Positions 1-46,188 of a stretch of DNA of 46,188 nt are shown piece after piece (the stretch's first letter is position 1; each line of letters starts with the position of its first letter). This DNA comes from Candidatus Limnocylindrales bacterium (GTDB lineage: Bacteria > Moduliflexota > Moduliflexia > Moduliflexales > JAUQPW01). Location: contig DATMBG010000027.1 in the NCBI GenBank assembly GCA_035559535.1, forward strand, positions 1 through 46,188, written 5' to 3'. The notes under the pieces were generated by a model. The model had not been told where the DNA came from. It did no database searches and saw nothing but the letters and a program-made list of their open reading frames with translations. The translations under genes were made by a program, and so were the position numbers.

Positions 1-156
1 GGCCTCCCGCCCCTACACAGGAGAGGGGGAACTGGGGGTGAGGGGAGAGGGGAGTTGGGGAGTGAAAGCAGCCCTATAAGGCCAAAATTAAGTAAACAGC
101 GTACTACATAAGGGGCAAACGATTAGCTGGATTCAGCTAAAAAATCGAATTTAGAT

Positions 157-522
157 CTAAACATGCCACAAGATCTGTCTTATTTCAAAGGGATCTACAG
201 GCTTAAGAAAATAATAATCAAACCCTGCTTCTTTTAATTTACGTTGGTCGTCTGCACTTCCATAGGTTATCAGGGCTATCAACAGAATCCTTGATACTAA
301 AGATTCTTGTCGCAATCGACAGGCTACTTCATAGCCACTTATTTCTGGCAGGTTAACATCTATCAAAGCTATTTGGGGTCGGTAGGTAAATGCAGCTTCC
401 AGAGCTGAAGGTCCATCATGAACCACTATGACTTCGTATCTCCAGAATTCCAACAATTCACCCAATGTTGTTGCGGCATCTACATAACCATCGGCTATAA
501 GCACAAGCATAAATCGTCCCAT
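157..522 (-). CDS. Stand-alone response regulator receiver (CheY-like) protein
   Basis: 121 aa; phosphoacceptor-type LIDVNLPEISGYE, ALIT and FLKP motifs; paralog of 810-1163. Confidence 0.85.
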   Translation of the reverse strand: MGRFMLVLIADGYVDAATTLGELLEFWRYEVIVVHDGPSALEAAFTYRPQIALIDVNLPEISGYEVACRLRQESLVSRILLIALITYGSADDQRKLKEAGFDYYFLKPVDPFEIRQILWHV

Positions 523-809
523 TAATGGGATGCTATCCAGAACACGTTTGTATTCCTTTACACGAGTTGTATTTTTTTACATTCCAGGGAATTATTCAAC
601 AGGATAGTCATGCCATTCCGTTGTAAGGATACGGTCTCGGTATAACGGTACAAAAATTTTCTTTAAGGTAGAAGCGAATATCTGTTCATCTTTCTAACTA
701 AATCGAGACTTCTCCACGATTATTATTATCAAGTAGCCGGTTATCTTATATAAGGACGGGATGGGGAAGGAAAAGTTTAAATATAACCGTATAATTGAAA
801 AGAACGATT

Positions 810-1163
810 TCAAATCCCTGGTAAGAGTTGCTGGATCACAGATAAATTTAAAGGCTTGGTAAAGTGATAATTAAATCCGGCTTCTTTAGATTTACGTCTG
901 TCTTCCTCTTCTCCATACCCCGTGGCCGCTATCAACAACATTCCTTGCAGTGCGGGTTCTTGTCGAAGCCTTCGAGCCAGTTCATAGCCGTCTATGCCTG
1001 GCAAGCCGATATCAATAAAGGCCACCTTCGGTTGATGAATTAAAGCAGCTTCCAGGGCTGCATACCCGTCATAAACGACTATTACCTCATATCCCCAGAA
1101 CTCTAATAATTCACCCAATGTTACAGCCGAGTCGACATTATCATCTACAACAAGCACACGCAT
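810..1163 (-). CDS. Stand-alone response regulator receiver (CheY-like) protein
   Basis: 117 aa; VLVVDDN, FIDIGLPGIDGYE, ATGYG and FTKP receiver motifs. Confidence 0.9.
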   Translation of the reverse strand: MRVLVVDDNVDSAVTLGELLEFWGYEVIVVYDGYAALEAALIHQPKVAFIDIGLPGIDGYELARRLRQEPALQGMLLIAATGYGEEEDRRKSKEAGFNYHFTKPLNLSVIQQLLPGI

Positions 1164-1334
1164 GGGATATTTCTTAAAAAAGAAACTGAATAAACTTATT
1201 TGAGCAGAATCCTGTCGATTAAAACGATCTTGCTACCATTCTTCTCTATAATATATATTTATCAAATTAAAGTGAAACAAAAAACTGCTCATATTGGTTA
1301 ATCGTGCGGAGGAAATAATTAAGGAGTGTTTATT

Positions 1335-2552
1335 ATGAAAATAACCGATCTTAAGACCTATGTGGTGGCGAATCCACCCCCCTATCATGGAGGGCCTTAT
1401 TTTATTTTCTTGAAACTGACTACGAACGACCAGATCGAAGGTTTCGGGGAAGTTTATGGGGTACCGTTTCGTCCTGACAAGGTCACTCAGCTTATTGAAG
1501 ATGTAGTCGAGCGGTATGTGATAGGTTGGGATCCGTTCAAGATAGAACGGCTATGGCGGATTATTTACTCCAGTGGGTACGCCCAACATCCGGATTTGAC
1601 CCTGGTAGGGATACTGAGTGGTATTGAGATTGCCTGCTGGGATATTATCGGTAAGGCGCTGAATCAGCCTATTTATAATCTCCTGGGCGGCCGGGTCCAT
1701 GAAAAGCTTCGTTCTTACACCTATCTTTATCCAGCTCCGGATGATACGGCCTCGAAGAGTGAAACCTCAGATGCTCTGGCGATAGCCGATATTTTCGGTG
1801 ACCCTGAGCTTGCTCCAAAGAGGGCGGCTCAATATGTTAAGCAAGGCTTTACGGCTTTGAAATTCGATCCGGTTATGCCCATGTCTGCCTTTGATCCCAG
1901 ACAGCTTTCCTTAGAAGCCCTGGATAATGCCGAACTGGTTACTAAGAACATACGGGAGGCGGTGGGCAGCAAGTGTGATTTACTGATCGGGACCCATGGT
2001 CAGATGACCACATCAAGTGCCATCCGTCTGGCCAGGCGGTTGGAACCCTATGACCCCCTATGGTTTGAGGAGCCAGTACCACCGGAGAATAAGAAGGAGA
2101 TGGGCCGTGTTGCTCAATTTACCCGTATTCCGGTTGCTTGCGGTGAACGTCTGGTCACTAAGTATGAATTTGCCGAACTGCTTGAGAAGCAGGCAGCAGC
2201 CATCCTTCAGCCCGCCCTTGCACGGGTTGGAGGGATCTTAGAAGCCAAGAAGATTGCCGGTATGGCCGAGGCTCACTATGCTCAGATAGCCCCGCATCTT
2301 TACTGTGGGCCCATAGAAGCAGCCGCCAATATCCAACTGGCTACCTGCAGTCCCAATTTCTTAATCCAGGAAAGTATCGAGACCTTTGGCGGTTTCTATG
2401 CCGAGCTCCTCAAGGAACCCATTAAATGGGAGGATGGTTATATTATCCCCCCCGACAAACCGGGTCTGGGAGTTGAATTGAATGAGGCTGTAGTGGCCAG
2501 TCACCCCTATACCGGAACCCTCTTCCCGGAAATGGTGGACAGACCTGTCTAG
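1335..2552 (+). CDS. Mandelate racemase/muconate lactonizing enzyme family (enolase superfamily) protein
   Basis: SGIEIACWDIIGK, LLGG, KFDP, WFEEP, GER and APH motifs; start moved to ATG 1335 because AAGGAG (1321-1326) lies 8 nt upstream. Confidence 0.88.
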   Translation: MKITDLKTYVVANPPPYHGGPYFIFLKLTTNDQIEGFGEVYGVPFRPDKVTQLIEDVVERYVIGWDPFKIERLWRIIYSSGYAQHPDLTLVGILSGIEIACWDIIGKALNQPIYNLLGGRVHEKLRSYTYLYPAPDDTASKSETSDALAIADIFGDPELAPKRAAQYVKQGFTALKFDPVMPMSAFDPRQLSLEALDNAELVTKNIREAVGSKCDLLIGTHGQMTTSSAIRLARRLEPYDPLWFEEPVPPENKKEMGRVAQFTRIPVACGERLVTKYEFAELLEKQAAAILQPALARVGGILEAKKIAGMAEAHYAQIAPHLYCGPIEAAANIQLATCSPNFLIQESIETFGGFYAELLKEPIKWEDGYIIPPDKPGLGVELNEAVVASHPYTGTLFPEMVDRPV

Positions 2553-2576
2553 TCTTTCTCAACGACTCCTCCTTTT

Positions 2577-2731
2577 AAGCTTTCAAGAGTAGACTTTTTA
2601 ACCTGACCCTTTAACCTCCTTCCAGATACGGGAAGGGGAAACTCAGGGATAGCCTGAGTCCCTACTCTCCCCTTCCCTTCTGGAGAAGGGAATCGGAAGG
2701 GTCAGGTCCAAAAAACCCACCCTTAGAAGCT
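2577..2731. repeat. MITE-like nested inverted repeat between convergent genes; probably also a bidirectional terminator
   Basis: ACCTGACCCTT (2601-2611) / AAGGGTCAGGT (2697-2707) with internal hairpins; left end AAGCTTTCAAGAGTA recurs exactly at 4996-5010. Confidence 0.6.
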
Positions 2732-2754
2732 CCTTTTAAGGAGAAGTAAGAAAT

Positions 2755-4596
2755 TCATAGAATCTTCTGAACCTCCAGAGCCTGGAAAGAAGTCTCTGGA
2801 TCAAATCGGTTTAATAACCCCTGCGTCATCTCACTTAACTCTGCCCGTTTAAAGATCATAATCTTAGGATGATCAAATAAGCGAAAGGTTAATTCGGCTC
2901 GATCATCCTTTAAGGTATAACCGAACAGGGAAGGATAGGTTTTAAAGGTTTTAAGGAGTCGATATCCCAGTCGACCTGAAAAGAGGTCTTGATAAAACTG
3001 ATTGAGCGTAGGGTAAGAGCTCTGCCGATGGGAATATTGCTCATAACACTCATCACTGAAGATGATAAAATCAACCTTCTCCAGACGCTCCTGTAAGTAA
3101 TGTTGCCACCAGCCGGGAGAATGTAGAGCCTGTCGTGAGTCCGTAATGAGATTGATAACCTTAATGGTAAAGTAGTCCTTTTTCACAAAGTGAAGGTGGG
3201 CTTCATCCACGATATAGGAAGTATAGAATTCCGGGTAAAAGAACATTGAACCTAGCAGGGGGGTGGAGGAAGATGTGTCAATGAGCACCGTAGACCCAGG
3301 AGGAATATGCTGATGAATCCAGCGAGAGGCCTGAATTCTGACATCTTCCTGGCGGTAAATATTCAGATAAGCCAGGGAATACAGCAAAGAAGTAATAATG
3401 ACCAAGGTTATAACAACCTTTACGGCCACACGCTCAATGTGGTGTCTGGTTATTTTGAGGAGGTCAAGCAGGAAGCGTGCACCGAGCAGACACAAGAAGG
3501 GAAGTAAAGGAATGGCATATCGGATAAATTTCATGTAACCACCGCCGATGAAATAAAAGTAAGGAAGGAGAAAAGACAAGAGCAACAGGTCTGGGATTTT
3601 TCGCTTCACAAAGGCCCAGATCATTCCAGCCATGCAAACAGCTTCTAATAAAGGGCCCATACCAAAATAAAGGAGGTTGGTGAACCAATACAGAAAGGTC
3701 GTGTCGGTAAACTGAAAAGTCCACTGAGGTTGATTGGTCCCCTTAACAAACTGGGCTGTTTTATGGGACATTTCCTGAAATTTCTCAAAATTAATAAGCA
3801 CAAAGGGATTTAGTAAGAGAAAGGTAATCCCCGCCAGGAAAATGGGGAATAACACGAACCCCCAAAATGAAATAGAGAAAAGGACTTTTTTATAAGCGGC
3901 CCACGAGCGTAGATGTTGGAATCTCTCGATGAGATAAGCTGTCAGGATCACTGGAAGTACCATAAGGGCCGTCTGCTTGGTAGCCATCCCCACTCCGGTA
4001 AAGATTCCAGCCAATACATAATATTTAAGCCTATGCTTTTCAATAAACCGGGCTGCAAAGAAAACGGTTAAGACTAAGAAGAAGGTGAAAGGTACATCGG
4101 GGAAGTAAAAATGAGAATCTCGGACGTGTAAGACGGAAAAAGCCAGAAACACGGCGGCTAATATTCCAACGGATTGGGTATATAACTGTTTTCCCAATAA
4201 ATAAACTGCAATCAAAGTGATCGAACCAAAACTGGCTGCTATACCTCGTCCCAGGAGATAATAGAGGGTTAAACTACGAGGATCTGTAAGGGAAAAAGAA
4301 TGAAAAAAAGAGGCCAACGTGATCAGGCTGATGAGCAGGTACATAAGAAAAGGAGGATAAAGAAAAAACCGAATCTCTTGATGGGTGAGTTGTTGGATAG
4401 ATTCGGCAGTTCTGAGTTTTTCTGTGAAGTAGGCTAAGATATGTTCATCACTATGAAAATGATAAGGTAATCCCCAGCTTAATCCGTAAAATCGCATCCC
4501 TATCCCGGTTAGAATAGCCAGGAGGAAAAGTAGAAACGTACTATTCCGGTTCTTCAGATTATAATAAATTGTCCGGATAGCCACAGGCTTTCTCAT
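2755..4596 (-). CDS. GT-C membrane glycosyltransferase (ArnT/PMT-like, family 39-type)
   Basis: Multi-pass membrane protein with WGLPYHFHSDE loop, RDSHFYFPD, GMATKQ and RYAIPLLP; start ATG 4596 has GGAGG upstream, and the longer start at 4617 lies inside a REP palindrome. Confidence 0.8.
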   Translation of the reverse strand: MRKPVAIRTIYYNLKNRNSTFLLFLLAILTGIGMRFYGLSWGLPYHFHSDEHILAYFTEKLRTAESIQQLTHQEIRFFLYPPFLMYLLISLITLASFFHSFSLTDPRSLTLYYLLGRGIAASFGSITLIAVYLLGKQLYTQSVGILAAVFLAFSVLHVRDSHFYFPDVPFTFFLVLTVFFAARFIEKHRLKYYVLAGIFTGVGMATKQTALMVLPVILTAYLIERFQHLRSWAAYKKVLFSISFWGFVLFPIFLAGITFLLLNPFVLINFEKFQEMSHKTAQFVKGTNQPQWTFQFTDTTFLYWFTNLLYFGMGPLLEAVCMAGMIWAFVKRKIPDLLLLSFLLPYFYFIGGGYMKFIRYAIPLLPFLCLLGARFLLDLLKITRHHIERVAVKVVITLVIITSLLYSLAYLNIYRQEDVRIQASRWIHQHIPPGSTVLIDTSSSTPLLGSMFFYPEFYTSYIVDEAHLHFVKKDYFTIKVINLITDSRQALHSPGWWQHYLQERLEKVDFIIFSDECYEQYSHRQSSYPTLNQFYQDLFSGRLGYRLLKTFKTYPSLFGYTLKDDRAELTFRLFDHPKIMIFKRAELSEMTQGLLNRFDPETSFQALEVQKIL

Positions 4597-5107
4597 AGGC
4601 CCTCCCTGTAGGGGCATAGCAAGCTACGTCCCTTACTAAAGTGCAAGAACGATAGCCGGCAGCTCAAGCCCTGATCATCTCCTAGCTTCTGGTTCCCCGT
4701 AGGCCTTGAAACCAGGGTATGGAATGGACTCTTAAATGTTGGGCTGGGAACTAAATTTCCACACTCTCTTAGACGTTTTATTTTAAATTTTGTTCCTTTT
4801 TATCCTGAATGCTATAAAAACATAAGTAATAGCTTAATTATCAGCTTTATAACACTTTCAGTGTTGACGAATGATGAGCAGTACATAGTGAATAGTTATT
4901 CATTGGCTACTCTCCCTTTGTCGTTCACTTACCGTTAAAAATAGGTGAGGGGCCCTACATGGCCCTTGTGTAGGCAGCCCTACCCATCCTCCCTCAAGCT
5001 TTCAAGAGTATCTTTTTTGTACCTAACGCTTCTGACTCCCCTTCCCTCACAGGAAAGGAGAGAGTGGAAACCTAAGCCATTCCAGAGTACCCTCCTCCCC
5101 ATGAGGG

Positions 5108-5387
5108 CTATACATTATCTACATCTAAAAGCCTTCTTACCCTTGGTCTTAAAACAGAAGCCTTCTTGTCCTCATAACGATGGGAATTCCTGCCTGGCTT
5201 TGGATCTGCAAGTTTTTCTGCCTCACATTCAATTTCCATAAGGATGAGGGTAAATCCCATTGCCTCTGAAAAGCCTTTCAACTTCATACTTTGAACCTGC
5301 AATTACCTCTGCTACCGGCATGGGGATTTTCCTTACCATACTCTCCCCATTGATCTGTCTTACTTTACCATGGGTTTTCCTTGTCAT
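5108..5387 (-). pseudogene. Possible frameshifted N-terminal remnant of an IS256-like transposase
   Basis: MTRKTHGKVRQ...IPMPVAEVIAGSKYEVERLF, then after a frameshift MGFTLILMEIECEAEKLADPKPGRNSHRY; resembles IS256 N-termini from memory only. Confidence 0.3.
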
Positions 5388-5502
5388 CGAGCGGTATCCG
5401 TTGCTTGTAGCGCCTCCTCTTTTAACGGCTAGTTATGGGAATTTGAAATGCTCTTTGGTTCAAAGTATGAACTCATTACTTCATACCCCTTCAAGTTTTT
5501 AA

Positions 5503-5530
5503 TTGACGAGTTCATCGGTTAAAGTATAAT
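5503..5530 (+). promoter_or_regulatory. Sigma70-type promoter of the WYL gene, probably leaderless
   Basis: TTGACG (5503-5508), 16 nt, TATAAT (5525-5530); ATG follows after 7 nt with no SD sequence. Confidence 0.7.
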
Positions 5531-5537
5531 AATTATT

Positions 5538-6497
5538 ATGTCCCATGAAAAACTTAAAAGCCGGATCCAGCGGTGTGTAGGTATTCTCACCACGATCTGG
5601 TCAAGAAAAGCCGTAAACCGGAACGTTCTGGCAAAGAGATATCACTGTTCAACCCGCATGATTTCTGAAGATCTGGCCTTACTTCGGGAAGTGGGATTTC
5701 CGATCAAGTATGAAAAAGGGGGCTATACGCTGTCCCTTGCAGAGCTTCAGATTCCACCCCTTCCACTTAGTGAAGAACAAATACTGGCCCTGTTCATAGG
5801 TTCCCAACTGATGGTCCTGTCTCCCCTGGAAGGTCACGCCGGCGAAGCGGTCAATACGCTGTTATCGGTATTTCCAGAGGAAACGCGCACCTACCTGCGC
5901 AACCTGACCGATCGCATCTGTATAGCTCCCGGAGCCGGGGTTGGGGATGCGGAGATTATTTTCAACTTATACCGGGCGGTATCTGAATGCCGTTCTATTC
6001 GAATAAAGTACCAGGCTTTGTCCACGCGTCAGGAGGAGATCCACGACGTGGATCCCTACGGGATTTATATCAAAGACAGGGCCAGTTCTTACATGGTAGG
6101 GTATTCGTACGGAGCCTATCAAACCCTTCGTCGGTTTAAGATTTGTCGGATTCAGGAGTTGGAGTTTCGAGGCCTTCGCTTTACCTATCCCAAAGACTTT
6201 TCCATCCGCAGAGAGATGGCCCATGGGTTTTGGAGCGGTGACCGGGAGTATCAGGTATTAATCCGATTTGCTCCCTCTATTGTCCAATTAGTCAAAGAAC
6301 GTGAACCGGCTGAGCGGATCGAAATGCAACCCGACGGGTCGGCGTATGTCCGTAAAACGGTCAAGAATCTGAAGGAGGTTTTATGGGATATTTTGAGGTA
6401 CGAAGCCGATGCGGAAGTGCTGGAACCGGAGGAATTACGGGAGATGGTCAAGGCGAGCATTGAAAGGATGAGAAGGGTGTATGCGAACGATGGGTAA
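5538..6497 (+). CDS. WYL-domain transcriptional regulator (HTH-WYL-WCX)
   Basis: N-terminal HTH (LAKRYHCSTRMISEDLALL), WYL core (IRIKY...VDPYG...RRFKICRI) and C-terminal AEVLEPEELR. Confidence 0.92.
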   Translation: MSHEKLKSRIQRCVGILTTIWSRKAVNRNVLAKRYHCSTRMISEDLALLREVGFPIKYEKGGYTLSLAELQIPPLPLSEEQILALFIGSQLMVLSPLEGHAGEAVNTLLSVFPEETRTYLRNLTDRICIAPGAGVGDAEIIFNLYRAVSECRSIRIKYQALSTRQEEIHDVDPYGIYIKDRASSYMVGYSYGAYQTLRRFKICRIQELEFRGLRFTYPKDFSIRREMAHGFWSGDREYQVLIRFAPSIVQLVKEREPAERIEMQPDGSAYVRKTVKNLKEVLWDILRYEADAEVLEPEELREMVKASIERMRRVYANDG

Positions 6498-6555
6498 TAG
6501 GCGATAGACGATGGACCCTGGACGATGAAAGATGAAATAAGAATTAGGGGTCAGA

Positions 6556-6777
6556 TAGGTTAACCGTCTCGGTTGATGGTAGGGGTGACCAGCCGGTCGC
6601 TCATACGTAGGTATTATTTCCTTAATTCCAAATTCCTAAGTAAGGGCATAGCGTCGCTGTGCCTCCCACTTTGTGGTCTACGGTCCATCGCCGCAAGCCC
6701 AACGAGCTATAAGCCATGACCTTAGGTTAGCCGTCCCGGTTGAATTAAAGTAAGGGCGCACCGCCGTGCGCCCCTAC
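6556..6777. repeat. Cluster of three REP-like palindromes with shared TAGGTTA-CCGTC-CGGTTGA flanks
   Basis: Copies at 6579-6606, 6640-6669 and 6750-6777 (GTA(A/G)GGG...TAC/CAC ends). Confidence 0.75.
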
Positions 6778-6799
6778 CACGGCTAAAGGCTCTACTTAA

Positions 6800-9211
6800 A
6801 TGATCTCAGGAAAACAGGAAACGAAAATCATTCGATTAGCTTCGTATGTGGCCCAGCAAATCCAAATGGGCCAGGAACCCGCCAAAACCCATGTAGATGA
6901 TCTCTGCCGAATTTACCAAAGTGGTAACGTGGAATCCGATTTACTCAAGGCCTCGCTCAAAAGTTTAGACGTCCCTCAACTGGAACGGCTTTTACGGAGA
7001 AGACAACCAGGTTCCCTTTCCTCCCCTATCCAGACTGATAAAGGAGAAGATGAAGTTCCTTCTGTTCCAGGCAGAGAGGTTACCCGGTATAAAACCACAT
7101 TACCCCGTGAAGCTCAGGCACGTGTGGCTGTGGATAGTTTAATCGCCCGTTACCTGAGCTGGCTGGCTCGCCATCCATCCCGCCGGGCTGTGGTCCTGGC
7201 GGAAAGCGATCGGCATGTGATTTTTTTTATCCCTGAAGGGAGTAAGTTTGATCCTGAAGAAGCCTGGAACGAATTCGTCCAGTTTGCCTTCTCTATCGAG
7301 GAATTAATACGCACGTTTGTGGCCATGCTGAACACAATTCACTTATCAGAGAGAGAAACCGGGGGATTCCAGGTTCCGAATTTTCCAGTGGTTAGCCCTG
7401 GTAGCCGATTGGTCATTCTGGCCTGGCTTTTGCGTGGATTAGAACAAAAACACGATGAACTTCAAAAGAGCCCAGAAAAGTTAAAGGAGTGGAATGAAGA
7501 AATCAGAGGCAAGATAGAAGCCTATTTGGAAAACCAGACCAAAATTTACCACGAAATTTCTCAGTTGAGGGAACAGTTAAAACGTGAATCTAATCCGAAA
7601 CGCCGAAATGGTCTTGAAAATAAAATTCAAGGGAAGAGTTACGGGTTAGACCTATCCCTGGCCCAGGTGGAGCACTGCAAAACCCTATTCCAGGAGGCCG
7701 ATGGCCACCCGTTTAAATTTCTGAAGCGTTATCAAGATGCCCATCCGGCGTTATTCGAACGGGTAAAAAAACTCTCCGAACTCTTCACCAGGAAGGCTGC
7801 CCAGCAGATTGGCTGGCGTAAGAACCGAATGGCCGATGCAATCATTGAAATTATTCGCCTTGTAAGCTGGTCTGAACTCAATCAGCAAGACAGAGAGGAT
7901 GCCCTTATAGGGGCCGTAAGGGCCAGGCCTTTTCGAGTGAAACCGTTGCTGTTGGAAGCCCCGGAAACCCTGGACCCTCGCCCCCCAGGGGACAATACCG
8001 ATAGAAGCAGGTTTTGCTACGTATGCGGCCGCCTGTTAAGGGCTGAGGACGAAGCAGAGATAAACCGGCTTATTTTTGAGTCTCCATCCCAGAGGCTCCA
8101 ATCGAGTGGAGGCGAAAAACGTCCGGCGGTTTGTCATAACTGTGTGGCTATAGCCCTGGCCTCTCCCCTCAAACCGAGCAAGCAAAGTGTTATCATCCGG
8201 CTTGAGCCTGTAGCTCAAGATGGTTTAGTACAGGGACGTTCGGCGGCCGTACTTGGCAGGCTGGAATCGTTCCTGCGAGGGCTTACCCTCTCGCAACTGG
8301 ATCTGGCAGCCGGTAACTACCTGATGCTCACAAGTAGTGAACGGGTTAAAGTCGGTGGGAAGTGGCGATATTTTGCCGACGTGGTAGGTACCAAAATTTA
8401 CACCCATCTTAGGCTGGCCGAACTTTTCGATCATCAGGTTTTCATGGAGTATAAGGCCTCTATGGCCATGGGGCTATCAGACCTTCAACTGGAATCCCAT
8501 CGATTAGCTTTTTTGAGCGTCCTGATAAGGGCGCTTCAGCTTAACCTGACCGAGGGGAGTGAGGTCAATCGCTCACTGGCTTCCGCCACTCGTTACGTGC
8601 TGGCTGATGAACCCATCCTTGCTATTTACGAGCTGGTCAGTCAGCCGAACATCGATCAAAGGCGTCGCCAGGAAAAGGTGCGCATGGAGATTGAAAAATC
8701 GTTGGAGGTATGGATCCACATGATAGGAGAAAATCGAGCCAAAGTCATAACCGACGTCGTCGCTATGGCCGGATTGCTGTATCCGTTCGTGGATCAGACC
8801 AAGCGGGAAGTCTGTAGGAAGAAGGAAAGCGATCCCGGTCTTGATCCTGATCGAGAGGCCTCCAAGCTGATAGAGGAGGTTGAGGAGGTGTTTAACTTCC
8901 TTTATCGTTTCGCCGATCATACGACTTACAGCACGGCCCGGCTTTATCGCAACCCAACCAACTGGTTTACCTATGAACAAACCAGATCTTTGATGGAGAA
9001 GTTAGGCATTCCTGTGAACGAACGGGAGAAGAGCGAAAACGACTCTCGGTTCCTTGAAATAACCACCAATGACGTCGAGGCCGCGTATAAGAAGTTCGCC
9101 GAGGAAGATTACAAAGCCGATGCAGATTGGCGGGCTTTCACGTATAGGTTGAAGCTGGCTCTTTACAGCCGATTTCCCGGTCTTGGCGTGAAAAAGGAAG
9201 GAATCGCATAA
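6800..9211 (+). CDS. Divergent type I large subunit (Cas8/Cas10d-like, no HD domain)
   Basis: 803 aa, first gene before cas7/cas5/cas3; FCYVCGR...AVCHNC parallels the PCSLC...NICPIC Zn motif of Cas10d in this window; helical C-terminal domain. Confidence 0.7.
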   Translation: MISGKQETKIIRLASYVAQQIQMGQEPAKTHVDDLCRIYQSGNVESDLLKASLKSLDVPQLERLLRRRQPGSLSSPIQTDKGEDEVPSVPGREVTRYKTTLPREAQARVAVDSLIARYLSWLARHPSRRAVVLAESDRHVIFFIPEGSKFDPEEAWNEFVQFAFSIEELIRTFVAMLNTIHLSERETGGFQVPNFPVVSPGSRLVILAWLLRGLEQKHDELQKSPEKLKEWNEEIRGKIEAYLENQTKIYHEISQLREQLKRESNPKRRNGLENKIQGKSYGLDLSLAQVEHCKTLFQEADGHPFKFLKRYQDAHPALFERVKKLSELFTRKAAQQIGWRKNRMADAIIEIIRLVSWSELNQQDREDALIGAVRARPFRVKPLLLEAPETLDPRPPGDNTDRSRFCYVCGRLLRAEDEAEINRLIFESPSQRLQSSGGEKRPAVCHNCVAIALASPLKPSKQSVIIRLEPVAQDGLVQGRSAAVLGRLESFLRGLTLSQLDLAAGNYLMLTSSERVKVGGKWRYFADVVGTKIYTHLRLAELFDHQVFMEYKASMAMGLSDLQLESHRLAFLSVLIRALQLNLTEGSEVNRSLASATRYVLADEPILAIYELVSQPNIDQRRRQEKVRMEIEKSLEVWIHMIGENRAKVITDVVAMAGLLYPFVDQTKREVCRKKESDPGLDPDREASKLIEEVEEVFNFLYRFADHTTYSTARLYRNPTNWFTYEQTRSLMEKLGIPVNEREKSENDSRFLEITTNDVEAAYKKFAEEDYKADADWRAFTYRLKLALYSRFPGLGVKKEGIA
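8720..9211 (+). CDS. cas11: Putative internally translated small subunit (Cas11-like), 163 aa
   Basis: In-frame ATG 8720 (Met641) with GGAGGT at 8704-8709; same length as the internal Cas11d at 39536. Confidence 0.55.
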   Translation: MIGENRAKVITDVVAMAGLLYPFVDQTKREVCRKKESDPGLDPDREASKLIEEVEEVFNFLYRFADHTTYSTARLYRNPTNWFTYEQTRSLMEKLGIPVNEREKSENDSRFLEITTNDVEAAYKKFAEEDYKADADWRAFTYRLKLALYSRFPGLGVKKEGIA

Positions 9212-9223
9212 AAGGAGGCAAAA

Positions 9224-10108
9224 ATGTCCGGACTTCCACAGGCCAACGGCCAGCGTTACCATTTTGATATCTATGCAATCCTGGAAGGTTCCCAGGAGCT
9301 TTACTTCGGCCATGAAGTCATGATCAACGTGAACATGGTCGAAACCGTGAGACTCGTACTCCCAAACGGTGAGGGAATTGAAAAATGTTATCTATCCCCC
9401 ACCAAACGGCGGGGAATCGAACGGCGCTGCCTGCTTTGGGCCCCCTGTTCAAACGGGAAGATGCTGGGAGAGAAGTTAGATTGTCATATTCCCAAAACCT
9501 GCACGAAACCCGAATGCCCTGTTTGTGCCGTCTATGGCGGCTTAATAACCGGCAAACAAACCCTTATCGGTAGACTCACCCATGGTGGTGGTGTGGCCAT
9601 CCAGCCACTTCTTCCTGAGGAAAAGCAGCGAGCCATGCATCCTTCAGCCATTCTAAATGACCCCAACACCAATTCGCCAACGCCTTTCAAGCGCCAGTAT
9701 AACGAACCCGGTTTGTTATACCCGGTCTATAACCACTGTCTCAGTGTAACCGAGGACGAGTTTCAAGCCGTTGCCTATGCGTTCCTCGACAGCCTAGCAC
9801 GAATTGGCTCCGGTAACCCAAAAGGGGCCTCTCTCTATGAGGTGGATAATGCACCACTCCTTGTTGTAGATAAGTATCTGGTACCCCATGGGGCGCGTCC
9901 GGTTATCTCTCCTGGCGAAACCTCGGTAGAACGGGCTTTACAGATCTTTCAAGATAAAGCCAGAAGGGTTAATGGGGGTACAGGAAATGGGGAGCATATA
10001 ACCGTAAATAACGGCAACTTCGAGCGATGGATAGGATGGTCGGCGCATCAGAAACTCCAGAAATGGGCCGATACGTTCGTCAATCGCGTGTTAAAGGCTA
10101 ACGATTAA
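9224..10108 (+). CDS. cas7: Cas7-like backbone protein (Csc2-like)
   Basis: SD AAGGAGG; LSPTKRRGIERR followed by CHIPKTCTKPECPVCAVYG Cys cluster, and C-terminal RIGSGNPKG loop. Confidence 0.72.
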   Translation: MSGLPQANGQRYHFDIYAILEGSQELYFGHEVMINVNMVETVRLVLPNGEGIEKCYLSPTKRRGIERRCLLWAPCSNGKMLGEKLDCHIPKTCTKPECPVCAVYGGLITGKQTLIGRLTHGGGVAIQPLLPEEKQRAMHPSAILNDPNTNSPTPFKRQYNEPGLLYPVYNHCLSVTEDEFQAVAYAFLDSLARIGSGNPKGASLYEVDNAPLLVVDKYLVPHGARPVISPGETSVERALQIFQDKARRVNGGTGNGEHITVNNGNFERWIGWSAHQKLQKWADTFVNRVLKAND

Positions 10109-10115
10109 CGACGAA

Positions 10116-10143
10116 GTATGGGCGACTGGCCAGTCGCCCCTGC
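10116..10143. repeat. REP-like 28-bp palindrome between cas7 and cas5
   Basis: GTATGGGCGACTGGCCAGTCGCCCCTGC. Confidence 0.75.
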
Positions 10144-10226
10144 TATCCGCCGAGCCAAATCGTGGTCCTGTACCCAGGACCAGGGGGGTTGAAATAATAA
10201 ATATAATTAACATAGCCATAACAGAA

Positions 10227-11102
10227 ATGTATTTGATGATATTTACTATCAGACCAACAGCCGGATTGACCTTTCGGGTTTTGCCAGGCTCGATCCTCGA
10301 TATCACGACCTATTCCTTTGTGCCGCCGACCACGCTTTCCGGATTTTTGCGTCGTCTGGCCATGATGCACGCAGGATTTGACTTCCCAAACACGGGACCC
10401 AACGATCAAGATACCCCGTTCTATGTGTTACCCCGTGAATTGATACCCCTGGGTGCCTATCCTGTCGGGGCCTGCTCCCGACCTGCTCACCGTACCTACC
10501 GAAAGGGTCCCCGTGATTTGGGTCATAGAGCTTTTTCTGATATGTATCGGGGTAAAGCAAGTGGACGTGAGAACATCCAATTACATACCTGGGAGTACTT
10601 GCTGACAGACGAACTCACAGGTTATGTGGTTTCCGAAAACGAAAAAGAACTTGCCCGGATGACTGGAATAGTCGGTTATGGTTCGAAGATGGGAAAAGAG
10701 GGATATGCTTTTGTTGAAAGGGTCTCTGGTCCGCTTCCACTTCAACGCACCGAACTGAAAGCCGTGCCTTCAACCCTTATTCCAGCTGATGACTTATTTG
10801 AGAAAAATCCCAGGGTCCCGGCGGATATATTCACCCTTTACAGTTTCGTCTGGCTCGAAACGGAAGAAGATCGGACTGAGTCGCAAAAAAAGCAAAGACG
10901 TGGGAAATCCACATCACTCCCGAAAATATACTCAACCAGTGCCTTTGACGAACATCCCAGTCCTGTTGTGAAATATAAACCCTTCCCTGCCGCCAGGGTC
11001 GATGGTCAAACCGGCGTGATGCTGGATTACCTGCACTACGAGGAGATTTTCATCCCAGTCTCGTTGATTGAAACCCTTCGAGGAGAAATAGTTTATGAAT
11101 AA
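10227..11102 (+). CDS. cas5: Cas5-family RAMP
   Basis: TTYSFVPPTTLSGFL signature, WEYLL and Gly loop GYGSKMGKEG. Confidence 0.78.
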   Translation: MYLMIFTIRPTAGLTFRVLPGSILDITTYSFVPPTTLSGFLRRLAMMHAGFDFPNTGPNDQDTPFYVLPRELIPLGAYPVGACSRPAHRTYRKGPRDLGHRAFSDMYRGKASGRENIQLHTWEYLLTDELTGYVVSENEKELARMTGIVGYGSKMGKEGYAFVERVSGPLPLQRTELKAVPSTLIPADDLFEKNPRVPADIFTLYSFVWLETEEDRTESQKKQRRGKSTSLPKIYSTSAFDEHPSPVVKYKPFPAARVDGQTGVMLDYLHYEEIFIPVSLIETLRGEIVYE

Positions 11103-13833
11103 CGTAATTGATATAGCCAGAGTCTTCTTTCATTATGAGAAAGAGGGAGACCCTCGCCTGCCCTCGAAGATCCTGTTACAACGACTGGAGAATCACACCG
11201 ACAATGTGGCTAAACTGGTTCAACTCTGGCAACGCGAGGCCTCCGACACCGATCTTGTACTTCACCCCGACACCGAACAAAAGGTCGTGGCCGCGGCCAG
11301 GCTCCATGATGTAGGAAAACCCCAACGGTTTACCCTACAGGCCAGGACACGTAAACAAAGGAAAAACGGCCGGGAAACGGAAATCTTTGAAGGGTATGAA
11401 TACTCCTTTCGGGGGCATCGGTTCCTTGCCGAGCACGAAGACCTTTACGTTCAGGAGCTCGCACAGGGCCATCACACCTATACGGTTCAAGATATTAATG
11501 AAGCCATAGTTCGGTTGCGGCAGAATGGTTATCCTACCAGTCGATTCGCCCGGGATCTTTACATCCTGGAAATGTGCGATCAGATCGAAGCGGAAATCGC
11601 CGTCCGCACGCTGGAGGGTGTTACAGAAGGTCGAACGTTCATGGAATTCACAGTTATCCCGGGGGACCCTTTAACCTACCATCTTGACCCCTACCCTTTT
11701 ATCCAGGAAGAGATTGACCTTACCCTGGAGTACTACGAACTGGTTTTATCCGAGGAACAAAAAGCAGAGCTACTAAACCTGAAGTTAGAAGAACCTGAAC
11801 GGATCGCTCAAGCCCTTGGAGAGTTCATCGTAAATTTCTTTAAAGAAATAAATCGTCCGGTTAAACAAACAATGATTCGCATAAAGCCTCTTATTCCTGA
11901 AATATCATCTCAGCCTGGTCGCTATGATTGTGAAACCTTTTACCTGGAAATCTGTGGTTTTACCCCCTACGAAATGCAACAGGTTCTTTTCAACCATCTG
12001 GCTACGGGCGAAGATGCTTTACTTTTGAGAGCCCCGACCGGATCTGGGAAGACCGAGGCCGTGCTGATTCCATCCCTGGCTTTGGGTAAGCGATTGATCC
12101 TCCCCCTTCCCACACGGAGTTTGATTGAGGATCATGAGCAGAGGATCCAGAAGTACCTTATGAAATTTTCAACCTTATCCCAAAACAAAGATCGTCCCAT
12201 AGCTTTGATCGTAGACACCGGTGAGACATCCCGTAGGTATGTGTTCCGGAATGGTGAAGCCGTTGAGTTCAGGTATGGTAGCCAGGTACTACCTTATGAA
12301 AAGCGCCATCTTTACAAGGCTGAGGTCATTTTAACGACCCTGGATAAGTTTCTTTATCGGTACTTCGGTTTTGGGGACGTCCATAAATCCTTCATTTATC
12401 CGCTTCGTATTCAGGATGGAGCCCGTACCCTCATCTGTTTCGATGAAGCCCATACGTATGACGGAGTATCCTTTATTAATTTCCGCCGGCTGGTTCGAGC
12501 GCTTTATGAGTCAGGGCAGGGTGTGGTGGTAATGACTGCAACCCTGCCAGAGGCCTACAAGAAGGAGATAGACTTCCTTAAAGAGCTCGATTATCTGGAG
12601 GTTTCAGAACCTCCGAAACGCAAACTCACCGTGGTGGAATCCAAACACAATGATCTATCAGACGCCCTGGTCGAACAAACCGAAAGGCTGTGGAGGCAGG
12701 GAATTCATAGAATCATCGTTGTGGCCGAGAGCGTCGGTTTTCAGGCCGAGATTCAAGACAGTCGGCGGCGAGCCCTTCGGGACGGAGTTTTCAACGTCTA
12801 TGAGAAACTAAAGGGGTTAGTGGTCCAAGAAAAACTACCGGACCTCATGGCCCGTAAGAACCTTCTGCTTTATCATGGAAGGATGGATGGTATCGAGCGG
12901 GCCCGGGTTTATGAGAAGCTCAAGAAGCTGGATGGGAACAAAGACGGCCGATACCTCCTTGTAACCACCAGTGCCATCGAAGTGGGTTGTGATCTGAATG
13001 CCCAGGCCTTGGTAACCGAGATTTGCAACCCCGAGCAGCTTATTCAACGGGTGGGTCGTTGCAATCGAAGGGCTGACTTTGAGGATGCTGAGGTTGTCGT
13101 GGTACTGCCGAAGGAGCTGTATTCTGACAGGGGTTGGATAAAACCCTACGTGCGTTCCCTGAGTATCGAAGAAGAAGCCTGTTATATAGAGTATTTGAAG
13201 CAGGTAAGTGGAAACCTGCTCGATCTTAAAACTTTAAGGGAAAAGATAGCCAGGCGTCCGGCCATAGACTATCGCGTAGAGACCCTCTTCGAGCTGCTGG
13301 CCGAGTATGTCTACGAAGCCCGTCTTGAAAACAAGCCCATCCACGATCGCGGGTTTGTCGTGACACGGAGTTGGGAGCCTACGCTGACCTTTGAGATTCC
13401 GTTTGATGGGGAAAAGCGTTATGTTTCGGTTCCCTTTAGTTTATGTGTTTGTTCCAAGGATGAGCAACCGGAACCGGCCGCGCTGATACAGGAAGTAGTT
13501 TACTCCCACGATACCAATCGGGAATTCAGGAAGAAACTCTCCGGGGGACCGGTTTATGGAAAGCAGGTTATCGTTACAATAACGGAAGGATTCGCTCAAA
13601 GCAATTTCAAATATGACCCTGAGTATGGTTTGGTAGATGTGCCAAAGGTCTTCACCTGTTGGCGCACTGATTATAAGGTACTTATGCAGGTGGCAGGTGA
13701 TGGGGCTTACAAACCTGTTATCTGGTATTTCCGGGATCTTCCCGATAACGGCTATTTTACCGGCTATCTCGAAGGAATGGTAACCGAGGAAGAGGTAGTC
13801 GAAGAAGAAACCGAGGAGGAGGAAAGGGAATGA
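11095..13833 (+). CDS. cas3: Cas3 HD nuclease plus SF2 helicase
   Basis: HD motifs LENH, LHDVGK, GHR, GHH, CDQ; helicase motifs APTGSGKT, DEAH, TAT, YHGRM, IEVGCD, QRVGRCNR. Confidence 0.92.
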   Translation: MNNVIDIARVFFHYEKEGDPRLPSKILLQRLENHTDNVAKLVQLWQREASDTDLVLHPDTEQKVVAAARLHDVGKPQRFTLQARTRKQRKNGRETEIFEGYEYSFRGHRFLAEHEDLYVQELAQGHHTYTVQDINEAIVRLRQNGYPTSRFARDLYILEMCDQIEAEIAVRTLEGVTEGRTFMEFTVIPGDPLTYHLDPYPFIQEEIDLTLEYYELVLSEEQKAELLNLKLEEPERIAQALGEFIVNFFKEINRPVKQTMIRIKPLIPEISSQPGRYDCETFYLEICGFTPYEMQQVLFNHLATGEDALLLRAPTGSGKTEAVLIPSLALGKRLILPLPTRSLIEDHEQRIQKYLMKFSTLSQNKDRPIALIVDTGETSRRYVFRNGEAVEFRYGSQVLPYEKRHLYKAEVILTTLDKFLYRYFGFGDVHKSFIYPLRIQDGARTLICFDEAHTYDGVSFINFRRLVRALYESGQGVVVMTATLPEAYKKEIDFLKELDYLEVSEPPKRKLTVVESKHNDLSDALVEQTERLWRQGIHRIIVVAESVGFQAEIQDSRRRALRDGVFNVYEKLKGLVVQEKLPDLMARKNLLLYHGRMDGIERARVYEKLKKLDGNKDGRYLLVTTSAIEVGCDLNAQALVTEICNPEQLIQRVGRCNRRADFEDAEVVVVLPKELYSDRGWIKPYVRSLSIEEEACYIEYLKQVSGNLLDLKTLREKIARRPAIDYRVETLFELLAEYVYEARLENKPIHDRGFVVTRSWEPTLTFEIPFDGEKRYVSVPFSLCVCSKDEQPEPAALIQEVVYSHDTNREFRKKLSGGPVYGKQVIVTITEGFAQSNFKYDPEYGLVDVPKVFTCWRTDYKVLMQVAGDGAYKPVIWYFRDLPDNGYFTGYLEGMVTEEEVVEEETEEEERE

Positions 13834-15086
13834 ATTCCCAGGCCTTACAATCTGCAAAGACCGGGCATTTGTTCCTTCTGGTCGGGGGTAACCCCCTGCC
13901 CAACGCGGTGGCAGGTAAGCTGCTTACCGCGCCAGGCGGAACGATTACCCTTATCCACTCAGGAGGTGCTGCGGGCACAGCCAAAGTCGCGCAAAGGCTA
14001 TGCAAGTGGTTGAAGGAACAAGGAGTTACCCAGTCTGTGGAGTTAAAGGAAGTCGGAGAATCCGACCCGACTTCCATTGTGGCTGGAGCACAGGAACGCC
14101 TCAAAGCCATCAAGGCTCAACGGGTAGGTCTCAACTATACAGGGGGTACAAAGGCCATAGCGGTGCATGCCTATCGCGCAGTGGAGCAGTGGACCAAAGA
14201 AAAAGGCATCACGCCGGTGTTCAGTTACCTGGATGCCCGCACCTTGCAGATGGTATTTGATCCCGCTGCCGGTGGTAACGAACAAAGGAAAAGGATCTAT
14301 ATCGGGCGAGCGTTGGAATTAAAGCTGACCGATTTGCTGGCCCTCCATGGGTGGACGCTTAAGCACGAGCCAACAGAGATCCCGCTGTTTCCTGCTACGG
14401 CTCATGCTTTGGCAAGAGTATGTGCGAACGACGGGGGATTCAAAGACTGGAAGCAGTGGATTGAGGAAGAATTTCGCCCCAAGTGCCGACGCCCGGATAA
14501 AGAGGATTGGAAAAACAAGACTCAATTGCAAGCTGTTTCTTTGATCCTGCCCACAAGCAGCTCTCTGAGCGAAGTTGTTCAATCGCTGCGCGCCGAGCTC
14601 AAAGTACCTCAAGGTGACCTGGGACTCGCCCATGGCGCTTTTGGAAACGAGCCAAAGCGGTTTTGTGAGTGGCTCTACGGTAAGTGGCTGGAACATTATG
14701 TTCTGGACATACTGAATCAGTTAGCAACTCAGCTCTGTCTGCACGAATGCGCACAGAATATCGTGCCTAATGAAGTAGAGTTTGACGTGGACGTGATGGC
14801 ACTGCGAGGTTATCAACTCTTTGCCTTCTCCTGTTCAACAGAAAGTAAGAAGAATTCGCTTAAATTGAAACTCTTCGAGGCCTACATACGCGCGCGACAA
14901 TTGGGCGGCGATGAAGCCCGTGTTGCGTTGGTCTGTTGCAGTGATGACCCGGATGGGTTGGAACACGAAATGCGACGCGATGTTGACCCTGAAGGACGCA
15001 TCCGTGTCTTTGGACGTAAGCACCTGCGTGATTTGACCGAACATATCAAGACCTGGATTCAGTCCCAAAGCGGAGAGGAGGGATAG
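13830..15086 (+). CDS. CARF-domain nuclease effector (DUF1887/Card1/Can2-like)
   Basis: CARF motifs LLVGGNPLPN and LNYTGGTK; restriction-like C-terminus WLEHYV...EFDVDV...FSC; directly upstream of cas10. Confidence 0.85.
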   Translation: MNSQALQSAKTGHLFLLVGGNPLPNAVAGKLLTAPGGTITLIHSGGAAGTAKVAQRLCKWLKEQGVTQSVELKEVGESDPTSIVAGAQERLKAIKAQRVGLNYTGGTKAIAVHAYRAVEQWTKEKGITPVFSYLDARTLQMVFDPAAGGNEQRKRIYIGRALELKLTDLLALHGWTLKHEPTEIPLFPATAHALARVCANDGGFKDWKQWIEEEFRPKCRRPDKEDWKNKTQLQAVSLILPTSSSLSEVVQSLRAELKVPQGDLGLAHGAFGNEPKRFCEWLYGKWLEHYVLDILNQLATQLCLHECAQNIVPNEVEFDVDVMALRGYQLFAFSCSTESKKNSLKLKLFEAYIRARQLGGDEARVALVCCSDDPDGLEHEMRRDVDPEGRIRVFGRKHLRDLTEHIKTWIQSQSGEEG

Positions 15087-15090
15087 ACCC

Positions 15091-16764
15091 ATGTATCTGG
15101 TTATTGTAGATACCGCACAGATTCAACCCTACATCTTCGGAAGCAACCGGCTCCGGGAGAACATCGGAGCGTCCTATCTCGTTGCGCAGGCAACCGGGAA
15201 TTGGGCTAAAGAGGCCATACGGCAGGTTGCCCCAAGGAACAACATCAAAGTAGACGGAGAGTTAGATACTCAGAGATGCATAGAAAATCCGACCGACAAA
15301 CTGGATGCCGAGGTCTTTTATACGGGGGGAGGTAACTTTGTGGCGCTTTTTCAGACCCCCGAGGGAGCCAGAAATTTCACCCGTGTGCTATCACGGAAAG
15401 TATTGACCGAAGCCCCGAATCTGCAACTGGTTATTACCCAGGAGTTGTTGAATTGGAATGGGAGCGAGTCCCTTTCCGAAAAAATCAAGGCCGCCTTCAA
15501 GAAACTGGCGGCGGAGAAACGCGCCCGCACCTTGTCTGCTCCACTGCTGGGGCTGGGTGTGACGGTCATGTGCCGTTCCACAGGATTACCTGCTGTAGGT
15601 ATGGCACCGGCAATTGGCGATGACCCGGAGCGTCCGGCTTCTGCTGAGATCTTTGCCAGGCTTCGGGCTGTTGAGCAGGCTGACCAGCGGTTACGAACTC
15701 TGCTTCTACCTCCCGCCAACTACGATTATCCCAACCGGGCCGATCACCTGGGCGGCACCAAAGGTGAACACAATTTCATCGCCGTCGTCCATGCCGACGG
15801 AAACGGTCTGGGACAGCGTATCATGGACATCGGTAAAACTTACCCGAACCCGTCCCAGAACCGCGATTATATCAATGCCCTGCGTTCGTTTTCGGAGGCT
15901 GTTAACCGTGCCGCAACAGCCGCGCTCTGCGAAACCCTGGAGAAGTTATCGGCGAGGATTCAAGACGACAAAGGCAAAAAAGTTATCATCCATAAAAACG
16001 CGAGCGGTCAAGAACTGGTAAAGATCGAGCTTAAATCTCAAGGCGGTAACTGGCTGTTGCCCTTCCGTCCCCTTGTCTTTGGGGGAGATGATGTAACCTT
16101 CGTCAGCGAGGGTCGGTTAGGGTTATCTTTAGCCATCGAGTACCTGCAACAGCTTGAAAAGCATACTACCCATCTACCCGACGGAAAAGGTCGACTGACG
16201 GCCTGTGCCGGGATTGCCATTGTGAAAGCCCATTACCCCTTCGCGCGGGCGTACGCGCTGGCCGATGAGCTGTGCAAGAAGGCGAAAAAATACCGAAAAG
16301 AGATCCGAAACCTTCATCATGATTGGGATGATGGGTGCTTAGACTGGCACTTTGCATTAAGTGGATTATCCGGGGGGATTGAGGTTATTCGCGAACGTGA
16401 GTACAAAGTTAACGCCGGCTGGCTTACGCTCCGGCCTGTGACTTTGAACGCAAACCCGAAGGAATCAGGACGCTCATGGAGCGTGGTCAGAAAGGGAATC
16501 GAAGCATTCCAGGATTTACCGCCATCTACACAACCCGGCCAGGAACCTAAATGGTCCACACGGCGTAACAAACTCAAAGCCCTGCGCGATGCCCTGAGAG
16601 AAGGTCCTGATTCCATCAAGAACTTCCTCACGAAGTTTAATGAAGGGAGGCCCCTTCCCGATGTGGACCCCTCGTTGGTTGACTGGAAGAATGCCGGTTG
16701 GCAGGGCGGTTACTGTGGCCACTTCGACGCCCTCGAGCTGGCGGACTGGTTCATCCCCCTGTAA
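15091..16764 (+). CDS. cas10: Type III-D Cas10 (no HD domain, intact Palm GGDD)
   Basis: IQPYIFGSNRLRENIGAS, GGGNF, VHADGNGLG, FGGDD, CAGIAIVKAHYPF. Confidence 0.93.
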   Translation: MYLVIVDTAQIQPYIFGSNRLRENIGASYLVAQATGNWAKEAIRQVAPRNNIKVDGELDTQRCIENPTDKLDAEVFYTGGGNFVALFQTPEGARNFTRVLSRKVLTEAPNLQLVITQELLNWNGSESLSEKIKAAFKKLAAEKRARTLSAPLLGLGVTVMCRSTGLPAVGMAPAIGDDPERPASAEIFARLRAVEQADQRLRTLLLPPANYDYPNRADHLGGTKGEHNFIAVVHADGNGLGQRIMDIGKTYPNPSQNRDYINALRSFSEAVNRAATAALCETLEKLSARIQDDKGKKVIIHKNASGQELVKIELKSQGGNWLLPFRPLVFGGDDVTFVSEGRLGLSLAIEYLQQLEKHTTHLPDGKGRLTACAGIAIVKAHYPFARAYALADELCKKAKKYRKEIRNLHHDWDDGCLDWHFALSGLSGGIEVIREREYKVNAGWLTLRPVTLNANPKESGRSWSVVRKGIEAFQDLPPSTQPGQEPKWSTRRNKLKALRDALREGPDSIKNFLTKFNEGRPLPDVDPSLVDWKNAGWQGGYCGHFDALELADWFIPL

Positions 16765-16776
16765 GGAGGTAGACCC

Positions 16777-17463
16777 ATGAGACTGGAAATTCATTTGAAA
16801 CTTAAAAGCGACGCAACCTTCGGGCGCGGGGATGGCGTGGCCGGACTGGTGGATGAGGAGGTGGAATACGATGTGGAGACCGGTTTGCCGTTCCTGCGCG
16901 GGCGTACGTTGAAAGGCCTATTAGCCGAAGAATGCGCCAACATTCTGTTTGCCCTGAATCGACAAAATTCCCCGGCATATGCCCGGTTTGAACAGGCGGC
17001 GAAGTTTCTCTTCGGGCAGGGGGGGAGTACCCTGGAAGACGATGCTTTGATGCACGTCGGCGCCGCCTTGTTGCCCCAAGAGCTGCGGGATGCCATCGAA
17101 GCAGATGTGAAGTCAGACCCGCCTCGTCTGAAGCCCGCCGAGGTTTTAGAGTCACTGACCGCCATTCGGCGTCAGACCGCCGTTGATGAAAAAACAGGCG
17201 CACCCGAGGAAGGAAGCCTGCGGTCAATGCGGGTTGTGCTGCGCGACACGCCGTTTATCGCGCGACTGGATTTTGATAGGGATCCCGATGACGTGACAAA
17301 GGCGTTACTTGCAGCCTGTGTCCTGTCTTTGCGGCGCGCGGGTACAGGGCGCAATCGTGGTCGCGGACGGCTGACTGCGCGGTTAAGGGATGAGCATGGT
17401 CACGACATCACGGATCATTGCTTTCAGGACTTTCAGCAACTCGTGAAAGGAGCGTCATCATGA
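16777..17463 (+). CDS. csm3: Type III-D Cas7/Csm3-like RAMP
   Basis: GLPFLRGRTLKGLL, RRQTAVD and G-loop AGTGRNRGRGR. Confidence 0.88.
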   Translation: MRLEIHLKLKSDATFGRGDGVAGLVDEEVEYDVETGLPFLRGRTLKGLLAEECANILFALNRQNSPAYARFEQAAKFLFGQGGSTLEDDALMHVGAALLPQELRDAIEADVKSDPPRLKPAEVLESLTAIRRQTAVDEKTGAPEEGSLRSMRVVLRDTPFIARLDFDRDPDDVTKALLAACVLSLRRAGTGRNRGRGRLTARLRDEHGHDITDHCFQDFQQLVKGASS

Positions 17464-19115
17464 GAGTGATCACTTATCGTATAACCTTGCTGGAACCGAC
17501 CCTGGTCACGGCTCTGGAAGGCGATCCCAACGAAGCCGTAGCTTTTGATTATTTACCCGGCAGTGTCCTGCGGGGTGCGGTTATCAAACGATATCTCCGT
17601 GCAAGGAACTTAACCCAATTAGACGCCGTCGACACGGACGCACGGCGATTGTTCTTTGATGGAACCACCCGCTATCTCAACGGGTATCCGCTGGATCGCC
17701 TGGGCAGGCGTACTCTGCCTACTCCCCAGTCCTGGCAGCGCGAGAAGGGCAACGAAATGGATGTTTTCGACTTTGCCGTGGAGATGCGTGATGAGGACGA
17801 AAAGCAATGGCAGGGGGTCGACAAACCATTTTGCGCGTTGAGTAATGAAGGGGGACAAAAGGTTCATCTTGTCCAGCCGGACCGTCACATTACCGTCCAT
17901 ACCGCACGTACCCGCCGGTTCGGACGGGCGATGCCTGCTCACAAAATCGATCCCTCGAAGGATGATACCCAAGGAGCCGTCTACCGGTATGATGCCCTGG
18001 CTCCGAAACAGACCTTTGAAGCCGCAATTCTTTGTAATGATAGCGATGTAACCCCTCTCAAGTTGTGGCTCATGGGCGATGCCATACTGGGAGGCTCCCG
18101 TAGCGGAGGTTATGGGTTATCAAGGTTTGAGGTTTTAAAGGATGAAGCATTGGATACCTGGCGTGAGGCAAACAGTACGTTCATCCCAGATGTAGACGGT
18201 AAGCTGATCATCACCCTATTGAGCGATGCCTTGCTGCGGGATCACAATGGTCAGTTTGTCGTTGATCCACAGGTAGTCACACGGACGCTGTCAGAACGGA
18301 TGGGGATTTCTTTATCGCCTTACAAACATGCCGGCGAGGCGGCTCCTTCCAGATGGGCTTATCTTCGCGGAGAAACCGTTGGTGGTTTTAACCGCAAGTG
18401 GGGCTTGCCGTTACCACAGGCACTTGCGGTGAAAATGGGAAGTGTGTTCGTTTACGAAAAACCCCATATGGACGACCGGGAGTTAAAGGAGAGGTTACAG
18501 AAACTGGAGGTGGAGGGCATAGGTGAGCGTCGTGCCGAGGGCTTTGGACGGGTGGCCGTCAACTGGCAGATGGAAGCGGAGTTAAAGGTCGATCCCATCA
18601 GGCCAAGGCCAACCATCCAGGCCACCCCGATTTCGCCGGGATCGGATAGCGAGATACTGCTGAAACGCATGGCGGAACGGATGTTGCGTCAGCGGTTGGA
18701 CGAACGATTAATTACCAGGGTGAACACCCTTCATATCGATAAGGCACCCCACAATTCCCAACTATCGCGGTTACGCAACATCCTTCACGACGAGTTGAGG
18801 AAAGAACAGCCCAATCCGCAGCGTGTGCGTGATTTCCTTAAACAGGTTAAGGATCGCAATACTGCACGCAAGCAATTTGAGCGTGCACGGATTGACAGCA
18901 CGCCGTTGTTGGAATGGTTGGAGAACACCCTTCAGAAAACAGAAGAAAATGCCTGGAAGGCCATACTGGGTTTTCAGCCAGGAGATACACGCAAAGTGGG
19001 TGGCCTGACAGCGGCTCTAACCGATACGTTACGTATCGAATATGTTCTACGTTTCATGGATGCCGTGCTGGCTCGTGCTATAAAAAATCGGCAAAAGGAG
19101 GAAAAACAGCCATGA
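17460..19115 (+). CDS. csx10: Csx10 (Cas5-group) RAMP with a fused C-terminal Cas11/Csm2-like domain
   Basis: DYLPGSVLRG, LGGSRSGGYG, VGGFNRKWGLP, GIGERRAEGFG, then helical NSQLSRLR domain; start ATG 17460 overlaps the upstream stop (ATGA). Confidence 0.85.
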   Translation: MRVITYRITLLEPTLVTALEGDPNEAVAFDYLPGSVLRGAVIKRYLRARNLTQLDAVDTDARRLFFDGTTRYLNGYPLDRLGRRTLPTPQSWQREKGNEMDVFDFAVEMRDEDEKQWQGVDKPFCALSNEGGQKVHLVQPDRHITVHTARTRRFGRAMPAHKIDPSKDDTQGAVYRYDALAPKQTFEAAILCNDSDVTPLKLWLMGDAILGGSRSGGYGLSRFEVLKDEALDTWREANSTFIPDVDGKLIITLLSDALLRDHNGQFVVDPQVVTRTLSERMGISLSPYKHAGEAAPSRWAYLRGETVGGFNRKWGLPLPQALAVKMGSVFVYEKPHMDDRELKERLQKLEVEGIGERRAEGFGRVAVNWQMEAELKVDPIRPRPTIQATPISPGSDSEILLKRMAERMLRQRLDERLITRVNTLHIDKAPHNSQLSRLRNILHDELRKEQPNPQRVRDFLKQVKDRNTARKQFERARIDSTPLLEWLENTLQKTEENAWKAILGFQPGDTRKVGGLTAALTDTLRIEYVLRFMDAVLARAIKNRQKEEKQP

Positions 19116-20599
19116 CGAAATCATTCTGGTCACCTCAAACATCCCGGAAAATCATCTCTCGCATCGTCGTCGAGGGCGATTTGGTCCTTCAAACTCCGGC
19201 ACATTTCAGCAATGGGGATACCGATGAGCTAACCGATATGCCGCTTTTGGTTGATCCACTCGATGGCAAGACACCCTTACTTACGGGCGCTTCAGTCACC
19301 GGAGCGTTACGAAGTTATCTTCGCGAACGTGAACGGGGATATGGACAACCCGCCGATTCAAATTCAGCCAGTGTCCGGCTCTTCGGTAGTTTGAAACGAG
19401 ATGAGGAAGGTGAACAAAGCCCACTCATTGTAGAAGATGCGCTGGGTAAACCCGGAACGTTCGGTATTGAAATGAGGAACGGGGTCAGCATCGACCCTAA
19501 AAGTCGCACAGCCAGAGAGGACAGGTTATTCGACCTGCAACTGTGGCAGGCAGGTACGACCTTTCCATTACGATTCGAGCTGCTCATCCGAGAGGGTGAC
19601 AATGCTGATATTCTCAAACGTGGCCTGGCGACGGCGCTGGCCGGGTTTAATGACGGTAGCATCATGCTGGGTGCCCGCAAGCGACGCGGCTATGGACGAG
19701 TGAGCGTTTCAGGATGGCGGGTCAAAACTTATGATCTGACAAAACCTGATGGTTTGCTTGACTGGATTGAAAAGGGTGACGAACCCCTTTCAGCAGTAAC
19801 CCCAATCCAGGACATAGGTAAAGCCCTGGGTGTTACGAAGCTTGAGGACGATCGTCGTGAGTTTTTCCACATTAACGCCACCTTCGCACTAAATGGATCT
19901 CTGTTGATTCGCTCCGGCAGTGGTCAGGACGATCAAGGACCTGACATGGTACACCTGCATGCACGGCAAGCCGATGGCACCAGAAAGCCGATTTTATCTG
20001 GAACAAGTCTGGTCGGTGTACTGCGGGCACGGGCGTTGAAGATTGCCAACACGCTGGACACTCAAGACCGGGCACAAACGTTGATTGATGAAATGTTCGG
20101 AGCGGATATGGACGAAGTTCAGAAGCGCAGGCAACAGGGTAACCCCGATGCAACTCCGTTGGCCAGTCGTGTCATGGTCACCGAAATCGTTGTGCAAAAC
20201 GCCAGGACAGACCTTGTCCAAAATCGGGTCAGTATAGACCGCTTCACCGCTGGAGCGCGAGAGACGGCGCTATTCAACGAACAACCTGCCTTCGGAGGTC
20301 ATGACACGACCCTGACGGTGGATATACGATTGGTAAACCCAAAGGATTACGAAATTGGACTTCTCTTGCTGCTGCTCAAAGACCTGTGGACGGGTGACCT
20401 GCCCTTAGGCGGGGAGAGCAGTGTCGGACGGGGACGGTTGAAAGGTAACCGTGCGATTTTAACCTTCCAGGGCAGAGGTACATCCCAACGGTGGGAAATC
20501 GGGACCAACGGACAAGATCTGACCGTTATGGAAGATCGTGAAGCATTAGAAAAATTTGTTTCCGCATTGAGCTTGTATTTGAAGGGAGGGAGATCATGA
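19112..20599 (+). CDS. cas7: Cas7-Cas7 double RAMP fusion
   Basis: Two RAMP units (TGASVTGALR...LGARKRRGYG; SGTSLVGVLR...LGGESSVGRG); start ATG 19112 (ATGA overlap, AGGAGG upstream). Confidence 0.88.
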   Translation: MTKSFWSPQTSRKIISRIVVEGDLVLQTPAHFSNGDTDELTDMPLLVDPLDGKTPLLTGASVTGALRSYLRERERGYGQPADSNSASVRLFGSLKRDEEGEQSPLIVEDALGKPGTFGIEMRNGVSIDPKSRTAREDRLFDLQLWQAGTTFPLRFELLIREGDNADILKRGLATALAGFNDGSIMLGARKRRGYGRVSVSGWRVKTYDLTKPDGLLDWIEKGDEPLSAVTPIQDIGKALGVTKLEDDRREFFHINATFALNGSLLIRSGSGQDDQGPDMVHLHARQADGTRKPILSGTSLVGVLRARALKIANTLDTQDRAQTLIDEMFGADMDEVQKRRQQGNPDATPLASRVMVTEIVVQNARTDLVQNRVSIDRFTAGARETALFNEQPAFGGHDTTLTVDIRLVNPKDYEIGLLLLLLKDLWTGDLPLGGESSVGRGRLKGNRAILTFQGRGTSQRWEIGTNGQDLTVMEDREALEKFVSALSLYLKGGRS

Positions 20600-21192
20600 A
20601 ACTGGAAATTAAATCCTACCCTGCTGTCGTTCAACCGATTCCAACGGATACCATCCAGGATGTGAAAGCATGGTTACAAACCCAGGCTGTCCAATACAAG
20701 TTAAAATGGTTACTGGCCCATGCCGACGATGGTGTGATCTGGGGTAAGATAAATGACAACGGGCAACTGGTCACATCCAACGGGGTGGCACCTGAAGTAT
20801 CTCCACCGCTCCGTGCAGAAACGTTACAACAGGCACGACTGTTTGCAGAACACGCCGAACTCCTGCTCTGGCGCGACGGCGACAATCGGTGGCATGCTCG
20901 CCTGATTCGCCAGCCTGTCAACGGAGAAACACCGATATTCACCGATGCCATTGATGAACCCCAGATGCTTTGGGGTACCCACGGGGAACATCGTAACGGC
21001 TTCACCTTGCTGCGAGACGGCGCGCAAGGACTGTGCCATGCTGTGCCGATGGAATTACCTTTGGGAAAGAACCGGGAGGCCAATCCGCCATACCTGTGGG
21101 TACGACACTACATCCAGGAAGACGACAGCGGTTTTGCCCGTATTGTCGCCAGTCGGCTGGTTAAACTGAAAAACGAGGAGGGACCAAAATGA
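20596..21192 (+). CDS. csx19: Type III-D Csx19
   Basis: LLAHADDGVIWG, LQQARLF...ELLLWR, LWGT, VRHY...SRL; position between Cas7-Cas7 and Cas7-insertion. Confidence 0.88.
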   Translation: MKLEIKSYPAVVQPIPTDTIQDVKAWLQTQAVQYKLKWLLAHADDGVIWGKINDNGQLVTSNGVAPEVSPPLRAETLQQARLFAEHAELLLWRDGDNRWHARLIRQPVNGETPIFTDAIDEPQMLWGTHGEHRNGFTLLRDGAQGLCHAVPMELPLGKNREANPPYLWVRHYIQEDDSGFARIVASRLVKLKNEEGPK

Positions 21193-23717
21193 GCAACCGT
21201 ACCATCTTGAATTTACCCAGGCACAAAAATCCCGTTAACCCAAATGGCAAGCTCAAACCTAATCGCACCGCCAGCGCGCCTTACAACTTTGTGCCGTTGC
21301 CGGAAGTTGTTGTAACAGCCGTAGACCACGCCAACGATCTTCCCGACCATGATCGCTATTATCCCGATCGGCATACGGGTTATTTTGAGGTTACACTCAT
21401 GACGAAGTCGCCGCTTTACGTACGGTGTCCGTTTACCTTGCCCGAATTCCTCCGGCAAGAGCGTGGCGAGGACAAAGACAGCTCCTATCTCCAGCAAGTA
21501 AAGAACACCCCGCACTTTTTCTACACCCGTGACCCCAACCAGCCTGTCATCCCCGGTAGCAGCCTGCGCGGCATGTTACGTAGTGTGCTGGAGATTGTGA
21601 GTTACGGCAAGGTGCAATGGGTGACAGATTCCCTCAAAATCTTTTACCGCGCCGTAGCAGCAGCAAAGGACGATCCTTTAGGTGAACCGTACAGAAAAAT
21701 CATAGGCAAATTTGGAAGTAACGTCCAGGCTGGATATTTGATTAAAAAAGGGGATGAATGGTATGTTAAACCGGCTAAAAAGCCAGCAGATATGGGATGG
21801 CCGGAGAAAGGAGCCTATCTCAAGGTCAAAGAGGATAGTATTCACGATAACGCCCTACCCGGTCTTATTCGTTTTAATTCACCCCATTATCGGCCTCAAT
21901 ATCATCCTGTCAGTTTCGACGTAGACATTCGTAAAGGCAAAAAGGGTAATTTCATTACCATAACTCGTATCGGTCCATCTGATGCCGGATACCCATACCG
22001 GGGCATTCTTGTCTGCTCCGGCAATATGCGTGAAGCTGGCAGCGAAGAGGTTGTTTCCCCTCGCAAAAGGCATGCCTTAGTGTTAGAGGCAATTGAGGGA
22101 AAGAAACTTCTCAAAATCAACAATCAAGCTGTAACCGACTATCTGGATGCGTTGACTCCCTTCCAAATTGAACCACCTTTTGACCGATATAGGGGGTGTC
22201 TACGGGATGGGTATCCAATTTTTTACGTTGAAGTAAGAGGTGAAGTCTTGTTTTTCGGTCATACCCCGAACTTCAGAGTGCCGGCCTTCATCGAGAACGA
22301 CAAACGTACCGCCACACCTCTAGATTTTGTTCCCAAAGCCTTACGCTATCCTGAACATATTGACTATGCCGAGGCCCTATTTGGGTTTGTACGCACACGA
22401 CCAGAACTGGACGATATGAAGCAGCGCGGGGTTATTCAGGAAATCCCAAAGCAAGGTGATAAACACCGGGCCTATGCCGGACGTGTCTTTGTCACCGATG
22501 CTATATTGGCAGAAGGGCAATCGGACATCTGGTTCTCTCAAAATCCTATAGTACCGAGTATTCTCGCCTCACCCAAGCCGACGGCGTTTCAACACTATCT
22601 CGTACAGACGAGTGACGACAAGAACACACTCCATCACTATGGTGATAAGACGCCTGAGGAGACCGTCATTCGTGGCCACAAGCTATACTGGCACCAGGGC
22701 GACCGTACCCGACAAGATATTGAAGATCCCAACGCTCCGGCCACAAGTACTCAGCACACTCAGTTCAGACCCGTTAAACCGGGAGTAACATTTACCTTTC
22801 GCATCTATTTCGAAAATCTCTCCGATCGTGAGTTGGGCGCGCTCTGCTGGGCACTACATCCGTTAGGAAATTCTACCAGGGAATATTGCCACCATCTCGG
22901 CATGGGCAAACCATTGGGCATGGGCGCGGTGAAGCTGGAGGCCGTCCTGTACCTGACCAACCGTCCAACACGTTACGGCTCGTTATTTAACGGCGACACC
23001 TGGCAGACAGGTACTTCAAGCAGCGGCGAATCCCTGTCTGACCGTACAACCTTAGAACGGCGTACCCACGAGTTTGAGCAGCATGTTTTAGAAGTACTCA
23101 ATCCTAACACCACCTGCCAGCACCTCTATGAACTGAAGCGTATCGGCATGCTGCTCAAAATGATGGAATGGCCGGGATTTAAGGCAGTACCGCCTGTTAA
23201 CGGTCAGGCTGCTCCTAATAACTGTGTCATCACTGAAAATGGCAGGCAGCGTCCCAACACCCGATATATGATGATCGAATTGCCAGGCGTGCAGGGCACA
23301 AAGAAAAATGAATACCGTGACCGTCCCGTATTGCCTGATCCCTGTGCTTTTGATCCCCACATTGCCGAGCCAATCTCAGATACTACAAAGGTGCCCGCCA
23401 GCAAGCTGACCACACCATCCCAGGATCTAGGTTCTACACCTGCAGCAAAATCGCTAATCAAAACTACTCCAAAGGTAAGCCCGAAGGTCCAGAAACCGAA
23501 ACAAGAAGAGGTTACAACGAAGAGGGAGTGGGTCACTCTAGTAGAAGATGTTAAGGGGGGCAAAGCAAAAGTCCAAACCGAGGGAGGTGAAATCGTTTCG
23601 TGTAGCAACTTCCCTCTCTATCCGATGGGAATGGGAACCGCCGGAATGCGTTGTCGTGCCGATGTCACGCGGCAGGATGGAAAAGTACAACGTGCGATTT
23701 TTAAAGGATGGGAGTAA
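21189..23717 (+). CDS. cas7: Type III-D Cas7 with large insertion (TIGR03986-like RAMP)
   Basis: APYNFVPL, VIPGSSLRGMLR, LASPKPT, IRGHKLYWH, LGMGKPLGMGAV. Confidence 0.9.
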   Translation: MSNRTILNLPRHKNPVNPNGKLKPNRTASAPYNFVPLPEVVVTAVDHANDLPDHDRYYPDRHTGYFEVTLMTKSPLYVRCPFTLPEFLRQERGEDKDSSYLQQVKNTPHFFYTRDPNQPVIPGSSLRGMLRSVLEIVSYGKVQWVTDSLKIFYRAVAAAKDDPLGEPYRKIIGKFGSNVQAGYLIKKGDEWYVKPAKKPADMGWPEKGAYLKVKEDSIHDNALPGLIRFNSPHYRPQYHPVSFDVDIRKGKKGNFITITRIGPSDAGYPYRGILVCSGNMREAGSEEVVSPRKRHALVLEAIEGKKLLKINNQAVTDYLDALTPFQIEPPFDRYRGCLRDGYPIFYVEVRGEVLFFGHTPNFRVPAFIENDKRTATPLDFVPKALRYPEHIDYAEALFGFVRTRPELDDMKQRGVIQEIPKQGDKHRAYAGRVFVTDAILAEGQSDIWFSQNPIVPSILASPKPTAFQHYLVQTSDDKNTLHHYGDKTPEETVIRGHKLYWHQGDRTRQDIEDPNAPATSTQHTQFRPVKPGVTFTFRIYFENLSDRELGALCWALHPLGNSTREYCHHLGMGKPLGMGAVKLEAVLYLTNRPTRYGSLFNGDTWQTGTSSSGESLSDRTTLERRTHEFEQHVLEVLNPNTTCQHLYELKRIGMLLKMMEWPGFKAVPPVNGQAAPNNCVITENGRQRPNTRYMMIELPGVQGTKKNEYRDRPVLPDPCAFDPHIAEPISDTTKVPASKLTTPSQDLGSTPAAKSLIKTTPKVSPKVQKPKQEEVTTKREWVTLVEDVKGGKAKVQTEGGEIVSCSNFPLYPMGMGTAGMRCRADVTRQDGKVQRAIFKGWE

Positions 23718-23751
23718 GTATATCTGTCACATCAGTGCCCAGTAATTCTCT

Positions 23752-26298
23752 ATGCGAATCTCTATAAAAATAGGTTTTCTGGAAGATCTTGCAAATTCAC
23801 AGCCCGACATTGGGCTTGAGTGTCAAAAGCTTCTAAGGTTACTCCAAAAAACCGATGTGAGCAAATTGCAGGGTCAGGCCCCCACATTCTCTGGCTGGCG
23901 TTTGTATAAGTTAAGGTATTTTCCCTTTATACTGTTTTCACACCCTGGAAATCTCGCAGTTCTAGCCAAACTCGAAGGAAATCTTGTTTCCATATACCAC
24001 ATTTTAATTTTAAGCGATAGCAGGTGGCAGCCGCTAAGCGCAGTAAAAAAGGCACAACATAAAGCGGAGGAAGAAGCTCAAAAGAGAATTGAAGAAGAAC
24101 AACGGCGGCTTGAGATGGAGCGAGTGCAACTTAACCAGGAACAACGAAAAGTCGAGGAAGCACGTCAAAGAGTAGAAGAAACACGCAGGCAATTGGAAGA
24201 AAAAGCACGACAACTTGATCAGGAACGACGAAAGGTCGAGGAAGCGCGCTGCGAGGTGGAGGAAATACGGAAACAATTAAAAGAAGAAATCCAGCGTAAA
24301 GCAGAAGAGGAAGCACAGCAAAGGATTGAAGAAGAACAGAAAATCGAAGAGAAACCCGAACAATTAAAGGGGGGAAGGTATACTCCACTTGATCATCGAC
24401 CTCCTAGAAGATATGCAAGCACGGAAGAACATCCTGAGAAACCAGTATTGCGAGAGCCAGGACTACGGCGTCCGAAACCCGAGATCATCTGTTTGAAAAG
24501 GGCACGCCAATGGATTCTGGCCGTGGAGATACCGGTAGATCTTCTTGAAAACCCCGGTTTGACGGTACTTCAAAATGAATCACCTCTCCCGCAAGATGAA
24601 TCAGATGAAAATTACCGGTGTCTTAAAGAATTTCATGGACAGGTCGTGATCCGTTGGGAGGAAGATGGGAGTACGAGGGAGCGGCATACTACCTTTGGTG
24701 AAGAAGGCTATCTACTATTTAAACTGAATAATCAAAATGAAGGACGCTACATCCGGTCTCCTTCATTTGGATCCTATCTGGCCGTGGTTCCGGATAGTTG
24801 GGAACGTGATTTTGAGCTTTCGGGACCGCCCCCCATAGCACCGGAGCCCGTTTCCTTAGAGGGCTATCAGGCTCATTTCTATATCCTTGAGAAAGGCGAT
24901 GGCAAAAAGATCGCTTTTCGCAGCCAGGAGGGCAAGTCGGTTATAATCCAGCCCAGAGCATCCCGATTCGAACTGGTTGGGAATCTTCTAAACGATGCGA
25001 ATGAAGCTATGGGTCCTTTATTTGGAGAGAAACCCCCCCGAATCCGCTCTTTAGACGACCGCCTCCAATGGAAAGATATTGGGACCATCGTTATTGGGGA
25101 GGAGGGAATCAGAAAATTAGGATGGACCAGGCTGTTGAGTCTCGACCCAGACACTCAGGAACAGGACCTGCCTTCTGAAGTTACAGAACGGGGCGATGGC
25201 TGGTATTTTATCAGGATTTACAATCTGAAGGATGAGCTTTTAGAGAGTTTAGACTTCAGATTTATCCCCGCCTTGAAGGCTATTAGAGTACCTCCACCCT
25301 CTCCGGTTCCTACTAAGGATGGACATGAGCCTACACGGGTTGAATTCCTTCACCAGCCGGGGTGCACAGTTCAACCGTCCCGTCAATTAGAAGAGCTCGT
25401 CCAGATCGAGCGTGGAGATAACAGGACGGTACTGACCCTTCCTGCCAATCCTAACTATGATAAAACCGATTGGTTTATAAGTTCTCGAGGCACGTGTCAG
25501 ATACAGGTTACCATTCTTGTGGAAAGACTCTGGTGGGCCATTGGAGAAGAAAGCCAAATACCCTCAGAATGGAAAGCTCAAAAACTTCCTCTTACCCGTG
25601 AAGATTTCCTGGCCACATCAAGGAAAACGTTGTGGCTGAGACTTCCAAAACCACGTTGGGCAGATAAAGCTTTTGTTGGATTTAAAGAAGCAACAGCCGT
25701 ACCTTGTCCTATAAAAGTTACAGAGAGAACCATCAGTATCCCGTTACGACAGTTCTGTGATGCACAGGAGATCCAAAATATTGGCACAATTTTATTTAAT
25801 TTTTGGATTCACCATAGGGGTACAAAGTATCAAATAACCACCTGCAAGCTTACACTCAAAGCTAATTGTAGACTCTGTGAATTCTCAATTTCTACAGAAG
25901 AAGATCTATGGGATCATATTAAATCCGATCACCTGGACGCATGCTTTCGACTTTTGACTTCCGAGGAAACCCATGAAAGAATACAGGATCAAGACTCTGC
26001 TCTTCCAAGAGAAATATATAAGTGTTCTCATTGTAATTTCTATGTTGAATCCGATGATCCGAGAAATCCAACCACTGTCATGGACCGACACAGCAAAGAG
26101 AAATCTCATAAAGCAGGAGCTCCTTTAGAAATTAAAATTCTTTCTAAACCAGATGAAATCCGAGAGGTTCTCTCCAAAAACCCCCCCCATCTTTATGAAT
26201 GCAAGTGGTGTCGTTATCTTTTACGTAACGCTATTCCAAGAGATAGGATAGGGCATTTGAGGGAAAACCATAAAAATATGCTTTACGTGTTTCAATAA
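23752..26298 (+). CDS. Uncharacterised 848-aa multidomain protein (possible RelE-like N-terminus, coiled coil, beta-rich core, three C2H2-like fingers)
   Basis: Long ORF co-oriented between cas7 and the helicase; EQRK-rich repeats; CxxC...H...H motifs at the C-terminus. Confidence 0.75.
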   Translation: MRISIKIGFLEDLANSQPDIGLECQKLLRLLQKTDVSKLQGQAPTFSGWRLYKLRYFPFILFSHPGNLAVLAKLEGNLVSIYHILILSDSRWQPLSAVKKAQHKAEEEAQKRIEEEQRRLEMERVQLNQEQRKVEEARQRVEETRRQLEEKARQLDQERRKVEEARCEVEEIRKQLKEEIQRKAEEEAQQRIEEEQKIEEKPEQLKGGRYTPLDHRPPRRYASTEEHPEKPVLREPGLRRPKPEIICLKRARQWILAVEIPVDLLENPGLTVLQNESPLPQDESDENYRCLKEFHGQVVIRWEEDGSTRERHTTFGEEGYLLFKLNNQNEGRYIRSPSFGSYLAVVPDSWERDFELSGPPPIAPEPVSLEGYQAHFYILEKGDGKKIAFRSQEGKSVIIQPRASRFELVGNLLNDANEAMGPLFGEKPPRIRSLDDRLQWKDIGTIVIGEEGIRKLGWTRLLSLDPDTQEQDLPSEVTERGDGWYFIRIYNLKDELLESLDFRFIPALKAIRVPPPSPVPTKDGHEPTRVEFLHQPGCTVQPSRQLEELVQIERGDNRTVLTLPANPNYDKTDWFISSRGTCQIQVTILVERLWWAIGEESQIPSEWKAQKLPLTREDFLATSRKTLWLRLPKPRWADKAFVGFKEATAVPCPIKVTERTISIPLRQFCDAQEIQNIGTILFNFWIHHRGTKYQITTCKLTLKANCRLCEFSISTEEDLWDHIKSDHLDACFRLLTSEETHERIQDQDSALPREIYKCSHCNFYVESDDPRNPTTVMDRHSKEKSHKAGAPLEIKILSKPDEIREVLSKNPPHLYECKWCRYLLRNAIPRDRIGHLRENHKNMLYVFQ

Positions 26299-26315
26299 AG
26301 GAGTGAGGATTTCTA

Positions 26316-29300
26316 ATGGATCTCATAACGTTATCCCAACGAATTGAAGAGAGATATCGGCATTATCTCAAAACCACCTTTTATTTTAAGGATCCAGATC
26401 TCCGGGCATCTTTTGAAGAAGCCCTTCAGTCAGGATATTTGAGCAAAGGGCCGTACCTTGAGGCTACTCCCGTTTTCCAGCGGGCCCAGAGGCCAAGAGA
26501 TCTGTTTCAGAACCTCCTTGGATTTGAGCCTGATGAAGCACTCTTGAGGGCCGTGCAGGGAGATAGACCCCTTTACCGACATCAAGAAGCCGCCATTCGA
26601 GGAGCCTTTGAAGGACGTAATATCATTGTGGCCACAGGAACAGGAAGTGGTAAGACCGAGTCTTTTCTTTATCCTGTCTTGCTTCACCTTTACCGAGAAT
26701 TTCAGTCCGGTCAATTGGGTCCGGGGGTGCGGGCTTTGATTCTCTATCCCATGAATGCTCTGGCAAATGATCAGCGGGAGCGTTTGGGTGAAATTTGCAA
26801 ACAGCTTGAATACGAGAAATCATCCTTCAGAGTTACCTTCGGACAGTATATCGGAGAAACACCGGAAGATGAAAACGACACCCGACGTCGTGCCGTCGAG
26901 CGCCTGGCAAATCGGCTACCCGGCGAGCTGGTTTTACGCTCTGAAATGCGAAGCCAACCTCCCCATATTCTGCTCACCAACTACTCCATGCTGGAATATC
27001 TACTGCTCAGGCCGGATGATAGTCCCCTCTTTGATCATGGACGTGCTCGATGGTGGACGTTCCTGATACTCGACGAAGCCCATCAATATCGAGGCTCGAA
27101 GGGTATTGAGATGGCCATGCTCCTGCGACGCCTCAAACAGAGACTCAGAGAGGGTGGGCGTCTGGAGCCTTTTCGGTGTATTGCAACGAGCGCCACGCTG
27201 GCTGAAGGAGAAAAGGATCGTGAGGCTGTGGCAAAGTTTGCCTCTAACCTGTTTGGTGAGGAATTTTGCACGAAAGACGTAATTCTTGGAGAGACTGAAC
27301 CCATCCCAGAGTCAGGGATAGAATATCTTCCCGCACATGTTTATGGACTTCTACGGGAAGCCCTGCAGGGACGAATTCCAGAAACCAGGAACCAGCTTGC
27401 CGGGTTGGCGAATAGACTGGAAATAGATCTCCCGGATAGCGAGGATTTATCCTATACGGTTGGAAGGATTCTGCAACACGATATTCGATCCACGAAGCTA
27501 CGTCGTCTTATTACAGGCAATCCTATGGAAGCTCGGGAAGTTGCCGAAGAGGTCTTTGCTGACCTGTCGGATACAGAACGCGTACCTGCCCTATCTGAAT
27601 TGATTGAGCTTCTCCTCCAGGCAAGAGATCCTGCTTCCCATGCCCCGCTCTTATCGGTACGCTACCATCTGTTCTTACGTTCGCTTGAAGGCGCATTTGT
27701 TTCCTACTGGCCGCAAAAGAAGGTCTTCCTGGATCGTAAAGGGAAGGATCAGGAGATTAAAGCTTTTGAAGTTGCACTGTGTCGGGAATGCGGTCAACAC
27801 TACTTTATAGGCCCAAAAAATCTCAAAGGTGGTAAACTGGAGGAAGCGATCCGCGACCCGGGTCAAATTGATTTTGGAGCTACTTTCTTACGCCCCCAAG
27901 AGGATCGTGAGGAAGATGACATAGAGGAGGATTATAGTGGGGTTGTCAACAGACAGATACTCCAGCTTTGCGTTCAGTGCGGCGAGATAGGACGAAGTAA
28001 ACCAGGATGTAACCATGACAATTTAATCCAGGTAGTCCAGGAAGAATCTCCAAAGGATGAAGATAGAGCCGATCAGGTAGCGAAGTGTGGCGCTTGCGGA
28101 TACAGTGCGGCCGGTCGTGATCCTGTGAGAGAAGTAATCCATGGAGCCGATGGCCCCAATGCGGTTATTGCTACAACTCTTTATCAGAGCCTTCCAGAGA
28201 AACGGAAAAAAATACTGGCATTTACCGATGGGCGTCAGGAAGCCGCCTTTTTTGCCTGGTATCTTGAAGATTCCTATAGAGACATTCTGAACCGCAACTT
28301 GATTTTGAGGGTGGTTCAGAGGCTGAGTCCCCATGTATCGGAAGGTCTGTCCCTGCGAGAACTGGCTACAAACCTACGAGATCTCTTTATAGAGAGAAGG
28401 ATTTTTCCTCCTACCACAGGTAGCTTAGACTTGAGCCGTGAGGCCTGGCTGAGACTTTATCGGGAGTTTCTCACCGATGAATCGAGAATTTCCTTAGAGG
28501 GCGTGGGTCTGGTTCGGTGGCTGGTAAAATGGCCAGTCTGGTTCCAGATTCCTGAGATTCTCAGGAATCCCCCCTGGTCGTTAACCGAACAAGAAGCCTG
28601 GGATTTACTATTTATTCTCCTGGATTTTATGAGGGCCGAAAGGGCCCTTGAACTTCGAACTGAGCCGGGTATTTCCGTAAATTGGAGTGATCTTAAACTC
28701 CAAGGAGGGCAAACTCGGGTTCGAATCGGTGAACCTAAAAAGCAAAAGGATGTACGGAGCTGGGATGGAAAAACGGGACGGCGTGCCCAGTTTTTGACCA
28801 GGCTTCTGATAAGGAACCATCTTTCCATAGATCAGGCAATCCCTTGGGCTATTGAAACTCTGAGAGCAATCTGGGAAACTCTTAAAGAATTTGATCAGTC
28901 AGCTTCTCCCCAAGACCGTTTACTTCTTCCTGTTGAAGATGCCCGGAGGCTTAATCCCGATTGGTGGAGAGTGCATCTCGTTACCCAGCATCATAAAATT
29001 TTCCGATGTGACAGGTGTGGGCGTCTTCAGACCGTATCGGTTCGTAGAGTCTGCCCAAGGCCTCGTTGCCTGGGCACGCTTAATGGGATACAACCGGATA
29101 ACCTTGAGCCTAATCACTACCGTTGGTTATATGAAGAGGATCTAGCCGGTCCTATGCGCGTGGAAGAGCACACCGCACAATTGGACCATGGGAAAGCACG
29201 GGAATTTCAGGATGAGTTCAAAGAAGGTAGAATCCATGTTCTGAGCTGTTCTACAACCTTTGAAGTGGGTGTAGACTTAGGGGATCTCGACACCATCTTT

Positions 29301-30977
29301 CTCCGCAATGTACCGCCGGAGGCCTTTAACTATGTACAGCGGGTGGGTCGGTCGGGACGCCGGAGTGGGTCTCCTGGATTTGCTATTACCTATTGTCGTC
29401 GCGGACCCCACGACCTTTATCACTTTGCTGAACCCAGGCGCATACTGAGTGGTAAGGTTCGACCTCCTGTGTTGAGTCTACGAAATGAAAAGATAATTAC
29501 TCGCCATATCACGGCAACCGCCTTATCTTATTTCTTTCGAAACTTTAAGGATAAGTTCAAGACCGTTGAAAATTTTTTCAATGACCTAAGTCATCCTTCG
29601 GGTGTTGCCGACTTTAAAACTTTCTTAAATGAGCAGGAAGCTAACCTTAAGAAATCTTTACAGGCTATTGTTCCACCCGAAATAGCGGGCCGGGTTGGCT
29701 TAGAGAACAAAGATTGGATGGCAAAGGTTGCCGGAGAGAAAAGTAGACTGTTTCTTGCTGAAGCGGAGGTTTCCAGTGATTATCAAAACGTGATTGAGCT
29801 TGAAAAGAGTGCAAGGGAAAACAGAAATTATCGAACTGCCGAATGGGCCCGGAAGCGAGCCGATACCATTGCTAAAGAGGAGTTTCTTTCGTTTCTTTCC
29901 CGTAAGGCCGTGATCCCCAAGTATGGCTTTCCGGTAGATGTGGTGGAACTAGATACACAAAGTATTCAGCATGGCGAAGCGAAGGAAATTTCCCTCCAGA
30001 GGGACTTAGCCATTGCCGTTTCTGAGTTTGCCCCAACGAGCAAGCTGATTGCCAACAAAAAGATATGGACTTCCTACGGGTTAAAGCGGGTTGCCGGGCA
30101 GGAATGGGATCGCTGGTGGTATGCCCGGTGCCCCATCCATAACCGTTTTGAACGTAAACCCTGGCGGGATGAAAAACGGCTGCCATCTTTTAATAAATGC
30201 TGTGCGCATATGTTTCCCGCACAGTACCTCGATCCGAGATTTGGCTTTGTGACCAATCGAGAGAAACCGGAAGAGCCTAAAAGGCGACCCGATAAGGTCT
30301 TTACCACGCGGCCCTACTTTGCAGGTTTTAAAGACAAGGAAGGCAACCCGATTAACTTTGGAAGTATTCGTTTAACGACGGCCACCCCCGGTTATCTGGT
30401 GGTGCTTTGCGAAGGCCGCCGTGGGAGAGGGTTCTACATCTGTGAAAGATGTGGTGCTGGATTTCAACAACCCAAAAAGAAACATGAGACCTCCTACGGG
30501 AGTGAATGTTCCGGAACGCTGGTACAGGTTTCTCTGGGGCATGAGTTTGTCACGGATGTACTTCAGCTTCAGTTTCATGCCAAAACTGAAGAGGCTACAC
30601 AGCCCGTCTGGTTCGCATACTCATTGGCTTATGCCCTGGTCGAAGGGGCTGCCTCAGAAGTCTTAGAGGTACCCTCTACGGATCTTAACGCAACCGTAGC
30701 CTATAGTAGTCAGACAGATTCTCTACCTCCCATTATCCTCTACGATAATGTACCGGGTGGAGCAGGCCTTGTCGCCCAACTGGAGAAAAAAGAAATGCTT
30801 CAAGCCTGTCTGGAAGCTGCCTGGAAAAGGGTTAGTGGGAACTGTGGCTGCGATGAGGGTACGAGTTGTTATGGATGTTTGAGAAGCTACCGAAATCAGT
30901 TCGCCCATCCCTATCTTCAACGGGGTCCTGTCCTGCGTTACTTGAAAACTATGCTCTTGGAGTGGGAAAGTGATTAA
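26316..30977 (+). CDS. Large DEAD/DEAH-box helicase with C-terminal DUF1998 (DruE/DrmB-related superfamily)
   Basis: TGTGSGKTE, YPMNALANDQ, TNYSMLEYLL, DEAH, SAT, EHTAQL, TTFEVGVD, QRVGRSGR; ILYDNVPGGAG...CGCDEGTSCYGCL; SD AAGGAG. Confidence 0.9.
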   Translation: MDLITLSQRIEERYRHYLKTTFYFKDPDLRASFEEALQSGYLSKGPYLEATPVFQRAQRPRDLFQNLLGFEPDEALLRAVQGDRPLYRHQEAAIRGAFEGRNIIVATGTGSGKTESFLYPVLLHLYREFQSGQLGPGVRALILYPMNALANDQRERLGEICKQLEYEKSSFRVTFGQYIGETPEDENDTRRRAVERLANRLPGELVLRSEMRSQPPHILLTNYSMLEYLLLRPDDSPLFDHGRARWWTFLILDEAHQYRGSKGIEMAMLLRRLKQRLREGGRLEPFRCIATSATLAEGEKDREAVAKFASNLFGEEFCTKDVILGETEPIPESGIEYLPAHVYGLLREALQGRIPETRNQLAGLANRLEIDLPDSEDLSYTVGRILQHDIRSTKLRRLITGNPMEAREVAEEVFADLSDTERVPALSELIELLLQARDPASHAPLLSVRYHLFLRSLEGAFVSYWPQKKVFLDRKGKDQEIKAFEVALCRECGQHYFIGPKNLKGGKLEEAIRDPGQIDFGATFLRPQEDREEDDIEEDYSGVVNRQILQLCVQCGEIGRSKPGCNHDNLIQVVQEESPKDEDRADQVAKCGACGYSAAGRDPVREVIHGADGPNAVIATTLYQSLPEKRKKILAFTDGRQEAAFFAWYLEDSYRDILNRNLILRVVQRLSPHVSEGLSLRELATNLRDLFIERRIFPPTTGSLDLSREAWLRLYREFLTDESRISLEGVGLVRWLVKWPVWFQIPEILRNPPWSLTEQEAWDLLFILLDFMRAERALELRTEPGISVNWSDLKLQGGQTRVRIGEPKKQKDVRSWDGKTGRRAQFLTRLLIRNHLSIDQAIPWAIETLRAIWETLKEFDQSASPQDRLLLPVEDARRLNPDWWRVHLVTQHHKIFRCDRCGRLQTVSVRRVCPRPRCLGTLNGIQPDNLEPNHYRWLYEEDLAGPMRVEEHTAQLDHGKAREFQDEFKEGRIHVLSCSTTFEVGVDLGDLDTIFLRNVPPEAFNYVQRVGRSGRRSGSPGFAITYCRRGPHDLYHFAEPRRILSGKVRPPVLSLRNEKIITRHITATALSYFFRNFKDKFKTVENFFNDLSHPSGVADFKTFLNEQEANLKKSLQAIVPPEIAGRVGLENKDWMAKVAGEKSRLFLAEAEVSSDYQNVIELEKSARENRNYRTAEWARKRADTIAKEEFLSFLSRKAVIPKYGFPVDVVELDTQSIQHGEAKEISLQRDLAIAVSEFAPTSKLIANKKIWTSYGLKRVAGQEWDRWWYARCPIHNRFERKPWRDEKRLPSFNKCCAHMFPAQYLDPRFGFVTNREKPEEPKRRPDKVFTTRPYFAGFKDKEGNPINFGSIRLTTATPGYLVVLCEGRRGRGFYICERCGAGFQQPKKKHETSYGSECSGTLVQVSLGHEFVTDVLQLQFHAKTEEATQPVWFAYSLAYALVEGAASEVLEVPSTDLNATVAYSSQTDSLPPIILYDNVPGGAGLVAQLEKKEMLQACLEAAWKRVSGNCGCDEGTSCYGCLRSYRNQFAHPYLQRGPVLRYLKTMLLEWESD

Positions 30978-31055
30978 ATGGCCTTCTATAACTTAAGGAC
31001 ATATGAATTTTGTCTTTTAACTTAACCTTTTTGTAAAAATCGGCACGAACTGGAA

Positions 31056-31292
31056 TTAGGTTGACGCTGGAGTGAATTCCCGAACGTGCAGAATCTCTTG
31101 ACCGCTCATGGGTCGAATATCCGCTCGACTGAGCGTCAGGAGCGCCACGGTTTTACCCTCTGCTGTGACAAACTCGACCTCGAAGGCTTCGCCGTCCCTG
31201 TAGCGATGCACTACGGCTCCTACATCACCTTGTTTCAGGCCGTGCTCTTCAATGTCATGGGTGAGAACGACCGTATCTAATTCTTGAATCAT
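31056..31292 (-). CDS. DUF4926-domain protein
   Basis: MIQELDTVVLTHDI...GLKQGDVGAVVH...AFEVEF...G.T pattern; SD GAGGAGG. Confidence 0.85.
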   Translation of the reverse strand: MIQELDTVVLTHDIEEHGLKQGDVGAVVHRYRDGEAFEVEFVTAEGKTVALLTLSRADIRPMSGQEILHVREFTPAST

Positions 31293-31358
31293 ATTATCCT
31301 CCTCTTAACAGTTATTGATGAACAGTGAACAGACAGTCATTGGTTCATTTCAACCCAC

Positions 31359-31691
31359 TCATATTGGATACGCGGTTACGAAGCGAGGACGGTTTTGACC
31401 TGCGTCAATGATCCAGACTGTTTGTATCCGTACGGTGCCCCCTCCCGGGGTTTGGAGTGCTCCTTCAAGGATATATTTTATGCCGTGTGGTGACGAAGTT
31501 GCTTCTTTAACATCTTCGGAACGAGCAATGGCTATTAGGCCTTGCTCCAATATGTTTATATTTGTTTCATCGAAGCCAAGGGTACGGAAGAACCTGGCTT
31601 TCGATCTACCAACAGGGTGTGTTTCCGATAATAGATAATCTCTCAATTTTGACGGCGAAATGTAAGCACTTTCCCGATTAGGGAGCTTCAT
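31359..31691 (-). CDS. DUF6883-domain protein (usual partner of DUF4926; predicted toxin-like)
   Basis: KLRDYLLSETHPVGRSKARFF...TVWIID...PRFVTAYP pattern. Confidence 0.8.
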   Translation of the reverse strand: MKLPNRESAYISPSKLRDYLLSETHPVGRSKARFFRTLGFDETNINILEQGLIAIARSEDVKEATSSPHGIKYILEGALQTPGGGTVRIQTVWIIDAGQNRPRFVTAYPI

Positions 31692-31995
31692 GTCGGGCTC
31701 TCACTGTAGTAGAACCATAAAAATAAAGTACACTGGTTGGTTTGCCTAAACCTGATCAAACCTTCCAGGGAACTGAAAAAACCCAGTTCCTTATGTCTAA
31801 GCTTCTCAAGCCGGTCATGAGCTTCAGTCATGAGCTTATCGAAAGGGCACGATCTCAAATTCGCTGCAAGAGAACCGGGTCAGGAGAAGGTTCGGGTTTC
31901 TCCCTAAGTTCTAAGAACAAGGTTTAACTTATCCCTTGTTACCTTTATGAGGAAATTATAACACGATAAATTGAGGGCGTCAAGTTCGGACAAAA

Positions 31996-32110
31996 TCGGG
32001 TAATTACGACTAATGCCATGCTGGCCGAGAGAGAAAAGGACCATGAGATCGTGGCAAGGCTTGCCTCTGACCTGTTGGTGAGGAATTTTGCACGAAAGAT
32101 GTAATCCTTG
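31996..32110 (+). pseudogene. Decayed 115-bp copy of part of the DUF1998 helicase (27173-27288)
   Basis: Colinear match including a 25-nt exact block TTGGTGAGGAATTTTGCACGAAAGA; 1-nt deletion shifts the frame. Confidence 0.85.
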
Positions 32111-32646
32111 AGCGGTATTTCAAGACCTCTTGAGGTATGCGAAACCATGTCCCAGATTATCATTAACCCTCAGTTAAAATTAAGTAAATAATTGGTACAA
32201 CCTTTTGTTGAGGTTTGTGTCCAACTTTACAAACATCTGGTACAAACCTGTAACAGGCTGAGGAACTCTAAAGGGGATTCGACCTTCCGCCCCTCAACTT
32301 CCCATTCCTGTGGACAGGGAAAGGATTGAGGGGTGGGGATGGGGAGGGATCACTTGTAGTATTTGCAGGCTATGTTTATGTTGACCTCCTAGGGTATCAG
32401 GGGAGTTGGGTCTGATTCATGAATAGAAACTAAGGATTGATCCGTCCTCCTTTTTTACCTATCCCTTCCGCCTGAAATTTGCGTTATTTCGGCGGACCTA
32501 TTTGACTTTTATCTCTTGAATCGTCTTACCGGAAGTTAAAGGAAAACCCTTCATATTTTTACGAAGGAAAAGATTGTAAAGAGGAATTAGCACCCTGATG
32601 TTAATCCGATAACCATCTCGACTCTGTTAAATTACGTTTTAGCCTT

Positions 32647-32789
32647 AAAAGCTCCGTAGGAGCCATCGGTTTGTAGCCATGTCTTATCGAATACCAGGCT
32701 TCGTGGGGGGTGGCTTGTGAAACACGGAACTAAAGGATCCTGGGGTGAGACGCCAGGATTTCCACACAGGTCGCCCTGCCGGAGCTTTT
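32647..32789. repeat. Inverted-repeat element of a second REP/MITE family
   Basis: AAAAGCTCCG (32647-32656) / CGGAGCTTTT (32780-32789). Confidence 0.55.
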
Positions 32790-32839
32790 TCGGTAATTTA
32801 ACAGGGTCGCGTTATAATCCAAACAGAAAATTCTATCTA

Positions 32840-32876
32840 AGTTCACCCTGGGGTTTACTGTGAACTGTTTCACAGT
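32840..32876. promoter_or_regulatory. Overlapping inverted repeats, candidate WYL operator
   Basis: AGTTCAC-N13-GTGAACT (32840-32866) and ACTGTGAA-N4-TTCACAGT (32857-32876), about 90 nt before the WYL start. Confidence 0.45.
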
Positions 32877-32968
32877 TGATTCTCCCCCTTATCGTCTTTT
32901 ATCTTAACTTTAATTACTAGTGGGGCCAGGGGAATCCAAAGATTTCTCAAGGCCCTTCAAGGAGTATT

Positions 32969-33970
32969 GTGGAAGGTCGGAATCGTTTTCTCAGACTCTT
33001 CGAGCTTATGACCGAAATTCGGGGAAACCCGCGTCAAACCCCTGAGCAGATTGCCAGGTATTTCGGTATCTCGAAAACCCAATTCTATAAAGATAAGGCG
33101 GAACTGGAGAAATTAAATTTTCAATTTAAATACAATCGCTTAACCCGTTCCTTTGAAATAGAAAAAGATCCTTTTATTCCTACAGGTCATCTCACTCTGA
33201 CCGAGATTTCAGCGTTGATTATGAGTGTTCGTCAACTCTTTGATATGAGCGATTACATCATTACCTATCGGGCCATTAAAGCCATTAAAAAGATTGTGGC
33301 CAATTACCCGGACACCCTAGTGCGTCATAAACTCGAAAGGGTTTTGGAAGACGCCATTTATAATGAAGGCTATGGCTGTAAGGAAACGATCCTGAACGCC
33401 CTGGAATACGCCATGGAGCATCGCAAAATTGTAAAAATTATCTACATTTCTCCCTATGATGACTTTCAAAAGATCACCCATGACATCGATGTCTACATGA
33501 TTTTCTTTAGAAGGCGTTCTCTATATATGGATGCTTATTGTAGAACTACTGGAGACATCCGTACCTATCGACTCAGCCGGGTATTAAAGATTGAACCCTG
33601 GCCCGAACCCAATCGGTTTGAAGTTCGGGAAGATTATTCATTTAGAAATCGTCACAGAGATAGCTTTTCGGTATTTACGGGAGAGCGAAAGACCAGGGTG
33701 AAGATTCGATTCAACAAAGAGAAGGCTTTTTATATCCAAGAGGTTAAATGGCATCCCTCGGAGAGAATTGAAGCTTTGAAGGATGGGGGGATTCTCTACG
33801 AAGTCGAAGTTGCCGAACCGAGGGAAGTCATCTGGTGGGTTCGTCAATGGGGACCCGATGCAGAAGTATTAGAACCTGAGGAGATGCGGCAGTATATGCT
33901 GAACATGGCGAGAAGGGAGGTGGAGATGTACGGGCAGAATCCAGAAGACGGAGATAAAAATTTAAGATAA
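32969..33970 (+). CDS. Second WYL-domain transcriptional regulator
   Basis: HTH (IARYFGISKTQFYKD), LYMDAYC...IRTYRLSRV, WHPSE, WGPDAEVLEPEEMR; GTG start with GGAG. Confidence 0.92.
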   Translation: MEGRNRFLRLFELMTEIRGNPRQTPEQIARYFGISKTQFYKDKAELEKLNFQFKYNRLTRSFEIEKDPFIPTGHLTLTEISALIMSVRQLFDMSDYIITYRAIKAIKKIVANYPDTLVRHKLERVLEDAIYNEGYGCKETILNALEYAMEHRKIVKIIYISPYDDFQKITHDIDVYMIFFRRRSLYMDAYCRTTGDIRTYRLSRVLKIEPWPEPNRFEVREDYSFRNRHRDSFSVFTGERKTRVKIRFNKEKAFYIQEVKWHPSERIEALKDGGILYEVEVAEPREVIWWVRQWGPDAEVLEPEEMRQYMLNMARREVEMYGQNPEDGDKNLR

Positions 33971-34004
33971 GTAACCTGTGAGGACATAAAGTGAGGTAAG
34001 AAAA

Positions 34005-34496
34005 ATGAGAAAACCAAGAAGTCAACATTATATCTTTGCACATAAAATTTTACCATCCTTATTTCATGCCGACCCGGTAAAGTTTATCACAGCCTTGAGT
34101 AGTCATAGAAATGACCTTTTACATTTGTTGTGGGCACATGCAGGCACAAATATGGAAGAGTCAGACCTAGTAGCTGCAGACAACTTAGATTATGAGATCA
34201 GAAAATTGGATGAAGGAACGATCATAGTACTTATTACACTCCCGACTCCCCAAGCTGTTGCAGAGGCGTATTTTGTTGCAATGATTTATCGATCTTGGAA
34301 GAAAGAAATTTTCTGTACCCAGGAAGCTGTTACCCGTTTTATTACTTTGGAATACAGCTTCAATTTGCTAAATGATCTCCCAGGAACAGTTCTCGGTGAA
34401 TGGACAGTTGACGGTACACATATAAACTTTGGTACAGGTCCCGAACCTATTTTAGAAGACTTCTTTGAAACGGTTTGGGGTTTAATGACCGAATAA
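34005..34496 (+). CDS. Hypothetical protein, 163 aa
   Basis: SD GAGGT; protein-like motifs HYIFAH, LPTP...EAYF, RFITLE, LGEWT.DGTH.NFG.GP. Confidence 0.7.
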   Translation: MRKPRSQHYIFAHKILPSLFHADPVKFITALSSHRNDLLHLLWAHAGTNMEESDLVAADNLDYEIRKLDEGTIIVLITLPTPQAVAEAYFVAMIYRSWKKEIFCTQEAVTRFITLEYSFNLLNDLPGTVLGEWTVDGTHINFGTGPEPILEDFFETVWGLMTE

Positions 34497-34556
34497 AGCT
34501 TTGATTTCATTTTATCCACTTGCTTTATTAAGTAAAAACATCAGGATTAACTGACC

Positions 34557-36713
34557 GTGGCTCAAATTACCATTAAAGAAACCTGGTTAAAATTAAGTGA
34601 GCAACCTGAGCAGTTTTTTGTTCAGGCCAGAATTCAGCCTTATGAACACCAGGTACAAACGTTCAAATGGCTGATGGATTCCAACGTGGACGTGATTTTT
34701 AATGGAGTAATAACGGGAGGAGGGAAATCACTGGCGGCATTTTCCAGGGCTCTTTTATCTCGTCCACCCATGCCGACTCTGGCCCTTTATCCCACAAACG
34801 AACTGGGGCGGGATCAGCAGAGTCAGCTCAAGGATTATGTCTCCCGGTTTCGCCTGTCTCTTCAACCCCGGGTTTGTCGAATCTCGGCAGATTTGCTGGC
34901 AGCGATGGCAGAAACGGCAGGGATAACCAAACAAACAGAACTCCTGACCCGATTCCAGGAAAGTGAAATTATTCTGACCAATCCGGATATTTATCACTAC
35001 ATATTTAATCTTTATTACCTTCGCCCCCTGGATAACCGGGATAAAGTTTTTGCAAGATTGGTCAATAACTTTGATCTGGTGGTCTTCGATGAGTTTCATC
35101 TTTTCGGTACCCCTCAGGCCGTCAGTGCCATAAATGCCATCTTCCTGACCCGGCATATCTCGGGACCCGGTCGTAAGAAATTCCTCTTCCTCTCAGCTAC
35201 ACCTTCTCCTTTACTCCGGGGATTCCTGGAAAAAGCCGGGGTGAATTACCAGGTAGTGGAAAGTAAATATTGTCACCTACGCCGTGAAGAGAGTAAAGCC
35301 GGGGACGAGGGATTTCGCAAAAAATGGCGGAGGACTTCCCATGAGGTAACTTTGAACCTGGTGGTCCCAGAAAACGGCACCGAGCGATGGATTATGGAAA
35401 ATGTAGAACCGGTTATTGTTCAATTCTTCCGCAACCATCCAGGATCTAAAGGTGCTATAATCTTAAATTCCGTTGCGGCTGCAAAGCGTCTCACAAGGGC
35501 ACTGAAAGGACAGTTGACTTCCCAAGGTATTACCGTTGGAGAGAATACAGGTTTCAGTACAGAAAGTGAGAAATCAGCTTCTTACAAGGCAGATCTATTA
35601 ATCGGAACCTCAACAGTGGATGTAGGAGTAGATTTTAAAATTAACCTTTTAATTTTCGAAGCGGTGGATGCCAGCTCCTTTATCCAGCGATTCGGACGGC
35701 TCGGGCGCCATGATGGATATACAAATGAAGAAGGTATTCCTATTCAATTCCACACATTCTATGCTTATGCCCTGATCCCCCGATTTATTTACGAAAGGTT
35801 GCTGATAAAGAAAGAAGGGCAGAGTGATCAGGCTTTGCTTATAGACGGGATGGCTTATAGTCGGGAGGAGCTCCGGGATGCCGTAAACCAGGTTTATCCG
35901 CCGGTCACCGATTTTCGTTACTACCCTTCGCGTTGGGGCATCCTGCAATCGGCTTATGTCTACTATGCCCTCAGTCAGAAGGAAATTAAAGGGGTTTATG
36001 AAACCATCCGTGAAGGGTTCAAGGAAGATATCCGACAGGCCTTTGGAATCCGAAATTTTAGAGCAAAGGTCGGTAAGGTTTGTGGCTATCTCAAAAAGAG
36101 AGAGGGCTATGCACCGGAGATCCTTGAAGTAGCTCGTAGTTTTCGTGGTGGAAATGGGCTTGAGTGTGGAGTTATAGACCTGACCGTGGAAGACCCCAGG
36201 GAACAATTTAAAACCTATGATCTTCCCCGCCTTCTATCCAACTGGCGGGTTTCAGGGGTTCTGGACCGGCAAGAGTTTCTACAAAAGGTTGAAGCGGTCG
36301 GAGTTTCCACGAAACCTTTTGATTATGCCGCGCTTTTCATTGAGGTAAACAGTTTCCTGGATCGTCCCAGTCGGTGGAGATTTTATCTGGATTGTGATTT
36401 GTCGGAGTTGGATCTCTCCAGGGTTTTGGTCCTGAAAGGGTTTAACCTCCTTAATATAGAATCGGATTATCAAAACAGGCTCAACGCCAAGCTTCGACAA
36501 CAGCGGTTGGTCTGTTACATTCTCGAAATGAACCGGCTCGATGTAAAGTTCCGTCGGGCACTACCCCTGCTTTTTCCTGTTTATTCCCTGGCCGACAAGT
36601 ACTCCATGTCCGATCCAAATCCACCGTACTCCATTGCCTTTGGTCAAGAAGCCCTGATGCTGGAATCGCTGTATTTCTTTAATAAGACCCCATCAAAGGG
36701 GTGGATTGCATAA
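34557..36713 (+). CDS. cas3: Type I-D Cas3' helicase (no HD)
   Basis: TGGGKSLAA, LYPTNEL, LTNPDI, FDEFH, LSATP, GTSTVDVGVDF, QRFGRLGRH. Confidence 0.93.
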   Translation: MAQITIKETWLKLSEQPEQFFVQARIQPYEHQVQTFKWLMDSNVDVIFNGVITGGGKSLAAFSRALLSRPPMPTLALYPTNELGRDQQSQLKDYVSRFRLSLQPRVCRISADLLAAMAETAGITKQTELLTRFQESEIILTNPDIYHYIFNLYYLRPLDNRDKVFARLVNNFDLVVFDEFHLFGTPQAVSAINAIFLTRHISGPGRKKFLFLSATPSPLLRGFLEKAGVNYQVVESKYCHLRREESKAGDEGFRKKWRRTSHEVTLNLVVPENGTERWIMENVEPVIVQFFRNHPGSKGAIILNSVAAAKRLTRALKGQLTSQGITVGENTGFSTESEKSASYKADLLIGTSTVDVGVDFKINLLIFEAVDASSFIQRFGRLGRHDGYTNEEGIPIQFHTFYAYALIPRFIYERLLIKKEGQSDQALLIDGMAYSREELRDAVNQVYPPVTDFRYYPSRWGILQSAYVYYALSQKEIKGVYETIREGFKEDIRQAFGIRNFRAKVGKVCGYLKKREGYAPEILEVARSFRGGNGLECGVIDLTVEDPREQFKTYDLPRLLSNWRVSGVLDRQEFLQKVEAVGVSTKPFDYAALFIEVNSFLDRPSRWRFYLDCDLSELDLSRVLVLKGFNLLNIESDYQNRLNAKLRQQRLVCYILEMNRLDVKFRRALPLLFPVYSLADKYSMSDPNPPYSIAFGQEALMLESLYFFNKTPSKGWIA

Positions 36714-36799
36714 GTTATGAAGGGGTGAGTAAGGGGTAAGAACCTCCTCCTCCCTGTGAGCGGAAGGTTCTTATCCAGGACTCTGGACCTCTACTTTTT

Positions 36800-39700
36800 A
36801 TGGATAACTCTTCAATCTTAACCGTAAGAATTCTTCAAAAGGCAATAGAATTTGAAAATCCGGACAATTCGGTTTTCAAAGACTTTTCTACGGACGTTGT
36901 CCCCCGGCTTTTTGCCGAACTGGCAGGCTGTACGGCTAAAGGTGGGACCTGGGTCGAACAGAAGCGCCAGGAGATGTTGGCCGCAGGAAAACCGATGAAG
37001 TCGGAACGCGCCCTTGGAGATCAATCTATTACCGCCCATCTTCTTAATGGATTATTTCCCGTTGCTACCCTTGTAAGAAAACTCCGTCAAATGGATACCA
37101 GCATAGCCCGTTACCTGGATGAGCGATCCTATCGATTGTTTATCGCAGGGTATGTATTACATGATTGGGAGAAGTTTCCAGGGGTTGAAGAGAGAATTAA
37201 AGAACGGTTTGGAGCTGGATTTAAACCGGATTTTCTTAGATACAGGGAATTTGTCGAACCTATTTTGAAAAGTTGGATAGCGAGGCTTGGACTTGATAAC
37301 TTTCTTAAGGCCGGAGGTTTAAACCCTGAAGATCAGATTGACACTCTGGCTTATCTGGCCCATAATACCCAGGAAAAATATGAAACCCATCACCCTACCA
37401 TAGGTTTCAAACTCACAATCTCAGATAAGGTTTGTGAGTTGACGGCGCGGCTGACCCGACTTGCCGATCTACTTTCTTCTGAAGTCAAACACCCGGCTGA
37501 TATTCTGACCGAAAATCTCTGTCATCTGATTTATCAATTGAGCAATGGACAATATCAATTTACCTTTCATACGATTTCAGAAAATCGAGGCGTTCTTACC
37601 AATATCCTGAACAATGCTCTCCTCGATCTCTACCGTTCGGCAGGTTATCAGCCACTGCTTTACTTCCCAAATGGTGTGGTTTATCTGACCCCTCCTCTTC
37701 CCCCTGCAAACGAAGGGGTGGAGAGGAGGTTGCCTCCCATCGATACAGCATCTATTCCAGAGAGGGTTATCGCGAAAATCCGTAAGTTATGTGCGCATCA
37801 AATCGAAAAGCGCCTGGTTGGACTGGACCGTGATGGCAAAGGGCTTAAGTTTGCCGATTATTACTGGCTTTTCTTTTCACCGGAGGAATTAGTGGTAAAA
37901 ATAGCTCTCCAGGGAGCTCTTCAGAAGATTGTTGGGAAATCGGCCTCTGCTCCTAAGCGTGCCGAAAAGCTTAGAGAGGTTCAATCTAAAGTCACGGAAC
38001 TCTCTCATATTTCCTTCGACTTCTCTGATGATCTTCGTATTGATCGGCTCGCCGAGTTTTGTGATCTCATAGAACGGAAAATCTGGGGTGAGTTTTGTCA
38101 AAAGCGATTTTCAGAGGGAAGTAAACGGCTGGATGTGGCTCGAGAACTACTTCAACTCCTGAATGTTAACGATCTGCAGGAGGTCTTTAATCTTCTCAAA
38201 ACAAAATCGGAAGCCACCCGTGCATCCGGTGGAGTTCCCCTTGGCTGGTATTACGTGGCTGCCGAATATTTGAAACGGAACCCCGGGTTTGGGCCGGATG
38301 ATTTTCCAGATTTATTGACTGATTTGGCTCAAACCATCGCCCAAAAAATCTCTTTGGCTCTGCAAGGAGTTAAAATCCAGGATGGTTGGAGAGATCTAAG
38401 GAATTACGTACTTACCACCATTGGTATTGGGACAGGGCAAGATGAGGACCAGGAGCGAGGGGAAAGATCTGGCCCTGAAGCTTTACAGGGTTTTCTGAAT
38501 GAGTTGAATCGATATAATGGGTTTAAACGTTCTCATGCTCGTATCCGACCCTGCTCACTTTGTAGTAGCCCCTTTGAAGCATCTCAACAGGAAGAAGCCG
38601 GAGTCCTTTTTCAACCCCAAGTCTATACCAACAAGCAGCCTCTTTATGGTTCTCAGGCCATACGAAATATTTGTCCTATTTGTTCTCTCGAGATGATGCT
38701 AAGACAAATCCTTATGAACCGTACGAAACAGAGTGGCAAAGACTTTGAGGAGAGAAAGTATCGGTATCTTTATCTTTACCCAACCTATTACTTCACAGCC
38801 GAAACTGTAACCTTTTTACGAAAGGCTTACACCAACTTCTATCGAACAAATTTCAGAACCGATATTCGGGATCATCTGATTCCCTCTTGGGAGACGGGGA
38901 AAGTGGATTTTTCCCTGGCCCGGTTCCAGAGCTTGGATACTTTTCTCATGAGTGAGGAATCGGTAGAAGAAAACAACCGGGTTTTCAAGCTGGATTATCC
39001 CAATGATGAACCTATTACCTTCTTTTTTGCTGCAATCCCTCCGGGGCGTGACGCAACAGATACCGAATCCTGGGTTATGCCGGCTTTTCTCACTTTACTT
39101 TTCCCGTTGCTGTTTGATGTCAAGGTTGTTGCTTCCGAATCTGCCGTACCCATTTATACTAGCGGTGCTGATTTTGAAGAGACGGTGATGTTCGATGCAC
39201 CCCATGATTTTGTGGCACATCTTTTAAGTCGTTGTGAACAGGGTAGAGAGGAAAAACACTTACGCCTCAGGTTGGATGAGATTCCTGCCGTATTATCCTG
39301 TTTCACGGCGGCTTATATCATTCATCTGGATGCCAACGCCCGGCAATCTCAAGGGGGTTACGATGCCAATTGGGGTCGGCTTGCCGAGTTGGCCCGTGAC
39401 CTGAGTGAAACTCCCTTATATGTTTTTCATTATTTAAACAACTGGATTCGTAAAGCCCAGCTCGAATCTCCACCACCTAACAAGATTCGACTCTATGGTG
39501 AGCTTTACAAATTTATTGATCCCAAGGAGGAGGCTATGAATCATCCTAGAAGACTAGTCGAACTTTATCGACGATTTTATCGTGCCAAGCGAGCTTCGGC
39601 CAAGGCCAATGCCATTCTCAAACCGATAGATGTAGCGGCAGACGTGTTACTCAAAGCCGATAAAGATTTATTTGGCGATGCAGTGGTGGATCTGGTCGCG

Positions 39701-40027
39701 GCCGCGGTGATGTCCCTGATGCAACGGGTCCATAGTGGACAGGCCGAAGGAAAACCGACCTTTAATCTGGTGGAGGGTAAGTGGAAGTTGGCCCTTACCC
39801 CAGAGGAAGAACGTCAAGCCGTTTGGGACTTTGCCGAATATTTTGTTAAGGAGATTTTTGAAAAGTCCCTTCGAGGGGACCGTGCGCGTCTTGTCGGGGT
39901 CCAATTAAACCTGTTTCGGGATACCTGCGAATTCATTTACCGCAAAATAGAAGACGAGGAGCGTCGTCAGCGTGGGGTTGAAATCCCAGAAGAAGTCGAA
40001 GAAGTTGAAGTATCGGCTTCCGTTTGA
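36800..40027 (+). CDS. cas10d: Type I-D Cas10d/Csc3 with N-terminal HD nuclease
   Basis: DQSITAHLLNG, LHDWEK, ENRGVLTN, YFPNGVVY, CSLC...CPIC, YLYLYPTYYFT, TDTESW. Confidence 0.95.
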   Translation: MDNSSILTVRILQKAIEFENPDNSVFKDFSTDVVPRLFAELAGCTAKGGTWVEQKRQEMLAAGKPMKSERALGDQSITAHLLNGLFPVATLVRKLRQMDTSIARYLDERSYRLFIAGYVLHDWEKFPGVEERIKERFGAGFKPDFLRYREFVEPILKSWIARLGLDNFLKAGGLNPEDQIDTLAYLAHNTQEKYETHHPTIGFKLTISDKVCELTARLTRLADLLSSEVKHPADILTENLCHLIYQLSNGQYQFTFHTISENRGVLTNILNNALLDLYRSAGYQPLLYFPNGVVYLTPPLPPANEGVERRLPPIDTASIPERVIAKIRKLCAHQIEKRLVGLDRDGKGLKFADYYWLFFSPEELVVKIALQGALQKIVGKSASAPKRAEKLREVQSKVTELSHISFDFSDDLRIDRLAEFCDLIERKIWGEFCQKRFSEGSKRLDVARELLQLLNVNDLQEVFNLLKTKSEATRASGGVPLGWYYVAAEYLKRNPGFGPDDFPDLLTDLAQTIAQKISLALQGVKIQDGWRDLRNYVLTTIGIGTGQDEDQERGERSGPEALQGFLNELNRYNGFKRSHARIRPCSLCSSPFEASQQEEAGVLFQPQVYTNKQPLYGSQAIRNICPICSLEMMLRQILMNRTKQSGKDFEERKYRYLYLYPTYYFTAETVTFLRKAYTNFYRTNFRTDIRDHLIPSWETGKVDFSLARFQSLDTFLMSEESVEENNRVFKLDYPNDEPITFFFAAIPPGRDATDTESWVMPAFLTLLFPLLFDVKVVASESAVPIYTSGADFEETVMFDAPHDFVAHLLSRCEQGREEKHLRLRLDEIPAVLSCFTAAYIIHLDANARQSQGGYDANWGRLAELARDLSETPLYVFHYLNNWIRKAQLESPPPNKIRLYGELYKFIDPKEEAMNHPRRLVELYRRFYRAKRASAKANAILKPIDVAADVLLKADKDLFGDAVVDLVAAAVMSLMQRVHSGQAEGKPTFNLVEGKWKLALTPEEERQAVWDFAEYFVKEIFEKSLRGDRARLVGVQLNLFRDTCEFIYRKIEDEERRQRGVEIPEEVEEVEVSASV
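39536..40027 (+). CDS. cas11d: Internally translated Cas11d small subunit, 163 aa
   Basis: AAGGAGGAGG (39524-39533) before in-frame ATG 39536 (MNHPRRLVELYRRFYR); internal Cas11d translation is established for I-D. Confidence 0.85.
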   Translation: MNHPRRLVELYRRFYRAKRASAKANAILKPIDVAADVLLKADKDLFGDAVVDLVAAAVMSLMQRVHSGQAEGKPTFNLVEGKWKLALTPEEERQAVWDFAEYFVKEIFEKSLRGDRARLVGVQLNLFRDTCEFIYRKIEDEERRQRGVEIPEEVEEVEVSASV

Positions 40028-40169
40028 AGCCGAAAAAAAGTGTCGGATCTTCCGAAGGGAGAGTCCTCCGGGTTTGATAAGTTTTATGGAGAAAGGTGAA
40101 ACAACCGATTCTCGACAGAGAGACGTAAGGGTTTGATTTAGGGAAATTTTCGATCAAGGAGGAAAAAAT

Positions 40170-41198
40170 ATGTTTCTAAAAAGTTTAGATGAAAGACTTT
40201 TCTTAGGGGCTATTCCATCGAAACCGAGTGGTAACTATGTGCATTTAGCCGTTCTCCGGGTTACGGAATCCCACAGTCTTTTCCAGACCGATGGAGCACT
40301 CAATACAGCCCGGGTACAGGCTGGGGTAGAAGATCGGGGTTTAATGACACGTATCCTTATGTTCAAACGGAAACAATCCACACCTGAAAGATTAACCGGA
40401 AGGGAACTGCTTCGAAAGTATGGCATTTACGATGCAATAGCCAGACAAAGGCTGGAAGCGGCCAAAGGGACGGGGCGAGAGAAGCTGGAGAACCAATTCC
40501 GAATGTACCATGCCTGTGATTACAATGTGAGTTTTTGCATGCGCTGTCCGGATTGCATTCTCTATGGTTTCGCTATTGGCGAAAGTGGTTCAGAGAAGTC
40601 TAAAGTTTTAGTAGATACAGCCTTCTCCATCACAGCCTATGAAGATTCCCATGAAGTACTGACCCTCAATGCCCCTTTTGAGGATGGCACCATGTCCCGT
40701 GCAGGAGAAACCACCTCGCGTATAAATACGCAAGACCATGTAAAGCCTGAGGTCTTCTTCCCAAGTATTGTGACCTTGAAAGATCCTACCGAAGCGGGAT
40801 TTCTTTATGTATTGAATAACATCCTTCGGACCAAACATTATGGAGCTCAAACAACCCGAACGGGCAAAATGCGGAATATGGTATTGGCTGTTGTACCGGC
40901 CGATGGAGAGATTACCAGCAACCTGCGTCTGACCCAAAGAACCTATGATTTGCTTAAGGATAAGTTGAGACCTCCTGATCCGCTTCTGGAAGAGGATGTC
41001 AAACAAGCCATGAAAAAGGCCTTGACGGAGTTGCTGCAGGGGGATGGAGTTCGTTATCAAATAATTCAGGGAGATCATCTCAAAAACGTTCTTGCAGAAG
41101 CGGATACTGTTCTATCTGAAGAAGTTATCGGCCGGTTTCTGGAGCAAGCCTTTCGAGAGTCCAAAGCTTATTTTGATACCTTTATTGGGGTAAAGTGA
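40170..41198 (+). CDS. csc2: Type I-D Cas7/Csc2
   Basis: FKRKQSTPERLTGRELLR, CPDCILYGFAIG, YGAQTTRTG. Confidence 0.95.
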   Translation: MFLKSLDERLFLGAIPSKPSGNYVHLAVLRVTESHSLFQTDGALNTARVQAGVEDRGLMTRILMFKRKQSTPERLTGRELLRKYGIYDAIARQRLEAAKGTGREKLENQFRMYHACDYNVSFCMRCPDCILYGFAIGESGSEKSKVLVDTAFSITAYEDSHEVLTLNAPFEDGTMSRAGETTSRINTQDHVKPEVFFPSIVTLKDPTEAGFLYVLNNILRTKHYGAQTTRTGKMRNMVLAVVPADGEITSNLRLTQRTYDLLKDKLRPPDPLLEEDVKQAMKKALTELLQGDGVRYQIIQGDHLKNVLAEADTVLSEEVIGRFLEQAFRESKAYFDTFIGVK

Positions 41199-41206
41199 GG
41201 GAGATT

Positions 41207-41905
41207 ATGCGAATACTGGAATGCGAATTAGAGTTTCACGATTTCGTATACTTTGCTACCAGGGAGGTTGGTCGGCTATATGAAACCGAGGCATTGATCC
41301 ATAATTATGCTTTATGTTATGCCCTAGGTCTTGTGGTAAGTCCCTATTTTGTACGGCAACAGATACCGCAATATCGAGAAGATCTAAGTGATCTCAATCA
41401 GCGAGGGATTTACGTAACTCCGGCCGTTTCTATTCGCCACTCCTTTTCCCTGCACACGTGGAAGTATGCCATTAACTGGTATCATGTGGATATGGAAAAG
41501 CTCAAACGAGACCTGTGGGGAAAAAATGTTCCTGGTTTTGGACGTGCCAAGGAACTGGCTCCCGAAAGTCTCTTTCGGTTTTTTATATTCGATCAAACGG
41601 ACCGTTATAAACCTCCTCCCTGGATTCGACTTGGGAAATGGTTAGCGAAAGCACATTTAGATTGGCATGAATGTCGGATTAAATCAGAAAGGAGTGGCTC
41701 TTATGTGGCTACTCATCCCCTCAATCCACTGGACGTTTTACCTATGAGTAGATTGAGGTTATGTGATTATATCAACATGCCTCCCATTAGCTTAATCAAC
41801 AATGCACATCTTGAGGGAAATTATCTTATTGTCGAAGGTCCGGGGGGATCTTTCTGCTTCCCTGCCGGTATGCAATTTAATTTTACAGGTGATCGGCAAT
41901 CTTAA
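41207..41905 (+). CDS. csc1: Type I-D Cas5/Csc1
   Basis: FATREVGRLYETE, HNYALCYALG, GRAKELAPES, WIRLGKW. Confidence 0.93.
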   Translation: MRILECELEFHDFVYFATREVGRLYETEALIHNYALCYALGLVVSPYFVRQQIPQYREDLSDLNQRGIYVTPAVSIRHSFSLHTWKYAINWYHVDMEKLKRDLWGKNVPGFGRAKELAPESLFRFFIFDQTDRYKPPPWIRLGKWLAKAHLDWHECRIKSERSGSYVATHPLNPLDVLPMSRLRLCDYINMPPISLINNAHLEGNYLIVEGPGGSFCFPAGMQFNFTGDRQS

Positions 41906-41941
41906 ACATTCAGGATTGAGAATTCAATAGGGAGCAAAGGT

Positions 41942-42871
41942 ATGCCTTATTCTATTGTCTTAAAAATTTTTCCGAAATCACAGTTTAATCTTCGTGAAGC
42001 TACCGGGGCCAGACTTCAAGGGATGTTCCTGGAGCTCATGCGGCAGGTTGATCCGGAGCTGGCCACCGAATTACACGACAGACCGGATTTGGACGAGCCG
42101 ACAGCTCTCAGGCATTATGCGGTATCGCCATTATTTATAGACAAGGGGGTTGAGAGGGCAAGGAACAGGACCGGTTCTAATCATAAGGTTCTGACCTCGG
42201 GAGGCACCCTATACTGGTTACACCTTGCAGCTTTGGATGACCGGGTTTATCCGGCTTTATTAAGTTATCTGCTGGGGCTCAGCGGAGTAAAGAAGGAAGG
42301 TGAGAGTCCTTTTCCTGTCTTGATTATTGATAAAACCCAATTTCAGATTGTCGAGGTATTGGCTTCTGGGTTTAGCCGACATCCATGGGCAGGATATAGC
42401 GAGGTGGAGGATCTTATTATCCGGGCTTCGGTGGATGAGCGGGTGATTACGTTTGAGTTTAAATCACCAACCGTATTTGAACGCCTGGACCGACAGATAC
42501 CTTTACCGGAGCCCCGTCTTGTTTGGAAGAGTTTGGCCGATCGTTGGAACGATGCTTTTGGAGCAACCTATCCTATTTCCCCTGAGTTTGTGGATGCCGT
42601 AGAGAATCATCTTGTTGTTGTTTGCTATCATATCCATACCCAACCTTTTCGACAGGATAGTGAAATCACGCTTACCGGATTTGTTGGACAGGTGACATTT
42701 CGTATTATTGGTCCTGTTTCGCCGGAGTTTATCAAGATCACCAATTTATTAGCTGATTTTGCCTTATTCAGTGGGATTGGTAAGAAGACGACTCGGGGGA
42801 TGGGAATGGCCAGGCGGATTTCAGACGGAGAATCTTCTAAGATCCTGGAGAGGAGTGGGAGAATTTTATGA
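41942..42871 (+). CDS. cas6: Cas6 crRNA-processing endoribonuclease
   Basis: ELHD, FKSPTVF, GFVG and G-loop FSGIGKKTTRGMG. Confidence 0.93.
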   Translation: MPYSIVLKIFPKSQFNLREATGARLQGMFLELMRQVDPELATELHDRPDLDEPTALRHYAVSPLFIDKGVERARNRTGSNHKVLTSGGTLYWLHLAALDDRVYPALLSYLLGLSGVKKEGESPFPVLIIDKTQFQIVEVLASGFSRHPWAGYSEVEDLIIRASVDERVITFEFKSPTVFERLDRQIPLPEPRLVWKSLADRWNDAFGATYPISPEFVDAVENHLVVVCYHIHTQPFRQDSEITLTGFVGQVTFRIIGPVSPEFIKITNLLADFALFSGIGKKTTRGMGMARRISDGESSKILERSGRIL

Positions 42872-43548
42872 AGACTGAGGAAGACCACATTTTAATTTCA
42901 GCCCTGAATCAATTTGATTATTGTCCCAGGCGTTGTTATCTCATTTATTGTGAGGGGCAATTTTTACAAAACGAACATACAGTTGAAGGTTCCATTCTTC
43001 ATGCTCGTACGGATATTCCGGTTGAAGTCCGGCGCGGGGACACCAGGCAATTTCGTTCTGTCTGGCTTTATTCAGAGAAATACCGGCTTCATGGGCGGGC
43101 GGATGTGATTGAGGAAAAGGACGGTAAAATCTATCCTGTAGAGATTAAAAAGGGTCGTCGGGGTGATTGGAAGAACGATCAACTACAGCTTTGTGCCCAA
43201 GCCCTATGTCTGGAGGAGATGTTAGATTGTGGAGAGATCGAGATAGGGTATATCTACTATGCCGCTACAGGGAGGCGGCAAGGAGTGAGGCTTGATACTC
43301 GAATTCGGCAGCAGACAATACAGACTATTGAGAAGGTCAGGCAATTGCTCTCGAAATGTGAGAAACCCCCCTCGATCTATAGTCCACGGTGTCGTGGCTG
43401 TTCTCTTTATCCCGTTTGTTTGCCTCGTGAGACGGCGAAACTTAGTACGGGCGCAAGGCCTTGTGCCCCTACGTTCAATAAAGGTCCCACCCCTCCTCTC
43501 CCTGCGTGCGGGGAGGGAAAGGGAGGGGCTATGAAGAAAACAGATTAG
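42868..43548 (+). CDS. cas4: Cas4 with a repeat-derived C-terminal tail
   Basis: YCPRR, GRADVIE, PVEIKKG, QLCAQALCLEE, CRGCSLYPVC. Confidence 0.93.
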   Translation: MKTEEDHILISALNQFDYCPRRCYLIYCEGQFLQNEHTVEGSILHARTDIPVEVRRGDTRQFRSVWLYSEKYRLHGRADVIEEKDGKIYPVEIKKGRRGDWKNDQLQLCAQALCLEEMLDCGEIEIGYIYYAATGRRQGVRLDTRIRQQTIQTIEKVRQLLSKCEKPPSIYSPRCRGCSLYPVCLPRETAKLSTGARPCAPTFNKGPTPPLPACGEGKGGAMKKTD

Positions 43549-43587
43549 CAGGAATAAACTTTCCGGTATTCGTGCAACCGGGGACGG

Positions 43588-43651
43588 GTACGGGTGACCG
43601 GCCGGTCACCCCTATCAAACGAGACGTTTAACTATCAAACGAGACGTTTAA
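43588..43651. repeat. REP-like palindrome followed by a perfect 20-bp tandem duplication
   Basis: GTACGGGTGACCGGCCGGTCACCCCTAT (43588-43615); CTATCAAACGAGACGTTTAA x2 (43612-43651); reverse complement resembles 6556-6606. Confidence 0.8.
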
Positions 43652-43678
43652 CCTACTAGATCTTATTTTTTGATTCTT

Positions 43679-44698
43679 ATGGCAACTTTATATATTACAA
43701 CGGAAGATTCTGTACTTCGCAAGGTAGATGAGCGTTTAAAGGTTACAAAGGAAAAGCAGACGCTCATTGATGTCCCAATGTTAAAGGTTTCTTCGGTGGT
43801 TTTACTGGGTCGTGTGGCAGTAACTGCTGCGACAGTGGAAGCCCTGTTGGAGCATGGGATTTCACTTTGTTATTTGAGTCGTGGGGGTCGGTATCGGGGT
43901 CACATTCAACCTCCCTTAAACAGGAATGTGATTTTACGTCGAGCCCAGTATCGAGCTGCTGATGACGAAGGAGTTATCAAACGCATTGCACGGGCGGTCG
44001 TAGCTGGTAAGCTAGCCAATATGCGGACGCTTTTAGTTCGCAGTCGTCGTTCGGAGGAAGACGAGTCAAGCAGTCGTTTTATAGCATTGGATAATGCCAT
44101 AGAACGCATCAAACAAGCAGAGGAGGCCTTACCCTATGCACAGACGTTGGACGAGATACGTGGGCATGAGGGGGAAGCCAGTGCAGCTTATTTTAGTGTA
44201 TTTGGAGTCCTAATTAAAGCGGAGGGGTTTCAATTTGAAAAGAGGATCAAGCATCCTCCCCGGGATCCTGTGAATGCTATGCTTTCATTTGGTTATACCC
44301 TGCTCACGTACGATCTTATTGCAGCAATTAACATTGTTGGTTTGGATCCTTACGTGGGGTTTCTCCATGCTGACCGTCATGGCAAACCCAGTTTAGCATT
44401 GGATTTGATGGAGGAGTTTCGTCCGATCGTAGTGGATTCGGTGGTATTAACGTTGATAAACAAGCGGATGATAGGACCTGCTGAATTCGAGCAGCAGCTA
44501 GGGGGAGTAATTTTGATGGAAGAAGGGGCACGGAAGACCTTTTTAAAGCAGTATGAGGAACGCAAAATGACCGAGTTTCGGCATCCAGTTTTCGGTTATA
44601 AAGTAAGTTATCTTCGGGCATTTGAGTTACAGGCTCGGATTTTAGCCAAGGTTTTAACTGGAGAGTTACAGGAATATGTTCCCTTACTGGTGAAATAG
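43679..44698 (+). CDS. cas1: Cas1 integrase
   Basis: MATLYIT, RGHEG, PPRDPVNAMLSFGY, GLDPYVGFLH, LALDLMEEFR. Confidence 0.96.
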   Translation: MATLYITTEDSVLRKVDERLKVTKEKQTLIDVPMLKVSSVVLLGRVAVTAATVEALLEHGISLCYLSRGGRYRGHIQPPLNRNVILRRAQYRAADDEGVIKRIARAVVAGKLANMRTLLVRSRRSEEDESSSRFIALDNAIERIKQAEEALPYAQTLDEIRGHEGEASAAYFSVFGVLIKAEGFQFEKRIKHPPRDPVNAMLSFGYTLLTYDLIAAINIVGLDPYVGFLHADRHGKPSLALDLMEEFRPIVVDSVVLTLINKRMIGPAEFEQQLGGVILMEEGARKTFLKQYEERKMTEFRHPVFGYKVSYLRAFELQARILAKVLTGELQEYVPLLVK

Positions 44699-44700
44699 GA

Positions 44701-44976
44701 ATGTTTATTATTGTTTCCTACGATGTTAGAGAAAACAAGCGACGTACTCAGATTCATAAAGTTTTGAAGTCTTATGGGGAGTGGGTCCAATACAGTGTGT
44801 TTGAATGTCAGTTGGAAAAAAAGGATTATTTACGGTTACGGGACCGATTAGACAGGCTGATTGATAAGGAGAAAGGCGATAACATACGCTTTTATTTTTT
44901 ATGTGACCGATGTACCGGCCAGGTAGAACGTATTGGAGGTCGGATGCCATTGGAGGATGGAGCAGTTTTTGTTTAA
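44701..44976 (+). CDS. cas2: Cas2
   Basis: IVSYDV, YGEWVQYSVFEC, DNIRFYFLC. Confidence 0.96.
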   Translation: MFIIVSYDVRENKRRTQIHKVLKSYGEWVQYSVFECQLEKKDYLRLRDRLDRLIDKEKGDNIRFYFLCDRCTGQVERIGGRMPLEDGAVFV

Positions 44977-45124
44977 GGGACAGCTCCGAAGAATGAGTGA
45001 GGAAGTACAACAGTAACGGGAGATTCGGACGAGATTAGAAAAAATTCTTCGCATCCCGGTGAAGCTTGAATGAACAAAGAGGAGCGGGAAGAACGAGGTC
45101 AACGTCCGAGGGCTGCTGCAGACC

Positions 45125-45845
45125 GTAGGGGCGCAAGGCCTTGCGCCCGTACATGGAGATAGCCTGAATAATTTTCTGAGTTTCTTAGATAACCATTATT
45201 TGCAGGAATTGAGGCGGAAGATGATCAACGTAGGGGCGCAAGGCCTTGCGCCCGTAAGTTAGATAGGTATAGGCTGCTAGGCAAGTACGTGATGATCGGG
45301 GTGGATGGGACGCGCACCGTGAGTTTTAGACAGCACCACTGCTTAGAGTGCTTAACTCAGAAGTTGACCTAAGGACGGAGTACGGGCGGGAGGCCTCCCG
45401 CCCCTACTTCTACGGTGCTGGAAGCTAAGATCCTCTATTCCAATGGGATGTCGATAGGGACGGAGTTTATAGGGGAGCCCCCCTTTCCCCTATATCCCCC
45501 CCCTTCAAGCCCAGAACAACTTTTACCTATTGATGCAGATCGGACGCCTGATTAACCAGTTGGTGGAGAAGGGGAGTTTAGTGAGGGAGGTGTTTAAGGG
45601 GAATATCCTGAGCCTGAAGACCTTTATTGAACGTAGGGGCGCAAGGCCTTGCACCCGTACTTGGTTTCGCAGGTGAAGAGTGCTTGGATGTCCTGGGAGA
45701 GGTGGAGTCGGCAAGATGCGAGCAGGTTCCAAATCCGGTTAGATACGTACGAGCGGGGGGCCCCCCGCTCGTACACCCAGGGATCCCCCTCAGTTGAGAA
45801 AGTGGAAATGAGGTTGAATAGGGGTGGGAGGCCTCCCGCCCGTAC
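45125..45845. repeat. Dense cluster of six 28-bp REP-like palindromes
   Basis: 45125-45152, 45230-45257, 45380-45407, 45633-45660, 45747-45774 (perfect palindrome) and 45818-45845. Confidence 0.85.
45512..45747 (+). pseudogene. C-terminal remnant of a DDE-type transposase, interrupted by a REP
   Basis: NNFYLLMQIGRLINQLVEKGSL...ER [REP 45633-45660] LVSQV...RFQIRLDT resembles the FYLLLQIAH..QL.EKGSL...FQIRLD tail of a transposase family (recalled, not searched). Confidence 0.55.
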
Positions 45846-45859
45846 TTGCTGTAATAGTC

Positions 45860-46188
45860 TCCGTTTAATGCTTAGAAATATTTTTAATTGAAGGCCTTGT
45901 TTGGTTTTAGAGGTTGCCTTTTGTTCATTGGTTTTGGGATTGCTTGCAATACGTGTTATCTTTTATTTATTCGTCGCTGCTGTTTAAGGGAGAAATTTCT
46001 TGACAGTTTTTAACCGAATTGGTAAGGAAGCGGACATTGAGTAGGGGATTACTGATCTTTGCATAAATATCTAATAAAATCCAAGCTGTTTAATACAACC
46101 TTGGATCACATGAATTTTATGTCGTAAACGTTCCTTAGCCTTACGAAGTTCATACCGTAACTGACAAAGATGTTGACAACTCAAATTC
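45860..46188 (+). promoter_or_regulatory. Putative AT-rich CRISPR leader; array expected beyond the window
   Basis: Non-coding AT-rich stretch downstream of cas2; TTGACA at 46000-46005 and 46173-46178. Confidence 0.4.

Follow-up and report, generated by a model that had tools for sequence, protein, structure and literature searches.

The gene pair and its surroundings

The window analysed here is a stretch of 46,188 nucleotides from Candidatus Limnocylindrales bacterium (GTDB lineage Bacteria; Moduliflexota; Moduliflexia; Moduliflexales; JAUQPW01), corresponding to positions 1 to 46,188 of the forward strand of contig DATMBG010000027.1 in assembly GCA_035559535.1. Within it, an open reading frame at 21189..23717 encodes a type III-D Cas7 (PADLOC Cas7_IIId, E 1e-188), and two further genes follow on the same strand. 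The initial annotation placed this pair 34 nt after the last III-D gene, with 17 nt between its two members, and the ORF coordinates agree. The features of the locus are as follows.

23718..23751, + strand: 34-nt spacer that separates the partner gene from the last III-D cas7; no site resembling a promoter or terminator listed
23752..26298, + strand: partner gene P0001, 848 aa, without Pfam, NCBIfam or PADLOC assignment
23752..24036, + strand: N-terminal region of P0001, aa 1-95, common only to the closest relatives and without a confident membrane helix
24037..24366, + strand: charged Glu/Arg/Lys-rich coiled-coil-like spacer of P0001, aa 96-205, differing in length across the family (variable columns in alignment A1)
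24127..24285, + strand: tandem repeat, 84-nt unit, 1.9 copies, 76% matches (Tandem Repeats Finder; repeat family D2)
24481..25857, + strand: conserved core of P0001, aa 244-702, about five predicted tandem Ig/FN3-like beta-sandwich domains
25858..26295, + strand: C-terminal head of P0001, aa 703-848, three predicted beta-beta-alpha C2H2-type zinc fingers
26299..26315, + strand: 17-nt intergenic spacer, with AGGAG at 26299-26303, 12 nt 5' of the helicase ATG
26316..30977, + strand: helicase gene P0002, 1553 aa, compact DruE-clade YprA/MrfA-family SF2 helicase without a nuclease domain
26577..27206, + strand: RecA1 (DEAD) domain of P0002, aa 88-297 (PF00270, E 4.5e-21), with motifs GSGKT, DEAH and SAT
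27780..28097, + strand: Cys-rich insert of P0002, aa 489-594, three CxxC pairs, invariant in a 21-helicase alignment
29151..29363, + strand: RecA2 (Helicase_C) domain of P0002, aa 946-1016 (PF00271, E 1.6e-09), with motif VI QRVGRSGR (1008)
30636..30881, + strand: MZB (DUF1998) zinc-binding domain of P0002, aa 1441-1522 (PF09369, E 7.7e-11)

A promoter and terminator scan of positions 23000-33000 returned 13 and 11 sites, respectively, against 11.2 and 10.9 expected, and the 34-nt gap did not stand above chance. In this genome the pair lies at the 3' end of the III-D effector operon, with which it is probably co-transcribed. Among the remaining 23 window ORFs of at least 150 aa, PADLOC matches at E <= 1e-5 were to cas and WYL models, and four ORFs were without any PADLOC match; the Cas4 ORF also gave two weak matches to the DruK nuclease (E about 1e-5). 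Genes for DrmA, a methylase or DruA-D are absent from the window, as the initial annotation had noted, and the window holds no CRISPR array.

The helicase and its partner

By its sequence, P0002 is a DruE-family helicase, with a YprA-type SF2 core and a C-terminal MZB/DUF1998 domain. It was matched by the PADLOC models DruE1 (E 6.6e-185), DruE3 (2.2e-166), DruE2 (1.2e-143) and DruE4 (2.5e-125) at roughly equal bit scores of 418-616, compared with 2180 bits for a III-A DruE on its own model, and all NCBIfam helicase models scored far under their cut-offs. Motifs are intact (GSGKT at residue 110, DEAH at 253, SAT at 292, QRVGRSGR at 1008), and six CxxC pairs lie at residues 489, 552, 591, 898, 1376 and 1518, the cysteines C489, C492, C552, C565, C591 and C594 of the insert being invariant in the alignment of 21 helicases (A4). 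Pfam and motif data thus bear out the earlier description of intact SF2 motifs, extra CxxC pairs and a C-terminal DUF1998 Cys cluster. Among PDB chains, sequence matches were obtained to 9tu7_Y, a 2108-aa helicase (E 1.3e-73), and to YprA (6znp_A, E 1.4e-21). A plasmid collection returned 676 helicase matches, all below 60% identity (best 32.8%), and no close relative.

The pair of PLD-like nuclease domains found at the C-terminus of III-A DruE is absent from P0002. The protein ends 31 residues past the MZB domain, and it can be aligned with the DruE3 profile PDLC00037 only as far as position 1677 of 2055; E. coli DruE spans positions 4-2051 of the same profile. When a model of residues 1041-1553 (pLDDT 82) was searched with Foldseek, the only matches at E <= 0.001 were MrfA (6znp, E 3.9e-8) and DrmB (7s9v_B, E 2e-5), with no nuclease fold among them.

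As judged from its predicted structure, P0001 is the founding example of a conserved partner family, so far undescribed, that joins Ig-like domains to zinc fingers. It has at least 201 homologues, and Pfam, NCBIfam and PADLOC searches gave coiled-coil or low-complexity noise only. The predicted structure (pLDDT 92.1) comprises about five Ig/FN3-like domains and then three C2H2 fingers; Foldseek and VIA-align retrieved generic Ig/FN3 repeats only, from fold libraries that do not contain DruH (9tud). An ESM Atlas feature search with the partner reached a best score of 0.76, under the level of a lead, and no partner relative was found in viral contigs. The spacer at residues 96-205 gave weak SMC/TolA/JetC-type matches only, and the 84-nt repeat codes for repeated heptad-like units within it. 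The putative zinc ligands of the first and last fingers (C706/C709/H722/H727 and C817/C820/H835/H840) are invariant in all 35 finger-type rows, and those of the middle finger are nearly so (C758 in 35/35, C761 in 33/35, H780 in 35/35).

Relatives carry uS9-like, eL13-like or helical heads in place of the fingers. A census of 120 listed family members counted 58 S9, 37 zinc-finger and 25 other heads, and a Pfam scan of 23 further partners found Ribosomal_S9 in five and Ribosomal_L13e in three. The S9 match is a C-terminal domain of proteins of 741-821 aa (e.g. residues 688-787 of P0054 and 706-806 of P0098) and spans profile positions 1-94 of 121; in P0001, Pfam detects no S9 domain. At the other end of the protein, 96 of the 120 members have an N-terminal hydrophobic helix (19-residue Kyte-Doolittle mean >=1.8), and the best 19-residue mean of P0001, 1.47, is below that of most members. 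The Ig stalk is also found fused to other N-terminal modules, namely an SMC/Rad50-like ATPase and a DUF1156 methylase.

Pairing and distribution

The two genes are strictly paired. Among 118 related loci, which were not de-replicated and include several near-identical ones, a helicase of the same clade follows the partner in 105, another 12 reach the end of the contig before it and the remaining one is a 58-aa fragment, so that the pairing is far beyond chance. The initial annotation had left room for a partner that is not conserved beside helicase homologues; it lies upstream of the helicase in 105 of the 106 testable loci, across many phyla. In the subset of genome loci, the pair was found in 33 of 38. 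A third conserved member of the module was sought among 335 flanking ORFs and not found, the largest cluster covering 6 loci.

The partner-linked helicases form a separate clade (SH-aLRT 99 in a quick tree with four outgroups; helicase accessions MBI2907076.1, BCX01608.1, MCX7731751.1, WP_324201340.1 and WP_376793269.1) that spans at least a dozen phyla. Helicases from 20 loci are 48.7-69.0% identical to P0002, and the next available relatives reach at most 30.7%. Within the source phylum the module occurs in two of nine genomes, both of one genus. In L001, the closest relative, the helicase reading frame is fragmented, which may be an assembly error given the contig coverage of 1.5x. The genomic context is that of defence islands: of the 27 loci with flanks, 16 have known or candidate defence genes no more than three ORFs away, and the other 11 have no recognised defence neighbour.

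A candidate defence module of the Druantia lineage

The pair resembles type III-A Druantia (DruH-DruE of E. coli and P. aeruginosa) in several respects. Each is an operon of two genes in which the partner precedes a DruE-family YprA/MZB helicase, each partner has tandem Ig-like domains at its centre and a C-terminal part for binding nucleic acid, and both systems occur in defence islands. However, P0002 is about 550 aa shorter, without the two C-terminal PLD nuclease domains, and E. coli DruE shares about 28% identity with it over the N-terminal 630 residues only. P0001 lacks the N-terminal helical (exonuclease) and C-terminal helical domains of DruH, their places being taken by a coiled coil or membrane anchor and by finger, uS9 or eL13 heads. 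For type III-A, two studies describe contact between the DruH C-terminal domain and the DruE stalk as well as 3'-to-5' unwinding by DruE (10.64898/2026.05.12.722862; 10.64898/2026.05.13.724313), and one group reports reliance on the nuclease activities of both DruH and DruE (10.64898/2026.05.13.724313). More distant kin, MrfA/YprA and DrmA-DrmB of DISARM, share the SF2 core and MZB (DUF1998) domain, and the C-terminal fold of P0002 matches both 6znp and 7s9v_B, but MrfA, with 751 aa, is much shorter and the DISARM counterpart is split into DrmA and DrmB. The partner of MrfA is the MrfB exonuclease and that of DISARM is DrmC/DrmMI, whereas the pair described here includes neither a methylase nor a nuclease.

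Compact DruE proteins without PLD domains and with a single upstream partner are also described for Druantia III-B and "type III-like" systems (Bell et al. 2025; M. smegmatis MSMEG_1253/1254). In the YprA tree of Bell et al. (2025), "type III-like" helicases form a distinct branch, represented by GIH50614.1. In M. smegmatis, DruH is given as 1132 aa and the helicase as 1667 aa (PMC13316683), compared with our 848-aa partner of another family. The nearest fetched helicase outside the clade is encoded on a Clostridium butyricum plasmid (L041); it is 1559 aa long, is 30.7% identical to P0002 and shows the same pattern of PADLOC matches. The 1069-aa partner encoded upstream of it likewise matches no DruH model and, with an hhalign probability of 0.1%, is not similar in profile to the family of P0001.

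As far as profile comparisons can tell, the partner belongs to a family other than DruH. DruH is the STY4851/ECs_5259 family, recognised by Pfam YjiT_N (PF27201) and YjiT_2nd (PF27205) and by the PADLOC DruH3 models (e.g. PDLC00038-41, 44-50). At E <= 1, no PADLOC DruH or DruA-D model matched P0001 or any of all 15 A1 members, whereas E. coli DruH, the positive control, matched ten DruH models. In the precomputed Pfam annotation, PF27205 and PF27201 occur in none of the 120 listed partner family members; of 45 DruH relatives listed, 43 have both, one has PF27205 alone and one has neither. Aligned with hhalign, the partner family (A2) gave a probability of 0.7% against a 30-sequence DruH alignment (A3) and 0.5% against E. 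coli DruH. Model PDLC00038 was found neither in the window's genome nor in nine genomes of its phylum, four others or the 251 genomes of the phylum of G009, but as the control likewise matched 0 of 14 genomes, these blanks carry no information. The initial annotation had considered that both proteins might match DruE and DruH profiles over their full length; the helicase matches DruE and the partner matches no DruH. Its broader proposal, a Druantia-III-like or undescribed system of helicase and partner, accords with the fit to DruE profiles, the missing DruH match and the conservation of the pair.

These results bear directly on whether the pair is simply ordinary type III Druantia of subtype III-B, with a partner that is a highly diverged DruH minus its terminal helical domains and no novelty beyond that divergence. 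The gene order is alike, the compact DruE lacking PLD domains agrees with the description of III-B (10.64898/2026.05.13.724758; Bell et al. 2025), and DruH and P0001 are both centred on tandem Ig-like domains. In an ESM Atlas structure search, two of ten rows were STY4851/ECs_5259 (DruH), at TM-scores of 0.26-0.27 and an Atlas model pLDDT of 0.58. We nevertheless regard this as unlikely in view of the profile results above, the size of the partners (about 690-890 aa, whereas E. coli and M. smegmatis DruH have about 1100-1130 aa), the different N-terminal modules (membrane anchor or coiled coil) and C-terminal modules (zinc fingers, uS9, eL13), and the modest scores of the helicase on the DruE1-4 models beside that of a true III-A DruE on its own. 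A more radical departure would have the module act on RNA or the ribosome instead of phage DNA, its heads docking on rRNA or ribosomes or sensing modification and its helicase remodelling RNA or R-loops. The Ribosomal_S9 heads score 49-62 bits against a Pfam gathering cut-off of 22.5 and are the type carried by 58 of the 120 members, the Ribosomal_L13e heads of three of the 23 partners score 30-31.5 bits against 24.9, and the A2 profile finds uS9 chains (9h90_I at E 6e-4, others at E 0.016 to 0.12). C2H2 fingers, too, can bind RNA. However, basic folds that bind rRNA often serve elsewhere as general nucleic-acid binders, and the S9 match, ending at profile position 94 of 121, leaves out the uS9 C-terminal tail, which is the part that reaches the P site. 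The characterised relatives of the helicase, MrfA, DrmAB and DruE, all act on DNA and translation-related neighbours do not recur, and we hold an RNA or ribosome target to be quite improbable.

The position of the pair behind a III-D operon raises the question of a type III CRISPR-Cas accessory, co-transcribed with the effector genes and acting after target RNA recognition, for instance by unwinding transcribed invader DNA. The window and L001 both place the pair 34 nt after a III-D cas7 on the same strand, without promoter or terminator above chance in the window, and in L028, a Bacillota MAG, a partner shortened to 286 aa and then the helicase come immediately after cmr4-cmr5-cmr6. P0002 groups with the helicases of L028 and L003 in a quick tree (SH-aLRT 96). 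Yet L003, of the same sub-clade, has no cas neighbour, and by PADLOC and Pfam L001 and L028 are the only two of 27 loci that do. When all 118 loci were searched with a simple array finder and by BLAST, which is insensitive to distant cas families, using 27 CRISPR-region proteins (cas proteins of the window and L028, a WYL regulator and two ORFs without annotation that precede the L028 cmr genes), again only L001 and L028 emerged; within the limited sensitivity of these searches, recurrent linkage to type III cas operons across lineages was not found. With the window lacking a CRISPR array and the module adjoining many other defence types, we consider a dedicated CRISPR accessory very unlikely. 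The suggestion in the initial annotation that the pair is co-regulated with or ancillary to CRISPR is thus plausible locally, but outside this genus (the window and L001) just one Bacillota MAG, L028, has the pair following a type III operon. A housekeeping role in DNA repair, with P0002 as a MrfA/YprA-type helicase served by an accessory protein and no part in immunity, is in our judgement the least probable reading and highly improbable. P0002 does match YprA/MrfA in sequence (6znp_A) and in C-terminal fold, but DruE profiles fit it far better (616 bits) than any repair-type model, and the NCBIfam helicase models remain far under their cut-offs. Moreover, the module is patchy (two of nine genomes of the phylum), its helicase is 49-69% identical across unrelated phyla and defence genes lie nearby at 16 of 27 loci.

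We therefore favour, with reasonable but limited confidence, the view that the two genes make up a horizontally mobile module of the Druantia lineage, complete in itself and most likely directed against phage. The gene pair, its domain content, the strict pairing, the separate helicase clade and the defence-island setting are observed; defence activity, binding of the partner to the helicase, substrate, polarity and membrane tethering are inferred, and the mechanism proposed below follows solved type III-A Druantia by analogy. The product of gene 1 occupies the place of DruH in type III Druantia while belonging to another family, its plan being a charged coiled-coil spacer, some five Ig/FN3-like domains and an exchangeable C-terminal head presumed to bind nucleic acid. 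Most relatives have a predicted membrane helix at the N-terminus, with Arg/Lys after it, which would anchor them at the cytoplasmic side of the membrane; P0001, unlike these, has no confident membrane helix. The head would bind phage-derived nucleic acid, and the Ig array would dock on the helicase and license it. The helicase would then load on single-stranded or forked DNA and unwind it in the 3'-to-5' direction. With no nuclease recognisable in either protein, the unwinding itself or host nucleases would have to account for clearance. The analogy with the DruH mechanism may not hold, because the partner is without the N-terminal nuclease-type and C-terminal helical domains of DruH. The uS9-like and eL13-like heads, for their part, suggest RNA or the ribosome as a target and not DNA. 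Beyond the III-D operon setting of this genome, the module would be independent of CRISPR.

A more specific possibility, which we put forward as speculative and rather unlikely, is a new kind of modular infection sensor in which a membrane-tethered Ig stalk with interchangeable heads, either taken over from ribosomal proteins (uS9, eL13) or C2H2 fingers, would license a nuclease-free DruE. The outcome would be an immunity of the Druantia lineage that removes invaders with no nuclease of its own. In one sub-clade the module would have been added at the 3' end of CRISPR effector operons of two type III subtypes (III-D here, III-B in L028), where it may act together with CRISPR.

Druantia is among the commonest helicase-based defences, and the mechanism of type III was solved only in 2026, in all cases with a DruH partner. 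Our literature search found no paper on this helicase clade or partner family. Here, a cohesive DruE-like clade from at least a dozen phyla, without a nuclease domain, is strictly coupled to another partner family. Standard profile sets do not recognise this partner, so PADLOC-type rules that require DruH would miss the system. The exchangeable heads and the membrane anchor provide a natural experiment on what the subunit senses, where it acts and whether a nuclease-free DruE protects. Finally, public records name some family members "uS9 family ribosomal protein". We rejected this identity, as the proteins are not stand-alone products of about 130 aa and cover only positions 1-94 of the 121-position S9 profile; the name is an annotation error, which the definition of the family corrects.

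Position of the pair within the contig

The partner gene (P0001) and the helicase gene (P0002) sit inside a CRISPR super-locus. Both ORFs have exactly the coordinates of the initial annotation, as do the gaps of 34 nt between the last III-D gene and the pair and of 17 nt within the pair, and an AGGAG lies 12 nt 5' of the P0002 start. PADLOC and Pfam scans of the 23 other large ORFs of the window typed the neighbours as follows.

Gene order around the pair (23752-30977, + strand)
5538-6497: WYL regulator
6800-13833: type I-B-like module (cas8b, cas7, cas5, cas3)
13830-15086: CARF-PD-(D/E)xK effector
15091-23717: type III-D effector operon (cas10, cas7, csx10, cas7, csx19, cas7)
23752-26298, +: P0001, partner, 848 aa
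26316-30977, +: P0002, helicase, 1553 aa
between the pair and the second WYL gene: ~2 kb with two small minus-strand ORFs
32969-44698: second WYL gene and type I-D module with cas6, cas4 and cas1

Positions 5538-44698 bring together three effector modules (I-B-like, III-D, I-D) and two WYL regulators on one 46-kb contig, with adaptation genes only at the I-D end, and the window holds no CRISPR array. A 28-nt GC-rich palindromic repeat occurs five times at irregular spacing 3' of cas1 (45124-45844; CGTAGGGGCGCAAGGCCTTGCGCCCGTA and variants), which looks like REP-type elements and not like such an array. As listed, the csx10 ORF (17418-19115) and the next cas7 ORF (18914-20599) overlap by ~200 nt; the true cas7 start is probably further downstream, since its PADLOC match starts at residue 76. 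The otherwise gene-poor 2 kb between P0002 and the WYL gene contain adjoining minus-strand ORFs at 31056-31292 (78 aa) and 31359-31691 (110 aa), with a layout resembling that of a toxin-antitoxin pair; the same strand has a strong promoter-like site (11/12 matches) at 31983-31955. Across 23000-33000, the frequency of promoter- and terminator-like sites does not exceed that in shuffles.

The helicase and its constant neighbour

The features claimed for the helicase were all found: the SF2 motifs are intact (GSGKT 110, DEAH 253, SAT 292, QRVGRSGR 1008), six CxxC pairs were counted, and Pfam places a DEAD domain at aa 88-297, Helicase_C at aa 946-1016 and the C-terminal MZB/DUF1998 domain at aa 1441-1522, leaving 31 residues to the protein end. 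PADLOC classes P0002 as DruE and scores the four groups about alike (DruE1, 616 bits, E 6.6e-185; DruE3, 554 bits; DruE2, 479 bits; DruE4, 418 bits). The DruE of an E. coli plasmid type III-A system matches its own DruE3 model with 2180 bits, covering positions 4 to 2051; the P0002 match to that model ends at position 1677 of 2055. At E <= 0.001, the AlphaFold2 model of aa 1041-1553 (pLDDT 82.0) has fold matches only to MrfA (6znp, E 3.9e-8) and DrmB (7s9v_B, E 2e-5). The early stop of the DruE3 match, the protein end just past MZB and these fold matches make P0002 a compact, nuclease-less DruE-like helicase. Its best PDB sequence matches are 9tu7 (a 2108-aa 'DEAD/DEAH box helicase', E 1.3e-73), 9wae (a 1970-aa helicase) and YprA (6znp).

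The partner is conserved beside helicase homologues. A one-genome-per-species scan gave 38 loci, 33 of which have a P0002-like gene directly downstream of the partner on the same strand, the remaining five being contig ends or tiny fragments. Adding the 80 best metagenome matches (of 201) brings the set, counted without de-replication and with several near-identical loci, to 118, and the pair is present in 105 of these; 12 others reach a contig end within 900 nt and one is a 58-aa fragment. No third recurrent gene emerged from 335 clustered flanking ORFs, the largest cluster covering 6 loci. The helicases of 20 intact loci, from hosts in more than ten phyla, have lengths of 1541-1595 aa and share 48.7-69.0% identity with P0002. 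Among the proteins compared, the nearest helicases outside the partner-linked set are encoded by plasmids of Clostridium butyricum (30.7% identity to P0002) and Pseudanabaena (27%), and E. coli DruE reaches 28% over the N-terminal 630 residues. A quick IQ-TREE tree unites the 21 partner-linked helicases in a single clade (SH-aLRT 99; stem length, 1.54). In the closest relative, a same-genus MAG (L001:12578-19055), the frame of the helicase orthologue is broken into two or more ORFs (432 and 896 aa) and lacks its start, which may be a sequencing error rather than decay because contig coverage is 1.5x.

A modular partner family and its relation to DruH

Scans of P0001 with Pfam, NCBIfam and PADLOC models gave no meaningful match, the hits at aa 95-205 being coiled-coil noise, and we found no description of its family in the literature searched. 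At least 201 homologues exist in a 5.8-billion-protein collection, in Chloroflexota, Acidobacteriota, Planctomycetota, Armatimonadota and other hosts. The AlphaFold2 model of aa 230-848, built from 119 sequences (mean pLDDT 92.1, pTM 0.78), confidently predicts roughly five Ig/FN3-like sandwiches in an all-beta array (aa ~244-702) and, C-terminal to it, three beta-beta-alpha zinc fingers. The ligands of the outer fingers (C706/C709/H722/H727 and C817/C820/H835/H840) are invariant in 35/35 finger-type rows, as are C758 and H780 of the middle finger, with C761 in 33/35.

The predicted architecture of the family shows a modular build: an N-terminal helix, a charged spacer of variable length, a conserved Ig core and an exchangeable C-terminal head. 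By a Kyte-Doolittle test, 96 of the 120 listed members carry a short hydrophobic N-terminal helix with Arg/Lys behind it; P0001, at 1.47, stays below the threshold of 1.8. Most members are predicted to be tethered to the membrane on its cytoplasmic side, a location that fits the positive residues after the helix, the Cys/His fingers and the ribosomal-type heads. Heads of the 120 are Ribosomal_S9-like (58), two or three zinc fingers (37) or other (25: a helical module of ~130 aa, or truncation). Among 23 further partners from the loci, Pfam detects Ribosomal_S9 in five (49-62 bits, cut-off 22.5) and Ribosomal_L13e in three (30-31.5 bits, cut-off 24.9), two of them near-identical. S9-headed members (P0098, P0046, P0049 and others) bear the public names 'uS9 family ribosomal protein' or 'ribosomal protein S9', a spreading annotation error for putatively membrane-anchored proteins of ~800 aa with genes beside a helicase gene. 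Rare long forms, each from a single record, join the core to an N-terminal SMC/Rad50-like ATPase (P0188, 2177 aa), an unassigned 900-aa N-terminal region (P0187) or a DUF1156 methylase-type N-terminus (P0063), and could be gene-calling artefacts.

Preprints of May 2026 describe type III Druantia as DruH plus DruE, the latter a 3'-to-5' helicase with PLD nuclease domains. In two of them, DruH either binds ssDNA at the Ig5/C-terminal interface, with inhibition by ATP (10.64898/2026.05.12.722862), or is a 3'-5' exonuclease whose C-terminal domain touches the DruE stalk (10.64898/2026.05.13.724313). Within type III, Bell et al. (10.1101/2025.09.15.676423) separate III-A from a 'type III-like'/III-B branch with helicases mostly lacking nuclease domains, and PMC13316683 reports an interacting 1132-aa DruH and 1667-aa DruE in M. 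smegmatis.

The pair had been called Druantia-III-like or undescribed, and this wording holds: the helicase matches DruE profiles, and P0001 fails every sequence test for DruH. PADLOC DruH models matched real E. coli DruH but neither P0001 nor any of 15 diverse family members. According to the precomputed Pfam column, PF27205 and PF27201 occur together in 43 of 45 listed DruH relatives (PF27205 alone in one, neither in one) and in 0/120 listed P0001 relatives. With hhalign, the partner-family profile reached a probability of 0.5% against E. coli DruH and 0.7% against a 30-sequence DruH alignment. P0001 and DruH (solved structure, PDB 9tud) are both chains of Ig domains, and two DruH clusters are among the ten ESM Atlas structure clusters nearest to P0001 (TM 0.26-0.27, with a poor Atlas model); this weak structural hint is the only one of kinship.

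Defence context, CRISPR link and proposed function

Pfam and PADLOC were run on the flanks of 27 loci, three ORFs to either side and 123 in all. In 16 of these loci the flanks hold known or candidate defence genes, leaving out L024 (UvrD/PcrA-like), L033 (ClpB-like) and L035 (DEDDh); they include parts of type I, IIG and III restriction-modification systems, ThsB, GmrSD, several PADLOC candidate (PDC) genes and an RmrA-like regulator. A Thermoflexus MAG (L002:549-9817) is also among the 16: genes directly 5' of its pair encode a DrmMI/type IIG-like methylase of 1412 aa and another, distantly related YprA/MZB helicase (1678 aa, DruE3 E 7e-103), as if a system of ARMADA or DISARM type had been stacked on the pair.

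The initial annotation suggested that the pair may be co-regulated with or ancillary to CRISPR. Locally this is plausible: the genes are co-located and probably co-transcribed, the 34-nt gap before P0001 containing no promoter- or terminator-like site. Across the family it does not carry, as cas genes flank the pair in only two of the 27 loci, L001, arranged like the window, and L028, a Bacillota MAG. In L028, cmr4-cmr5-cmr6 are followed directly by a 286-aa partner (10043-10903) and then the helicase; this partner is equivalent to aa 562-845 of P0001, covering the zinc fingers and one or more of the last Ig domains, and is either naturally minimal or what is left after truncation. BLAST with 27 proteins of the CRISPR regions of the window and L028, plus a simple array finder, a weak test for distant cas families, revealed no further CRISPR-linked locus among the 118. 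P0002 clusters with the helicases of L028 and L003 (quick tree, SH-aLRT 96), and L003 has no cas neighbour. Among nine species genomes of the window's phylum, only the window's genus has the partner, and no viral contig was found with it. Local co-location with probable co-transcription is our best reading of the CRISPR link; a functional tie to type III CRISPR keeps a small probability, because the pair recurs behind two type III subtypes in one helicase sub-clade.

The evidence best supports a self-contained module of two genes within the Druantia lineage, in which a nuclease-less DruE-like helicase is coupled to a new modular partner, a putative functional analogue of DruH combining an Ig scaffold with a nucleic-acid-binding head. 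We infer a defence function from the family of the helicase, the setting in defence islands, the patchy distribution and the high conservation across phyla. By analogy, the partner head would bind phage nucleic acid and license the helicase, which would unwind 3'-to-5', and the invader would be cleared without a nuclease of the module's own.

The helicases of the clade may well be already among the roughly 52,000 YprA homologues in Table S1 of Bell et al. The text of Bell et al. mentions neither 'transmembrane' nor 'DruH' and uses 'zinc finger' once, for the helicase; that of 10.64898/2026.05.13.724758 mentions neither 'transmembrane' nor 'ribosomal'. The Pseudanabaena plasmid locus (L042:2364-12240) is another DruE arrangement outside the present classes: its DruE-like helicase (2082 aa, DruE1 E 6.6e-231) is preceded by two unassigned genes, neither of whose products (898 and 310 aa) is matched by a PADLOC model, and the locus adjoins a WYL gene and a RecQ-family helicase gene.
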